DNA from: Schizochytrium sp. TIO01
Taxonomy: Eukaryota > Protista > Bigyra: Labyrinthulomycetes
Direction of reading: 5' to 3'
Assembly (NCBI GenBank): GCA_004764695.1
Contig: SMSO01000035.1
Coordinates: 1,116,001-1,180,000, forward strand
Length of the DNA stretch: 64,000 nt
Shown here: positions 1 through 64,000 of the stretch, piece by piece
Numbering within the stretch: the stretch's first letter is position 1
Layout: every line of letters starts with the position of its first letter
Program-made: the position numbers and the translations under genes
The notes under the pieces: model-generated
Database searches by the model: none
The model's input: the letters and a program-made list of their open reading frames with translations, nothing else
What the model was told of the DNA's origin: nothing

Positions 1-45
1 GATAAAGGTAAATGAAAGCAATAAAAATGAATGATTTTTGACTGA

Positions 46-75
46 TGAATGAATGAATGAATGAATGAATGAATG
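46..75. repeat. (TGAA)n microsatellite
   Basis: About 7 tandem TGAA units immediately upstream of the ABC transporter gene. Confidence 0.85.
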
Positions 76-145
76 ATGATTAGACAGAGTAAATCAAAAC
101 TTGGAGAGGCAGGCGCTCGTTGCTTGGTCGCTCGTTGTGGGCGCA

Positions 146-2672
146 ATGCTCGCGCGTGGGATGCTCCCAGGCTCTCGCAGCTCCTTCGCGACATCTCTTC
201 CGCTGCTGCGTGCGGCCTTCTCTAGCCTGGGGCCTTCGTCTGCGAGATGGCGTAGCTCTTTGGCCTTGAATGGCACCCTGACAAGCCGCTCTAGCGTGGC
301 AAGGTCTTCTGCGCTTCTTCACAAAACGTTGCTAGCAGATGCGAGGATCTCTGACTCCGGCGCTCGTAGGTCTCGTGCTTTTTTTGGTGGACGCGGAGGC
401 CAGGGCCGCAGTGCAAGCGCTTCGAACGCGGACCGCGAGGCTGTAGGCGATGAGAAACCCAAGGAGGTAACTCGCGACCAGAACTTCAAGGCAATTCGAA
501 GGATGGTAAGCATGGCATTGCCTGAGAAGCATCTCGTAGGTGCTTCAATGGCCACGCAGGTTGTCACAAGCTCCATCTCATTGGTTTTTCCCGCTGCAAT
601 TGGCCGCATCCTCGACCTCTCGCTCGCCGATACCTCTGGTCTGTCCCCGACGCTTGTGGTGGGCGGTCTCACAGGCCTGTTTCTATGCCAAGGCGGTCTC
701 ATTATCCTTCGCACGTCGATGCTGAACGTGGCCGGTGAGAGGATCATCGCGAGGTTCCGCAAGCAACTCTTCGCGAGCATCCTTGCGCAGGATCTGAACT
801 TCTTCGACAAGACTCGCACCGGCGAGCTCATCAATCGCCTCGCCACTGACACGCAGCTCGTGCAGAAGGCTATTACAGGAAACCTCGTCGGAGGTCTTCG
901 AAGCTCTTTTATGGCCATTGGAGGCACAGCCATGCTCTTTTACACCTCACCAATGCTTGCGCTCGTGTCGCTCAGTGTCATTCCTCCTGTCGGTGTCGCA
1001 GCTCGTTACTTTGGCCGCTTTTTAAAAGCTCGCCAAGCTCAAGTTCAAGATGCGCTTGCCGAGACTTCTACTGTGGCAGAAGAGGTCATTTCAAACGTTC
1101 GTACAGTTCGTCAGTTTGCTGGTGAACCACTCGAGGTGGCCAAGTATAATGCTCGCATTGATACAGCCTACCGTCGCGCGTGCGAGGTTGGCCTTGCTTC
1201 TGCATGGTTCGAAGGATCCGTGCATTTGGCTGCCAACTTCAGTCTCATTGCAGTTCTTGCCTTTGGTGGCGCACAGGTTATGTCTCACCAGCTTACTGCA
1301 GGAGCCCTGACTTCTTTTCTCATGTATAGCCTTTACGTTGGCTTCAACGTCACAAACCTGTCCACCGTATATTCTGAGTTGATGCGCGGTGCAGGTGCAT
1401 CAACCCGGATCTTTAACATTATTGATCGTGTCCCTGACATGCCTTCCTCTATTACATCGGCAGCCTTGGGCCGTGCGGGTGCTTCCAGTGACCCTGCATC
1501 ACTCCCACCTTCAGTAGTACACTCTATCTACAACTTGCTTGAGGCTCCCGAGTCCAAAGAAGGACCCCAGGCCCACACCTTGGGCGCCAAGCTCTTTGGC
1601 ATTGTTGATGATGATAAGGACCACCACCACACCCCGCGAGGAACAACGGTTATGGAACGTTCTGGTTTTGACGAGCTGGCTGAGACTACAGTCAACCTCA
1701 AGACCCCACCCATCACCGGTAACATTGAACTTCGTAATGTCTCATTTAGTTACCCGCTGAGATCTGACTCAAACATTCTGTCAAATCTCAACCTGAAGCT
1801 GGAGCGTGGCTCAACAATGGCCCTCGTCGGTGCGAGTGGCAGCGGAAAGAGCACTATTGGTGCTATGCTAATGCGCATGTATGATCCACAGCAAGGTGAG
1901 GTTCTCATTGACGGAGTAAATGTCAAGGAAATTGACCCGCACTGGCTTCGTCAGCACATTGGCGTAGTTGCGCAAGAACCCGTGTTATTTTCAGGAACAA
2001 TTGAAGAGAATATTCGTTATGGCAACATGCACGCTACTGAGGACCAAGTTTACGCGGCAGCTAAGGCAGCTCGCGCGTTAGATTTTATTGAGCGTTTCCA
2101 GGATGGTTTGCAAACCCGTGTTGGCGAGCGCGGTATCCAGCTTTCAGGTGGTCAGAAGCAGCGTGTGGCGATTGCCCGTGCAATTCTTAAGGACCCGCCT
2201 ATTGTAATTCTTGACGAAGCTACCTCTGCTCTTGATGCAGAGAGTGAATTTCAAGTCCAGCAAGCCATTGAGGACATGATGAAGGGACGTTCTGTTGTAA
2301 GCATTGCGCATCGTTTGAGCACGTAAGTTGAAATTTATGAAGTTCCCATTAACCTACAACATGTCCAATTGCCTTTTGATGGGCAAAAAAAGCTGGACAA
2401 AATAGAAATTTTATCAATTGCAAACTCGAAGTGTAATTAGACAACAGACATGAAATATTTAATTGGAAAGAAAACTAACGTATTACCACCCTTCACTGTT
2501 CGTGTGTTGGGCTGAATGGATCCACCATGGTGAACTTCATTATGTACATAGGATGCGAGCTGCAAACACAATTGCGGTGCTCCGGGATGGTAGGATCGTG
2601 GAGCAAGGTTCATTTGATGATCTTGTGAAAAATGGTACTGAATTGCAGGATTTGATCAAGAGACAGCTTTGA
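146..2672 (+). CDS. ABCB10: Mitochondrial ABCB half-transporter (ABCB10/MDL1-like); exons 146-2322 and 2552-2672
   Basis: Arg/Ser-rich presequence-like N-terminus, then ABC TMD (FFDKTRTGELINRL), Walker A GASGSGKS, signature LSGGQKQR and Walker B ILDEATSALD. Intron 2323-2551 (ac|GTAAGT...CATAG|g) restores AHRLST-MRAANTIAVL. First in-frame ATG is at 146. Confidence 0.9.
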
Positions 2673-2764
2673 GAAATTTAACATGGGTTCCTTCTACCCC
2701 TTCGTTTGATGGGGTAGCTTCAGAAGACATAGAAAAAGAGGGCAGAGCAAAAGAGGTGACTTGA

Positions 2765-3792
2765 CTAAGCCGTTTTTTTCTGAACTGACCCGGGTGACTT
2801 ATTTGCCATATTCTGAACCCCTCGAAGCCCGTTCTGGCAAGACCCAGAGTCAGAAGAAGAAATTATAGTTTGCATAGCAAAGCGGTTCGAAATTGACTTT
2901 GTGGACGTAGCATTAGGCCTAGATGTGGTCTGCTGTGGTGCCTTGCTGGGGAGGCTCCGCATATTCGTCACCTGATTCAAAAACGCATCCAGACGCTCAA
3001 GCTCCGGGACGAGGTTTTGTGCAGCCGCAATGTCCATCTCTGCTCGCTGTACATCCTGTACAATGCAGTCCAAAAGAGGACCGAGCTTGGCTTGTACTTG
3101 AGTTTGAATTTTATGCAAATGAGCATTTACTAGCGCCTATATCTCTCGATCACATGCACAAATAAGCCAAACCAATTAATATTCATTGCGCATACAACTC
3201 CGTCAGTCATTGAGGTGGAGGACGGCACGCGCAAATTATGATAATCATCAGTAAAGCATGAACCATCATCAGCATTTTTCAACAAATATAATAATATCCC
3301 AAACAATTATTACCACGGGCATTTCTCAACAGAGCAACCCATGCTTATTGTTCCGCACCGTTTCGCACACGCATCGAAAGAGAACGTGTTCGTGACGGAA
3401 TCAACAGCAGTTGCAGTAAAAGAGAACGAGTAGCAAGTTAGTAGGCAGGTAGTTTGTGGAAAAGCAGTAGTAATATTAGTCATATATATTCTAAAAGTGA
3501 GTTTACTTTGTTCATTTTTTGGTACCTCGATTTTGAAAACTCAAACAAAAAAATAATAAATACAGTACTAGAGAAATTCAAATTTGATCAAGGTTTCAAG
3601 CCCATACCTGCCCATGACACCCGCAAACTCCGAGTAGATTGATGCAGAATTTTAATCACTCACCTCGATCTTAGGCGCCAATTGGGCACATGCTTCTGCG
3701 CACGCTTGGGCCCGCACCCGCACACGTGCCGCGTCTTCGACCTCGTCAGGCTCGTTTCCCCAGCAGCGGTCAGTGCTACCTTCAAGCTCCAT
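2765..3792 (-). CDS. Hypothetical ~166-aa coiled-coil protein; exons 3792-3664 and 3136-2765
   Basis: ATG at 3792 opens MELEGSTDRCW...LAPKIE. Donor GAG|GTGAGT at 3663 and acceptor TATAG| at 3137 join in phase 0 to ALVNAHLHKIQ..., in frame with track ORF 2765..3118. Confidence 0.65.
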
Positions 3793-6205
3793 CGCCCGAG
3801 CTGCAAAGAACAACGCAGAGTGAGTTGAAGCCTGCCTACCGAAGAGCTCAGATCAAACGTTAACGTGGACAAGGAACTTTAAGTCGCTCGAAGTCCTTCT
3901 GTGCTGCAGACCTTTCGCCTATTTGGGATTTGGTGAAGAAAAGAGCTCTTCTACAGAACTGGAAAAAAGAAAGAAAAAAGAAAGAGAGAAAGAGGGAGTA
4001 TCATGTGATTAGTCAGAGGATAGGTCACTCTGAGTAACTTTGGTAAATTGAAATTGAGTGAAGCGAGCACTATTTGAGCTTTGCTTAGACGAGGCGAAGC
4101 CTCGCTCTGGGATTTTGTTCATTATTTCAAGAAGGGCCGGGGCTCAAAGCCTCTGTAGCAAAATTTGAGTTAGCTATGAATCTAATGGGTCAGCATTGCA
4201 TTACAAAGAATTAGCGATAAGTGCACAGCACAATGGCTATTGTTTGTGGGTTTAACATTCACCTCAATTGACTTTGGGCCCAAGATAACAATCTTTGCTG
4301 GCATAATCAACCGTGCACTCCAAGGTTTATTTATTCTCAAGACTTGAATTTGGACCATGAAAATCGCAGTACCATTAACCACATGTATTCAACTTCAAAA
4401 CTAGCATGCGGAACTTTCATATTTAGTAGTGCAAATGCGAATGCCGCAGTTGAGTGATATATATGCAATTATTGAAAACAGGTATGTGCTTCATCTGTCA
4501 AAGAACAACGTGAATGTGCACAGATACTACATGAAAATCGTAAAATATGGAGGTGTCTAGGCGTCTCTTCGTTTTGCATCATACCCGAATCTAATTGCCA
4601 ACTTATGAGCAAGCCTTAATGCCCTAATCAACGAATGCTTGCTTGAAAATCAATGTTACGATATTGAGCCCTCTTCTACCGTGCGTCTGAGGGATTCACT
4701 CGACAAATTCGGGATATAATAAACAAAACAATGACGCTGTTGGGCACTCAGAATTCCAGTTGTTCATAACCGATAGGTCCTATCTCATGTCAGTTGTTTG
4801 CGTGGATTCCTCAGGTCCATCTACCGCGGGTGTCCTCGCTCGCTCAGAAGGTCTAGTTCACAGTGCCTACTTGGGCACCTTCTGCAGCATGATCCATGAT
4901 CGATTAAGTATGCACGTCGTCTCCACAAGTGTAAACAACAAAACAGGTAGATAAGAAAGATCAATCAATAGGTGAAGGAATCCCTTATAAAATACCTAGA
5001 TTGTAGGTATATAGTAAATGGCTGTGAGTCTCGAAAGGCCTATTGGGCTTAGGATGTTCTTACTAAAACTGGTCTTTGTACTACAAGTGGGAATCTAGAT
5101 TACCGTACGACAGCGAAGCTCCTGGTACAGCTGAGGGGACTGCCCTCAAGGCATGGATATGAGCATCGGATGTCTGGCATGATTCGAAGCGAAGCACATT
5201 CTTTCTCAGATGTCGTCGACCTGTGTGTGCGATGTCTTTCTAGCTAGTAGAGTTCATCTCGATCTGGGATATGGTAGGTAGGTACACAATTTCCACCTTT
5301 CTTACTAATTTACTCCTGAGTGGCTATTTATTTAAGTAAGCCTATTAGGTCTAGGCTACGAGTTATTCTCTTTTCTTTTATAATTGATTATAATTAATTA
5401 TAATTAATTATAAAAGAAAAGAAAAAAAAAAGTGTTTGTAAAAGCTGAGTTTGACGTAGGGCTCGTGCAGAATGAAAGGTATTTTGAAAGCATGCAAATC
5501 GCCATTTGGAGCGGCTAGCCCCTCGACTCCGGCGCCCAGAGCTCGGGCCGTCTTTCCTGGTACCCGAGCACGGCCCTACTGCCAGAGCCTGCACCCTCTT
5601 CCTTCGCATAAAGACCCTTGAAACAGGCTGCAAGGTGTCTCAGAGGCGCTCACGATCGAGGGCAAAGTCCTCCAATCGGCACGCGCGTCTTCGTTTGAAG
5701 TTCTTTGTTTTTCAATTTCTTTCTTTGTTTCTCTTCTCTCTCCTTTCTTTTCTTTTTCTTTTTTCTTCTTTCTCTCTACGTACGTGCGATTTGGTTTTTT
5801 ATACATTGCTATTCTTTGACCACGCACCCTCGCGCGTTCACTCTTTCACCCACCCGAAGAAGCAAGCGGGCATCTCGCGAGCTCAGACGCAATCACAGCT
5901 CCTGCCTTTGGGCGATACCAACAGGCTGGCGATCTGCTTTGGTGGTCGAGTCGCTGTATAGTGAACCCGTCTCGCTGCATCGCACCGTCCGTCGCACTGC
6001 TTAAGTTGAGGTCATCTCAGATCACACCACATCATTGGGGTTCATTGCCGCTTGACAAAGGATTCGGAGGCACCAGCAGAGCTACACAAGGTCTTTGAGA
6101 TCTTCGGGTACTAGACCACTCCTTCGTGAATTCGTCAAGACCTCCAAATTACTTGACGTGGCAGTTGTAACACATAGTTGGGACGGTCTTTTTAGAAGAG
6201 GCGCC

Positions 6206-8023
6206 ATGAGCCGTAAGAGGCCTGCACTGCAATGGGATCAGCTCATCGAGGCTGATGACACTGTGTCACTCTCGACAGCGCTTCAGACAAATGCAACTGG
6301 AATCCACACGCGAGTTGGCGCCGGGCACGAGACACTCTTAATGGTTGCTGTCCGTAGAAACCGCCGCGGGGCCTTTGACGTCCTCGTCAATGCTGGAGCT
6401 GAGTTGAACGCTGTGGACGCCGAAGGCAACTCGGCGTTGACTTTGGCATGTCAAGGCCGCAACCCTGAACTCGCAAAAGCTCTTATAGATCTTGGTGCCG
6501 ACGTAAATATTCAAGGTAAATTTAACATGTCGGCACTTATGCTGGCGTGTCGAGAGGGGCTTGTGGACACCGCTCTGCAGCTTCTGAATAAGGGCGCTAA
6601 CATGGACCTGCAGAATCAATTTGGATGGTCTGCAAGCATGTTTGCAGCAAGGTACCACAATTCTGATGAGGTTCTCAGGGAGATGGTCGAGCTTGGAGCG
6701 GATCTCGGGCTCAAGAACGGTGACCAGTGGAATTTGCTCATGTTCTGTTTGAGACATGGGCATCATCATATCGTGGCGATGCTAATTGACAGGGACGTGG
6801 ATCTCCAAGGCCTAAACCAAGATCAATGGAACCCGTTGCACTTAGCGCTAAGATACGCGACGGAGGGCGTGGCCTTGAGCATCTTAGAGGCATTAGTACA
6901 ACGTGGCGTGACAGACTTTGACCAAAAGAACTGTGACCAGTGGACAGCGCTCTCGTTCGCAATTCGATATGGACACACGGAGGTCGCCTCAAGACTCATT
7001 GAACTTGGGTGTAACCTTGAGGCAGAAAACGTTGACCAGTGGCGCCCAATTCACTTCTCCACTCGCTACCACCAGGAGAAGGTGACACTTCTGCTGCTTG
7101 AGCACGGCGTGGACATGAATAGTAAGAACCAGGACGGCTGGACACCCCTCATCATCGCCTGCCGGAATGAGCAACCCAATGCGGCCATGCGCATGGTCGA
7201 AAATGGGGCCAATGTGAATGTTCAAAATAACAATGGCTGGACTGCTCTGATGATGGCTAGCAGAAATAATCAGTTTAATGTTGCTAGCCTCATAGCGGAA
7301 CAGAGAAATGCAAATCTCAATCTCCAGGAAGAGGACGGCTGGGCTGCGCTCCACTTCGCATGTGCTTATGCCCAGGCGGATCTCACAAACGCTCTGCTCG
7401 ATAAGGGCGCCAATGTTCACATCTCTACTAACGACGGCTGGACGCCTTTGATGTTGGCCTGTCAAGGCCCAATCGAGGCTGGAAATAGTGAAGAGGGGCT
7501 CCGCGAGTGTATATTTGCCTGCTATGAGCATGGGGCTAACCTTTATCACAAAAGTTCTGGTTCCCCAAAGTACACTGCTCTGGATCTCTGTGTTAAGTAC
7601 AACCAGGATGAGTCGAAACTTTTCATTGAATTTGTGCTGGATGGTCCGGTAAAGCGCGCCGTTATTGATGAACTCAACCTTCCACGATCGGTCATGGTTA
7701 ACCTCTTCACACGAGGCATGACGAGTGTCATCAAGTGTAACGATCTTAGCGAGGCAGACCTTATTGAACTTGGAGTACCCGAGAACGCTGCTGCGAGCCT
7801 CCAAATGATCTTTTCTGAAGCCAGCTACACACGAGAAACCAACCAAGAATCGGGCTCCAATGCGCTTGCGGCAGCAGCGAAGCGCCTCAGCCACCGTCTA
7901 AGCAGCCGCCTTAGCCACCGGCGAAGTAACGAAGATCGCCAAAGTCTTAGTAACCGCCTTAGCAGCCGTTTGAGCCGGACGATGAGCAGACGTGAGAGCC
8001 ATCAGGCAACCGACGAGGAGTGA
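6206..8023 (+). CDS. Ankyrin-repeat protein (~12-13 repeats) with C-terminal SAM-like domain
   Basis: Repeated GWTPL/ALxxA...GAxVN ankyrin motifs. C-terminal LSEADLIELGV resembles the SAM helix motif. First ATG is 6206 (the track ORF starts at TTG 6095). Confidence 0.88.
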   Translation: MSRKRPALQWDQLIEADDTVSLSTALQTNATGIHTRVGAGHETLLMVAVRRNRRGAFDVLVNAGAELNAVDAEGNSALTLACQGRNPELAKALIDLGADVNIQGKFNMSALMLACREGLVDTALQLLNKGANMDLQNQFGWSASMFAARYHNSDEVLREMVELGADLGLKNGDQWNLLMFCLRHGHHHIVAMLIDRDVDLQGLNQDQWNPLHLALRYATEGVALSILEALVQRGVTDFDQKNCDQWTALSFAIRYGHTEVASRLIELGCNLEAENVDQWRPIHFSTRYHQEKVTLLLLEHGVDMNSKNQDGWTPLIIACRNEQPNAAMRMVENGANVNVQNNNGWTALMMASRNNQFNVASLIAEQRNANLNLQEEDGWAALHFACAYAQADLTNALLDKGANVHISTNDGWTPLMLACQGPIEAGNSEEGLRECIFACYEHGANLYHKSSGSPKYTALDLCVKYNQDESKLFIEFVLDGPVKRAVIDELNLPRSVMVNLFTRGMTSVIKCNDLSEADLIELGVPENAAASLQMIFSEASYTRETNQESGSNALAAAAKRLSHRLSSRLSHRRSNEDRQSLSNRLSSRLSRTMSRRESHQATDEE

Positions 8024-9372
8024 GTGAAAGTAGTCTATCCCATTATTTGCTGTGTCGAAGAAGAGAGTAGTATCTGTGAGATAAGATCTCCTTATGATCT
8101 CATTACTGCCTCCTCAAGGCACTCTCAATCATCTTGTTTCCCCCCTATTGTTGTATTGTCATTTTCGTTATAGGCAAATTGTGCCTGCCACTCCCTTCTC
8201 AAAACCTAAATTTTGACTAATGTTGTGTTCAACCTTTACAATTTCAACTTTTCTTCGTTCTTGGTAAACCTTTAGTTGATTTATCTGATGTTCATTTGGC
8301 AAACTATTATTTTCCTCTATATTTGTCCAGCTAGAGTTTACATGGACCTCATCGAAATGTGTATAATTTGTTTCGTTCAACAACTTTTGTCAGGAATTTA
8401 ACATCTAACCTTTGTCAATGTTGTTATCGAGATTCGAAAGTACTTGCTGATGAAATGCTAGGTAGCTCAGCTCTTTGTCTATGTGGACAAGGAAGGTCAT
8501 CTACCGCTTCCGCTATCCGCTAATAAAACTCGCAGCAACAAACTTTGTATAAAGAGCTTCAAGTACATCTGGGTATCAATCAATTGTGCATGCCTTTTGT
8601 TTAGTGGAGATGCTCTCTATCAATCATATACTAGGCTTGTTTATAGGTAGCTATTTATTGGCAACTCGCAGTACTTGATTAATGCAGATCACATTGTGTA
8701 TGGTTGTTTCTCCATTTTCATTGGCAGTACGAAATATGCCAACCAAACTCAGATGAAGTCCTTTCAATTAGTTCTCCATAGAATGTTATAAACTTTACAT
8801 TTACAAGATAACTTTGCTGTTTACCTAGCTAGGTAGAAGGTTTATGTCCCTGTAATGCATACCTTGACGCATATTATCCGCATGAAGCTCGCTGTTACTA
8901 AAGAGACTATACTATATCTGTCATTCATCAAGTCTTAGTCTAAGAAGACTTAGAACAAGCCGGGGACTCTCTTTTCCCTTTCTTTTTTCCCAAACAAAGG
9001 TCAGCATAGAATTTTTTTTTTGTATATAAATAATAGATCCGTTCGCTGGATTTGCGTTCCGCACGTAACATTAAAAGTTAAAGATTTATTCTGCACATGA
9101 ACTATTATTGAATAGCAGCAAGAGAATAAACATGTATTTTTCGTAGCGAAGGGGAGTTTCTTTGACACATCGTCTGGTCATCCTTAATGCACTCCGGTGC
9201 GTATGCACACTGAGATACCTACGTTGTGGACAGAAGTTGAGTGACGATCTGTCGTGTTTACGTGAAGTGTCCTCTTTTGCAGAGAAGTAGACTGGTGCGC
9301 ACGTGCATAACTTCTTCTCAAACGTAATATTGGTCGAGAGCGGAAGCGTGAAGGCCAAACTTTCGTTTGACG

Positions 9373-12300
9373 ATGACAAATTACCCATGTCATTGTGGAG
9401 AACACGAAGCGAGTTGCTCGTGCATCCCTGGTCGAACAGTAGCAAGTGCACAGATTAAAAATGACTTGCGCGGATCCACAGGAGACTTAAGAGTTGATGG
9501 TCAGCATCTCAAGCACAAGCCTGCTTCTCCAGTTTCCCCTCGCAAGCTGTTGATAGGCAAAGGTAAGAAGTCAGACTTTCTCTTCAAAGACCGATTACGA
9601 ATTGCTGCTGAATACTGGCATAAAAGAGAAAATTTTCAAACACATTGGGCAGGTCAATGGGATACAGATCGTGTCGCACAATTTCTGCATTATATCACAG
9701 GTGTATACCCAGAATCCTTGCAGATAAATGGCAAGCAGCTTCTGCGCGTTTCAATCTACACCCATCTGCAAATTGTTAACCACGATCATGAAGCTGCAGC
9801 TGAGGAGTTTCTCACGGTGGTGCCATCTGCTATTCATCGGAAAAAAGTTATCCGCTTGCTCATGCAGACCAAAGCTCCCATACTTATTAAAGATTCTAGT
9901 AAGCAGTCACTTGGGTATGTTCCAAGCCAGGAAAGCATCACAACTGTAGCACCGACTCAGTCTTCAACAGTTCTATCGAATATCATGGATGAGGATCAGC
10001 GAATTGCAATTCTTAAAGCACAGACAAACCGCCCCATTGTTCATGTTTCCTGTTTGAAACATGTATCGTCGAATCAACCTCAGCACCTTGATATCAAAAT
10101 TGCAACCGCGTCCTTCGCCCTGGAGAATTCCTTTGCCCATGAACAAGAGTTAAATGTAGCAACATCTTCAAAAACGCAGAATAACGTCAATTGCCGACAA
10201 CCCCAAGTTCTTACAGGCAAAAAGGATACAGCATTGCTACCAGGAGTAGAACTCACCATTGTTCCTCGCTTCCAGCATGCTGGAATCCAGTTCAATCCTG
10301 CGAAACAGACAATTAAGTGGTTACGTGAGCAACACGAAATTGCATTTGAGGTTGAGTGGAGGGGCGGCCGAGAGAGAATTTTGTATGGCCACGTTGAAGT
10401 CTGGGCAGGGCCAGTTATTATTGCAAGAGGACCGATTCAGCTTGAAAATGGTGATGCATTTCGGGCCGACAATACACCAACAAAGGAGGCAGATCCATCC
10501 CGTCTCCTCTCAATTGACTTTACCTTCTTCCAGCGAGTCAACCTAGTTTACTTAGCCTCGGATCAATACCTAAACAGCGCGCTAAGTCGTGTCGAGGTTA
10601 ACTTGAGGCGCTTCATTACTTTAAACCATGTTCTTAAAGAGGAAGGAAATATTCGAAGCGCCTGGGGAAGTTCAAAGGAGCGTGGAGTTCAACTGATACA
10701 AATATTCCTCTCGCATGAAGCCCAATCTTCCAAACCGTTTATAAAAACCGTAGAAACTATTACGCAGCTGATTGAGAACGCAAAACAGCTATGTGAGGCC
10801 CGACCAGAGGTAATTGTGCACTCATGGTCGCATCCTCGTCCAGACCGTGATTTAGGTCCAGCGCTAGCCCAGCTTCAATCTCTGATTGGTTCAAAAACAT
10901 TCGTTTTTCATGGTTTTGCTATGAACCAATCTTCTGATGCTACACCTTATTTCACGCCAAGTCGACCAGGTAAGCTTTTCAATTTAGCGCCAGGAACACC
11001 TATCAAATATGAAAGTTCAGGGGAGTGGTTACGAGGTCATATTATCTTAACTTCAGAAAAGAGTGGAACATTTACAATTGCACCTTCTGATGGAGGAAAA
11101 CCTATCCATGGGATACCAGAACATAGTATTCGAGTTTTGGGACCCGAATCTCGTTTTGGAGATCAACAAACCTCACAAGACACCCAACATGGAAACTATC
11201 GCATCTCTAATTCTAAATCCAGCGGTACGAAACGCTCAAGACGGCGACGAGATATTTTTGCAAGCTTAGAGGTTGGTGAAAATGTATTTGCACGTATTTT
11301 CCCAAGCAAAGAATACCTCGCTGGCGTTGTTGTGGCCCTTCACTCAGCGTCACTTACAGTAGATGTTGCGTTTAACAATGGACGTGCCGCATCTCAACTT
11401 GATGTGCGATATGTGCGCCAGCGCCCACAGCGAGTACAGGCTCAAATGCAATTTCATGGAGGTAGCAAACATGGGAACAATATTGACGGTGCGGGGCATA
11501 TTGACCTTCAAAACAGAGAGCGTACAGGAGGTTTAGCGTACGGCACTCTTGTACAAGTTCTCCAAACTGCAAGCGCTCCAGGCGTGTGTGTCACCGGTCG
11601 AATAAAGCAATCTCGGGAATATGGTCTCAAGTACGATGTGATGCTGAGCAATGGAGAGCTTGTTGAGAATATCCCAGTAAGGCTTTTGCAAGTACTTGAT
11701 GATTCTTTTCATGACGTGGCATCTCCTTCAAACAACGCTTCAAAGCACCAGCAGCAAGGTGAATCCTCAGGTTCTCACAATAGCCCCGAACATACATATG
11801 TAGATGCAATGTGTGACAGATTTCGTCAGGTGATTCGAGACGCTGCACAAGCCCGCTCAGATGGACGAGAACTGCGCGTACAGTTCAATCGCCTAGACAC
11901 CAATGGCAATGGTCAGCTAGAAGCAGCAGATTTCTTGTCTTCCTTACACGATCTCGGCTTTAGACCTACTGAAAGTGAAATTCTCGAGTTTGTTGATCGC
12001 ATGAGTTCACATAAAGATGGTTTTGTTTCATATGTTGACTTTGTCAGATTTGCCTTACCTGATGGCATTAGCCAAGGCGAGCGCCAACTGAAACGCTCGA
12101 TGGCATATTACCAAGCGTCTCTTGAAGCAAATGGTGTTTTAGCCGAACTTGAACGAGCCTTAAAATCTCGTATCGGAGAATTATGGGAGCATCTTGTTGA
12201 ATCAGACGTAACTGCATTGGGTATACTCAAGGAGGATACTTTTACCCGCTGTTTGCAGCGTTTACAAATTCAACTGACTTCAGATCAGCGTGTTGCGCTT

Positions 12301-15300
12301 GTTCGGGCATTTACAGAAGCAGAAGATCAAATTGATTATCGCGAATTTGCTATCGTGGTCGAGCTTTTGCTTACAGAAAAATTTGTCAATACATCGGTAC
12401 AAATTGTCTCCAGAACACAGAAGGGTCGACGTGCAGGAGAGTTAGATGAAAAATTAGACGCAGATGGTCAACCATTTTCTCTTAAGGAGCAAAGGCTTCG
12501 GAAGGAAATAAATTCAATAACACGAATCCAGGCCCTTGCCCGGCGTCGCATGGCCCAACGCTCTGTAGCAATTCTTAAACGTCAAATAGTAAGAGACTCT
12601 CGAACTATTGAGATATGGACTGGTACAAGTGCTCTTAGTACGTCTACAAAGGTGGACCCAAAATCATCAAACTTAGGAGCAAACGCACAACAAGTAATCG
12701 ATGAGTGGCGGAAGCTTTTGCATTTAAATACCCGGCATGGTGGTGAGGTTGTATCAGTTTTCCGAGCAATGGATACAAATTGTGATGGCGTACTGACACT
12801 TGAAGAGCTCTCAAACGCACTGCGACGCTACTCTGTTGATACTCGCCGCACCAACATGATCTTCCGTGAAATGGACCTAGACAATGATGGAGCTATCGAT
12901 CTTACAGATTTTAAAATGTTCCTTCAAGGGTCAAGAAGGAAAATATCTGGTGAGAGCGAGGAGAATCCTGCTGATGCACATTCTGTTATGCATAACATGA
13001 TTGAAGAGCTTGGTATCGATCTTTGTGCAAAAGTGAGGCGCTACTATTCGGTCTTAAAGCGCTGTGGTACCGACCTCCTTGAGCTACTACTATACCGCCC
13101 TCGAGGGGTAACCATGTCTTCTGTGCTACGTAAACAGGGCTTTGTCCTTGACACTGCAGAGTGGAAACGTCTTGAGGTTCACTTTGCAGGTATGGCAGAT
13201 CGGCGAGGGGATCGTTTGGTGTGCGAGACCTTTGTGAAAATGATGTCTCTCACGCAGGATGAGTTTGATGAACAACAATTTAACAAGCACGAATACCACT
13301 TACGAGACTATCTGCAAAAATCCAAAATTGACAGTGATGGTATCACTGGCCTTGGTAGATTGTGCCATAGAGTTATTGCAGGCATTAAAGAATTATGTAA
13401 AGACCCCAAAAGGAGCAAGTTCAAGCATGAGATACTGTGGTGGTTACTTGCAATCCATGAACCTGAAATCTCTTTAGAGATGGATCGTTTAGATTTAGAG
13501 CAATTTCTACGTACTATCAAGCTTCGGCCAACATCTTATGAGCTTGATCAAATTTTCCAAGCCCTCGATGAATCAGAGTCGGAAACTGTGTCATGCCGTG
13601 AACTTGCGCGACTTTTTGGCATTAGTCGTCGCATCAATGAGTATCTAGAAACTGACTATCTATACTCGAGGTTCTGTAGATCGTACGTAATGACACACCG
13701 TCTTCGCCTTGGCTTTCAAAGTTTTGAGGTCTCGCGAGCTGCTAGACGTGGGGGCTCAGCTTCTGCTGTTCATTGGCTTCGAGATACCATCGGGGTAGGA
13801 GCATACCGCAAACTCCGAGCAATGCTCGTTGCATCTGTTGCACGTGGTCTTCGGTTTATTAGTGGCACATGGCTCAGTGAGCGTATGCGTGCGAAGCTAG
13901 GATTTTGCAGCAGTGCGCACTTTGAGCGAGCTTTGCTTGAGCTTGGCCTTGGTCTATCACAAGACGAAATGCATAACTTGTGCAAAGCTCTGTGCAGTTC
14001 AAAAGGAGAACTTGATGTTTTCGAGTTTGCTGACCTTTGTGAAGTGGTCTTCACAACCCCGTCTGCTTCATCAGGTTCAACTGCTGGAGATGGTCTTAGT
14101 GAAGATATAGAGGCAGAAAAAGCACGCACAGAAACTGAAAGATACCTTCGAGAGATTTTGCAAGAGTATATTCGAACTCCAACTGGCCATCGAAATATCC
14201 TTCAGGTGTTTGAATCTTTTGATACACAAAAGAATGGTACCCTTGACCAATCTGAGCTTGAAGCGGTATTTCAAAATCTTGGTGTAGATTTATCCAAGGT
14301 TGATATTGGCGCCTTGCTCCGGCATTACGATGTTAATGGAGATGCACAACTCAGCTACATGGAGTTCTTAGAGGCTATTGATATCCGGGTTCATGCTGTT
14401 ATAGAGCAGGACGCAGCAAGCAGTCTCGAGAGCAAGCTTCCCAAAGTCAAAGTCGATATTGATCTTTCTCTTGTACAAGACAAGCTGTCTGGCTACGCGT
14501 TGCGCACAAAGCTTTGCCGTGAAGACGTTGATGATGCATGCGGAAGGATTCGGGCAATAGGTTTGCTAAGCAGACGCGATGTTGTGGATATCCTTGCTGC
14601 GCTCGGCCTTGCTCAATGCTTAAGCGATTCCGAGCTTTACATATTCTCACGCTACACTAAAAGACGTTTTAAGGCTTTCCTCATGAATGTTATTAAAGCC
14701 AGGGCCTTGCGTCAGCCTCGAAATGCAGTGAAGGGAGGTAGAGGTGGAGTAGCTTCAAATGCTATGCGTTTTGCTGGAGCAGCAAGAGGACAATTTGGTG
14801 ACAAAGGCGGTGCTTTGGCTCCAGATACTGCGGTGATTTTCAAAAATGCAACTAGTACAACAAGTGACGGAATTGTTGTCGGGCCCGGTCGAAACAAAGA
14901 TACGTTTGACGTGCGTTTACAAAATGGCAAGCTGGTGGAGAATGTAAAGCGCAGCCAGTTTGTTGTGTCAGGTGGCCGACCTGCTATATGTGAAAATGCC
15001 ATGGTTGTAGATAAGGCTAGTGGTAAAAAAGGTATTGTCGTACGCTTCACACCTGCGGACCCATCGCACGTGGATGTTCGGATCAAAAATAAGATTTATA
15101 AGAACGTCCCAATTTCGTCACTCGAGGTTCTCCCCTCAGATGAGACTGTTGCAAGCCTCAAACAAGGAATCCGAGTTTATGCATACTCTCGGGTTGACAA
15201 GTTATATTACGCAGGAACTATCCTGCGCACCGATTCTCGTGATGGTGTTGTAGATGTAGAGTTCGACCATGGGGAACTTGAGCTAACTCTTTTGCCAAAA

Positions 15301-15342
15301 GATGTTCGATCTATTCGCAAAACTGCAAATAACAATAAATGA
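9373..15342 (+). CDS. Giant multidomain Ca2+-binding protein: SAM-like, TIR-like, Tudor/SH3-like barrels, many EF-hands, IQ motif
   Basis: Uninterrupted ~1990-aa ORF. EF-hand loops DTNGNGQLEAAD, DTNCDGVLTLEE, DLDNDGAIDLTD, DTQKNGTLDQSE and DVNGDAQLSYME. IQ motif IQALARRRMAQR. Tudor-like YYAGTI...VDVEFDHGE. Confidence 0.85.
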   Translation: MTNYPCHCGEHEASCSCIPGRTVASAQIKNDLRGSTGDLRVDGQHLKHKPASPVSPRKLLIGKGKKSDFLFKDRLRIAAEYWHKRENFQTHWAGQWDTDRVAQFLHYITGVYPESLQINGKQLLRVSIYTHLQIVNHDHEAAAEEFLTVVPSAIHRKKVIRLLMQTKAPILIKDSSKQSLGYVPSQESITTVAPTQSSTVLSNIMDEDQRIAILKAQTNRPIVHVSCLKHVSSNQPQHLDIKIATASFALENSFAHEQELNVATSSKTQNNVNCRQPQVLTGKKDTALLPGVELTIVPRFQHAGIQFNPAKQTIKWLREQHEIAFEVEWRGGRERILYGHVEVWAGPVIIARGPIQLENGDAFRADNTPTKEADPSRLLSIDFTFFQRVNLVYLASDQYLNSALSRVEVNLRRFITLNHVLKEEGNIRSAWGSSKERGVQLIQIFLSHEAQSSKPFIKTVETITQLIENAKQLCEARPEVIVHSWSHPRPDRDLGPALAQLQSLIGSKTFVFHGFAMNQSSDATPYFTPSRPGKLFNLAPGTPIKYESSGEWLRGHIILTSEKSGTFTIAPSDGGKPIHGIPEHSIRVLGPESRFGDQQTSQDTQHGNYRISNSKSSGTKRSRRRRDIFASLEVGENVFARIFPSKEYLAGVVVALHSASLTVDVAFNNGRAASQLDVRYVRQRPQRVQAQMQFHGGSKHGNNIDGAGHIDLQNRERTGGLAYGTLVQVLQTASAPGVCVTGRIKQSREYGLKYDVMLSNGELVENIPVRLLQVLDDSFHDVASPSNNASKHQQQGESSGSHNSPEHTYVDAMCDRFRQVIRDAAQARSDGRELRVQFNRLDTNGNGQLEAADFLSSLHDLGFRPTESEILEFVDRMSSHKDGFVSYVDFVRFALPDGISQGERQLKRSMAYYQASLEANGVLAELERALKSRIGELWEHLVESDVTALGILKEDTFTRCLQRLQIQLTSDQRVALVRAFTEAEDQIDYREFAIVVELLLTEKFVNTSVQIVSRTQKGRRAGELDEKLDADGQPFSLKEQRLRKEINSITRIQALARRRMAQRSVAILKRQIVRDSRTIEIWTGTSALSTSTKVDPKSSNLGANAQQVIDEWRKLLHLNTRHGGEVVSVFRAMDTNCDGVLTLEELSNALRRYSVDTRRTNMIFREMDLDNDGAIDLTDFKMFLQGSRRKISGESEENPADAHSVMHNMIEELGIDLCAKVRRYYSVLKRCGTDLLELLLYRPRGVTMSSVLRKQGFVLDTAEWKRLEVHFAGMADRRGDRLVCETFVKMMSLTQDEFDEQQFNKHEYHLRDYLQKSKIDSDGITGLGRLCHRVIAGIKELCKDPKRSKFKHEILWWLLAIHEPEISLEMDRLDLEQFLRTIKLRPTSYELDQIFQALDESESETVSCRELARLFGISRRINEYLETDYLYSRFCRSYVMTHRLRLGFQSFEVSRAARRGGSASAVHWLRDTIGVGAYRKLRAMLVASVARGLRFISGTWLSERMRAKLGFCSSAHFERALLELGLGLSQDEMHNLCKALCSSKGELDVFEFADLCEVVFTTPSASSGSTAGDGLSEDIEAEKARTETERYLREILQEYIRTPTGHRNILQVFESFDTQKNGTLDQSELEAVFQNLGVDLSKVDIGALLRHYDVNGDAQLSYMEFLEAIDIRVHAVIEQDAASSLESKLPKVKVDIDLSLVQDKLSGYALRTKLCREDVDDACGRIRAIGLLSRRDVVDILAALGLAQCLSDSELYIFSRYTKRRFKAFLMNVIKARALRQPRNAVKGGRGGVASNAMRFAGAARGQFGDKGGALAPDTAVIFKNATSTTSDGIVVGPGRNKDTFDVRLQNGKLVENVKRSQFVVSGGRPAICENAMVVDKASGKKGIVVRFTPADPSHVDVRIKNKIYKNVPISSLEVLPSDETVASLKQGIRVYAYSRVDKLYYAGTILRTDSRDGVVDVEFDHGELELTLLPKDVRSIRKTANNNK

Positions 15343-15531
15343 TATCAAAGTGATGCTCCCAGAATTGATATTTGCGGGCACATCCTCTTTCATTTGGATA
15401 AGGATTGAAAGTATATCATTTCTTAAGTTTTTTCATGTCTATAATAGATCAAAATTGTAGAAAGTGTAGTAATAAAAATTTGGAACAGTTGCAGTTTGAT
15501 TAGCTTTTATGTCTGTGTCCTGAAGCACATT

Positions 15532-16845
15532 CTAGTCCAGGAGATCAGAAAGGGAAGGCGAGGAGATGGGGGAGCAATCGTCCTCACCAAGGGTAAGATC
15601 ATCTTTATCCTCTTCTAGAATTTTTCCTTTTCCCAGAGGCTTGGGTTGAGAAAAAGGAGTCAGCATAACTAAAGGTGGCGGCGGCGTATCACCTTCCTCA
15701 TATTCTTCTTCATTCAAATTTTTAGACACCTTGGTAGATTCTTCACCAGGGATCTGAAGGGGCGGAAGCATGACTTTATTGGAGCGAAAACTACTCTCAC
15801 TTGACGGAGTAAAAGATGCTTGACTCAGCAAATCTTCATCGATGTCCTCTCCTAGATCAAACTCCCCACTTAGCAACAGCTCCCCGTCATCAAGTTGAGT
15901 ATCTTCATCTGAGCATTTTCTAAAATTTGTCACAGTATCAATGTCTTCCTTTGTCTCCTTTTCTGAGTTAGACAATCTGGGTTTGCCATAATTACTAGTT
16001 TGAAAGCTACTTAGTGTGTTGTAGTCATGAGTATTTGGCTGGCCGTGACTGTTGGGATGATCTTTGTTCTTCTCAATTCCAGAAACATCAGCAGCAATGG
16101 AGTGGAGAGGTTCACCACAAGCTACAGCAGAAACGCGTCCGATAGTGTATCTCGTACGATCGATGTCGTCATCGTCATCGTCATCGTCGTCATCACTATC
16201 AGCATCATCATCATCGCCATCAGCATCATCGCCATCAGCATCATCGCCATCAGCATCATCGCCATCAGCATCATCGTCATTATCAAGATGGTTGTCGTTG
16301 GCGCTTCCAGCAACACTAACACCATCCTCGTTTCTAGACTCTAAAGATTTGTATGACTGAGCGTTAGCTTCAATCTCAATTCTCAAAGCGTTCCCTTTGC
16401 TGCCTGTGCTTGAAAGAGCGCGTAAACTATTTTCAACAGTTTTGTGGAGTTCGTGTGAGGTGCTGTTTATTTCTGTTGATGATAAGTTTATTTGCGTCTG
16501 AACAATAGGTTCAAGTTCATCAAGCTCCTTGTTCTCTATCTCAGTTTCTTCATGGGTGACTTTCGGATTACTACTTTGGTTTTCAGTATGATTCACGTCG
16601 TTTTCACTGTCCAAATCGTCGTCAGGGTTTTCAAAGGTCTCAAGAAAGCCCTGGAGTTTCTCCACTTCATCATGTTGCTTCGCTTTTAATGAATCAAAGT
16701 TTCTCACAATCCTCCACAAATCTTTGGCGGGGGCATTTAAAAACCACTCTTCATTTCTCCCAACCTCCAGAGCTTCCAGTCTACACAAACGCAGCTCTGC
16801 AAGCCTCTCCATGGCACCATCTTCAGACATGGCTGCCATATTCAT
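15532..16845 (-). CDS. Hypothetical acidic low-complexity protein
   Basis: 437-aa ATG-initiated ORF with a short helical N-terminus followed by an Asp/Glu/Ser-rich, probably disordered body. Confidence 0.7.
   Translation of the reverse strand: MNMAAMSEDGAMERLAELRLCRLEALEVGRNEEWFLNAPAKDLWRIVRNFDSLKAKQHDEVEKLQGFLETFENPDDDLDSENDVNHTENQSSNPKVTHEETEIENKELDELEPIVQTQINLSSTEINSTSHELHKTVENSLRALSSTGSKGNALRIEIEANAQSYKSLESRNEDGVSVAGSANDNHLDNDDDADGDDADGDDADGDDADGDDDDADSDDDDDDDDDDIDRTRYTIGRVSAVACGEPLHSIAADVSGIEKNKDHPNSHGQPNTHDYNTLSSFQTSNYGKPRLSNSEKETKEDIDTVTNFRKCSDEDTQLDDGELLLSGEFDLGEDIDEDLLSQASFTPSSESSFRSNKVMLPPLQIPGEESTKVSKNLNEEEYEEGDTPPPPLVMLTPFSQPKPLGKGKILEEDKDDLTLGEDDCSPISSPSLSDLLD
16164..16280 (-). 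repeat. Coding 15-bp tandem repeat (DADGD)x4 plus poly-Asp
   Basis: CATCAGCATCATCGC units on the + strand followed by TCA/TCG triplets. This repeat also produces the spurious overlapping ORFs in the track. Confidence 0.85.
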
Positions 16846-17819
16846 AGTAGTTGTCCCTCGTTATAAATCCGCTGTTTTTGACGATTCTCGTAAATCTTGA
16901 TACATCTACCAGCGTCTACAACTACGCCTCAAATTGCTTGAGCCCGTTTCTTTATTCCATCAAATGCATGTGCTATGGGCTACAGATTGTTTGAGACCAT
17001 GCATGCAATGTGTGCTTGTGCTTGAGCTTGCTTTGCAAAGACAGACATTCGTGCATTCCAGTTTTGCATCTTGCCGTTTCAATACGCGTTGTCCGGGTTG
17101 CGCAGTCCACACTGGGCCCATTTTAATACCTTAATGCACTTCTGGTACATTAAATAAAGGTTTTAAGGTGGTGTAAAAGCGTCTCTCTCACATCCATCTT
17201 TTCCAGTTTCCAATACCTCTAGCTGGCTTGAGGATCTGTCGCTTCGCGAGACGCTCGACGAGCGCGTAGCTGTTACTGGCGTCGAGCCAGGTTTGACAGC
17301 TTTCTCCTTGGTCTGCTCTGGCGTTGGCGACTTCTCATAAAACGAGGCGCTCGCTTCGAGTGGGCATCAGCCATCAATTGAATTGTAAGCACGTGTGCAC
17401 GTGCAGATACATAGGAAACCTAGAGAAGTACTTAGTTCTGCATTTTGCATTCGATTCTAGTTGGCTTCTTTCGCTTTTTTGCTTTCGCAAGAGCTGGGAG
17501 CGCTTTGAGATCAGCTTCAAGGTTAGGGGAGCAAGTAGCTAGTTGAGCCTTACTTTTACCGAATCATTTAGGAAGCAGGTTCTTTGCCGAGAGACAACGA
17601 AGTAGTTAAGCTTGCGCGCCGGTCCATTTAAAGAGATTTAGCCTCTAATTTTTCGTTGAGGGCCTTGTTGACAATAAAGCTCATCTGATACCTTCTCCGC
17701 TCTGCGTATTCTGGGTACATCAAGGCTGTCATCAAGGCTGTAGTTCATTTAAATACAATTTGGAACGTCTGAAAGGTCAATTGACGTCTTGCAACATCGG
17801 TACAACGAATTGAAGCAAG

Positions 17820-19076
17820 ATGGGCCTGTTCTCTCCCAAGAAAGAAAATGAGGTTTCTGCTGTAGTAACGACGGAAATCGACAGTAACGGGCGTACTAAA
17901 GATGGAGACCTCGATGAAAACGAGATGCTCGAGGTATACAACGAACAAAGCTCTGTGCTTAAGTTCACGCCGTCTGGTGGTTCTCAATGCCAGCAATCAT
18001 CTCGTTTCATTATGTGGATACTCTTCATTTGCACCTGTGCTGTAGTCGCTCTAGTTTCTCGTGGGTTTGCAAGACTCCGGGATGCCTTTGACACAGAGGT
18101 TACTGATACGGATGAGTTTTACACATGGCATTCCACTAGTCGCAATTCCAGTGCAGATTTGGCCTTGAATGCTTCCTACACAGCCAAAATCGCAGCTGGT
18201 GCAGATCCATTAGATCTTTGTGATGTTCCTTTTTTCATGGATGGCGACTCTAATGCTTTATTGATTGACACAATTGATCACATCGATTTCTTGGTCAACA
18301 TTTTCTTTGTCACTGGTGCCATTGCTGCAACAATTTACCTTCTGACTAAGTTCTGTGTAACATATGGTCTCTCGACAAAGGACACTCGCAACGAAGCAGC
18401 TCCGGGAGAACGCCCTGTTCTCGACGTTTACGTTGGAGGGCACCCTGAGACACGTGCTGAACGCCGAGTACGTATTTTCTTGCGCGGTGAGACCCTTGGC
18501 TACATGTTGGCACAAGGTTTGCAGGATGTACCCCTAATTACGTTTTCTATGGTCTACTTTGCGATGCGCGCTTCAGTTCGTGGTACAAAGTGTGCACAAT
18601 GTGTAGCCGCGGGTGAGCTTTGTGAACCTGATTACTTTTCGGACATTGATTTCAGTGTTAAGTTGGCAATTGGCGCCGTTTCTGTTTCTCTCCTATGGAA
18701 CGCAGGCCTACTTGCAGAGCGTTGGGTGGAATTTGCCAAGTACAAGAAGAAGAAGCGCCAGGAGCACTACAACCCGCGCAAGTACATCATTAATACCGTC
18801 ATTTTCTTCATCGTTTACATCATCACGATCGTATCGCCAATGGCCATGATTACTCACTACTACCTTGGTCCATTCCTGCCCATCTTGGACTCTACGCAGG
18901 GTGTGTATGTTGTGGGAGTTATCGGTCTTATCTTTTGGGCTATTGCCATTATCATTCTCAACCTCGTCGCTGGTATTGACCCTGGTGAGATTCTTTCGTG
19001 CCCTGTGCTTTGCTGTGAGATTGCAGAGGTTGCTTGCGAGCCATGTCTTCAGAGCTGTGTGTGCTGTTGTTGTTAA
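17820..19076 (+). CDS. Multi-pass membrane protein of unknown function with Cys-rich C-terminus
   Basis: 418-aa ORF with about 6 hydrophobic segments, N-glycosylation sequons (NSS, NAS) in the first loop, a QDVP motif and a tail CCEIAEVACEPCLQSCVCCCC. Confidence 0.8.
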   Translation: MGLFSPKKENEVSAVVTTEIDSNGRTKDGDLDENEMLEVYNEQSSVLKFTPSGGSQCQQSSRFIMWILFICTCAVVALVSRGFARLRDAFDTEVTDTDEFYTWHSTSRNSSADLALNASYTAKIAAGADPLDLCDVPFFMDGDSNALLIDTIDHIDFLVNIFFVTGAIAATIYLLTKFCVTYGLSTKDTRNEAAPGERPVLDVYVGGHPETRAERRVRIFLRGETLGYMLAQGLQDVPLITFSMVYFAMRASVRGTKCAQCVAAGELCEPDYFSDIDFSVKLAIGAVSVSLLWNAGLLAERWVEFAKYKKKKRQEHYNPRKYIINTVIFFIVYIITIVSPMAMITHYYLGPFLPILDSTQGVYVVGVIGLIFWAIAIIILNLVAGIDPGEILSCPVLCCEIAEVACEPCLQSCVCCCC

Positions 19077-19703
19077 TCGAGGCCTTAATTTGGTGGCTTC
19101 GTTCATTCTTCGCGTTCAACTGAGAGAATGTAATAAGAACTCTGATGAGTATCTTTGCATGCTTGGCTTTTCAATAATCCATTTCGTAATCATTAGCAAT
19201 TCCAATCATTGCAGATAAATCATGTTGTTTGTTTATATTTCGCCGCAATTCCGCTTTGGGCTAAGACAGTTGATATCATTTTAAAAATTCGCAGAGCAGG
19301 GTTATTTCTAGGTGAATACTTTTTTAAATTTTAAAGGATATAATGAGGCAGAGCTGTAATCGTAACGACTAAAATCATATCACTATTGTATTGATGCAAG
19401 TAAAAAATTCTAGCTATGTGATTAAAGAATTACTTTGAGAGTTTGTTGTGGGAGATAATGATGGGGTTCAATAAAATTCGGGTTTGGCGGGCGCCCATAT
19501 TTAGCCGCCTTTCCCAGATTATCCCCGTTCGTCATAAGACAACACGATATTCAGTATGATAAGAGTGAGCTAATGAATCCTACGAGATCAAGCGAATGCG
19601 CGAGCACATACACGATTAGCAACAGCAAGATCGGCCCCAAGATTCAAGAGCCTGAAGTCACACGGGGACGGAGCGAAAAGACTGGAAAGTGGGACGCATA
19701 GGT

Positions 19704-21068
19704 TTACAAGAGCACCACTCCAATCTCCTCGGGCTTGATTTCCTGGCCGACAGCGTAGTTGTAAAGGTAGTAGTGGAGGTTTCCATCGCCAATACCAAAT
19801 AGGAGGTCCTTGAGAATGGTCTTGTTTTCCATGAGATCCAAAGCGTTAAATACGTCAAACTCGTTGGCGTTAGCGTGAATAAGTGCATCGCGCATGAGCT
19901 GCTTGAAAGACACCGTAGTAGCAACGTTGTAGAACGAGTATGCTGCTTTGAGGTGGTTGTACTCATCATGGCCCAGAATGCTGCTAGGGAGGTTGTAAAA
20001 GCTGCAGAAATCAGTAACGTTGCCGTCCTTGTCAGTGATGACATAGGAGTACACCACGTTGTCGCGCGGGAGTAGCCAATGAGCAACCTCATCCTCATCA
20101 AACTCAATCCAAATCTTGAACTGCTCCTGGTGCTTGCGGAGAAGCTTGGTGACTCCAGCCACATGCTTTGCCTCCATCTTAACAGTGCCAGACTGCGCCT
20201 CATCAGGCAACTTGTACAGCTTGATGGTGCGAGCCATCGTCATGCGATCTCCAAGTCGAGAGAATCCCACACCAATGAGCTTCTTTGGGTTGAGGGATCT
20301 GTGCCAGTACCGCGCGACTCCAATAGGTTCAGGAATGCGAACTCCAGCAGTGTAAACTGCCTGCCACTTGTCTTCCACATTCACTCGCCTTGTGACCTCC
20401 TTGATTAGCACCGGTGCCAATCTTTTGCTTCTGAGTTTCTTGTGTACACACAAGAAGTTAATCTCAGCCATATCAACGACCTTGTCGTGCACGTGCACCT
20501 TGGCAGGCACGCCTGTGATCATTGCAAGCAACTTCTTGTTGCTGGACTGCCGCACTCCAACGTGCCACTCGGGCGAGTAACCGGGCGGCTTGAGGGCCCA
20601 CTCGAGAAACTCCGGAGCATAGTCAAATCTAAACATGTTGTCATCATCCTCAACATAGTTCTCCGTCAGAAGCGTGTATGCCTCCTTCACTTGCTCCGGA
20701 TCTTCGACGTCGATCGTGCTCCACTCGAATCCCTTCGGCAGCGCATATGGTGTCTGGCGCACGTCCGAAACAGTCTTAGTTTCGAGAGGACCCACAGTGG
20801 GCACTGCAGCTTCGCTAGAATCAACCTCGGAGCTAGAGACAGCACCATTCTGAGGAACTGGCTGTGTGCTCCAGAATTTGTGCTGCTTCGCGTTGCCGCC
20901 AAAGAGCGTGCGGCGGAGCTCAATGAGTTGCTCGAGACGCTTACGCTCAGCAGCAATAGCGTCAGCATCAGGGGCGGGCGGTGCCTCAGAGCTCAGCTCA
21001 GTGGCCTCCAGCGTCTCCGTGACATCTTCCACAGAGGGCTTGGCGTTGCTGTCGGAGTCTCCGCTCAT
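19704..21068 (-). CDS. NMT: Glycylpeptide N-tetradecanoyltransferase (N-myristoyltransferase)
   Basis: HKFWSTQPV, NYVEDDDNMFRFDY, EINFLCVHKKLRSKRLAPVLIKEVTRRVN, FGIGDGNLHYYLYN and a C-terminal GVVLL. Confidence 0.97.
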   Translation of the reverse strand: MSGDSDSNAKPSVEDVTETLEATELSSEAPPAPDADAIAAERKRLEQLIELRRTLFGGNAKQHKFWSTQPVPQNGAVSSSEVDSSEAAVPTVGPLETKTVSDVRQTPYALPKGFEWSTIDVEDPEQVKEAYTLLTENYVEDDDNMFRFDYAPEFLEWALKPPGYSPEWHVGVRQSSNKKLLAMITGVPAKVHVHDKVVDMAEINFLCVHKKLRSKRLAPVLIKEVTRRVNVEDKWQAVYTAGVRIPEPIGVARYWHRSLNPKKLIGVGFSRLGDRMTMARTIKLYKLPDEAQSGTVKMEAKHVAGVTKLLRKHQEQFKIWIEFDEDEVAHWLLPRDNVVYSYVITDKDGNVTDFCSFYNLPSSILGHDEYNHLKAAYSFYNVATTVSFKQLMRDALIHANANEFDVFNALDLMENKTILKDLLFGIGDGNLHYYLYNYAVGQEIKPEEIGVVLL

Positions 21069-22452
21069 GCTTGCTTGTTTTAAGTTGCTAGATTATTCGA
21101 TGATCTCGAAACCCGGAACGAATGAGAAAATGATTGTCGAGAGGAGGCACTGCCTTCCTCGGGGAGCTTGAGTGAGGTTGCCGAAGGCTCGCGTCCGACG
21201 TATTGGCGACCGGGTTTAGCCAGATGGGATTCTGTTTCCTTGCTGAGACGTCTCAGTGATTGCGATTGAGCGTCTCGATGATCTGGAACGATGGCGTCTG
21301 TTCTTTTGACAGTCCTATTGTAAAAGCTATATAAGAGTTATGATAGAGAGAACGTATTTGTCTGTGAAATATTTAAGACAGATGTGCTGTGGAGTGGGCG
21401 GTTTTACATATAAATAAAATGAGGGAAGGACAGCCAGGGAATTACTTGTAGTAGTTGTATAATCTAATAGCGGTAAACAGAGAAGATGGCAGGAACGGTT
21501 AGATTGGTAGATTGGTTACATTAGGCCAAGTACATAAAGTACATCGAAATGGCAAAAATTTTACAGTGCCATGATCTAAATTCACGTTTCACAGAACAAG
21601 GTCTAAAATATCATCTGAGCGCAGACCCAAGGTCATTTCTCATGGCTTACAACAGGTGCAATCGCTAGTTGTTTAGTTATGGCCCAATGTACTGAGGGAC
21701 TGATTGGGAGCCGATTGATAACATATTTTATTCATCTGCAAACATTCTCGTTTCAGCGATTTTCCAACAAATGTTCTTGAAAGCACATCAGGCCATCTTT
21801 ATCTAAAGTCAGGGTGACACGAGTGTGACGGCGCTGATCTTTCATGCAGCAGAGTGTCGAGACGCTCGATTCTTAGTTCCCGCTGTTTGACAGCTTGTGC
21901 TCCACCGTAATAAGAGGCAGGTACAGAGCAAATTGTATCATCTGTGACATGACGACGATGAAAATGTAAGGTTCTGCTGATGTCTCCATGGCGAATCTCA
22001 TACGTGCTAAAAAGACGCCTACTCAATAGGCGGTGAGTAGCAATAAATGGCTCTTAAAGACCACGTGAAAGAGGAAAAGCAAACGAAATTACTAACTTGC
22101 AAGCTTATTCAATATCATTTCCCTTTTGGGGGGGGCATTCGTCCATTTCGCAATTGCAAATTTTAATGGTTCATGCTACAAATTCAAGCTAGGCTCTGGT
22201 GGATGCGATTCTCACCAAAGGATTTGTATTCCTACGGATGCTTCAATTGCTTCAAGGTCCATCATTATTGCTGTTGCTTCTTTTTGTTTTAATTTTAATT
22301 TTCAAAATTAGAAAGAATGTATCATTTAACATTCTTTTCATTGAATCACATTCACTCATTCTCGTTCATCGCTCATTGTCAAGCCCGATTTCTTCGGCAA
22401 AGCCACAATTGTCTAGAGCACTGGCACATATAGCCCTTCGCTGTTTCGCACA

Positions 22453-23118
22453 ATGTCCACATCTCCGGCGGGATTCAAGACCACACTTCAGCTGTACCGC
22501 GACTGCCTGCGCGTGGTTAAGCTGGTGGCTGGGGAGGTAAGTTTCTGTGCAGCGCTACGTTCATTCATGGTCTTGCCATCCACCCGTCTTCTATCGCACA
22601 GTGCCTCTTGGGAGCGAGGACCAGGCTGAGTGAACGCATCCTTTGTTTGAAATCAGCAGCGAATGAACCTTAGCTCGTGGTGTCAAAACGAACAATGAGG
22701 AATATTGAAAAACTGACGGAAAAGTTGTGAATGAACGTATGTACATAAATATGTTTGGGAAATATTGCGGGAATGAAATAAATACTACTCGGGCTGCACA
22801 TATCAACTGTGACATGAACTTTACTGCAATTGCTGAACACGTAAAACTTAATTTTTATGTGATTTGGGATTATGATTATGGCATTCGTAGAGCCCAAAAG
22901 GCATACAGATGCGGGCCATGGTGCGTGCGGAATTCCTGAAGAGCAAGGACGAGACGGACCCGGATAAGATTGAGGCCCTGAAGTTTAACGCAGTGCGTGC
23001 CCTCAGCAACTACTCGCTTTACAATGCGTCCACGAAAGACCCGCAAATGAAAGCCCGCATGAAGAAGCGCGCTGCTCAGCTTGAGCAGGAAAAGAAGCCT
23101 AACGGAAGTAGCGCATAA
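22453..23118 (+). CDS. LYR-motif (Complex1_LYR) mitochondrial protein, ~103 aa; exons 22453-22536 and 22891-23118
   Basis: Exon 1 encodes MSTSPAGFKTTLQLYRDCLRVVKLVAGE. Intron 22537-22890 (GAG|GTAAGT...TCGTAG|) joins in phase 0 to SPKGIQMRAMVRAEF...ETDPDKIEAL, giving a typical LYR...R.EF...D..I pattern. Confidence 0.85.
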
Positions 23119-23479
23119 GTATTAAAGAGCAACTGTGAATATTTCTATGTGCTGAGCAGCAGGTGCTAAGAAATTTCATAAAAATAGATCTTCACGTCAG
23201 GATGGGTTTCATGATTGTTTTGTATACAAAGCCACTAGAAGACTTGGAGAAGAAAATTAAAAAGAAGAAAAACAGCTTATTAGTTACTTACTTTGATCAA
23301 AATCTTCGGGGTAGGGCCTCAAAAGACTCGGACTTGGTATGGGCACCACTGCCAAATCCAGATACTTATCGAAGCATGAGGGGGGGGAAGGTCGTCTAGT
23401 ACTACAGAATAAAGAAGGGAATATTCTTAGTTGTGTAAATTTGAAGCAGGTTTCAGAGTGGCACACATGTTCTATATTT

Positions 23480-26400
23480 TCAGGGAACAGCGGAGGCCGT
23501 GGCCGTGGCGTTACGACTGTAGCGGTTCTCCATATCCTCAAGCGAAAGCTTAGTACCAGTGCTCCGCTTGGTGTTCCATGTACGTTTGCTACGTGCTGAG
23601 GAGTCACCTGCAGGGCTGGTAGCAATACCACCAGCGCTTCGCAAACTTGAACGGCGAGAGTTTGCAGAGTTGGACGACATGTCAGCATCAAGAATTGCTT
23701 CTATTTCTTTTGATACAGATGCAAGAAGATTGTCACGGGCATCCTTAGATGCGCAACCAACACGGAATTTCTCGATACAGGTGGAAACCTTATCTGAGAT
23801 CGATCCGCCCATATTCATTTTGGCCACGCTCCGTGTTACCTGTGTAAGTTGCAGGTAGGAATCGTCACCCGGGACAGGCTTAGCATCACACTTGTGCAGA
23901 TCGACAGCATGGTGGAGCTTATAAGAAGGCTCAGTGCCACTGTTACGCTTGCGTAGCTCTGCCAAGAGAAGCAAGTCATTGAACAAAAACAACATCATCT
24001 CCTGTGGCTTACTGTCATGAAACGGAGCCTTGACGACTTGCACCTCGTGCTCAGACACGAAGCGGCGATGGGGCTCTACAATGGTAATCTCACATCCAGG
24101 ATCAAAGCGCAACTGCTTGTAGATTTGTAACATCCGGTCGAGATTTTCGGCGTCATTAACCTTTTTGTTTACCTGTGCAGCGATTGCCTCTACTGCTTCC
24201 ACAGCGCGATTGAGCTCCTCCCTCGCGTTTGCGTCAATGGAGGCGTCTTTGAGAGACTTTACAGCGTCCTGCAAGCTCCGCATGAGCAACGGATACTTGC
24301 AAATGCGCTGAACAGGCTTAATGAGCAAGCTCTGCAGAGAACTGTGCTGGTTTTCAGGTCTTGCCTCCCTTTGTCTAAGTACGCTGTCAAGCTGTTTGTT
24401 TGTCTCGCGACACATGACCAACTTGGCGAGAGCACTTGCATAACGATGGCAGTAGGTAGAATAAATTTTAAGAAAAGGAAGGATAATCTGTAGCTCGTGC
24501 GTAAACATGCCTACCACTTGCTTCAAAGTGCATTCCTCCGCATCCTTCAACTTCTGAATCCCGTTGCGCCAGCTATTAAGCAGCTCTGCGTTGATCTTCA
24601 GAAGGCCTTCGGCATTTAGAAAGATGGCTTGCTCTTCCTCGGACTCGAGCAGAGGTCCGACGCTAGAACCTGCGCGAGCTTGGCGAAGTGGCAGCATATA
24701 TTCGCCAACAATCTTTCGCAAATCGCACACATAGTTATTTTCAGTTTCAAAAATTTCACGAAGGACAGAAATGGTCTTCGACATACCCTTTCGTTGACTT
24801 TCATCAGTCTCTTTGGCCAAGGTTTCATCAAGGCGGGAAAACACCGCATCAACGTCAGCTTGATCAGCTTCAACAACCGCGTCCTTGTAGCACGCTTCAA
24901 GCTCTTGCAAAGATAGCAAACGTGTCGTACCCATAGACGTCTTGCGTCGGTCCAACTTGGCAGCCCAGACTCGTTGCCCACTGCGTTGACCAGCAGCGGT
25001 TGAGCTCGCGTCTGCGCCTGAAGCAGCTGATGCGCTGTCTTCACGGACATGACTAACCCCGCTAGTTCGGCGTTGTGATGCTGGGCTTAAAGATGCCGCT
25101 GAAGTCGTATCATCCTGAGAGCTTGAGGTTGCCGATCCTGTACTAACCTTCCGGGGTCGCTGCTTGCCCGCTTTCTTTGCCTCTCCTACTGCCATCGTTT
25201 CGGCAGTGCGCTCGAAGGATATGATAAGAGGGCGCGGAAGGCTCTTGATGATTTCTACAACTTGGTCCCAAGTAGCTTCTGGCGGCACTTGATTTTTACC
25301 TACAGCTGTGACACGGTCTCCAAGCGTTACACCGCCACGCTCTGCAACACTTAGAGCCGCGACACAAGCAACCAAGACACCTTTGGGTTGACGACTGTTT
25401 TCTAGGGCAATGCCCAGTGGACCTGCAGGGAATTCAACGTCAATGTTCACTGTGCCGCCGGTTTTTTCATCGGGCTGAATGATTGGGGTAGACTCGTAAC
25501 GAGATTTCATCAAATCAAGAGACATTTTCTGCTGCTCAGTAGAGTGGTTGCGAGTGTGGTGAGTAGCGTGTGCGGGTGGCTCAGCAACAGCTGAGTCATT
25601 GCTTACTGTTGCTGCAGCAGCGGCAGCGGCTGCAGCAGCGGCCGCTGATGCCGAAGTAGACATAGCATTGGGCTTCACACTATCCGAGGCCGAAGCAGCA
25701 GTCTGTACAGAAGCCAGGGCACTGCCGTCACCAACAGCTGATGCAGTTTCTAAATTGGTGCTAGAACGTACAGATGCAACGCTGATAGCATCGCTGTTGT
25801 CATTAACAGAGGCTTGACTACCTTGGCGTAGGAGACTGTGTGGTAGAGAGTTGCCATCTATGCTACTGCGCAACCCACGAGGCTTCCTAGCTGCCCATGC
25901 ACGAGATTTCCCGCGATTAGGAAGCTCCCGCTTTTCGGCGTCCTGCTCGTCAAGCTTATTTGCAGCGGTTTCAATTGTGTTCATCAATGAAAAGGCATGG
26001 GCCTCATTATCGCACCAAACTTCAAAACGCTGAATTAATGTAGTGGGACGAGGTCCAGATGCGTTAGAGTTCTGTCCAGTGGTACCATTACGCTCTATGC
26101 GACGAAGCTCAAATGCATGGCGGCCATCTTCGTCAATCACTTTCAGCTTCTTCGCGCCGCGACACTCCTTGAGGTTAAAGGTATGTGTTACTTTGGCAGT
26201 TGTTTTGCCTTTGAGTGTGGCTAGGGTACCAACAAAGCCGCCAATGCCACTATTCCTGCCCAAGGTACCCTTTTTACCCAACGTTCCTAGGGTCCCCCCA
26301 CCTTGCACACGAGCGAAAATCACAAGATCATTAAATACGTAAAGACGATATCGTTGACGCTTGTTTTCTGCGTAAGGCGCTTCGCGCATGAGAATATCTT

Positions 26401-27850
26401 CCATGCGTACAAATCGACGCGATGGTGTGACCAACCCTGGGCAGCCGGCTTCAGCACCGAGTTCATGGTAGACACGCATGACGTGGTCTTGGTTCTCCGC
26501 GTCACTGACTTTGGTATTTACCATGTCAGCAATGTCCTGTACGACTTTTTCTGCGTGACATAGCTCATTAACGTGCTGGTGAAAATCGGTATCTTCTTCA
26601 CGCATAGCAGCAATCTTATTCATGTGATTGAGTAATTCCCGGAACAAGAGAGGGTACTTACAGATACGTTGAACAGGCTTGATAAGAAGACTTTGCAAAG
26701 AAGCCTGCGCATTCTTTCGCCGTGCTTCACGTCGCTGAAGAAAGTTGCCAAGCTCGCGGTTTGTTTCTCGAAGAACGCTTAGCTTCTCCACAGCTGCATT
26801 GTACTGGTGGCAGTAGACCCAATACATTTTGAAGAAAGGCACAACACGAACAAATTCCTTTGCGAAAACACCAGCAACCTCACACAAAGACGGAATCTCT
26901 CCATTTCGGCTGATAAGGAGTACTCCAGATTGAAGGCTCATAAGAAGCTCGGCGTTCACCTCGAGGATGTTCTCTACGTTGTTAAAAATTAGAGCAAGGT
27001 CCTCAGAGCTCATCAAACGTTCTCCTCCATCGCTTCTGACAGCCTCACGTAGGGGTTGAATGTACTCTGACACGAGCTTGCGCATATCCTGTACATAAGT
27101 GCGCTCTGTATCTAGAAGCTCTCGGAAGACCTTGATACTCTGGACTTGGTCCTTGCTTTGGCGCGAGCTAGCTGTTGAGCTTGTGGCCGAGCTAGACTCA
27201 CGACCATTGCCACCAACCCACATGATCATGCGCTCGAAAACTGCCGTGGTCTTAACACCATCCATTAGTGAGGTTTCATCATCGTAAAGAGTGCCCATGG
27301 ATGGTCCGGAGCGAGTAGATTTGGCAGACATTGAGTGACTAGCAGAACCAAAAAGATTTCTGCTCGATGAGGATGATGAGGAGGAGGATGATTGCCGCTG
27401 ACATGCAAGTTTGGATTCAACGTCGTGGTCATCTTCAACCGGAGGTATACTTCGCGAAGATCCTTGTAGTGATTCTGGCTTGCCAGAGGCTACCTTCCGG
27501 AGAGCTTCAGCAAGCTGGATAAAGATTTCGTCTGTAGCGCAAATGAGAGGTGTCGCGGACGGGAGGCTTGGATTAAGGATAATCTCACGCTTTCCGGCAT
27601 CAAGATCAAACTCTAGCATTCCGGTTTCGATCCACACAAGTTCAGGCTTGCGCCTTGAGAAGGTGGACTTTTTGCGCAGCTGCGAGAGCAACAAGACGTC
27701 CGAGCACACGAGAAGGTGAATGTCATTTTTCTTACGGCTCGTGAGTTCGGCTGTCTCAAGGATGAGTTTTCGTCCAGGCTTGGCTAAGTCTCCAGGTGGG
27801 CATCGTAGCAGGCGTGCCCACTCCACGAGTTCCTGATCCCGTTTAGCCAT
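23480..27850 (-). CDS. Rho guanine-nucleotide exchange factor: PH-like, DH-PH, PDZ, DH-PH
   Basis: Two DH domains (ELLDTERTYV and EIFETENNYV, both with SLQSLLIKPVQRICKYPLL), each followed by a PH domain (YVFNDLVIFA, FLFNDLLLLA). Central PDZ: FPAGPLGIAL...GVTLGDRVTAVG. Confidence 0.92.
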   Translation of the reverse strand: MAKRDQELVEWARLLRCPPGDLAKPGRKLILETAELTSRKKNDIHLLVCSDVLLLSQLRKKSTFSRRKPELVWIETGMLEFDLDAGKREIILNPSLPSATPLICATDEIFIQLAEALRKVASGKPESLQGSSRSIPPVEDDHDVESKLACQRQSSSSSSSSSSRNLFGSASHSMSAKSTRSGPSMGTLYDDETSLMDGVKTTAVFERMIMWVGGNGRESSSATSSTASSRQSKDQVQSIKVFRELLDTERTYVQDMRKLVSEYIQPLREAVRSDGGERLMSSEDLALIFNNVENILEVNAELLMSLQSGVLLISRNGEIPSLCEVAGVFAKEFVRVVPFFKMYWVYCHQYNAAVEKLSVLRETNRELGNFLQRREARRKNAQASLQSLLIKPVQRICKYPLLFRELLNHMNKIAAMREEDTDFHQHVNELCHAEKVVQDIADMVNTKVSDAENQDHVMRVYHELGAEAGCPGLVTPSRRFVRMEDILMREAPYAENKRQRYRLYVFNDLVIFARVQGGGTLGTLGKKGTLGRNSGIGGFVGTLATLKGKTTAKVTHTFNLKECRGAKKLKVIDEDGRHAFELRRIERNGTTGQNSNASGPRPTTLIQRFEVWCDNEAHAFSLMNTIETAANKLDEQDAEKRELPNRGKSRAWAARKPRGLRSSIDGNSLPHSLLRQGSQASVNDNSDAISVASVRSSTNLETASAVGDGSALASVQTAASASDSVKPNAMSTSASAAAAAAAAAAAATVSNDSAVAEPPAHATHHTRNHSTEQQKMSLDLMKSRYESTPIIQPDEKTGGTVNIDVEFPAGPLGIALENSRQPKGVLVACVAALSVAERGGVTLGDRVTAVGKNQVPPEATWDQVVEIIKSLPRPLIISFERTAETMAVGEAKKAGKQRPRKVSTGSATSSSQDDTTSAASLSPASQRRTSGVSHVREDSASAASGADASSTAAGQRSGQRVWAAKLDRRKTSMGTTRLLSLQELEACYKDAVVEADQADVDAVFSRLDETLAKETDESQRKGMSKTISVLREIFETENNYVCDLRKIVGEYMLPLRQARAGSSVGPLLESEEEQAIFLNAEGLLKINAELLNSWRNGIQKLKDAEECTLKQVVGMFTHELQIILPFLKIYSTYCHRYASALAKLVMCRETNKQLDSVLRQREARPENQHSSLQSLLIKPVQRICKYPLLMRSLQDAVKSLKDASIDANAREELNRAVEAVEAIAAQVNKKVNDAENLDRMLQIYKQLRFDPGCEITIVEPHRRFVSEHEVQVVKAPFHDSKPQEMMLFLFNDLLLLAELRKRNSGTEPSYKLHHAVDLHKCDAKPVPGDDSYLQLTQVTRSVAKMNMGGSISDKVSTCIEKFRVGCASKDARDNLLASVSKEIEAILDADMSSNSANSRRSSLRSAGGIATSPAGDSSARSKRTWNTKRSTGTKLSLEDMENRYSRNATATASAVP

Positions 27851-28505
27851 CAGTCTTGTTTGCAGCTCCTAGCGGCTACTTTTACCTTCGAGCCTTGACA
27901 AGCAAAGCCAAACTTAGTTTGCAATCAGATAAGCTCTACACCTCGGCTGTTGGTGGAGTCCTCGCAACACAGCAGCTCGTTGGTTAATCAAAGGCGTTCT
28001 CAAGGTCGGAGAATATTCAACTTTCTTGAACGTCACCACGGAAACTCTAAAAACAAGGAAGTATCAATCTTCAACAAATTCAATCACTGTACTCCACGCT
28101 CAAGGGAATAACCTGAGTCTGGCCTTTGAGCACGTAATGAGCCTGTAGACGTATGCTCGACAATGTAAGTGCAATTTGTGAATCGCTTAAGTCAAAGCTC
28201 AACTGCAAGCAAGCAGTCACAGTCAGTACGCAGACCAGAGTGTCAAGCCTAGTAGTAGAATTAACAGACAGTTCTACGTGAAGATGCTTTGCGTAGCTCC
28301 GATGCCACGCAGCTTCTCTTTCCTTCTTGATGAGCTTGAGGTCGGTCCTGTGGTTCTTATAAAGGTCACAATGGCGAGCAGGCCGGCAGATAGTTGCCCT
28401 CCTCGGGCCCGTTTGCAGCCGCTCAGGACCGCGAGTCGCGGTCGCGAACCCGATCAAATTATAAAGCACCTCCGGTCGCTGCGCAGAGCGGAGTGGAGCT
28501 GACCG

Positions 28506-28541
28506 GAATGGAATGAAGTGGAGTGGAGTGGAGTGGAGTAG
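28506..28541. repeat. (GGAAT/GGAGT)n pentamer microsatellite
   Basis: ggaatggaatgaagtggagtggagtggagtggagtag, upstream of the RhoGEF gene. Confidence 0.7.
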
Positions 28542-29506
28542 AGCAAATGCAACAAAGCAAAGCAAAAGCAAAATGACCAAAAAGAAAGAGGAAGAATGAA
28601 AAAGAAAAAGAAAAAGAAAATATAATTATAAAAACCACTGTAACTATGGGGGGAAAATAAAAATTGTAAAAGAGCAAGCCGGCAATCCTGGACTCTAGTG
28701 GCCGACCAATTCGCGAGCTTGAGGCAGGACTTCTTAAAGCTGCCGACGCAACGGGCCATCTCAAATATGGTTTCTTTGTGCGATTTCATAACTAGTGAGC
28801 CTCAACTCAGATGCAGAGAGCTCTTTTATTAAAGATGTCTCGCTTTTCCCATCCTTTAATTTACTTCGATTCTAATAAAAAAAACTTTTAAAAAAAAACT
28901 CCTTTCACAACAACTAGCAGCTGCTAGCGTTTTCTCGTAAGGTCTTTCCAATATAATATTCTGAAAGCTAATACATTCCTGTTCTTGTCATCACAAACAT
29001 ATATGTGCAATTTGAGAGTTCGCAAGAACTGGAGAAAAAATACACCTCAAAGGGAAGGAGTCGAAACCCCATAGGGGCGGCTACCAGAGACTTTACGCAC
29101 GGCGAGTCTTTCATCGCTCTTCTCTTGAGTGGCCTTCTTCTCTCGCCAAGTTCTCTCGAGAAGCAAACCTAAATATATCACTCTGTATCATAAACGTTTC
29201 GATACATACACATTCATTCATTCATTGCACCAATTCTTGCGAAGTACCCATGTCTGTAGATATTGCCTGCGCTCAGAAACACTTGAGCCATTGCGGAGAA
29301 CAAAGTCTGGCTGCCCACCACACGAACGGGGGAGGAGGAGGGCCGTCGAAAAGAGCAAGCAAAGAAAGGAGAGGAAAGCCACGCTGGAGATGCGGGCGTT
29401 CGTGCGGAGAAGGCTCTTGACAATCGATCACCTTCCACGGCAATCTGTAGCTTGGCAAAACAGAGAAATCTGCTCGATTGCCAACTTCGAAAGAATTTTT
29501 TGTTTT

Positions 29507-29766
29507 GTTTGTTTGTTTGTTTGTTTGTTTGTTTGTTTGTTTGTTTGTTTGTTTGTTTGTTTGTTTGTTTGTTTGTTTGTTTGTTTGTTTGTTTGTTTGT
29601 TTGTTTGTTTGTTTGTTTGTTTGTTTGTTTGTTTGTTTGTTTGTTTGTTTGTTTGTTTGTTTGTTTGTTTGTTTGTTTGTTTGTTTGTTTGTTTGTTTGT
29701 TTGTTTGTTTGTTTGTTTGTTTGTTTGTTTGTTTGTTTGTTTGTTTGTTTGTTTGTTTGTTTGTTT
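29507..29766. repeat. Perfect (GTTT)65 microsatellite
   Basis: 260 bp of uninterrupted GTTT. It explains the six spurious CLFV/KQTN ORFs in the track. Confidence 0.97.
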
Positions 29767-30439
29767 CCAAGTTTCAAGTTTCAAGTTTCGAGGCTATTTC
29801 TTATATGTATTTTAGGCTCAAAGGTTGTTTATAAATTAATTTATTTATTTATAAAAATTAACTAACTTTGTTTTTAATTTTGAAAAGAGGAAGGCGAAAA
29901 CTACCTAAACTAACTGTCCCACCCCGGTTACCCAGCCACAAGTGAGTTATAGGATTCTATAAGCCACTTATAGCCCAAACTTTTCAATTGAGTATCAATT
30001 TTAAAGTGAGATATAGAGGCGGAGCTACAGTGAGCTATAGAAACAGTCAAAAAGGCAGTCAGTCTGTCTGTGAGTGAGTCAGTCAGTCAAACTAAAGCGC
30101 TTCGCTGTAACGTCGCTACTGCTCACGAACCCGAGCACATCGACGAGGGATTCGAGGCCCCCGTTGCTTCGCTGACCGTATGCATCCTCGTGCACAACGT
30201 CAGAGCGATGTTTAGTAACCAGGCCTATTCTTGAAGGAGAGTAGTTTGTTAGTCAGGCCTGAAGGTCTGCTCCTCAGGTACGATTGTAAGTAGTAATGGG
30301 GGTGCCATCATTCTCTCAAAATTGCAAAATTGAAGAACCTTCACCTTGCTTATTAGTATAAACTAACACCACCATCAGAAGACAAATGACGAGTTGGGGC
30401 GTTCATTCTTCATCACACGGAAGCCCCGTTCCTGACCGA

Positions 30440-30773
30440 CTGCATGGCGATCGAATCAGCGCCGTTCACCGGGAGATACAAGACTTGCTTGCTTGAGGAG
30501 TGTCGGTGAACAAGAGTCGAAAGCAGGTCTGCAGCAACGTCATTTGGTATGGTTGAATTGCCAAATGTGCTGAGCAAAACAGGCATCGAGAACAATGCAC
30601 GCACAGTAGGTTTGTCTTCCTTTCTGATGCAATGCGGTCATTTGAGAGTCCTTCAGGAGGCGCAATCTTTAAGGGCACACCAAAGATCGGCTTACAGAAG
30701 GCATGCGAGAGCGGGTGCACATTCATTTATGCTCAGTGGGGCTAACGAACTTGGGTACACTATTATGCAGTAG
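30440..30773 (+). pseudogene. Possible decayed ankyrin-repeat fragment
   Basis: Broken frames read EIQDLLA*GVSVN and ELPNVLSKTGIENNARTVGLSSFLMQCGHLRVL, which loosely match the ankyrin LL..G..VN / GH..V consensus. An in-frame stop is present. Confidence 0.25.
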
Positions 30774-31388
30774 TCCACAACGAGCGGACGTTTAACCTTG
30801 GGAAATAAATGGTGCCAAACCAGCCAGCTTGATATAAAGTAATAGGTATTTGAGATAAATGTCTATCATCTGTGACAATGAGATTTGGAAGGTGTCGATA
30901 TTCCAGGGTATTATGCAAATATCGAACAGAAAGAGAGGAAAAAGAGGAAAGATGAAACAATCGAAATTGCTTGAAAGTTCTCTATGTGCTCTGAAGCGGT
31001 AACAAGGCCTGCATGGAGCGCCAGTCTTTCCCTCCATGTTGAGGGTGACGAGCAACCAGTATAGCATGACAGAAGTGAAGCAAATTTTAGTACCTGGATG
31101 GCCGAAAGAGTAATTAAATGGAAGAGATTCAAGACACATTTTGAATATGAGAACTGGACTAGGCGAAACGTTCAGATCTGGACCCATGGCACAGCATGGG
31201 CGCGCTCTTAGAGCACAGATAGACTGCGTCTCCGCTGCTATTGAATAGCCAAGGTCTACTTCAAAAGGCCGCGGTGATACTAGGAAGCAGTGATAAATTA
31301 ATCGCTCATTATTTAAGAAAAATGACCAAGTGTGCACGATTGTTTTCATCCGTGAGATATAACTATAACGTGGAAGAAAACGAGTGAT

Positions 31389-32432
31389 TTAGCTGGACTG
31401 GCGGACGTTGTGGAATACCTTGCTAATGTCATCATCATTTTCAAGAGTTTCCACAAGTTTTTCAAAGGAGGCAAACGTATCCTCGTTGTCTATTGAGATG
31501 GGAATGCGCGGATCGTAAATAAGCTCTGCGTTGTGAGCCTCAAGACCCGCCGAAGTAATCGCTTTAACCGTCGACTCAAAATCAGTCATCTCGCAGACCA
31601 CCTCGACAACAGGCTCGTGCTCTTCCTCTTCCGCAGCAGCAGCATCGTCCTTTGGCTTTTCAAAGTCGCTCTCCTCGGGCATGATCACATCCATAGCACC
31701 AGATTCAATGGCGGCTTCCGCAGCAGCCTCTGCAGCTTCCATGTTGGCAACATTGATGGTAAAGTATCCAACACGTTGAAAGGCGAAGTTAGCAGTGTTC
31801 GCTTCAAGCTGGCCGCCAAACTTAGAAAAGTAATGTCTGACGTTAGGCGCCGTGCGCTTGCGGTTGTCTGTAACAGCCTCTACCATAAAAAGAGAGCCGC
31901 CGGGACCAGATCCCTCATACACAACATTCTCAAACTTCGCGCCATCGTGCTTACCTTCACCGGAGCCAATTGCGATGGCCTTTTCGAGAACGTGCTTGGG
32001 TACACTAGCCTTGTGTGCACGTCGCAGAACAGCATCGAGCGCAAAGTTGGACTCGGGATCACTGCCAGTTGCGGCGGCAATCATGACTTCGCGAGAAAAC
32101 TTGTGATAGAGCTTGTGTTTTTGGGCATCGTTACGGGCCTTCTTGTGCTTGATATTTGCCCACTTAGAGTGGCCCTGTGCATTCGTGTATCAGAATTTCA
32201 CATCACCGCGGAGAAAAGTTATAGTGTAAATTCGCAACCGATTTGTCAAGCAAGAGTTTTGTCAGCATCACGTTGCCAGGCGCCTTTAAAAGTAGAGGAG
32301 CGCAAGGCATGTTTTAGCGCCAAGCCCTCCAAGATTAATCACACTTACCGCCATGCCGCGAGTTTGCGTCTGGGACCACGCAAAGCTGGAGCGAGAGACT
32401 CCAACGGCACGAAAGAGCCCTGTGCGAAGCAT
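31389..32432 (-). CDS. TACO1: TACO1/YebC-family mitochondrial translational activator, ~289 aa; exons 32432-32349 and 32174-31389
   Basis: Exon 1 encodes a presequence-like MLRTGLFRAVGVSRSSFAWSQTQTRGMA. Intron 32348-32175 (GTAAGT...CACAG) joins it to GHSKWANIKHKK. YEGSGPGG, TDNRKRT and VFHN family motifs follow. Confidence 0.92.
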
Positions 32433-33613
32433 ATTTTGAGCTTTTTAAACCCGCAAGACGCGTCTGAGTACAGCCAGATACCTTGACTTATTTGCCGTCC
32501 CTGTTGATATTTTAGCTTTTGCTTTGCTTTGCATTTAGGATCAATCGATATATATACATATAATAGTGCCTACTATTAGGCCCTTTAGCTAAAAGGCTGG
32601 CTACTTGTTTGTGGCTGCTCCTGCGATAGAGAGAATGAGATGCAATCAGTAAAAATAGCGCACGCGAGGAAGTATTGGATGCCGAAGGACAGATAAAATG
32701 ATAAAATGAAAGATGAATTCCACAATGATTAAGGAGAAATTTTATAGGAGAGCGCATGCAGAATATTACGTATGAAAGAGTATAATATGTGGTGTTGAAA
32801 TAGGTTGTTTTAGACATTATAATTAATCTACCTTGTTCGCAGCATGAATGAGTGAGTAAGTTAGAATGATTCACTGTTTTTAGATAACATTGACTTCTAG
32901 TTCTATTTTAGAAAAGCCAGAATTTGAGCTCGAGGTAAGCCACGTTTACATTCTTTCTTTAGGATTTTGTTTCCTCAGATAAATTTAATGTATGCTCTGT
33001 ATGAAAAGCACGCAATGCCTTTGGGAAATAAATTACGGTAAGCCACTAATATAATCATATGTTCGTCAGCTAATACCTCAAAACGAACAATCTATCATCC
33101 TCTTTTTTAATTTACATTCGCTAAAGCCACAGCTCCAAGGCAATTTCCATGTCAAATTTATGTGTATTCTACTCCACCTAAATATAAATTCAATTTTTAC
33201 TTCATCAGAATCATGTCAATCACCCACGCCTATTTCTTTTCTCCTAAGTGACATCTCGCGTGCCATTTCAACCCCCGTCGTGCTCTTCCCAAACGTTCGT
33301 AAATTAGCTCAATCAAGGTATCAGTTGTACCTATTATCCAACTACTTCTACGCGTATGTGCCTGAAATATTAACGAATTTTGAAGGTCTTAAGACTTACT
33401 CCTAGTGCTAATATGCAAGAATAAGGAAGGAGTTCATTTAGGTCTTTTGATAGACCTCTTTGTCTTCAGCGAGTGGCGCCCTTTTCGCCACCAATTAGCG
33501 TCCTCACTATCGTCGCACGCGCTGTAGACCCGCAACCTCTCTGAGCTTACCTAACCTAGGACGTCTTCGTAGACTTGCTTCTATACTTACACACATACCT
33601 TTGCTTCGGAACG

Positions 33614-33829
33614 ATGAGCAGCGGTGCGCAAGGCAGCAACATGGACCAGCAGGAGGCCATGCGCCAGCAGGTGGCCAACTCTCTCGCGAACGGCATCACC
33701 TACGAGTGCGGTGACTGCGCTGCCAAAGTGCAGCTGCGCCCTCGGGACCCTATTCTCTGCCAGAGCTGTGGATACCGCATCCTCTACAAGGTTCGCACCG
33801 CGCGTCTGCAGCAGTACGAGGCCCGCTAA
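33614..33829 (+). CDS. RPB12: DNA-directed RNA polymerases I/II/III subunit RPABC4 (Rpb12)
   Basis: YECGDC...DPILCQSCGYRILYK.RT..LQQYEAR zinc ribbon. ATG at 33614. Confidence 0.95.
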   Translation: MSSGAQGSNMDQQEAMRQQVANSLANGITYECGDCAAKVQLRPRDPILCQSCGYRILYKVRTARLQQYEAR

Positions 33830-34769
33830 AGCTTTCTAACCTCGGCAGCCTTGGATAGTCTAATGGATTCACTGAGGTTCTCCGCTGCGATCGCGATCTT
33901 CAATTTACCATTGCAGTGAATCACAACAAATGACTTAAGATGACCTTTGCGGCCCTGTGGGCTAAAGAGGACATTAATTTGAAGTTCGTGGTCGTAGGAC
34001 TTGCTGGAGATTTCATTCGTCAGCTTCAAGTGCACTCACTGCCTATCGAAGGTGATACTTCAACTCTTCATCATTCATCTATATATGCGTTCGCTTACTC
34101 AATCACTCATTCGCACTTGCATCAGATTATAGCGTTGATGTTTAGAATGGACTGCTTTCATATTCAACTACAGCAGCTATTCTCCGGTATGCGATTGCGC
34201 AAAACAGTACAAGTAAGATCCTCAATGGAGTTTACTCGCGCAAAAAATTAAGCCCTCCCTTGTTCTCGGGCTAAAACGGACTTTTGGCCCCATCACTAGA
34301 GTGGCGCGACCAATGTCTTGCAACTTAAAATACGCCATTCTTCTTCTATTACTACATACTTAACACACATGTTCTCAATCTAATTAAATCACCACTTGCG
34401 CCAGTTATTCATCTTCAACTCTATCTACAAAAGCTTGAGTTGAAGGCAATCCCCCTAATTAGAATTTGCCTTATTCCACGCGATGATGTATGGCAGTTTA
34501 AATGCAAAGTTTTACTTTACTGAATTGTCTCGATAATGTATACTAGTTCAAGCTGTGCATTTAGTTCCCAAATTTATAACGAAATATAAAAAGCTAGCGC
34601 TGGCACTTCCGGTTTAAATTTGTTTGAATGCGTATTGTGCCATCAAAAACATCAACATAACCGCTATAATGTTAGATTTTCCCAAAGGGGAAAACATCCA
34701 GCTTATCTTTTCGAGAGACGTGTGTGTATCCACCGTGGACAGTTTTGTGATTCGATCAGAGAATGACGA

Positions 34770-35718
34770 TTGAGGCTACTCCCCTTTTGTTTTTCCATTC
34801 CCCCCTATCGAACTGCCGATGTTTTGTCTTTCATTCTACCCTATTGCACATTGAGAGATGCTCTAGTCTCAGTGACCCTCTTTTTTCCACAGATTGCTAC
34901 AAGATTGTTGCTTTGGGGAAGCGAGTGTTGTGAGACTATCTATTTTCACGCAACAACCTGGCAATGCCTCAATCTCCTAGTCTGGACAAGATTCCCTCAA
35001 ATTGACAACCTCCAACTGTCAGGAGCTGTGACATACTCGCCTCGTCCTCTTCAAAGCATCGCCATTCTGAGCAACAATGTCGCCTTACATTTTCCTCAAT
35101 GAAGGCGTCCGTTGACCTTCATGACAGTTGGGCACCGATCGTCGTTGCCCTCTTGCTTCTTGGCTTCCTGTGATCCTCTCCGCTGTCCACACCATGATTC
35201 CTTCCAGCTGCTACTGCTGCTGCTACTGCTTCTACGACTCTGAGCGATGCCAATCCTCCCATCACAATCCAAGTATTAGGAATCCCGCATTGGCTGCCAG
35301 CGGTTCGCCATCTTCCTCGAAACCTTGCACGTACAGACTTCATCACCTTCCTACTTTGCCCAAGCCTTCGCTGAGCCAATTTCCGCGAAGACCTCGACTT
35401 CATTTGCAGCCAGCCATCCACCATTAGCTCATGATGGCCTGATGCCACCTGACTCCACATCACAGGAGCAGGTTCTGTCTGCAGTCTTGCTTGCCTTGCT
35501 TCAACTGAGAACGGCCATCTCATAAAGTTCTGTGCGCTATGGAGGTCTGCGTGCAAGCAAATGTGCCCCTTCAGCCCGTTCCCGAGGACAGGCAGACCAT
35601 CACCTGGGCTTTGCTCTTTCCAAGAAAGCTAAAGGCGCTCGCTTACGATGACTATTTTGCTTGGCCATCCATGGCCACGGCTCCGCTTCTTCGTCTTAGA
35701 GCTCTTCTTCAACTTTGA
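34770..35718 (+). pseudogene. Possible decayed F-box-type gene
   Basis: ADVLSFILPYCTLRDALVSV resembles an F-box. Downstream coding-like frames are interrupted by several TGA stops and frame changes. Confidence 0.25.
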
Positions 35719-36249
35719 CACCACGCACGCTCGCACACAATCGAAGTGCAGGGTTTCCTGAACCCTGAGATCTTCCTAACAAGCAATGCTTTCTTGGCGG
35801 CCAGCATTCAAGTAAGCAAGCAACGCAGTCAGCGAGGGCACACGAGGCCACGCGAGCGAAGCCTGCCGTCTCAAAATGAGCGCGACCGAGCTTGGCTTGG
35901 GCTCCTGGGAATAAACCGCCTTTTGGCTCTGCATTACATTACATTACATTACATCGCAGTGCAGTGCATTCATTGCACTGTGATTTATAGAGCGAAAGCA
36001 ATTTGCACGAGAATTCATCGCATCGAGCGGCACCGAATAAGCCGCGCTGCCTCCGATGCTCAGCCAGTGTCTGTCTGGACGCCCAGATCCTCCACCTCGA
36101 GCACGCCGACTGGGCAGATCGATTGATTTGGTTTGGTCGAGTCGATAGAGTTGATCAATCGAATGGAATGAGTTGATTGAATTCAAGTCCAACGGAGCGA
36201 AGTGATTTTAGAGAGAATGAGCGATTCATCCTGAAAAGCGAATTACAAT

Positions 36250-36300
36250 AAGAAAGAAAGAAAGAAAGAAAAGAAAGAAAGAAAGAAAGAAAGAAAGAAA
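36250..36300. repeat. (AAAG)n microsatellite
   Basis: About 12 AAAG units with one slip. Confidence 0.85.
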
Positions 36301-36860
36301 CAGAGAGAATGAAAGTTTTCGATGGAATCAGCGAATCGATTAATCGAATGTCTGAATCATTGTGTAAATTCAGTGCTGCTGTCATCACACCTGTGAACGA
36401 ACCACATGAATCACAACCACAATCAGCATCAGCACCGCCGCCAGAACTCTGTGCGGCAGCCAGCGAACTAGTCCCGTGCTGGCAGCATGCATCATCCACG
36501 CCCTCTTTCACGGTGCGAGGTCTTGGCCAGGAGCCATCGATCGTCCATGGCTTACAAAGAATCAGACATTAACTCACGCGCACACATGACATAATAGAAA
36601 TGCCGTACGCCCATAGAAACTTGGGAGCGATTTAGCGCTTCCTCGATCTATGTATGTATGTAGTATGTATGTCAATGCTCGTGCCGATTCTCAAGTTTCG
36701 TCATCCTACGCGAGCGAGCAAACTGGCCTGCGACCTGGGCTTGGTTATCTCCAGCTTCTTCGCAGCCTGCATGTGTCGCAGGACGAAGGCTTCTGTGATT
36801 TGTAAAACTTGTTTCGTTGTTGTACTCGACGGCATCAGAAATCATTGATACATATACATC

Positions 36861-36917
36861 ACAAACAAACAAAAAAATAAACAAATAAACAAAAAAACAA
36901 ATAAACAAATAAACAAA
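36861..36917. repeat. Imperfect (AAAC/AAAT)n microsatellite
   Basis: acaaacaaac...acaaataaac repeats. Confidence 0.65.
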
Positions 36918-37893
36918 GAGCGAAATTAATCAGTCGATGAGAGAGCGTGTGGATAGTTAGTTTATAAGCAAGCGCCCATGCCTCGGTCCCGAGCGATGGC
37001 TCCCGGGAGGAGGGAAAGCAGGCATGGGTAAGTGGTCCAAGGCCTCTACGAAGGCCATCCCTAGCTTATCCACCGAGAGGGCGGACTCCTCCTCCTCCTC
37101 CCTGCCTTTCCTTCGTGGTGAAAATGTCAATTTATCCTCTCGCGGGATTCCTAGCGCTACTTAGGCAACGCCGTAGTAGTTCCTTCTTTCCACTGGCCTC
37201 GCAGAGATTCCTATTCCTCTTTTCCAAATCAGCGCTGCGAGGCTCTGTATGTCTTATTTATACCCCATATCGTGGCCTGGTTGACCTCGAAGACAGCACA
37301 GGAGGGCAGGAGGGGCATTGCATCGCTGCCAGAGTCAGGATGGAACAACGGCTGCAAGGTTTGATTCGAGGAGCGGTTAGGAAATTGGTTGGGATTTGAC
37401 AATTTTCGTTTCTCTCTGCTTTGTTTGTTTGATTATTTTATTTTTTGTTCAATTTCGTTTGTTCACTTACGAGTTTCTTTCTTCAGTATAGTATTGCCTA
37501 GTTGATAGCTAGGTAGTTACCAACTAACCTTTTTTTCCTTGTTTCAAACCTTCCTATTACCTACCTACTAAAGTAGAAGAATTTCTTTTTAACTTTGTCG
37601 ATCGCGATGCGATCGATTGTATGTTCGCAAACCCGAATCCGACTCCGACAACCATCGCTGGTGGCACGAGGCTTCAAAGCAGTGCCTTGGGCGGCTCTGC
37701 GAGGCACCTGTGGTTGTCGAGACGGGTTGGGCGTCGCTGGGATTGTATTTACTTTAAAAGGATCTTGGAGCTTGAGGACTTGCCCAGCTAAGTTGCCAGC
37801 TCCGGGTTCTTAGGCCTCGCCTCCAGAAGGGTAGACCAGACAACTGTACAGGCTCTAAAATAGGGCGAAGAAGCAAATAGGAGTTGAGGGAGT

Positions 37894-39741
37894 ATGTTTT
37901 TCTTAATGTTTAACAAAGCATCGAACTTGAAAAAGCGTCGAGCTAACCTTCAAAAACATTTGCAGGAACTCCTGCATCGGTGTAGTGATGGAGATCCCGT
38001 GGCAGTGGAGGCTGTCATAAAAAACATCGACCCTTCGATCAAGGGCAATGAGCAGGCCAGCAAAGAGTTAGAAAAGATGGTGCAGAATTTTGTTGAAACT
38101 GCAATTGAGCAAGCCTTCCGTACAAGGCAGCTCGCAGTGCTTCTGCCGCTGTGTGAAGGAAACAACTGGACATTCACAGTGGATGTTGGTGAGGATAAGC
38201 GCAGATTCTGTGATCGTATCTTAGATGTTGCACTTACGAAGTCGCTTTCCACGGTCAACTTGGCTGGTATGCGATTAGTTTTGCAGTACTCGTACTGGAC
38301 ACCACGTCTTCACCACAATTTTATATCTATCGCTTGTCGCTGCAATAACATTCAAGTTGTTGAAGAAATTCTCTCTGATGGACGCATGTGTGGACCCAAG
38401 GATCAACAGCAATGGGAGTCTGCAGCGCTTGAATCTGCTCGCAATGGCCGAATGAATACACTTCAAGCAATCGTAGAAGGCAGAGCACTCGTAGATAATG
38501 GAATCGGTGAAGGAATAATATTTATCGCAGCCTGTGCCAAGGGCCAAAGTACTATTGTCAACATATTACTGCAAGACCCAAACGTAGATGTTGTTAAATA
38601 TGGGTCAGATGCTCTTCATAAAGCAGCTGCCAGTGGATGCGCTGAAGTGGTATATAAACTACTGAACGACTCAAGTATTGATCCTGCTCAAGATGACTGG
38701 GTTGCTCTTGACGCAGCAGCTATTGGAGGCCACACACAATGTGTTATTTATTTACTTGAAAGCTTGAAGAAATACTTCGGTGGTGCAGACGATAATCATG
38801 CGGAGATGATTCGAGCTCGCACCGTGACTGCTGCTTCGCAGTACCCGCAGGCGCTGGAGTCAATGCAAGCAATTCTTGCTGAAGGTCCATGCAATCTGCA
38901 CAATATTGGTAGTGCTATTATTCTTAAGGTTTGTGTCTGGGACCTTGCTCAGCCCACTGTGTCTGCGGCACACGCTGAGCCTCTTATTTTGCATCTAACT
39001 GAGCGTTGTGAAACCCCATCGAACGACATCATAAAGGCAGTTGCCACGGGACTCGCTCAATGGGCGATTCGTTCTGGAAATAAAAATCTGCTTCACTTGT
39101 GGCTCTATGACGAAACCCTTCCTATCCAAGGAGATGATGTGCTCATGGAAGCATGCAAAACTGCTCACCTGGACGTTTTCGAGCTTGCTATTGAAAGCAA
39201 ACGCATAACCCTGAACCCAGCTATTATTTGGGAAAATGCCTGTATGGTCAAGCACCACGCTATTTTGCATCACCTAATGCGCAGCAATCTGAATAGTCCG
39301 AGTAATTCCGTCATGCGTACACACGCGCTTGCCCGGGCCTGTGAGCAAGGCAACGCTCTTGTGGTACGCGGTTTGCTTCGCGATGCAAATGTTTCGCTTT
39401 TCAACGATGGCGAGGCCATTCGTGTAAGCAAGCTATCTGTGATGAAGGCACTAATGAGGCGGCAAGGAATCGACCCATATGACTCTCGTTTGCTCATTGA
39501 AAGCTTTGATCCTGAAGAGGCTCTACATGAGGTAAGATCAGAAATGAAGCAAGAGGCGAAAAATGCAATGGCGGTTGCACTGTCTATTATCAATCCGTTG
39601 GCCGCTGACTTACAGTCTCGTGACGTAGCTATTCGAATTAGTGCGATGGCATTTGGTGATGATATTTTGCGCAGTGGCTTGTCAAGCGACGATGTCTTTC
39701 TTCGTGCTAGGCAGCTACTATCAAAACTCATTGCTTATTAA
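37894..39741 (+). CDS. Divergent ankyrin-repeat protein
   Basis: 615-aa ORF with AACAKGQSTIVNILLQDPNVD, ALHKAAASGCAEVVYKLLND..IDP, ALDAAAIGGHTQCVIYLL and RACEQGNALVVRGLL. Confidence 0.85.
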   Translation: MFFLMFNKASNLKKRRANLQKHLQELLHRCSDGDPVAVEAVIKNIDPSIKGNEQASKELEKMVQNFVETAIEQAFRTRQLAVLLPLCEGNNWTFTVDVGEDKRRFCDRILDVALTKSLSTVNLAGMRLVLQYSYWTPRLHHNFISIACRCNNIQVVEEILSDGRMCGPKDQQQWESAALESARNGRMNTLQAIVEGRALVDNGIGEGIIFIAACAKGQSTIVNILLQDPNVDVVKYGSDALHKAAASGCAEVVYKLLNDSSIDPAQDDWVALDAAAIGGHTQCVIYLLESLKKYFGGADDNHAEMIRARTVTAASQYPQALESMQAILAEGPCNLHNIGSAIILKVCVWDLAQPTVSAAHAEPLILHLTERCETPSNDIIKAVATGLAQWAIRSGNKNLLHLWLYDETLPIQGDDVLMEACKTAHLDVFELAIESKRITLNPAIIWENACMVKHHAILHHLMRSNLNSPSNSVMRTHALARACEQGNALVVRGLLRDANVSLFNDGEAIRVSKLSVMKALMRRQGIDPYDSRLLIESFDPEEALHEVRSEMKQEAKNAMAVALSIINPLAADLQSRDVAIRISAMAFGDDILRSGLSSDDVFLRARQLLSKLIAY

Positions 39742-40351
39742 ATTACGCACTCATGAACACATGTTGCAAATGATTGATTTATTGAAATGGCCGTTCTGAC
39801 GCAGAAAATAATTATTCCAAAGTGCTGTTATCCCGCATCGCATCTGGTTGTATAGTACAATAATATTCTTCTTCTCTTTTTATTCATTGATGGTGTGTGA
39901 GCGAGCAAGTGTAGGCAAAACTGGTTCCATTCTTAATAATACTAGTGCCTTGTGATTGCCAGCAATTACTCATCTTTCATTTGATCTTTCTTGCGATATT
40001 TAGGGTTTGTATCAGCATATGATATACACAGCACTTTTAAGCTAGGTTAATTATTTTTGGCTATCTTCATGAGTTCTTTTTGTATGCCGTTTCTTTGTTA
40101 TTCCAATTAGCTCAATAGTTTCCTCTCAAATATCTTGATTTGATTCACTTGCTGCATATTTTATATAAATAGTGGCGTAGAACGATTTAAACTTTGATGT
40201 CGGGGAAGTATACAAGAGATAAAATAAAACACATATCAACTTATGAAGAAAATAGTAATTTCCTAGCGAATAAATGAAAGAAAACATTCAAGAAGGGTGC
40301 TCCTAAAATAAACAAAAACCCAGAGAGCATTCGATAAATACTGCATCATTT

Positions 40352-41332
40352 TTAAGCAGCGGTGAGCCAAAATGTCGTTTGAAGTAATTCGCCTCTCTGT
40401 TGATGAGCATGACGATGTAAAATAGAAAATCCTGCTCGTTGAAAAAGTTCCAAACCAGTATCGTCCATGCAGCGTACAAGAACTCTGCGCTTCCGGGCTT
40501 TGGCCTCAACTATAGCAGCCTTTGCCAATGCAATACGTGCTTCATTTGTGAATCCTACGCAGTATGATAGTACAAGCCAATCGGAAGGTGTTTCGCCCAC
40601 TAGTGATTGATCGACTTCAACAAGCTCTTGAACACAGCCAACGGCACGAAGATCTAGGAGATGACTCGTGTACAGGTAGTGACCCTTAGGTTCACCAGTA
40701 TCTTCATCAGTTGTTGGACGATAATAATGTTGCCGTAGCTCATGCCAGACACTTGGATAACGTTCTGCGTTGTCTACCACACTCCACCCGGCGAGTTGCT
40801 TCGCATCCGCATTTTCTCCAGGAATCCTTTCTTCTGCAAATCGAACCGTACCAGACTTCATGGCGGTCTGTAGAGCACACTCCAAAACTCGAAATGGGAC
40901 TTCAAGACGCCACTCAGCCTCAGGAACCTCTGCGTCATCAGCTTTGCTTAACTCACTAATCCTGCTCGAGTTTTCTCCACTTTCTTCACTGTATTGATAT
41001 GTTGCTTCCTCTGCCTTAGATGCCGTATTTTGAGCAATACTTGCCTTGGTACTTGCTGTGGCAACATCTGCTTCAGTGTTATCAGTATTTGATATTTCCT
41101 CCTCGTTCTGGTACCCGTTATCGTCCTCTGAGCCACGTTTGGAAATTTCATCTGACTCGCCGCGCTCTTTACTTTTCAGGGCTTCGCATGAATTACCTTG
41201 CGTCACCAGGCGCCAGAAGCGGTCTTCTGTGATGCACTGCAGGCCAGCGCTTCGGGTTGCTACTGCTGCCACATCTGTCTCATCTTTCACAGACGGAGAC
41301 TTGCTAACAATATAGAACTTTGAAGATGACAT
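40352..41332 (-). CDS. Hypothetical protein with C-terminal GNAT-like acetyltransferase fold
   Basis: 326-aa ORF. The C-terminal ...LAKAAIVEAKARKRRVLVRC..TGLELFQRAGFSIL resembles the GNAT helix/beta5/motif B (LY.+.GF). An acidic disordered insert lies near the N-terminus. Confidence 0.65.
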   Translation of the reverse strand: MSSSKFYIVSKSPSVKDETDVAAVATRSAGLQCITEDRFWRLVTQGNSCEALKSKERGESDEISKRGSEDDNGYQNEEEISNTDNTEADVATASTKASIAQNTASKAEEATYQYSEESGENSSRISELSKADDAEVPEAEWRLEVPFRVLECALQTAMKSGTVRFAEERIPGENADAKQLAGWSVVDNAERYPSVWHELRQHYYRPTTDEDTGEPKGHYLYTSHLLDLRAVGCVQELVEVDQSLVGETPSDWLVLSYCVGFTNEARIALAKAAIVEAKARKRRVLVRCMDDTGLELFQRAGFSILHRHAHQQRGELLQTTFWLTAA

Positions 41333-41677
41333 TGACGACCCTCCACTTGCGTAGCTGCCACGGCTACTTTAAATCCCGAAGGTCTGGGCAAAATAGGGGG
41401 TCTACAGCGCACTCTTTCTTGACCACCACTAGCAGCAAGTCAACTCACGACGGAAAAGTAAGGGTACTCAGAGAGTCCTCGACCAAGCATTAAAGACTGC
41501 GCAACCCGCTTCAGTTGTTATTGGGAAGTAAAATAAATCATATGAAAACGAGAAAGCAACGTTGTACTAGTATTCTCCAAAAGAAAAAGCAAAACTGGAG
41601 CTTGCCAATAAAGTCTTGCCATCGTTGTTTGAGAACATTGCTCAAAGCCTGCACGACTTGAGTTCGTCGAGCGCATC

Positions 41678-41929
41678 ATGAGTTTATTACCAGATCTACA
41701 TACAGAGGCTGCATCCAGGCAGAAGCAGCTGGATGCACTTGAGCGTCTTTGTACAGCTGTTCATGACATGAAACGAGAGTTAGAGGGCTTGAACGACAAG
41801 GTCACAGAGGTAAACGGGGCGTTTGGACGGGTTGAGCGGAAACTGGATGCAATGTCACTCCCATTTCAGAGTGCAGTATTTGAATTTCAGAATCGTGTCG
41901 CGAATAACGAGAATCGCTTTGTCAACTGA
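41678..41929 (+). CDS. Small coiled-coil protein, candidate DASH/Dam1 complex subunit Dad2
   Basis: 83-aa ATG ORF divergent from the GNAT-like gene. RQKQLDALERL...MKRELEGLNDKVTEV.G..RVERKL..M..PFQ follows the Dad2 heptad pattern as I recall it. Confidence 0.55.
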   Translation: MSLLPDLHTEAASRQKQLDALERLCTAVHDMKRELEGLNDKVTEVNGAFGRVERKLDAMSLPFQSAVFEFQNRVANNENRFVN

Positions 41930-44675
41930 GTTTTGTCAAGGTGGAGAGTAAACATGGAACTCTGCTTACCATGGTGCTTCTTACCTACAGGGCGACTTTT
42001 CATGATGGCTATACCAGATAACATACATATCGGAATTGTTTACAGCAGATTGCAAGTACTTTTTCACGAATGAAGTAGCCTTTGTTGCAGTCTTCGATGC
42101 TTAATTTCCCGAGTCTAACAATTGGGTTCTTACTTTGTCTTGTCCTCTTTTTGTAGGATTATATACTACTGCAGAAAGTTCAAAATCAGATGCTGGATAA
42201 AGAAGCAATCTATCTAATTGCATAACTTAAGCTCTACTGAGCTTTGATTATGACGTTGCATTACATGCCTTTAATAATGTAATCTTTTAAATCAATTAAA
42301 ACACTGATGTCTTGTTTTCTAGATCACATTGCACATTGATGATGGGAGATTCCGATTGGCAAGTCATATGAGCTGCGCAACTTATTGCATGACCTCAGTT
42401 TCTATGGGGACTTCAAAAACGATTCAAAGCATCAAAGTTGCATACGTCCCCTCTGTTTTGCATTTAAGAAACCTAAGTATGCATTCATATTTGGATATTC
42501 TATTGTTTGCACTCATTTTCTACGCAGCGATAACTAATTAAGTAAGATCCAGGAGAAAGTTCGTTACAGAACTGCTTTCGATCTATTTTGGAACCTTATT
42601 TACTCCATGATTGCTCTTTGATGCAGTGAGCTTGAACTTTTTGACTTCTCACCTACCTCTAGATTTTGTAGGTCTTAAACTCATTTCGAGGCCAGAGTTT
42701 GTTCGTGCGCTCACTCGCTCACTTGCTTTTTCGACCGCTCATCACATGTGACGTGCGCCATGTACTTTTAAACAGGGTACTTGCTGTAAGCTAGGAAGAA
42801 ATTGCAGATCGAGTTTACATCAAGCGAGCGAGTGTACATTCTACTTGAATTCTTGTCAGAATTCTGCGCGCATGTTTTTCTTTTTTTAAGAATGCCAGTT
42901 TCCAACCTGGCAATCTCATTAGCTACCACTCTTTCGGGTGCTTAGTGGGTGAGTCTATCCAGGGCAGTCAAAAAATAGTAACGTAGGATGTGCCAGTGCT
43001 TCTGCAACAAGCTCCCAAAGTATCAGCACAACACACACCCTCTCACGCACCCTTGTTCAAAGATGTCTTGATGTTACCCTCCATCGTGACAAGTCATAAC
43101 TCCTGAGATCAAGAGATCAATAGTTTTATCTCAAATACATAGCGTGAGCGCGCCACTAGCCAAGAGAGTCGCGGTTTAACTGCTCTGCTTGACACTCCTG
43201 TATGGAGGATGACTCATTCTATCTTCTTCGTGCTATAGGTCTCCTTATCTTGAGAACCCCATCAACATCGTGAAAAGATCAAGAGTGCCCAAACTTAAGG
43301 AGTACTAGTATACACTTCCTACTCCCCCACTCCCAAAATCTCCAGTGTGTTAGGGACGGGCTTCTTACTCATTGAAGCGACTAGCTCCTAAAAAGTTATC
43401 ATCTGCACAACACCTTGCTTGAGGACCAGAACCTGTGAGTCGATCTCGGCCCTCAGGAAGAACTCGAAGAGTCAGGAAGAACACATTCCTCGGAAGGTGT
43501 GGCAATCCTTGAAAACCCGTATATCGATGTTCAGACGCTTCACTGATGAGTATTCATATCTTGAAGGCGGCCAATCACAACTATGATTGTGAAAACACTT
43601 CAACAAACTCGGAGAAGTGCTCTCTTTGATGCATTGCATTGGTAGTAGAAGTACATAGGTACTACTTCGTGTGATTCAAAAGGAGGCCTCGCGGGCACCT
43701 GAGCCTAAAAACTCAAGAGTGCAAGTTTTTCTGATCCCAAACGAATTTCACTGCCTCGGAATCCGGAGAGGGAGCACTGCTACGTTGCGCTTTGGCAGTA
43801 CCTAGGTACTACATCTGTCACGAGATCTTATCATCTCATGAGTGAAACATTAGCGCGATGCACAATCATCCTTGTGCTTTACAATAAATAAGTAGGCCAT
43901 AGTCGCTTTTAATATGCCAACAACAAAGTTGGGCATGCGCCGCCTCCTCCTCAATTTCACGCTTTCCCGGCGTCTCCATGGTCCACCTTAAGTTTGGTTT
44001 CTTTGAGCCTAAGCCGACATGGATAATTAAGGTGCTTTGAGGTGCGTGCGCAGTCCATCTTTTTTTTTCTCCCGCTTTTCCCTTATGTGAATGATTCGGC
44101 GTCAGAAGAGAGAAAGAACTCTTTGAATAAAATCATTGAAAAATTAGCAATGTTCTCATGTAGAAGTATTTATCAAAGCGTAGTAGAATGCTATGATGTT
44201 GAAAAAAAAAAAAAAAGTTAGAAAAGCTTTTAATTTTTTACAGAAGGAGAGACTCTGTTTTCCTGTACTCTGACTCCATTCCCCGATCCCTTGAGGCGGC
44301 CTTCACCGGCTTGGCGCAGTCTACTTGCGCAGAGAGGTCTGTGCGAGAGGCTGAGAAGCTCGTTGAGGGGTAGAGTAGGTAGGCGAGCGAAACAACTGGC
44401 AGCGTGAGGCTAGCTTGGTGCTTGCAAGGTTGACCGGGCTCGTACATTCTGGCTGTTTAAAGAGGAAAACTATAGTCTTTCTTTCGTACTTCTCTTGCAC
44501 GTGCACACGAACGTCTGTGCACGTGACAACCTAGCGTACAAGTTGAAGACGAAGTCGCACAGTGTTTGATTTAATTAGACAGAGCTTAGCTAAGGGTCTG
44601 CGGAAGAAGGCATTGAATGCCTTCGTGACGCATTGGGCAGAGCAAAGTAGAATTTCGAGGTAGCGTTTTGCCAAT

Positions 44676-45728
44676 ATGGAACGCCTTCGACGGACCAGCG
44701 AATCAGCGAGGAAATTGTCTGCATCGTTGCTGATGATGAGAAAGGATGATGACGAGACAAGCACGTCAAGATCCACGACGTCAAAGTCGAAGTCCTCTAA
44801 AAGCAAGAAGGATAAAGCCCACAAAGCAAAGCTACGAGCCAAGATCAAGTTTGATCAAGAACGAAAAGGAGTCATGTCGTCGCTAGAGCGCGACGGTACA
44901 TTTAATCGTCGCAAAAGCCACGTACCCCCCGATGCGCTCATGGGTGCTATTGATGCAAGGGGAGGAAACTTCTCTCCATCGCGTGTTCGTCAGGCTCTAA
45001 TTCTCTTCTATGACCGACACGATCCCGACAAGGAAGACCTAGAGGATCTGCTTGATCTGTTATTGTATTATGCATCTCGAAGTGGAATGGGTCAACTCAA
45101 CAGCAAGCTGCGTAGGAAGTATGGTGAGGACCTTGATGATATTGAAGTTCATGATATTGAGGAGCTCGAGTTTGATGACTTTGACTACTCATTACCTCCT
45201 CCATCACCTGATGATGAACTTCCTCCACCAAATCCTGATGATATCTTAGATGACTCTATTGTGATGGATGGCCCCCCTCCTCCTCCATCAGAAGCAGAAT
45301 TCGATCGACCTCCCCCATATGCCCCTCCTGATGACAAGTACCGCAAAACCAAGGTTCAATCACGGCGGGACCCGGCGAAGAGTGTTCGTAAATCTAAATC
45401 TGTACGGAGCAGCAAGACTCTGAACAAAAATGGAGCTTCTCCACCTCCACCACCCCCCCCTCCCCCTGTTGAAGATGACGAGGATGACATGGATTATGCC
45501 TATGGTCATGATCGGCAACTCCAAAAGCAAAGCTCAAGAGCGAACCTGAAATCTATGAGAAAGAAGACCAGCAGCCGAGTTATTCATGATTATCCGCCTT
45601 CATATCATGAGATGGATAGCCATGGCGCAGCTTCTCCACCTCCACCACCAGATTTGCCGCGTTCTGATTCGAAACGAAAGAGCCTTTTGAGAAGTGGCTT
45701 TGAGAAGGCCCGGCGAGGATGGTCATAA
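44676..45728 (+). CDS. Proline-rich hypothetical protein with small helical FY..HDP.K / L..KYG domain
   Basis: 350-aa ORF with a basic N-terminus, LILFYDRHDPDK...QLNSKLRRKYGEDL and several poly-Pro tracts. Confidence 0.8.
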   Translation: MERLRRTSESARKLSASLLMMRKDDDETSTSRSTTSKSKSSKSKKDKAHKAKLRAKIKFDQERKGVMSSLERDGTFNRRKSHVPPDALMGAIDARGGNFSPSRVRQALILFYDRHDPDKEDLEDLLDLLLYYASRSGMGQLNSKLRRKYGEDLDDIEVHDIEELEFDDFDYSLPPPSPDDELPPPNPDDILDDSIVMDGPPPPPSEAEFDRPPPYAPPDDKYRKTKVQSRRDPAKSVRKSKSVRSSKTLNKNGASPPPPPPPPPVEDDEDDMDYAYGHDRQLQKQSSRANLKSMRKKTSSRVIHDYPPSYHEMDSHGAASPPPPPDLPRSDSKRKSLLRSGFEKARRGWS

Positions 45729-48700
45729 ATATTGTTGCTTGGCCGATTTGCTCTGTTTCCCTGTTGTCCTTACTTTCTACGCCTTCAGCATCCTGAATGC
45801 CATCTATTCTAACCATCGTACTGGTGAACATAAAGTCGAAGGCAAATAGGGATGAATGGCCCTATATGGCCAAGATCAGGCTATCAGCAGAAGACACTTG
45901 GTTTGCTCAACAGCCTAGTTGATTGGGGTTAGGAAAAAAGGAAAACAAAGTATCGTGAGCTTCAGTAAATCAAAGCTAACCACGAATTGACTCTACTGCC
46001 CCAATGGTTATTTCGAAATTAGCGAGAGCACCTAGGTTCTGAATCTCAAATCTACCCGCGCCTCCTCTTATCCCTCTTCCCAATTCAGAGAAATATGGAA
46101 CCCAAGCCTTATCTGACACAGGGGTTGGTATTTTTTGTTAGCAGGCTAAAATTAGATCACAACTTGATTTGCCAATAAAAATGCGTGCCTTTGGTCCTTT
46201 TATTAGTGATCAAGGTGCTGTTTCCTATGCATGCCTGCCAATGCATTTATTTGATTACTGTTTTGTTAATAAAATACACTATTTTCTATTGTTCTTTTTC
46301 TATTTTCTAGTTTAACAAGCTGCGTTGTTTGCTGGGCATTGCCATATGCTTTTCTTAAAATGATTTTAGATTTCGGACCCTCGATTTTTACGGGCGCGTC
46401 TGCCTTAAGATGAATATTATCGCTTATAAGGTGTCGACGAGCGACCGAATGACATGAAGCAGATATAACAGCTTTTTGAAAAAGAAGTTGAGATCTTGCC
46501 AGAAATATATATATACAGACTTTGGTATCCTTTCATCATAATCGCCTTAGATCGTCTTAGTCTCTATCAATCAAACTTTAAGTTTGGCTTCCCGGTTAGC
46601 CAGACCTAATCTTCATCTTCATCAACGCGCTAACTTTGGTGCGACCTTTCGCAAGGTTGTATTCCAAAATCTCTTCCGACCAGAGACTCCTCACCTGGGT
46701 CGACAAATAACTACATCTCAATTTTTATTATGTTGAGATTCGGAAATCGCCATCATCGCTTGGGCTCATCAGCCACCTGCAACAATTGTTTCTGCACAAT
46801 ATGAGATATCAGGACAGGGCAATTTGAGAAAGGATGGCTCGATCGATACTCATTAGCAGTACTCTAGACCTTTTCACTTCACCAATTGCTGTCGCCGCTT
46901 GCCCACCCTTTATAATAGGTCACTTTCTATCGTCTATCACTACGTGTGTCTTTTGATTGACCGTGCCTCCGCACTTAACCCTTTAACTATAAAACACCTT
47001 GGGTGCGCTATCATCACCCACGAGCACACGTTTATATTGTCATAAATGATGAAATATTACTAATGCATACAATTGCTAAGTGCTAAGTGTTTCAATAACC
47101 CCTTATCTACTGCCAGTTCAACTTGCTGATATATGCTCTTTCGGTCAAGTCTTCAGCAACTGAATTAAGTTTCCAGCGCGAAGGTCAACACTCCAATCAT
47201 TGTGGTATAGTTTCGTAAATTACAACTTGTAAAATGATTTTCCTTTCGTATGTCGAGCATACAAAGGAGTGGACTTCTTTCGCCTCGTGGCTTGCGAAGA
47301 TTCTTAAGTTTAGTAGTCTCTCCATAGCAGTAAAAAACTCACTCACGTCTACGCTCGAGTGGTTGAAGCACGCTCAAAGGTGAGCGAAAGACTGGATTCA
47401 AATGTGTTGTTGCCACTGCCAGGACCTGTATTTCTCGTGCATTTAATTCACATTGTATGTGCATATTATCAAGGCTGATTTCAGGGCACGAAATCTCGCT
47501 GGCAAAGCTCATGCTGGTCCAGACGGGTAGATACCTGGGTGCTCTCTTCGAAGAACTTGAAGCCTATGAGGCATGCATACTATCATGATGTGCTCAACAT
47601 TCTCTTTGGCGAAGGTTTGCATCGATAACTGATAAGTCTCAAGTTACTCTAGAGTTAGAGCGGTGTTTTTTTATTTCTTTCCTGAAAACCGTATTTCAAG
47701 GTAAGAGTGGCCGGGCCCCCCATTTAAGGTGGTCTAAAATAGATTCATTTAATAATTTAAATAAAGGAACAAGTCAGAACTTGAACTTCACATACAAATA
47801 AAATAAAAATTTGGGTGAATATTTAAGGTGATATAATGGCATCCATTTTATCCTGTTGAGTGTAAGTAAGTGACTTGTATCGAAGCCCTCGCTCGTTCTC
47901 TCGATCTCTTACGGCTTGGTGTCTGCAGAGAGTTCACTCAGAGCCAGCTGCGCCTTGATCTCAGCGTACGTCTGACATAACTTGATCTATAAAAAAGCTT
48001 CATGCCGTAGCCCTAAGCCAGTTAAGTCGGAGTCGTCCTCTCTCTTTCGTGTGCACGTGCCGCACATTGAATTGGTCATCCACTTTTTTGTTTTTGTTTG
48101 TTTTTTAAAGTTCCTTTCTCCGAAAGACTAAAGAAAAACACCACAAGCGCTCTTCTTGAAAGTAGTACCCTAGTTCTGCTTCTCGATACCTCACGAGTAC
48201 CGCCAGTGGTTCGAGGCGCTGCTAGAGCGCAGTCAGCAAAGGTTTCGTGTGCGTGAGGTTGCTGGAACGTTAACTTCCTTACCTTCCCAGAGTGGTATGG
48301 GCAAAGGCGGCAAAGACATCTAAACTAAGAGCAACTAGACGTGCTGGAATCGCAGCGAGTCAAGCCCGAGCTTGACTCCGAGGACTATTGAAGTCGTCTG
48401 TCTTGCGGAGTGGGTTAGGAAGAGGCCGGGGAAGGAGACCAGAGGGTCTGCAGTGGCACAACGCTAGTTTTGCACGCAAACACAAAGTGGTGTTGCACTC
48501 GAGGCCCAACGAGAAAGGTATCATACACACTTGGGAAGTTTATAACATACACAGCCAGCTGATAACTAAAAGACTCAGGACCTAGAATTCGAAACCAAAA
48601 ACGAAACAGTTCTTGTTTAAAGAAGTCTTTGCAGGACGTCAAGACTTAAACTCAGACTAGTACAAGCGTGCTTTACGTGAGCGCGAGCGTGAGGGTGAGC

Positions 48701-49094
48701 TTGCGCCGTCGACGTCGCTGCTGCCGTTGTTTGGAAGAGGCTAGGCTCGTGGAATCCAGACTCGTTGCTCATTTGTTTGTTTGGTTGTGGGTGCAGCGCG
48801 CAATATCTCAAGATCCAGCGCTCAGCGTAATTACGAGACAACGTTGTGGTCGTGTTTCTGTTACCACCTGTTTCTTAGAAGAGGCGGTGTCTCTGTCAAA
48901 ACCCGTTCATAAAGCAGGAGTGTTAGCTACCTGCAATTTGTAGTGGGCTGGTTTCGGAGATCATTGACCTCTCGTTCAGAAACCAAACACTTTATACTCT
49001 TGTACCGCCAGAGGTTGAGAGGATTGCACTGCTGCTAAATTCAGAAAGGTACCCCACCCTACTTTAGGTGGCGTGCTGCTGTCTTGCCGAAACG

Positions 49095-50849
49095 ATGAAC
49101 TTCATACAGGCAAGATATGGTGCGGAGGCCATTCGGAGACGAAGAAGCACACGTGCTGATAGGCAGGGTATCCTTGGTTACGTTTTCGCGGGAGGCCTTG
49201 CAATTGCGTGTGCTGTGGCGATTCATCAGAGCTGGACCGCTCCAGAGTTTGAGCTTGCGCATCCGGACCTGAAGACATTCTCGCGGCGAAGCTTGTCTGA
49301 CATTTTCAAGACAGAGTCAGATGAATGTGAAGGCTACCCTGAGGCGTGGGCAGCCTGGCTGTTTGTGATCGTACTGTACAGTTTTGTGGGCTTGGCTGTC
49401 ATTACTGATGAGTACTTCGAGCCAACTCTAACTTTGCTAAGTGAAGACTTTGGTCTCAGTCGTGATGTAGCTGGTGCAACTTTTATGGCAATGGGTAGTA
49501 GTGCTCCTGAGTTGATCACATCTTTTGTTGATACCTTTTTGTCCAAGGCTAGTGTGGGCATTGGTACCATTCTTGGCTCCGCGATGTTCAATATGCTCAT
49601 TATTGTTGCTGGCTCCGCCATCATTGGTCGCCGGAGCTCTGGCGCCCCATTGTTGATCAACAGCTGGCCGATTGGTCGTGACGCAACTTTCTACCTGATT
49701 TCGATAGCCGTACTTGCGGGTGTGATGCTCAATGACGGTCTGCTGTGCGTCTATAAGGACAACGAGTTTGAGATTTTCGTCAACGCTTCAGATACTAGTG
49801 TGACTGAAGATGACCTCTATTGCTATGTCGGTCTTATTCGCCCTGTTGAAGGATTCTTCCTAGTGCTGATTTACATCATTTACATCATCTTTATGGTCTT
49901 CAACCGTCGTTTGCATGAGTTCTGGGATAAGAAAGTGTCTTTCCAGTGCTGCTCGCGATGGTGCAAGCCTCTAAGTGCCACACGCCCCGCGTATGAGCTT
50001 TCTGGTCTCGAGGAGACGATGGCAAAGGAGCAAGCACTGCAGGCACAGCGCGATGCTAACCGCGGAATTGTCCCTGCTCAGCCTACTATGCCTGAGGATG
50101 AGGATGTTCCACGTGCCCGTGGTCACACTGACATTGATGAGTTTGTAGGTGTAGATGAGGAAGAAGGTTTCCCGGGTCGGCCTTGGGATATGCCAGAGTC
50201 TTTTGGCGGCAAGCTATACCGTATCATTGCTTTCCCTTACTACCTGATTTTCTGGTTGATGATGCCAGTATCTTTCCCGTGGCGCATTACCCGAAGCGTG
50301 GTGCTTTTCCTCGGTTGCATTTTCTTCATTACCCTCCTTACATTTGCTATGGTATATACTGCTACGTTTGGAAGTTGCTTGATTAATGTAGATCCGTTCA
50401 TCATTGCTTATATTTTGCTCGCGATTGGCACGAGTGTCCCTGATGCACTGGCCTCTTTCATTGTCGCACGTGATGGTCATGGCGATATGGCTGTGTCGAA
50501 TGCGCTCGGTTCCAATGTGTTTGATATTCTTATTGGCCTTGGTCTTCCATGGTTCATTGGTGGACTCGTGTTCAATGAACAGGTGACTTGGGGCGATCAG
50601 CATTTTGGAGGTTCTTTCGTCATTAACAATGGTGGTGTCTTTGGTTTAATTCTTCTCGTGGCCGCACTATTTCTTTTCATCGTCTCGCTAATCGTCTTCA
50701 GATGGCGCTTGCATTCATTTATCGCTTGGATTCTCATTGCATACTACATTGCATTCGTGGCGGTTTTGATTCTTGCAAACGCTTGCAAGATTCCCATATG
50801 CCTGGAGCTAGATTGCTCACGGTGCGGATTTGAGCCCAGTTTGATCTAA
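49095..50849 (+). CDS. NCKX: K+-dependent Na+/Ca2+ exchanger (NCKX, SLC24 family)
   Basis: Alpha-1 repeat DVAGATFMAMGSSAPEL...GIGTILGSAMFN and alpha-2 repeat LAIGTSVPDALAS...GDMAVSNALGSNVFDI. First ATG is at 49095. Confidence 0.93.
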   Translation: MNFIQARYGAEAIRRRRSTRADRQGILGYVFAGGLAIACAVAIHQSWTAPEFELAHPDLKTFSRRSLSDIFKTESDECEGYPEAWAAWLFVIVLYSFVGLAVITDEYFEPTLTLLSEDFGLSRDVAGATFMAMGSSAPELITSFVDTFLSKASVGIGTILGSAMFNMLIIVAGSAIIGRRSSGAPLLINSWPIGRDATFYLISIAVLAGVMLNDGLLCVYKDNEFEIFVNASDTSVTEDDLYCYVGLIRPVEGFFLVLIYIIYIIFMVFNRRLHEFWDKKVSFQCCSRWCKPLSATRPAYELSGLEETMAKEQALQAQRDANRGIVPAQPTMPEDEDVPRARGHTDIDEFVGVDEEEGFPGRPWDMPESFGGKLYRIIAFPYYLIFWLMMPVSFPWRITRSVVLFLGCIFFITLLTFAMVYTATFGSCLINVDPFIIAYILLAIGTSVPDALASFIVARDGHGDMAVSNALGSNVFDILIGLGLPWFIGGLVFNEQVTWGDQHFGGSFVINNGGVFGLILLVAALFLFIVSLIVFRWRLHSFIAWILIAYYIAFVAVLILANACKIPICLELDCSRCGFEPSLI

Positions 50850-51099
50850 CGAGTCCTCTGATGTATGAACATAGATATAATATCTCAATACTAATAATAG
50901 TTTACAATTTGTTTTATTCGTTCTCTCTATATATATTAGTTTTCTATTTTGAACAGGAGTACTTTGGGACGCATGTATCTAATATGCTATATATGCTAGA
51001 GGTAGTAGTACGTGTTACTGGCTCAGAGAAACTACCATCTACTTTCAACCAGGACCTTTAAATTATCCCATTTTTAATGCGATTCTAGCCTTGATTTCA

Positions 51100-51370
51100 T
51101 CGCTCTTGAAAGAAAAGAAGATTGAATCAACTCAAGGTGCCTATCACTCTCTTCTGAATACCCTACCCTGCGTTTTGGAATACACACCTCAATAGAGCGC
51201 CAAAGCTGACAATGTATGCATGTTTGATCATCTATACTGACCATCTTACAGACAAGAATGTAATATAGTGCCACATCGTTTATCAAAACCTCACCCATGG
51301 CAATTTCATGCTCGTATATATTGTGTCTTTCTATCGCGAACTGAGTTTCGAGGAGTCGTCTAGACACTTA
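51100..51370 (+). mobile_element. Possible heavily decayed Ty3/gypsy RNase H fragment
   Basis: Broken frames read KKIESTQGAY and DHLTDKNVI*CHIVYQNLTHGNF...RELSFEE, resembling gypsy RNase H (KKL..AQ.NY; V.TDH.NL; RW.L.LEE). Confidence 0.3.
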
Positions 51371-51993
51371 TCAACGAAGAGTAGGCATACTCTCCATTTC
51401 TTTTGTGATCACCATGATGCAAATTTGAGTAGAAAAAAAATATGCCAGCGTATATTTTTATTCTTCAATAAAATAAATACGCTCGGCACAAGGGATCGTA
51501 AATTAGAGTTTATTTGTGGTTGATGATGTATATAAAGAGAAAGATTTTTTTTTTCTCGTTTAAAGAGTCTGTTTATCTGAAAGGGCGGGTGGAGATATAA
51601 TAGTTGCTAGGTTGGTCGGTTTGTTGGTAAAACAGGGTTATTGTTGTTGTCATTGGCGGGGGTATCAAAAGCAGTGCAGTAGTAGTTACGAGCGAACAGT
51701 GATTTGTCCCGGTCGAAATAATCCTCACGTATCCACCACTCTGAGGACCCGCTCACCCATACACGCATCCAGTTTACAGCAGTAGCAGGAGGAAGATCAG
51801 AGGCTGTAAACGGGGATGCGGTTTAAACGAGATCCTGAGAGATTGACATATTATTAACAACGCATCGAAAGTACGTTGATTCCTCGGTATGTGCTGCATC
51901 TGAACGAGTTAAATCACGCAACGTGCGTTTAATTGTCCGAATAAGTGAAACAGCACCCTAAGGAAAAGAGACGAAAACCAGAAAAATAGGTTC

Positions 51994-53250
51994 TTAGGTC
52001 TCACCGTTGTAGACGACAAGGTCCGAGGAAAAGGGCGGGTCGGCGCGCACCACAACACCTCCAACGTTGGTGGGGTGAGTAATGTAGACCTTACCCTCAA
52101 TGCCGAGTTTCTCGGCAGTCGCGTTCATTGCTGCTGCCACCTTCTGGTCAGTACGTTGGGTGAATGACTGCGTGAAGAAGTCTCCAGAACCTCCAGTGGT
52201 AATCGCCATGACCACAGGTCCAGCTCCAGAGAGATACGCTCCTGCTGCTCCGGCCTCGTAGCAAGCATTGATCAAAGGGTACAAGTGGTGGTACACCTTC
52301 TCTCCACGCTGCGGCTGGTGCAATCTATCTTCAAGTCCTACACGCAAGTTCTGCGGTTTGCCAGAGGTGAGTGCAAGCACAAGCCAGGCCAGGCGTCCCA
52401 TGTTGAAGACCGCATCCTCGAGCGAAACCTCCTGGGGCACGACCTTGCGCAACTCCGAGGTCTTTCCAACAAAACTCGGGATGAACATGACGAACACAAG
52501 TCCGTGAGGCAGGTTTACGCGCTCAGTGGCCCAACGTTTCTCCAATGCGTCATAAAGTCCGACTTGAACACCACCATAAATGGCGGGAGCAACGTTGTCC
52601 GGGTGACCCTCAATCTCAGTGGCAAGCTGGAGAAGCTGCTCCTTGCCCTGAACGTCGAGCTTGTGACCAGCGATGACGAGACCCGCAAGGATACCTGCGA
52701 CGATGGCTGCAGAACTGGAGCCAAGACCACGGCCGAAAGGGATGCGCTGCACTAGGTGGTAGCGAAGTGGCGGCACGGGCTTACCGGCGGCAGCAAAAGC
52801 GGCCTTGACACCGACCACGACAAGGTTAGAGTCGTCAAGAGGAATATCCTCGGCACCCTCACCCTCCACAGTGATGGAGAAGGACTCTGCGCGCTCCACA
52901 GTCAGCTCGTTCCACATGTCGAGAGCCATGCCGATGCAATCGTAGCCAGAGCCAAGGTTTGCACTAGTAGCGGGAACCTGCACGGTCACGCTGCGACGCT
53001 CCATAATGAGGAGAGCATCAGATCCGAGGCGGGAGCGACGCGCAATAGGGCCGGAGGAAGCCTTTTGGCGATCGTCCCAGGCCTTCATGGAGGCGGCGGC
53101 GGCCTGGCGATCATGCTCAGCCTTGGCACGAGCAGCATCGGCACGGGAAAGCTCGCGACGGCGAAGAAGGGCAAGGCCGAGGACTGCAGAAAGGGCAGCC
53201 AGGCTAGGCAGTACGAGCGAGGGGATCGACGAAGAGGATTCGGAAGACAT
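51994..53250 (-). CDS. thrB: Homoserine kinase (GHMP kinase) with N-terminal hydrophobic anchor
   Basis: VPATSANLGSGYD, IPFGRGLGSSSAA, EGHPDNVAPA, DRLHQPQR and LSGAGP. First ATG is at 53250. Confidence 0.95.
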   Translation of the reverse strand: MSSESSSSIPSLVLPSLAALSAVLGLALLRRRELSRADAARAKAEHDRQAAAASMKAWDDRQKASSGPIARRSRLGSDALLIMERRSVTVQVPATSANLGSGYDCIGMALDMWNELTVERAESFSITVEGEGAEDIPLDDSNLVVVGVKAAFAAAGKPVPPLRYHLVQRIPFGRGLGSSSAAIVAGILAGLVIAGHKLDVQGKEQLLQLATEIEGHPDNVAPAIYGGVQVGLYDALEKRWATERVNLPHGLVFVMFIPSFVGKTSELRKVVPQEVSLEDAVFNMGRLAWLVLALTSGKPQNLRVGLEDRLHQPQRGEKVYHHLYPLINACYEAGAAGAYLSGAGPVVMAITTGGSGDFFTQSFTQRTDQKVAAAMNATAEKLGIEGKVYITHPTNVGGVVVRADPPFSSDLVVYNGET

Positions 53251-55567
53251 CGTGAAGAATGGACGCCGTGCGGGAATGGGAATGGGTGAAGGGGATTTAC
53301 TGCTTGCTTTCCCTATCAAATAATTATCATTTCTTTTCTAATCACCTACTATTTTATTTAGCCTTCTCCCTTCCTTATTGTTTGTTGCACTCTGTTTCGC
53401 ATTTCTTTTCTTTTTTGGTCTCTAGAGTTTAATAAAATTTAGTAGTGATAAACACATTGCAGAGGTACACCTGCCTATACCTATTAGGCAGGCAATGATG
53501 CACTTTCCGCTTTTTCTTGTTCTTCATCCATTCCCAGAGTCATTGACGATGATGACGATGATATCTCGATGCTCGCTCGCTACCTCCACGAGGAACGGTC
53601 GCTCCTTTTGCGATCTGGCACGGATGCACTAAGCCTTCGCGAATCAGTGCGTGTAGCGTGGCGATAGAACGGCTTTCACCATGGCAAAGCGGAGTGCGAT
53701 GCAGTACAATCTTGTGCCATGAAATGTAATGTTCTGTAGACAATGTCGAAGAAAGCAATGTAAAGCAGAGTAATACAAAGCGGGAAGATACAAGATCAGA
53801 AACACCCTCTCGGTACGTCTCTCTCTAGCCAGCTGTCTGGTGACTCGGCTCTCAAGCGGTTGAGCTTAGCTGGCTGTGACTATCTAGCTCTAGACATCTT
53901 TGATTCATTCACAAGGCCCACAGATCGTCTCTGGGTCGCTTCAAGTTTGGCGTCTCAAAATTGGACGGCTGGTGGAGAAGAAATGATGGCGTATCTGGTT
54001 CTCGCTATTTGCTTCTATGGGCGTTGAAGTCTGCTCGTTTCGATGCAAGAGAAGAAGAGGCGAGGTGAGGTATTGAAAACTCGTGGGCCCCGACTGCGAG
54101 CGAGCAGAGCAAACGCCTCGTAATCAGGGCATCGATCTCAATTACAATCAGGCGGAGGCGAAGATGTTACATCAACGGTGTACTTAGGTTGTAGGTACCT
54201 TTGTATTTGGGTGATGCCTACTCCTATTTCTAGGAAAGCATTTTTAATAAAATGAAACAACAACAAAAGGAAATACTCTGAGTTGTGGGAATAGAACTTA
54301 CTTATGTGCTAATAGGGAAGAGGAGTGGTAGAAAAGAGGCCTCATTCGTTCTTGACGATCGATGAGAGAGATACCTGCTACTCATCAAGCTAATCGGGGA
54401 CACGGGGCCTGATGGTTGCTAGGTCAGCGAACAGTTAATTCCAGTTGAAATGGTGGGATATCTTGGCGATGATTTTCTGAAATACCTTGATGACGACCGC
54501 AAGAAAGATTAAGGAATAACAAACTAAATTCTCTTTTGACAGTGTTGACCAGATGTTGCGCACACTAACAAGATACTGCGCACATGCAGCAGGCCTGCAT
54601 GGAGAAAATTATGTGGTGACTGCATTGGTGAATTGGGACTTGGGCTCCGCTTTCCCTCATCCAGATTATGCAAGTTGTTGAGATTATCGCAAAAAGGAGA
54701 AAATTTTACAATGTTCACTTCTAAACTTCTAAACTACCTGAAGAGGATGCTTCCCGGAAGCGACGGGACTGATTGAGCCTGCACTGACACAGACATCGTA
54801 TGATGCTGACCCTGCCACAAAAGTACATTATGATATTCTCATGCAGAAGAAACCCTGCAAGTGACAAAGGAACTTATAAACACAGATAAATCCGGTGCAA
54901 CTCTGTTGTTTTATACTTTATGAAGAATGAACCGGACTAAGCGGGGCAGCATCGTTTTGTGCAAGACCCAAAGTCTCAAAGGACGGCACACGTCCACAAG
55001 AACGAGGATTTTTAAATGCTGATTGCAGTATGAGGGATTTTTAGACGCTCCTTGCAGTATCAGGGCGCAGTTGAACATGCATACCAACCGAACTGAGACT
55101 TCCCAAGGCACAAGCAATTATTATCTGAAGTGCGCACTTAGCACTTCATTGCTGGTCTTTGAGGAAAAAAAAACCTATACCAAACAATATCTAACAATAT
55201 ATGAAGGGGGCGTCTTAAACGTCGACATCAATTGGGGGAAGCAGGTGGTAGTAGTAATATGTACTTTACTCTAAGTGTCAAAAGAACAAGGGTGATGTAC
55301 TCTGTAACTTAAGGCGAGAGTTGACGGAAGTACATGATAAAATAAACTCTTTAGTATACCCCTTTCAAAATTGTTCTGTTTCGTTCTTAGATAAATAGCA
55401 TGTACAAATTTCTCATCTGGGGTATTGAAGAAGTTTATTGGGGATTTTGGGGAGTATATTAAAACTTAATGCTATTTTGCGCAAAACACTGTGGTGGTAA
55501 AGTCATATAGTACACTATTCTAGGTTTAGTCGATACGTTCAAACTTTCTAAAAGAACAGTTATTGCA

Positions 55568-55941
55568 TTAGTGTTGTTCATACTGTTCTTCTCAAACTTT
55601 ATGCTTTACTTAGTGCTATTGATACTGTTCTTCTTTAACTTTATGCTTTACTTAGTGTTATTGATACTGTTCTCCTCAAACTTAATGCTTTACTTAGTGT
55701 TATTCATACTGTTCTTCTCAAACTTTATGTTTAACCTCATCTTATTGCTTTACTTAGTGTTATTCACTGTTCTTAATTTGAAGGCTATTTATTAAAAAAG
55801 AAAATTCTTAGCTTCCCAAAATTTATGCTCTACTTAAACACTGTTCTTCTTCAACTTATGTATTACAGCTTAACCTTTTTCCTTTACTTAACCTCATTGC
55901 TACTGTTCTTCTCAAACTTTATGCTCTTCTTAAACTTTATG
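55568..55941. repeat. 42-bp AT-rich minisatellite, 4 full copies plus degenerate partials
   Basis: Unit ~TTAGTGTTATTCATACTGTTCTTCTCAAACTTTATGCTTTAC starting at 55568, 55610, 55652 and 55694, with partial copies to about 55941. Confidence 0.88.
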
Positions 55942-57162
55942 TATTCTACTTACGGAGTGAGGAATCATGAATCCTCACATAGTTCTTCCATTCGAAATAC
56001 GGAATCACTCTGTTTAGGCGTTCTGTTCTCCTTGAACTCAAAATTTGGCACTTAATTAGTAAAATCTAACATTTACATTAGCGACGTAGTCCCAAAAGCA
56101 CAGCTACAGTATCATTCAAAAGAAAGATTGTTGATTTCTCGTTTCAATATTCAATTTTGTTCGTTCCTTGAATGTAGTCTAACTCAACTGTCCAACTGGT
56201 CTATACATTACCTGCCACTTCCGACCGAACACAGTCCCGAACGTGCGAGGAATACGACATATACGAATACGAAACACATTATGCTGTGACTCTGGATACC
56301 AAGCAAAAAGGAAACCGACTTATACTTTACATCACTAACCTCTTCTTTTTCACACAGTTCACTGTACTTATCAATAAAGGACCCCTGCGATACCTCGGAA
56401 TCAAACATCAAGCACGCGCTTTGGACAGATTTCATTCCTTCAAGGAGAACTCGTCCCCTCACATCAGACAGTACATCGACGCAAGATTCGAGGTCGCAAC
56501 TTTCATACTTCAGGCAGAATATCAAAATAATTTCCCTCCGCCCATTTCGTACTCTCTCGTCATATAAAACGTGAGAACTCTTTATGTTAAAGAGAACCGC
56601 AAGTATCTCCTTCACAAGAGCCGCTTTCAGAATGTTGGCGACTCACCCAACCTATGCCACACAGAACTGTCGACTCCTACATGCCAAGCTTAAGCATACC
56701 AGATGTTCTATTGTCCAACTTGTCTAAGACCTCCTACTTTCGCTTCTATACAATAACTTCTTCTTAGACTTGTACTTGAAACAAAAACGCGCACTTCAGA
56801 TTGTGGGGTTGCCCCACCCGAGTATTATATGGGGTCGGAGGATCGCGTCATCCATAAGAAGATCGCGCGTGTGCGTGGACGAGTGTACAAGACGATGACT
56901 GGTGACTATTTTAAAAACCACGAAATTAGCTATATATAAAAGAGGATAGAGGAAGGTAACAATGTGGAACACAAGTATAAATTTCTTCAACATATTAGAA
57001 ATATTAAGCACATATAGGAAGGAGCCATTTCAGAACTCAACAAATTTGTGATGAAACTAACGCTAATAATGGCTTCGCTCAATGAGTCCCCATCTAGCGA
57101 GGAACGGTCTGCACCACTTGCTATAAAACTACAAAGTACGGATTCAAGTTCCAACATTCATT

Positions 57163-60100
57163 TCACTGAGTATTTTTTCGGGCAGACAAGGTGACTTTGT
57201 CCATTATACGGTATCCAGGCCAGTCTAGTGGGGCCTTGAAGTTGTACTGCTCCATGAATCGAAGAATGTAACCAGATGGACCATTCTCCTCAGCAGGAAA
57301 CATCTTGCACGCAGCCTCAAGCAGTGACTTAGCATCGCCCCAGTGACCAGCAAGATACACACCAACCCCCTTGCGGCAAATTGGTAAGAAGTGACGAGGA
57401 TACTCCCACTGCAAGGCACGCAACTCCAAGTCCGTGCGAAACGCAGACTTCTGTATTGTTGCAATATTCCGAGCATGATCAATGATTGGACTGGGACCAA
57501 TCAGCGAAATACGGCGATCGACAACGGTCTCCTCGTCTTGTTGTGAGCCATCTCCACGCAAACGAATAGAATCTAAACGCTTCTGTAAGCTGTCTAAATT
57601 GCAATCATACGTGTACAATGCAACCGGAGTATGCATTCCCTTGATCAGAACTTCGTCCACTTTGCGAGAGCACACTTTGGCATCATTGCCTAACAGATCA
57701 AAAAAGTCACCCGAAAACAGGATTGATAAACCGTACTGCCGGGTGATGTTCTCCAAGCGATTAGTTAAATTCACGTGAGGTGACAAATAAGAAGCATCAA
57801 TCTTCTGATTCGAGCCGATTGCGCCTTCAATTGCCCAGCCGATATGCAGACCAAAACCCAACTTCACCTTGAAGTCTGGAATCTCTGCACGAAAACGGGT
57901 GCCCACAGTCTTACTCTCTGTTGTGTAGCTTCGTAAATCTTGATTACGATATACCTCGATGGTAATTTTCAGAAAACTGATTAGCGCTTTCTCCGCGATT
58001 TGAGTCCATGTCTCAGACTCCGATGGGTTTCTCTTCCATACTACAAGAAAAGAGTCTCCCATGTTGCGATTAGCATTTCCGGAATATGAAGAAACCTGCG
58101 AATGTACAATGTTTGCAATCTCATTCACATACAGCATTATCTCTTCGCCCAGAATCTCCGTGGTTGACATGAAGTTGCGAATATCACAAAATCCAAAGAT
58201 TGCTTGCACCTTACGTCCAGGAATCATTGGGTCGAGCTCGCCCTCAGTATTCATATTCGAAGCAATGATTTCGGCACCCGCCTCACCGAAACCAACTTGC
58301 AGCAGACCGCCAATCTTCTTAATGGCATTTTCCAAGAGCTGCGTCTCGTAAGCAGAAGCAGCATCAGTTTTAGGTTTGCCATTCTTCTTTTCGTACGCTT
58401 CACGACTCGCTGCCAAAAGCCCGGTTGGATCATCCTCTTCCTCGTCATTCTCAAATGTTGTCAAGGGGTTCTCTGCAAGCTCCTCTACAATGCGAACCAT
58501 CTTTTCAATAGGGGCAATTACCAGCTTGTGAGCATCATAAGTGAAAATCATCGTTGCCACGCCAAAGATAAAGATGATAAAAATTGTCTGCACAATACTA
58601 CGCCATGCACTTTCGATCTCAAAGTCTCGATTGTCAAAATACCCTTCCGTATATGGTGCTGACTGAGTTGGATCATCATTTGCGTACAAATCGCCATAAT
58701 GCTCATCAACAATTTGGTCATGGAGACTCTCCGAGATTGAGCAATACACGCGCGCAGTGCGCTCCGCCGGGCTTGTGGCATTGTCACTATACACACTACA
58801 ATAGGACACACCAATTTGAAGCTCTGCGGTTCGCAGGGCCTCTCCAGCAGATACTTCACCATACAGATCAGTATACGACCCATTGAAGGCATTTAGTTCA
58901 CACTGAGGCTCCAAAATTGTATCGCAAGGCGTTGTTTTCAGGTATAAGAGTTTAGGAGAACCTTGAATAAAATCTTGCAAGGTCGCATTAAAAGCAGAGG
59001 CGGTGATGAGCCCCTTGTGCAAATTGATTCGCGCAATGTGAATGATGCCAACTGATGCCTCAAAACTATAATCAGTCTCATCCATATTAATTAACGGGAG
59101 CATGAAGAGAATGACAAGCACAACTACAATCACACGACGTGTTGTGAGATCAGCTAGCTTGGCTCCAACCTTGCTTTGTTGTTGCTCTCCCACAGGAACA
59201 GGGCGGCTGAGGTTTGAATGCCTCTGCGTAACAATACGTTTACGAATTAGATATTTGGATACGTAACGACCACTCTCCAATTTGCCTGGTTTCTTAATAC
59301 CACGCATGCGAACTTTTTCACGTTGACGTGCCACATATTCATAAAGTTTAAAAATTCTCAAAAGACGCACCAGTCGAAGGATACGAAGCATACGAGCTGC
59401 TCGAGCACCGGCACGAGACGCACGACCCGCTCTGGTTACAGTTAAACTATCTGCATCAGACCCAAATGAATCCACTCCAGCAACGACTAAGTCCCAGATC
59501 AACGGAATATCAGGAATCAAAGAAACCGTCGCAAGAACATCGAGCCAAAAAAAGAAACCATACTTGAACTCTGGGTCTACCACGGTCTTTGCAGCAATTT
59601 CTGCACAAAAAATGATGAGCGTGCCCAAAGTAATGTAACCAAACAATGCATCCGCGCTTGATGAAAACACAGCCAGTTTAAAGTCATCACCAAAAAGAGC
59701 AAAAATGGTGAGAAAAGCAACCAAACTTTGTGTCAAATTATTATCCATGAACTGCCGAATTCGTATGTGACTGACAGGAATTGCGTTCTGTGATTCATTT
59801 TCTTTGAGCTCCTTTGGACTCTTCTTAAGAAAGGATTTCGGTAGTACCTTGACATGATTGTCAAGCTTTTTATTGCCTTTAAGTTTCCCTGAGAGAATAC
59901 TCTTTCCAGAATTCCCAGGTGACATTGGTGACTTTTGGTCAATAACACTTTGAGCCGTACCCATTCGCGCATACTTTGCTCGTCTTCCGCATTTTGATAC
60001 CTCAATAAAGCCAATAGTTGAGGCTAGAGCTTGCTGAATGTACTGTTCTCGCGGTTCACCACTTCGAATCATAGACAGGAACGTATCGATCGCACCCGTG

Positions 60101-61533
60101 GCACTCAGTTCTTGAACTTGTGCAGTTAAATAATCATTATTACGAAAGGCAGCAGCAGTGCTACTGTCCCGATGTATAATAGGCATTTCGCTGTTGCTAC
60201 TTATTTGTGCATCAAACCTTGTATGGCCAAAAGACTCATCAAAGGCCCTACTGCGTTTGGAAAGTAGGTTGCGCAGCTGTGCGAAAACTTCACTTGAGCT
60301 TGCTTTCTGTTCTACTTGCACCTGCAACCTCTCAGACCACAATGCACGATTGAGGAAAAGGTTTGCCAGTGGTTCTTGCAGAGTTGGGCAATGCAATGTA
60401 AGGGGTACCCAAAGAGGAGCTGCGACAAAGTCTACAAGGTTTAATCCAAGTAGGCCTTGCACAAGCTCTGGTTCAGACTCTCCAACGCCTTTGTAAGTTT
60501 TAGACGAGAGCGCTGTCTGACGAACAAGGCGCTCTGCATAATCTTCAGGTCGACAGACTAAGCTCTGTTGCGTTGCCCGAAACGCACCTTGAGTCAGAAC
60601 GCGTTGCTGAATTACTGTGTCTGAGAATGGCTTAGCGGTGACACCATCTTCTGTCAAACTATCCCTGTGATTTCCATGAGACTTTGAGGGTTGAACGTCC
60701 GTGTTGCTCCCTTGATAAAGAGAGTTCTGATCATCGATTTCCAAAGCTTTGATGAGATCTAAATTTCGCGCGACAGACCAGTGACATGCAGGATCTGTTG
60801 CAGCTGCGCACCAGAACAAAACCTCCTGGAGGCCATGTTGAGCCTGTGGCGTTAGCTTACTAAGCCACGTAGATTTGTTTGCGTTAAGATATCGACGAAC
60901 ATCATCAAATGCATCGCTCTTCTTTTTTCGAATGATTATTGTAGCTAGGAGCATTGCAAGAGCTTGGATTTCGCGTAAATAGAGATATGGTTTGACAGCA
61001 TCAAATGAGCGTAGATTGGTCAAGAAGCAGGCCATAGCGTGCAGCGACCAAAGGCAAGTGTCATTGTTTCCAAGTTCCTCGATTGATTTCCTCAGAGCTC
61101 CTTCGTCGAGATTTTCAATGTGAATAGGGAATTCAAATTTGGCAATAATATCTGCCTCTGCTTGCTTGCCCGCCTTTTCGCGAATCTTAACTATATCATC
61201 AGACCATGAAAAAAGTGACCTCAACGAGGGAAGCCTCTCCGAAGTATTGAACAAAGTATTAGTCATGAGTACATGTTCTGTGAAGCGAACACATGCGTCC
61301 CCAAAATTTTCTTCAAGCCACTCTGAAGTCAAGCTATCGACTGCAATATCTCGCAGACCCTTTTCGGACCAAAAGTCGCGTAGGGCAAATTGTACAATTA
61401 GGTCTTGTTGCCCCTTCACAAGCTCGATGAGACGCTGCATCTCAACATTTGAACCATCACTTTCTCCATATTGAGCCGCGTAACTTTCTTTCCGAAGTGG
61501 AAATATGCGACGAGTTGTGACTCGTTTCATCAT
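57163..61533 (-). CDS. Voltage-sensor/ion-channel-like class III adenylyl cyclase with N-terminal degenerate PDE-like domain
   Basis: S1-S4 with Arg-rich S4 (RAGRASRAGARAARMLRILRLVRLLRIFKL), two further TM helices, APIEKM helix and LLQVGFGEAG. Cyclase motifs FCDIRNF, NMGDSF and GFGLHIGWAIEGAIGS..KIDASYLSPHVN..RLE. C-terminal TPR-like helix with DWPGYR. Confidence 0.92.
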   Translation of the reverse strand: MMKRVTTRRIFPLRKESYAAQYGESDGSNVEMQRLIELVKGQQDLIVQFALRDFWSEKGLRDIAVDSLTSEWLEENFGDACVRFTEHVLMTNTLFNTSERLPSLRSLFSWSDDIVKIREKAGKQAEADIIAKFEFPIHIENLDEGALRKSIEELGNNDTCLWSLHAMACFLTNLRSFDAVKPYLYLREIQALAMLLATIIIRKKKSDAFDDVRRYLNANKSTWLSKLTPQAQHGLQEVLFWCAAATDPACHWSVARNLDLIKALEIDDQNSLYQGSNTDVQPSKSHGNHRDSLTEDGVTAKPFSDTVIQQRVLTQGAFRATQQSLVCRPEDYAERLVRQTALSSKTYKGVGESEPELVQGLLGLNLVDFVAAPLWVPLTLHCPTLQEPLANLFLNRALWSERLQVQVEQKASSSEVFAQLRNLLSKRSRAFDESFGHTRFDAQISSNSEMPIIHRDSSTAAAFRNNDYLTAQVQELSATGAIDTFLSMIRSGEPREQYIQQALASTIGFIEVSKCGRRAKYARMGTAQSVIDQKSPMSPGNSGKSILSGKLKGNKKLDNHVKVLPKSFLKKSPKELKENESQNAIPVSHIRIRQFMDNNLTQSLVAFLTIFALFGDDFKLAVFSSSADALFGYITLGTLIIFCAEIAAKTVVDPEFKYGFFFWLDVLATVSLIPDIPLIWDLVVAGVDSFGSDADSLTVTRAGRASRAGARAARMLRILRLVRLLRIFKLYEYVARQREKVRMRGIKKPGKLESGRYVSKYLIRKRIVTQRHSNLSRPVPVGEQQQSKVGAKLADLTTRRVIVVVLVILFMLPLINMDETDYSFEASVGIIHIARINLHKGLITASAFNATLQDFIQGSPKLLYLKTTPCDTILEPQCELNAFNGSYTDLYGEVSAGEALRTAELQIGVSYCSVYSDNATSPAERTARVYCSISESLHDQIVDEHYGDLYANDDPTQSAPYTEGYFDNRDFEIESAWRSIVQTIFIIFIFGVATMIFTYDAHKLVIAPIEKMVRIVEELAENPLTTFENDEEEDDPTGLLAASREAYEKKNGKPKTDAASAYETQLLENAIKKIGGLLQVGFGEAGAEIIASNMNTEGELDPMIPGRKVQAIFGFCDIRNFMSTTEILGEEIMLYVNEIANIVHSQVSSYSGNANRNMGDSFLVVWKRNPSESETWTQIAEKALISFLKITIEVYRNQDLRSYTTESKTVGTRFRAEIPDFKVKLGFGLHIGWAIEGAIGSNQKIDASYLSPHVNLTNRLENITRQYGLSILFSGDFFDLLGNDAKVCSRKVDEVLIKGMHTPVALYTYDCNLDSLQKRLDSIRLRGDGSQQDEETVVDRRISLIGPSPIIDHARNIATIQKSAFRTDLELRALQWEYPRHFLPICRKGVGVYLAGHWGDAKSLLEAACKMFPAEENGPSGYILRFMEQYNFKAPLDWPGYRIMDKVTLSARKNTQ

Positions 61534-64000
61534 ACTTGCTTTTATGTGAAGGTCCGCACAAGCTCTCCGCTTGGAGAACAGCGAGAGTTTGAAGGTTTCT
61601 TCTGATCTTTGATCCTCCCACTTGGCAAACTCTCACTATAATAAACTTTACGGTATACTCCTTTTTCGGCTCCAGTTGTCGATCACGGTGCTCAGTAAAA
61701 TTCGTTTTGCGCGGAAGTTATCGAGACAGCAGAAAATAAATCTCAGTTGACCAAAACAAGAAGAATAGATGTATCAGCGTTGGAATTTGAACAAGACAGA
61801 GATCCTTAACTATCGCTTTCCTTGCTATGTTCCAATGCTTGCTCGAGGTTTCAGTCTTAAAGTAGTAAAGGTTGTTTCCTCCGAAAGGTCACACGTGTGG
61901 CGAAGTTTGGCTTGTGATATCTAACCACGTCAATTCAAGCACAGTCTTCGATCTGGCAAAGACTACAGTTGCCCTAAGTAGGCTCTCGCCTTTCCTCCCC
62001 TGCGTGTTTCGGTATACAGAAGAGCTCTGTGGAGCTCCCGAGCATGAAATGAGTCAGTCGTAAGACAGCACGAAACTATGGTACGCTGAGCTGCACACCG
62101 CCGCTCTTCTCCAAGGCACTCCTTGCTGATCTTTATTGCCTTCTCGCACGAACCATGCCCCTGCTAGACAATTTGCTCTGATGTGGCTTGCTCTTTTTCA
62201 AGACAAGTTAGGTAGGTGTGCGCGTCTCCTAAGTGTTCGTAGCACAGCGTACTGTATATTATAGCGTGTAAACTAAACTCCCTTCTCCTGGTATATATAA
62301 AGCACAGCCATTCGGTGGTGCGAGTTTGCTCTCTTTCTTAGCACTTCACGAAGCGAAATATTGTAGCAAAGCTGTAAGAAGAGTCGCTACCAGAATGTGG
62401 ATCTTTATTCAGATTACGCTCAGCTTTAGGATGATATCTAATCAGAATGGTACACCTACCAAACATTGGTTTTCTTTCCTCGGCCTGCGGCGTCCTTGTA
62501 AGCAGTAGCTTGCCTTTTGTGTTGTCAAGAAGCACTATGATTTTGCATCGTTTTCCTTTAATCTTTCTTTTGAGGGGTTGAAAAACGGATACATATCAAC
62601 GGTACTCTAAAATATTTCCACAACCCGTCCATCAATTTTTTTTTTCCTCCTTCTTTTCTCATATTTAATCGTCTTCTTTAAAGAAAGAAAAATTGTACCA
62701 CTGGACAGCTAAGGCTCGGCAGAACCTGCAGTTCGAATCACGTGTTCACCTTCTGAGAGTAATTTTCCGTAGACACATTGTCTTGCTTCGGCATTGGTGC
62801 GCAGTGATGCTTTTAGTGCATGTCCTGAGATTTTTCTTTTAATATCTATTTTTGTCTTGAAGTACGAAGGGCACGTGCCTGCTTGATTCTTTTTTAAGAT
62901 CAGAAAACACAAATCAGGAGGAGCACATCCTTACCACTACTAGTATGCATTCTGCATTTTGACTCATTCACGGCATCTGCCGACAGCGCAACGTCGATTC
63001 TACCACCAAACGTGCAAGTGGCGGTTAGAAGTTCTATCGGAACTGTTACAGATATCTTTGTTTTTTCTTTCGCTCAGGCAGCCTTTATTTTTTACGTATA
63101 TGTACCTAGTGTTGAAATAGATGAAGGATTCACCAATAGGTGTGAATATCTCTTTGGAAATATGTAACAATAGTATCTAGCTAGTACGCAAAGTCAAGAT
63201 TTTTACCACTACCCTAGTATCTTCCTTGGTGTAGCAGGTGAGTCTACCCTACTACCAGACTATAGTCATCCAAGGAGGAGTGTCTGTGAATTCTTTAACT
63301 TCAAGTTGGGTTTAATTCAATAAAGAAGGATTCAGAAAGAAGAAAAAACGTCACTGTAGTTCATTGTCTACTAGTTACTAGCGATTAAATCAGTCTTGAA
63401 AACCCCTTGTCGATCTGTACTAATTAGAGGCCAATACTAAAACTCCTTTTGCTAAGGTAATAACTAAAACAAAAGCATACGTCTCATAGCTCATCTCTCT
63501 CATTTTAAATACTTACTCGAATGTGAGCACAATTGTGCTTTTGGCTTGGAACTGTGCTTTTTCGGCGCCCTCGTAAATCAGGGGCTATGTGTATTCGTGG
63601 AATCTTTTACTTGGGCGACAAATGAATGCGCTTACTTCATTAATGTGGGTGAAAAAACTTAAACAAAATGGCTTATAACCTTTTGTAAACCAAGAGATTG
63701 CAATGAACTTATTGTAATAGGTCATTCCACCTTAGATACATATATGCTGTTACTTGAGTTTGGCATAAGTAAAAATATGTGTACGAATAGCTTCTAATAG
63801 AAGTGAGTGGGTGACACCTAAACTACTACTGTTACAGACATTCGACAATATATAATCAAGGGTAGCAACCAAGAACGTTTCAAAGAATTTGCAAATATTG
63901 TAGCTTAAAAGCACACTCCTTCTCTGGAGGACAAAATGACTCCCTGTTGATACCAGTAGAAATCGGACGGACATAAATAAGGGTAATCTCAAAGGATTTC

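What the first reader, a model, noticed from the sequence alone, without database searches (positions are those of the whole stretch)
9658..10920. SAM plus bacterial-style beta-sandwich/TIR module at the N-terminus of a giant EF-hand/Tudor protein
Seen: WDTDRVAQFL...INGKQLL...HRKKVIRLL (9658-9866) reads as a SAM domain. It is followed by ELTIVPRFQHAGIQFNPAKQTIKWLREQHEIAF...GHVEVWAGPVIIARGPI, then FQRVNLVYLASD...LIQIFLSHEAQSS..F...VIVHSWSHPRP. Recalled from memory, not searched: a group of bacterial TIR proteins has this same sequence of motifs (P...G..FNP....F.W....H...F, G...V..G...IA, then IF.SY...D, FQLFWS....S..V..EW, IRPVYW..P.P). Established: SAM and TIR occur together in SARM1, and many TIRs are NADases. 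Inference: this is a Ca2+/calmodulin-regulated TIR scaffold in a protist, built from a horizontally acquired bacterial module and possibly an immunity or cell-death signalling hub. I do not recognise this architecture from described proteins.
Basis: partly seen in the sequence, partly recalled or inferred. Interest (0 to 1): 0.8.

Follow-up and report, generated by a model that had tools for sequence, protein, structure and literature searches.

The report
Dead bacterial-type TIR in calcium scaffold
A very large calcium-binding-type protein of a marine protist carries a hidden module related to bacterial immune-type TIR enzymes, likely gained from bacteria long ago, which lacks the residue such enzymes need and so likely serves as a binding surface rather than as an enzyme.

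Summary
Window 9373-15342 (+) is one uninterrupted 1989-aa frame. It encodes a SAM-like domain, an Ig-like beta-sandwich, a TIR-like fold, Tudor-like repeats, EF-hands and an IQ motif. Pfam detects neither SAM nor TIR.

A model folded from eukaryotic rows only matches TIR domains best (Z 8.1-9.0). The N-domain matches SAM domains weakly but consistently (Z 4.3-4.8). Its beta part is clearly homologous (hhalign E 6e-11). Its TIR part is only faintly so (E 0.004; 0 of 150 shuffles as high).

The correction: the catalytic glutamate, present in 78 of 78 bacterial copies, is replaced in 4 of 4 eukaryotic copies (Thr466 here). This is a pseudo-TIR, not a SARM1-like NADase. It is among the least conserved domains of the protein, and the Hondaea gene model lacks it. 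Bacterial origin is likely, but the tree cannot show it. An immune or cell-death role is untested. My literature searches found no description of this architecture.

The parts
9373..15342 (+). Whole gene, 1989 aa, one uninterrupted frame
   Evidence: ORF; P0002. One contig of run X15 (guessed RNA) covers 9204-11959 with no joint. Of 31 coding differences between strains, 19 are synonymous.
9373..9423 (+). N-terminal cysteine-rich motif (YPCxC...CSC), role unknown
   Evidence: Shared with orthologue P0011; supports this ATG as the start.
9571..9879 (+). SAM-like helical domain (aa 97-176) with a conserved preceding helix (aa 74-90)
   Evidence: AF2 mean pLDDT 86.6. The top 9 VIA rows are SAM-bearing chains, Z 4.3-4.8, rmsd 2.7-4.5, 62-88 aligned; 31 of 50 rows name SAM, PNT or TEL. 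Foldseek gave nothing at E<=0.001. No Pfam hit.
10030..10452 (+). Ig-like beta-sandwich (aa 227-367, low-confidence insert aa 234-293), homologous to the domain in front of the TIR in the bacterial family
   Evidence: hhalign probability 97%, E 5.8e-11, 77 columns; 0 of 150 shuffles as high. VIA matches to Ig-like domains (HAP2 domain 3 Z 7.5, rmsd 2.9, 87 aligned; GH2; FixG). Pfam has no family for it, even in two bacterial copies.
10531..10923 (+). TIR-like fold (aa 394-524) without the catalytic glutamate; Thr466 at 10747-10749 stands in its place
   Evidence: Model from eukaryote-only rows. The top six VIA rows are TIR chains, Z 8.1-9.0, rmsd 3.1-4.1, 107-117 aligned. hhalign to the bacterial TIR half E 0.004 over 99 columns. 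T at the Glu column in 4 of 4 aligner modes.
10984..11700 (+). Three Tudor/SH3-like repeats (aa 545-600, 636-692, 728-783)
   Evidence: Weak Pfam here (DUF4537 E 0.008); Tudor_5 E 1e-5 in orthologue P0005; conserved in the alignment. Not folded.
11785..12400 (+). Two EF-hand pairs, mostly degenerate; one loop fits the calcium-binding pattern (aa 849-860)
   Evidence: identity to orthologues 37-68% over aa 812-910.
12526..12561 (+). IQ motif (aa 1059-1070)
   Evidence: Pattern present in 5 of 5 orthologue lineages; Pfam IQ E 0.03 in P0005.
12772..12909 (+). EF-hand pair with two canonical loops (aa 1141-1152, 1175-1186)
   Evidence: EF-hand_7 E 4e-34 for the whole protein; both loops fit the pattern in 5 of 5 lineages.
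14197..14364 (+). C-terminal EF-hand pair (aa 1616-1671)
14809..15321 (+). C-terminal Tudor/SH3-like repeats (aa 1820-1990)
   Evidence: BAHCC1-like Tudor E 0.0015 and Tudor_3 E 0.043, both under their cut-offs.

Best explanation
The gene encodes a 1989-aa EF-hand/IQ protein whose N-terminal part holds a predicted SAM-like domain and an Ig-like + TIR-like module homologous to a bacterial TIR family, likely gained from bacteria early in this protist lineage; the module lacks the catalytic glutamate, so it likely works as a non-enzymatic binding or assembly surface that calcium would switch through the EF-hands. Shown: one reading frame; homology of the Ig-like part; the same domain order as in bacteria; loss of the glutamate and most of the TIR pocket motifs; a conserved canonical EF pair next to an IQ motif. 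Predicted: the SAM, Ig and TIR folds. Inferred: Ca2+ binds the central EF pair, which engages the neighbouring IQ helix or lets calmodulin do so. That rearranges the scaffold and changes access to the SAM, Ig, pseudo-TIR and Tudor surfaces, which recruit partner proteins. The host is probably a thraustochytrid (closest named orthologue Hondaea fermentalgiana, 54%). The pathway served is not known, and immunity is only one option.
For: Fold from eukaryote-only rows, so not led by bacterial sequences: 10 of the top 13 VIA rows are TIR chains (Cat1 counted as a TIR from my own knowledge). The bacterial family is real and broad: 261 pattern matches, 194 confirmed, 80 kept; Pfam TIR_2 listed for 54 of 55 proteins scanned (55 of 78 intact ORFs). 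Glu in 78 of 78 bacterial rows against T, K, A and K/N in 4 of 4 eukaryotic rows. The glutamate is described as essential for NAD+ processing (10.64898/2026.04.20.719644, section 5 read). Inactive TIRs are proposed to act in multimer assembly (10.64898/2026.10.19.760177, passages). Orthology is backed by gene order: NMT and RhoGEF-PDZ genes follow in both the window and L081. The module is still under constraint: Ig core 33-40% identical across orthologues; 5 of 7 strain differences in the module are synonymous (few sites).
Against: The TIR half alone is a weak sequence match: hhalign probability 8.7%, and the bacterial TIR-half profile does not list the window protein. In a 52-window slide along the family alignment, the TIR windows scored 18.6-18.8, no higher than a short chance match at 19.2. 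The VIA Z gap to non-TIR flavodoxin-like folds is under 1 (Adc Z 8.1), and Foldseek gave no E<=0.001. Model mean pLDDT is 55.5, about 60-70 over the TIR. SAM Z-scores are below 5. The TIR is among the least conserved domains (16-26% identity). The Hondaea model lacks Ig-TIR and P0007 lacks SAM. The tree does not place the eukaryotes inside bacteria. No partner is identified.
Confidence: 0.55

Rival explanations
1. The protein is a structural or motility scaffold of the EF-hand/IQ/Tudor type, for example in the zoospore flagellum or cytoskeleton. The Ig-pseudo-TIR module is an old passenger kept as a spacer or minor contact, with no TIR-type signalling role.
For: EF-hand and IQ regions are much better conserved than the TIR. 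Weak hits to EF-hand_11, EFCAB10 and DUF5580, whose ciliary links I recall and did not test. The module is missing from the Hondaea model and the SAM from P0007. Eukaryote branches are 4-9 changes per column against a median of 0.5.
Against: The module is kept in frame, in the same order, in 4 of 5 lineages that are only 25-34% identical overall. The W-x-HP-x-P motif and the Ig core persist. The Hondaea model is unreliable: it joins the upstream ankyrin gene to this one, whereas here the two are separate frames and, in one run, separate contigs.
Confidence: 0.3
2. It is an active, SARM1-like NADase switched on by calcium: SAM clusters the TIRs, and a displaced acidic residue (Glu468) or a partner supplies catalysis.
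For: SAM-like and TIR-like folds in one chain. A Glu lies two residues after the catalytic column in the window protein and in P0005. The bacterial relatives all keep the Glu.
Against: No Glu at the catalytic column in 4 of 4 eukaryotic rows under 4 aligner modes. The nearby Glu is at +2 in two rows, +3 in P0003 and absent in P0007. The bacterial F.SYS and LR.GE.W motifs are largely lost.
Confidence: 0.07
3. The module did not come from bacteria by transfer. Either it is an old shared domain pair lost in most eukaryotes, or only the Ig-like part is homologous and the following alpha/beta domain is another flavodoxin-like fold.
For: The tree is unrooted, with eukaryotes as one long-branched side. 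Sequence signal for the TIR half is weak. My eukaryote sampling was shallow: the word-based search missed three known orthologues.
Against: The alpha/beta domain follows the Ig domain at the same spacing and aligns end to end with the bacterial TIR (99 columns; 0 of 150 shuffles as high). The module occurs in nine bacterial phyla and an archaeon with many different partners, but in only one eukaryotic orthologue family among the hits.
Confidence: 0.08

Closest known systems
Bacterial Ig-like + TIR_2 (PF13676) multidomain proteins (P0008-P0010, L001-L080); no name found for the family
   Same: Homologous beta-sandwich directly followed by a TIR, same motif order.
   Different: Bacterial copies keep the catalytic Glu (78 of 78). 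They are fused to kinases (13 of 55 scanned), Hsp70 (6), TPR, STAND, CHAT, FHA or T6SS parts; no SAM or EF-hand family is among the Pfam rows shown. The eukaryotic copy has lost the Glu and carries an insert in the Ig domain.
SARM1 / TIR-1 (ARM-SAM-SAM-TIR NADase)
   Same: SAM-like and TIR-like folds in one chain; SARM1 and TIR-1 chains are among the top SAM matches (Z 4.6 and 4.4).
   Different: One SAM, no ARM repeats found, an Ig-like domain between SAM and TIR, no catalytic Glu, and about 1450 further residues of Tudor-like, EF-hand and IQ. No sequence link to SARM1 was found.
Non-enzymatic TIR adaptors (TRIF, TIRAP, TRAM, MyD88) and inactive bacterial TIRs (TIR-FT, FxsC-C; 10.64898/2026.10.19.760177, passages)
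   Same: TIR fold without the NAD+-cleaving site, a plausible assembly surface.
   Different: Descends from another TIR lineage (the Ig-linked bacterial one), sits in a calcium-type scaffold of a protist, and has no known receptor or partner.
Hondaea fermentalgiana GBG24927.1 (source name 'Ankyrin repeat domain-containing protein 50')
   Same: Orthologue, 54% identical, with SAM, Tudor-like, EF-hand and IQ parts.
   Different: The public model joins the upstream ankyrin gene and lacks the whole Ig-TIR module; real loss and mis-predicted intron could not be told apart.

Membership tests
TIR domain superfamily | Flavodoxin-like beta/alpha fold with TIRs as nearest structures | tested here: met
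   top six rows TIR, Z 8.1-9.0; the gap to non-TIR folds is under 1, model confidence moderate.
TIR domain superfamily | Match to a Pfam TIR profile | tested here: not met
   No hit at E<=10 or in the whole protein; none at E<=0.1 in four orthologues.
TIR domain superfamily | Homology to a protein family whose members score as TIR_2 | tested here: met
   strong for the adjoining Ig part, weak but collinear for the TIR part.
Enzymatic TIR NADases | Catalytic glutamate on helix alpha-C | tested here: not met
   T466 here; K, A and K/N in three orthologues; E in 78 of 78 bacterial rows. Register from sequence alignment, not from model coordinates.
Enzymatic TIR NADases | NAD+ cleavage | not testable with these tools
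   Needs an assay.
SAM domain | Helical SAM/PNT fold | tested here: met
   confident model, top 9 rows SAM-bearing, 31 of 50 rows name SAM/PNT/TEL; Z only 4.3-4.8, so weak.
SAM domain | Match to a Pfam SAM profile | tested here: not met
SAM domain | Self-association or SAM-SAM pairing | not testable with these tools
   Needs a binding experiment.
SARM1 family | ARM repeats, tandem SAMs directly before an active TIR | tested here: not met
   No ARM family in Pfam; one SAM; Ig-like domain between; no Glu.
EF-hand calcium-binding proteins | Paired helix-loop-helix motifs with canonical 12-residue loops | tested here: met
   Pfam above cut-off; 4 loops fit the pattern, 2 of them in 5 of 5 lineages. 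Ca2+ binding itself is untested.
Horizontally acquired bacterial gene | Eukaryotic clade nested within bacterial homologues in a rooted tree | tested here: inconclusive
   quick tree only, long branches, no outgroup.

The most novel reading that the evidence does not exclude
A bacterial Ig-TIR enzyme module was captured by an early labyrinthulomycete, lost its catalysis, and became a calcium-gated decoy or nucleator. On a Ca2+ rise its SAM and pseudo-TIR would seed or cap the filaments of the cell's active TIR NADases, linking calcium directly to TIR death or defence signalling in a protist. It would also mean that TIR surveys built on database annotation miss a layer of cryptic, Pfam-invisible TIRs.
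Probability: 0.12. Interest if true: 0.8.

Novelty: new variant of a known kind. Interest (0 to 1): 0.5.

Why it matters
It is a TIR-like domain that no profile library used here detects, so annotation-based surveys, such as the 71,000 UniProt-annotated eukaryotic TIR proteins in 10.64898/2026.04.20.719644 (section 5), would likely miss it. It looks like a case of a bacterial signalling enzyme domesticated into a dead interaction module, and it joins TIR, SAM and calcium-sensing parts in a way my searches did not find in print. It also exposes a wide bacterial family (unnamed Ig-like domain plus intact TIR, fused to kinases, Hsp70, STAND and T6SS parts) that can be assayed directly. The loss of the catalytic residue, the tiny known eukaryotic family and the lack of any functional link keep the score moderate.

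Tried and rejected
No genome is held for this window, so paralogues and possible active TIR partners could not be sought.

Word-based protein searches found only the protein itself or itself plus Hondaea. One search missed three known orthologues, so these blanks say little.

Other searches that found nothing useful: ESM Atlas gave only unnamed hits at 0.83-0.84 and nothing for P0007. PDB sequence searches gave chance hits (PadR E 0.02, cyclodipeptide synthase E 0.14). Viral contigs gave 0 confirmed of 5, plasmids no match, and the viral fold library nothing meaningful. Foldseek on PDB gave no E<=0.001 for either model. PADLOC and NCBIfam gave no SAM or TIR family; the XopAW hit is just EF-hands and is under its cut-off.

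The complex job on two copies of the SAM domain gave no answer (score 0.01, mark 0.32). It is no evidence either way.

The careful tree did not finish, and the quick tree cannot name a donor. Neighbour clustering in the 80 bacterial loci showed no operon shared beyond close relatives; the largest clusters are overlapping-frame shadows of the gene itself. No holder run is on record as RNA. Run X18 has no cover over the ankyrin gene, so the two-transcript reading rests on one run.

Rows dropped: P0006 (repeat artefact), L072 and L077 (internal stops), P0011-P0013 (same 90% cluster as P0005), and 3 of 34 strain differences outside the coding part.

Literature searches without a description of this protein or architecture: (open-access library only). 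PMC7159879 and PMC8195603 were read as passages only, and those passages do not describe the Ig-TIR module. I did not read the supplements of any paper; those of the two preprints are closed and may list thraustochytrid TIRs or this bacterial family.

Full report
The gene. The finding lies in an ORF at 9352-15342 on the + strand, with an ATG at 9373 giving 1989 residues; residue numbers here count from 9352. Pfam finds EF-hands far above cut-off and only traces of Tudor-like families. Twenty public runs hold the stretch or part of it. In run X15, guessed to be RNA, one contig covers 9204-11959, through SAM, module and Tudor repeats, without a joint. The same run has no cover from 8239 to 9203, where two DNA runs go on, a one-study hint that the upstream ankyrin gene is a separate transcript. 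Of 31 coding differences between strains, 19 are synonymous, and 5 of 7 within the module. The gene is real and under constraint.

Relatives. phmmer over 1.84 billion representatives with aa 88-533 gave 9 hits. Four are full-length orthologues, 25-54% identical. The only named one is from Hondaea fermentalgiana, so the host is probably a thraustochytrid (inference). Gene order supports orthology. The ankyrin gene upstream matches the front of the Hondaea model at 55%. NMT (56%) and RhoGEF-PDZ genes lie downstream both here and in metagenome locus L081. Three hits are bacterial-type proteins with Pfam TIR_2, matched on the beta part. One hit (P0006) is a repeat artefact.

The bacterial family. 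A scan of 185,579 prokaryote genomes with those proteins gave 261 pattern matches, 194 confirmed, and 80 loci kept. The loci come from nine bacterial phyla, mostly Acidobacteriota, Planctomycetota and Actinomycetota, and one methanogen. The shared unit is about 280 residues: a beta domain for which Pfam has no family (2 of 2 copies tested) and a TIR. TIR_2 is listed for 54 of 55 proteins scanned, and partners include kinases (13), Hsp70 (6), TPR, STAND, CHAT, FHA and T6SS parts. The catalytic Glu is present in 78 of 78 intact copies.

Homology, half by half. The bacterial beta-half profile hits the window protein at E 2e-12, P0005 at 4e-13 and P0007 at 6e-8, but not P0003 or P0004. Profile against profile gives probability 97%, E 5.8e-11. 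The TIR half is much weaker: probability 8.7%, E 0.004. It does align over 99 columns from the first strand to the W..P.P motif, and none of 150 column shuffles scored as high. Against this, sliding windows of the family alignment scored the TIR region no higher than a short chance match. The case for the TIR therefore rests on position, collinearity and fold together.

Folds. I folded aa 73-533 with eukaryotic rows only, to avoid steering the model (mean pLDDT 55.5). The full structural search matched aa 394-524 to TIR domains in the top six rows (Z 8.1-9.0) and in 10 of the top 13, with a non-TIR flavodoxin-like chain tied at 8.1. It matched aa 225-367 to Ig-like sandwiches (Z up to 7.5). 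Foldseek listed two plant TIRs at probability 0.97-0.98 but E 0.02. The N-domain alone folded confidently (pLDDT 86.6). Its top nine matches are SAM-bearing chains, at Z 4.3-4.8 only (two of the nine, TIR-1 and liprin, I count as SAM from my own knowledge).

The correction. In four aligner modes the column of the bacterial Glu holds Thr466 here, Lys in P0003, Ala in P0005, and Lys or Asn in P0007. The register from the preceding strand has no gaps in three of the four. The other pocket motifs are largely lost. A 2026 preprint calls this glutamate a defining, essential feature of catalytic TIRs (10.64898/2026.04.20.719644; section 5 and passages read). The domain is therefore best read as a pseudo-TIR. 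It is among the least conserved domains (16-26% identity, against 37-68% for the first EF region). P0007 has no SAM and the Hondaea model has no Ig-TIR, though that model also fuses two neighbouring genes and may be wrong.

Mechanism. Two canonical EF loops and an IQ motif about 70 residues before them are kept in 5 of 5 lineages. I infer a calcium switch in the middle of a long scaffold whose ends carry interaction modules: SAM, Ig-like, pseudo-TIR and Tudor-like. Inactive TIRs have been proposed to take part in multimer assembly in bacterial systems (10.64898/2026.10.19.760177, passages). I put this reading at 0.55, a structural scaffold with a passenger module at 0.3, an active NADase at 0.07, and no transfer or no true TIR at 0.08. 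Origin from bacteria is the simplest reading of the distribution, but the quick tree has eukaryote branches of 4-9 changes per column and no outgroup, so it names no donor and no direction.

Novelty. Nine literature searches found no description of this architecture or of the bacterial Ig-TIR unit; the library is open-access only and supplements were not read. Earlier notes of this scan hold nothing on this sequence. They do report other TIR and SAM proteins in marine protists, which I did not test. Interest 0.5.

Noticed in passing
L001-L080 (match region of each locus), P0008-P0010: A wide bacterial family: an Ig-like domain with no Pfam family plus a TIR with an intact Glu (78 of 78), fused to kinases, Hsp70, STAND, TPR, CHAT, FHA, WD40 or T6SS parts, with no shared operon. 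It may be an undescribed signalling or defence module worth its own study.
   Followed up: partly
window 6056-8023 +: Ankyrin-repeat gene, 55% identical to the first 590 residues of Hondaea GBG24927.1. The public model likely fuses two genes and skips the Ig-TIR module. Its C-terminal end looks SAM-like by eye, but Pfam gives no hit.
   Followed up: partly
window 9373-9423 +: Cysteine-rich N-terminal motif shared with P0011; could bind zinc or carry lipid.
   Followed up: no
window 19704-21092 - and 23480-27868 -; L081 8242-9564 - and 10104-13544 +: NMT and RhoGEF-PDZ genes follow this gene in both loci although the protein itself is only 32% identical: conserved local gene order.
   Followed up: yes
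window 57163-61632 -: A 1489-aa frame with Ion_trans (E 6e-4) and adenylate/guanylate cyclase (E 8e-7) hits: a channel-cyclase fusion.
   Followed up: no
L039 6001-10662 +, L062 4678-8517 +, P0010: The Ig-TIR unit is fused to type VI secretion parts (VipA/VipB sheath domains; ImpA_N).
   Followed up: no
window 15532-16860 -, 17814-19076 +, 40352-41368 -, 44664-45728 +: Long frames with no significant Pfam family.
   Followed up: no
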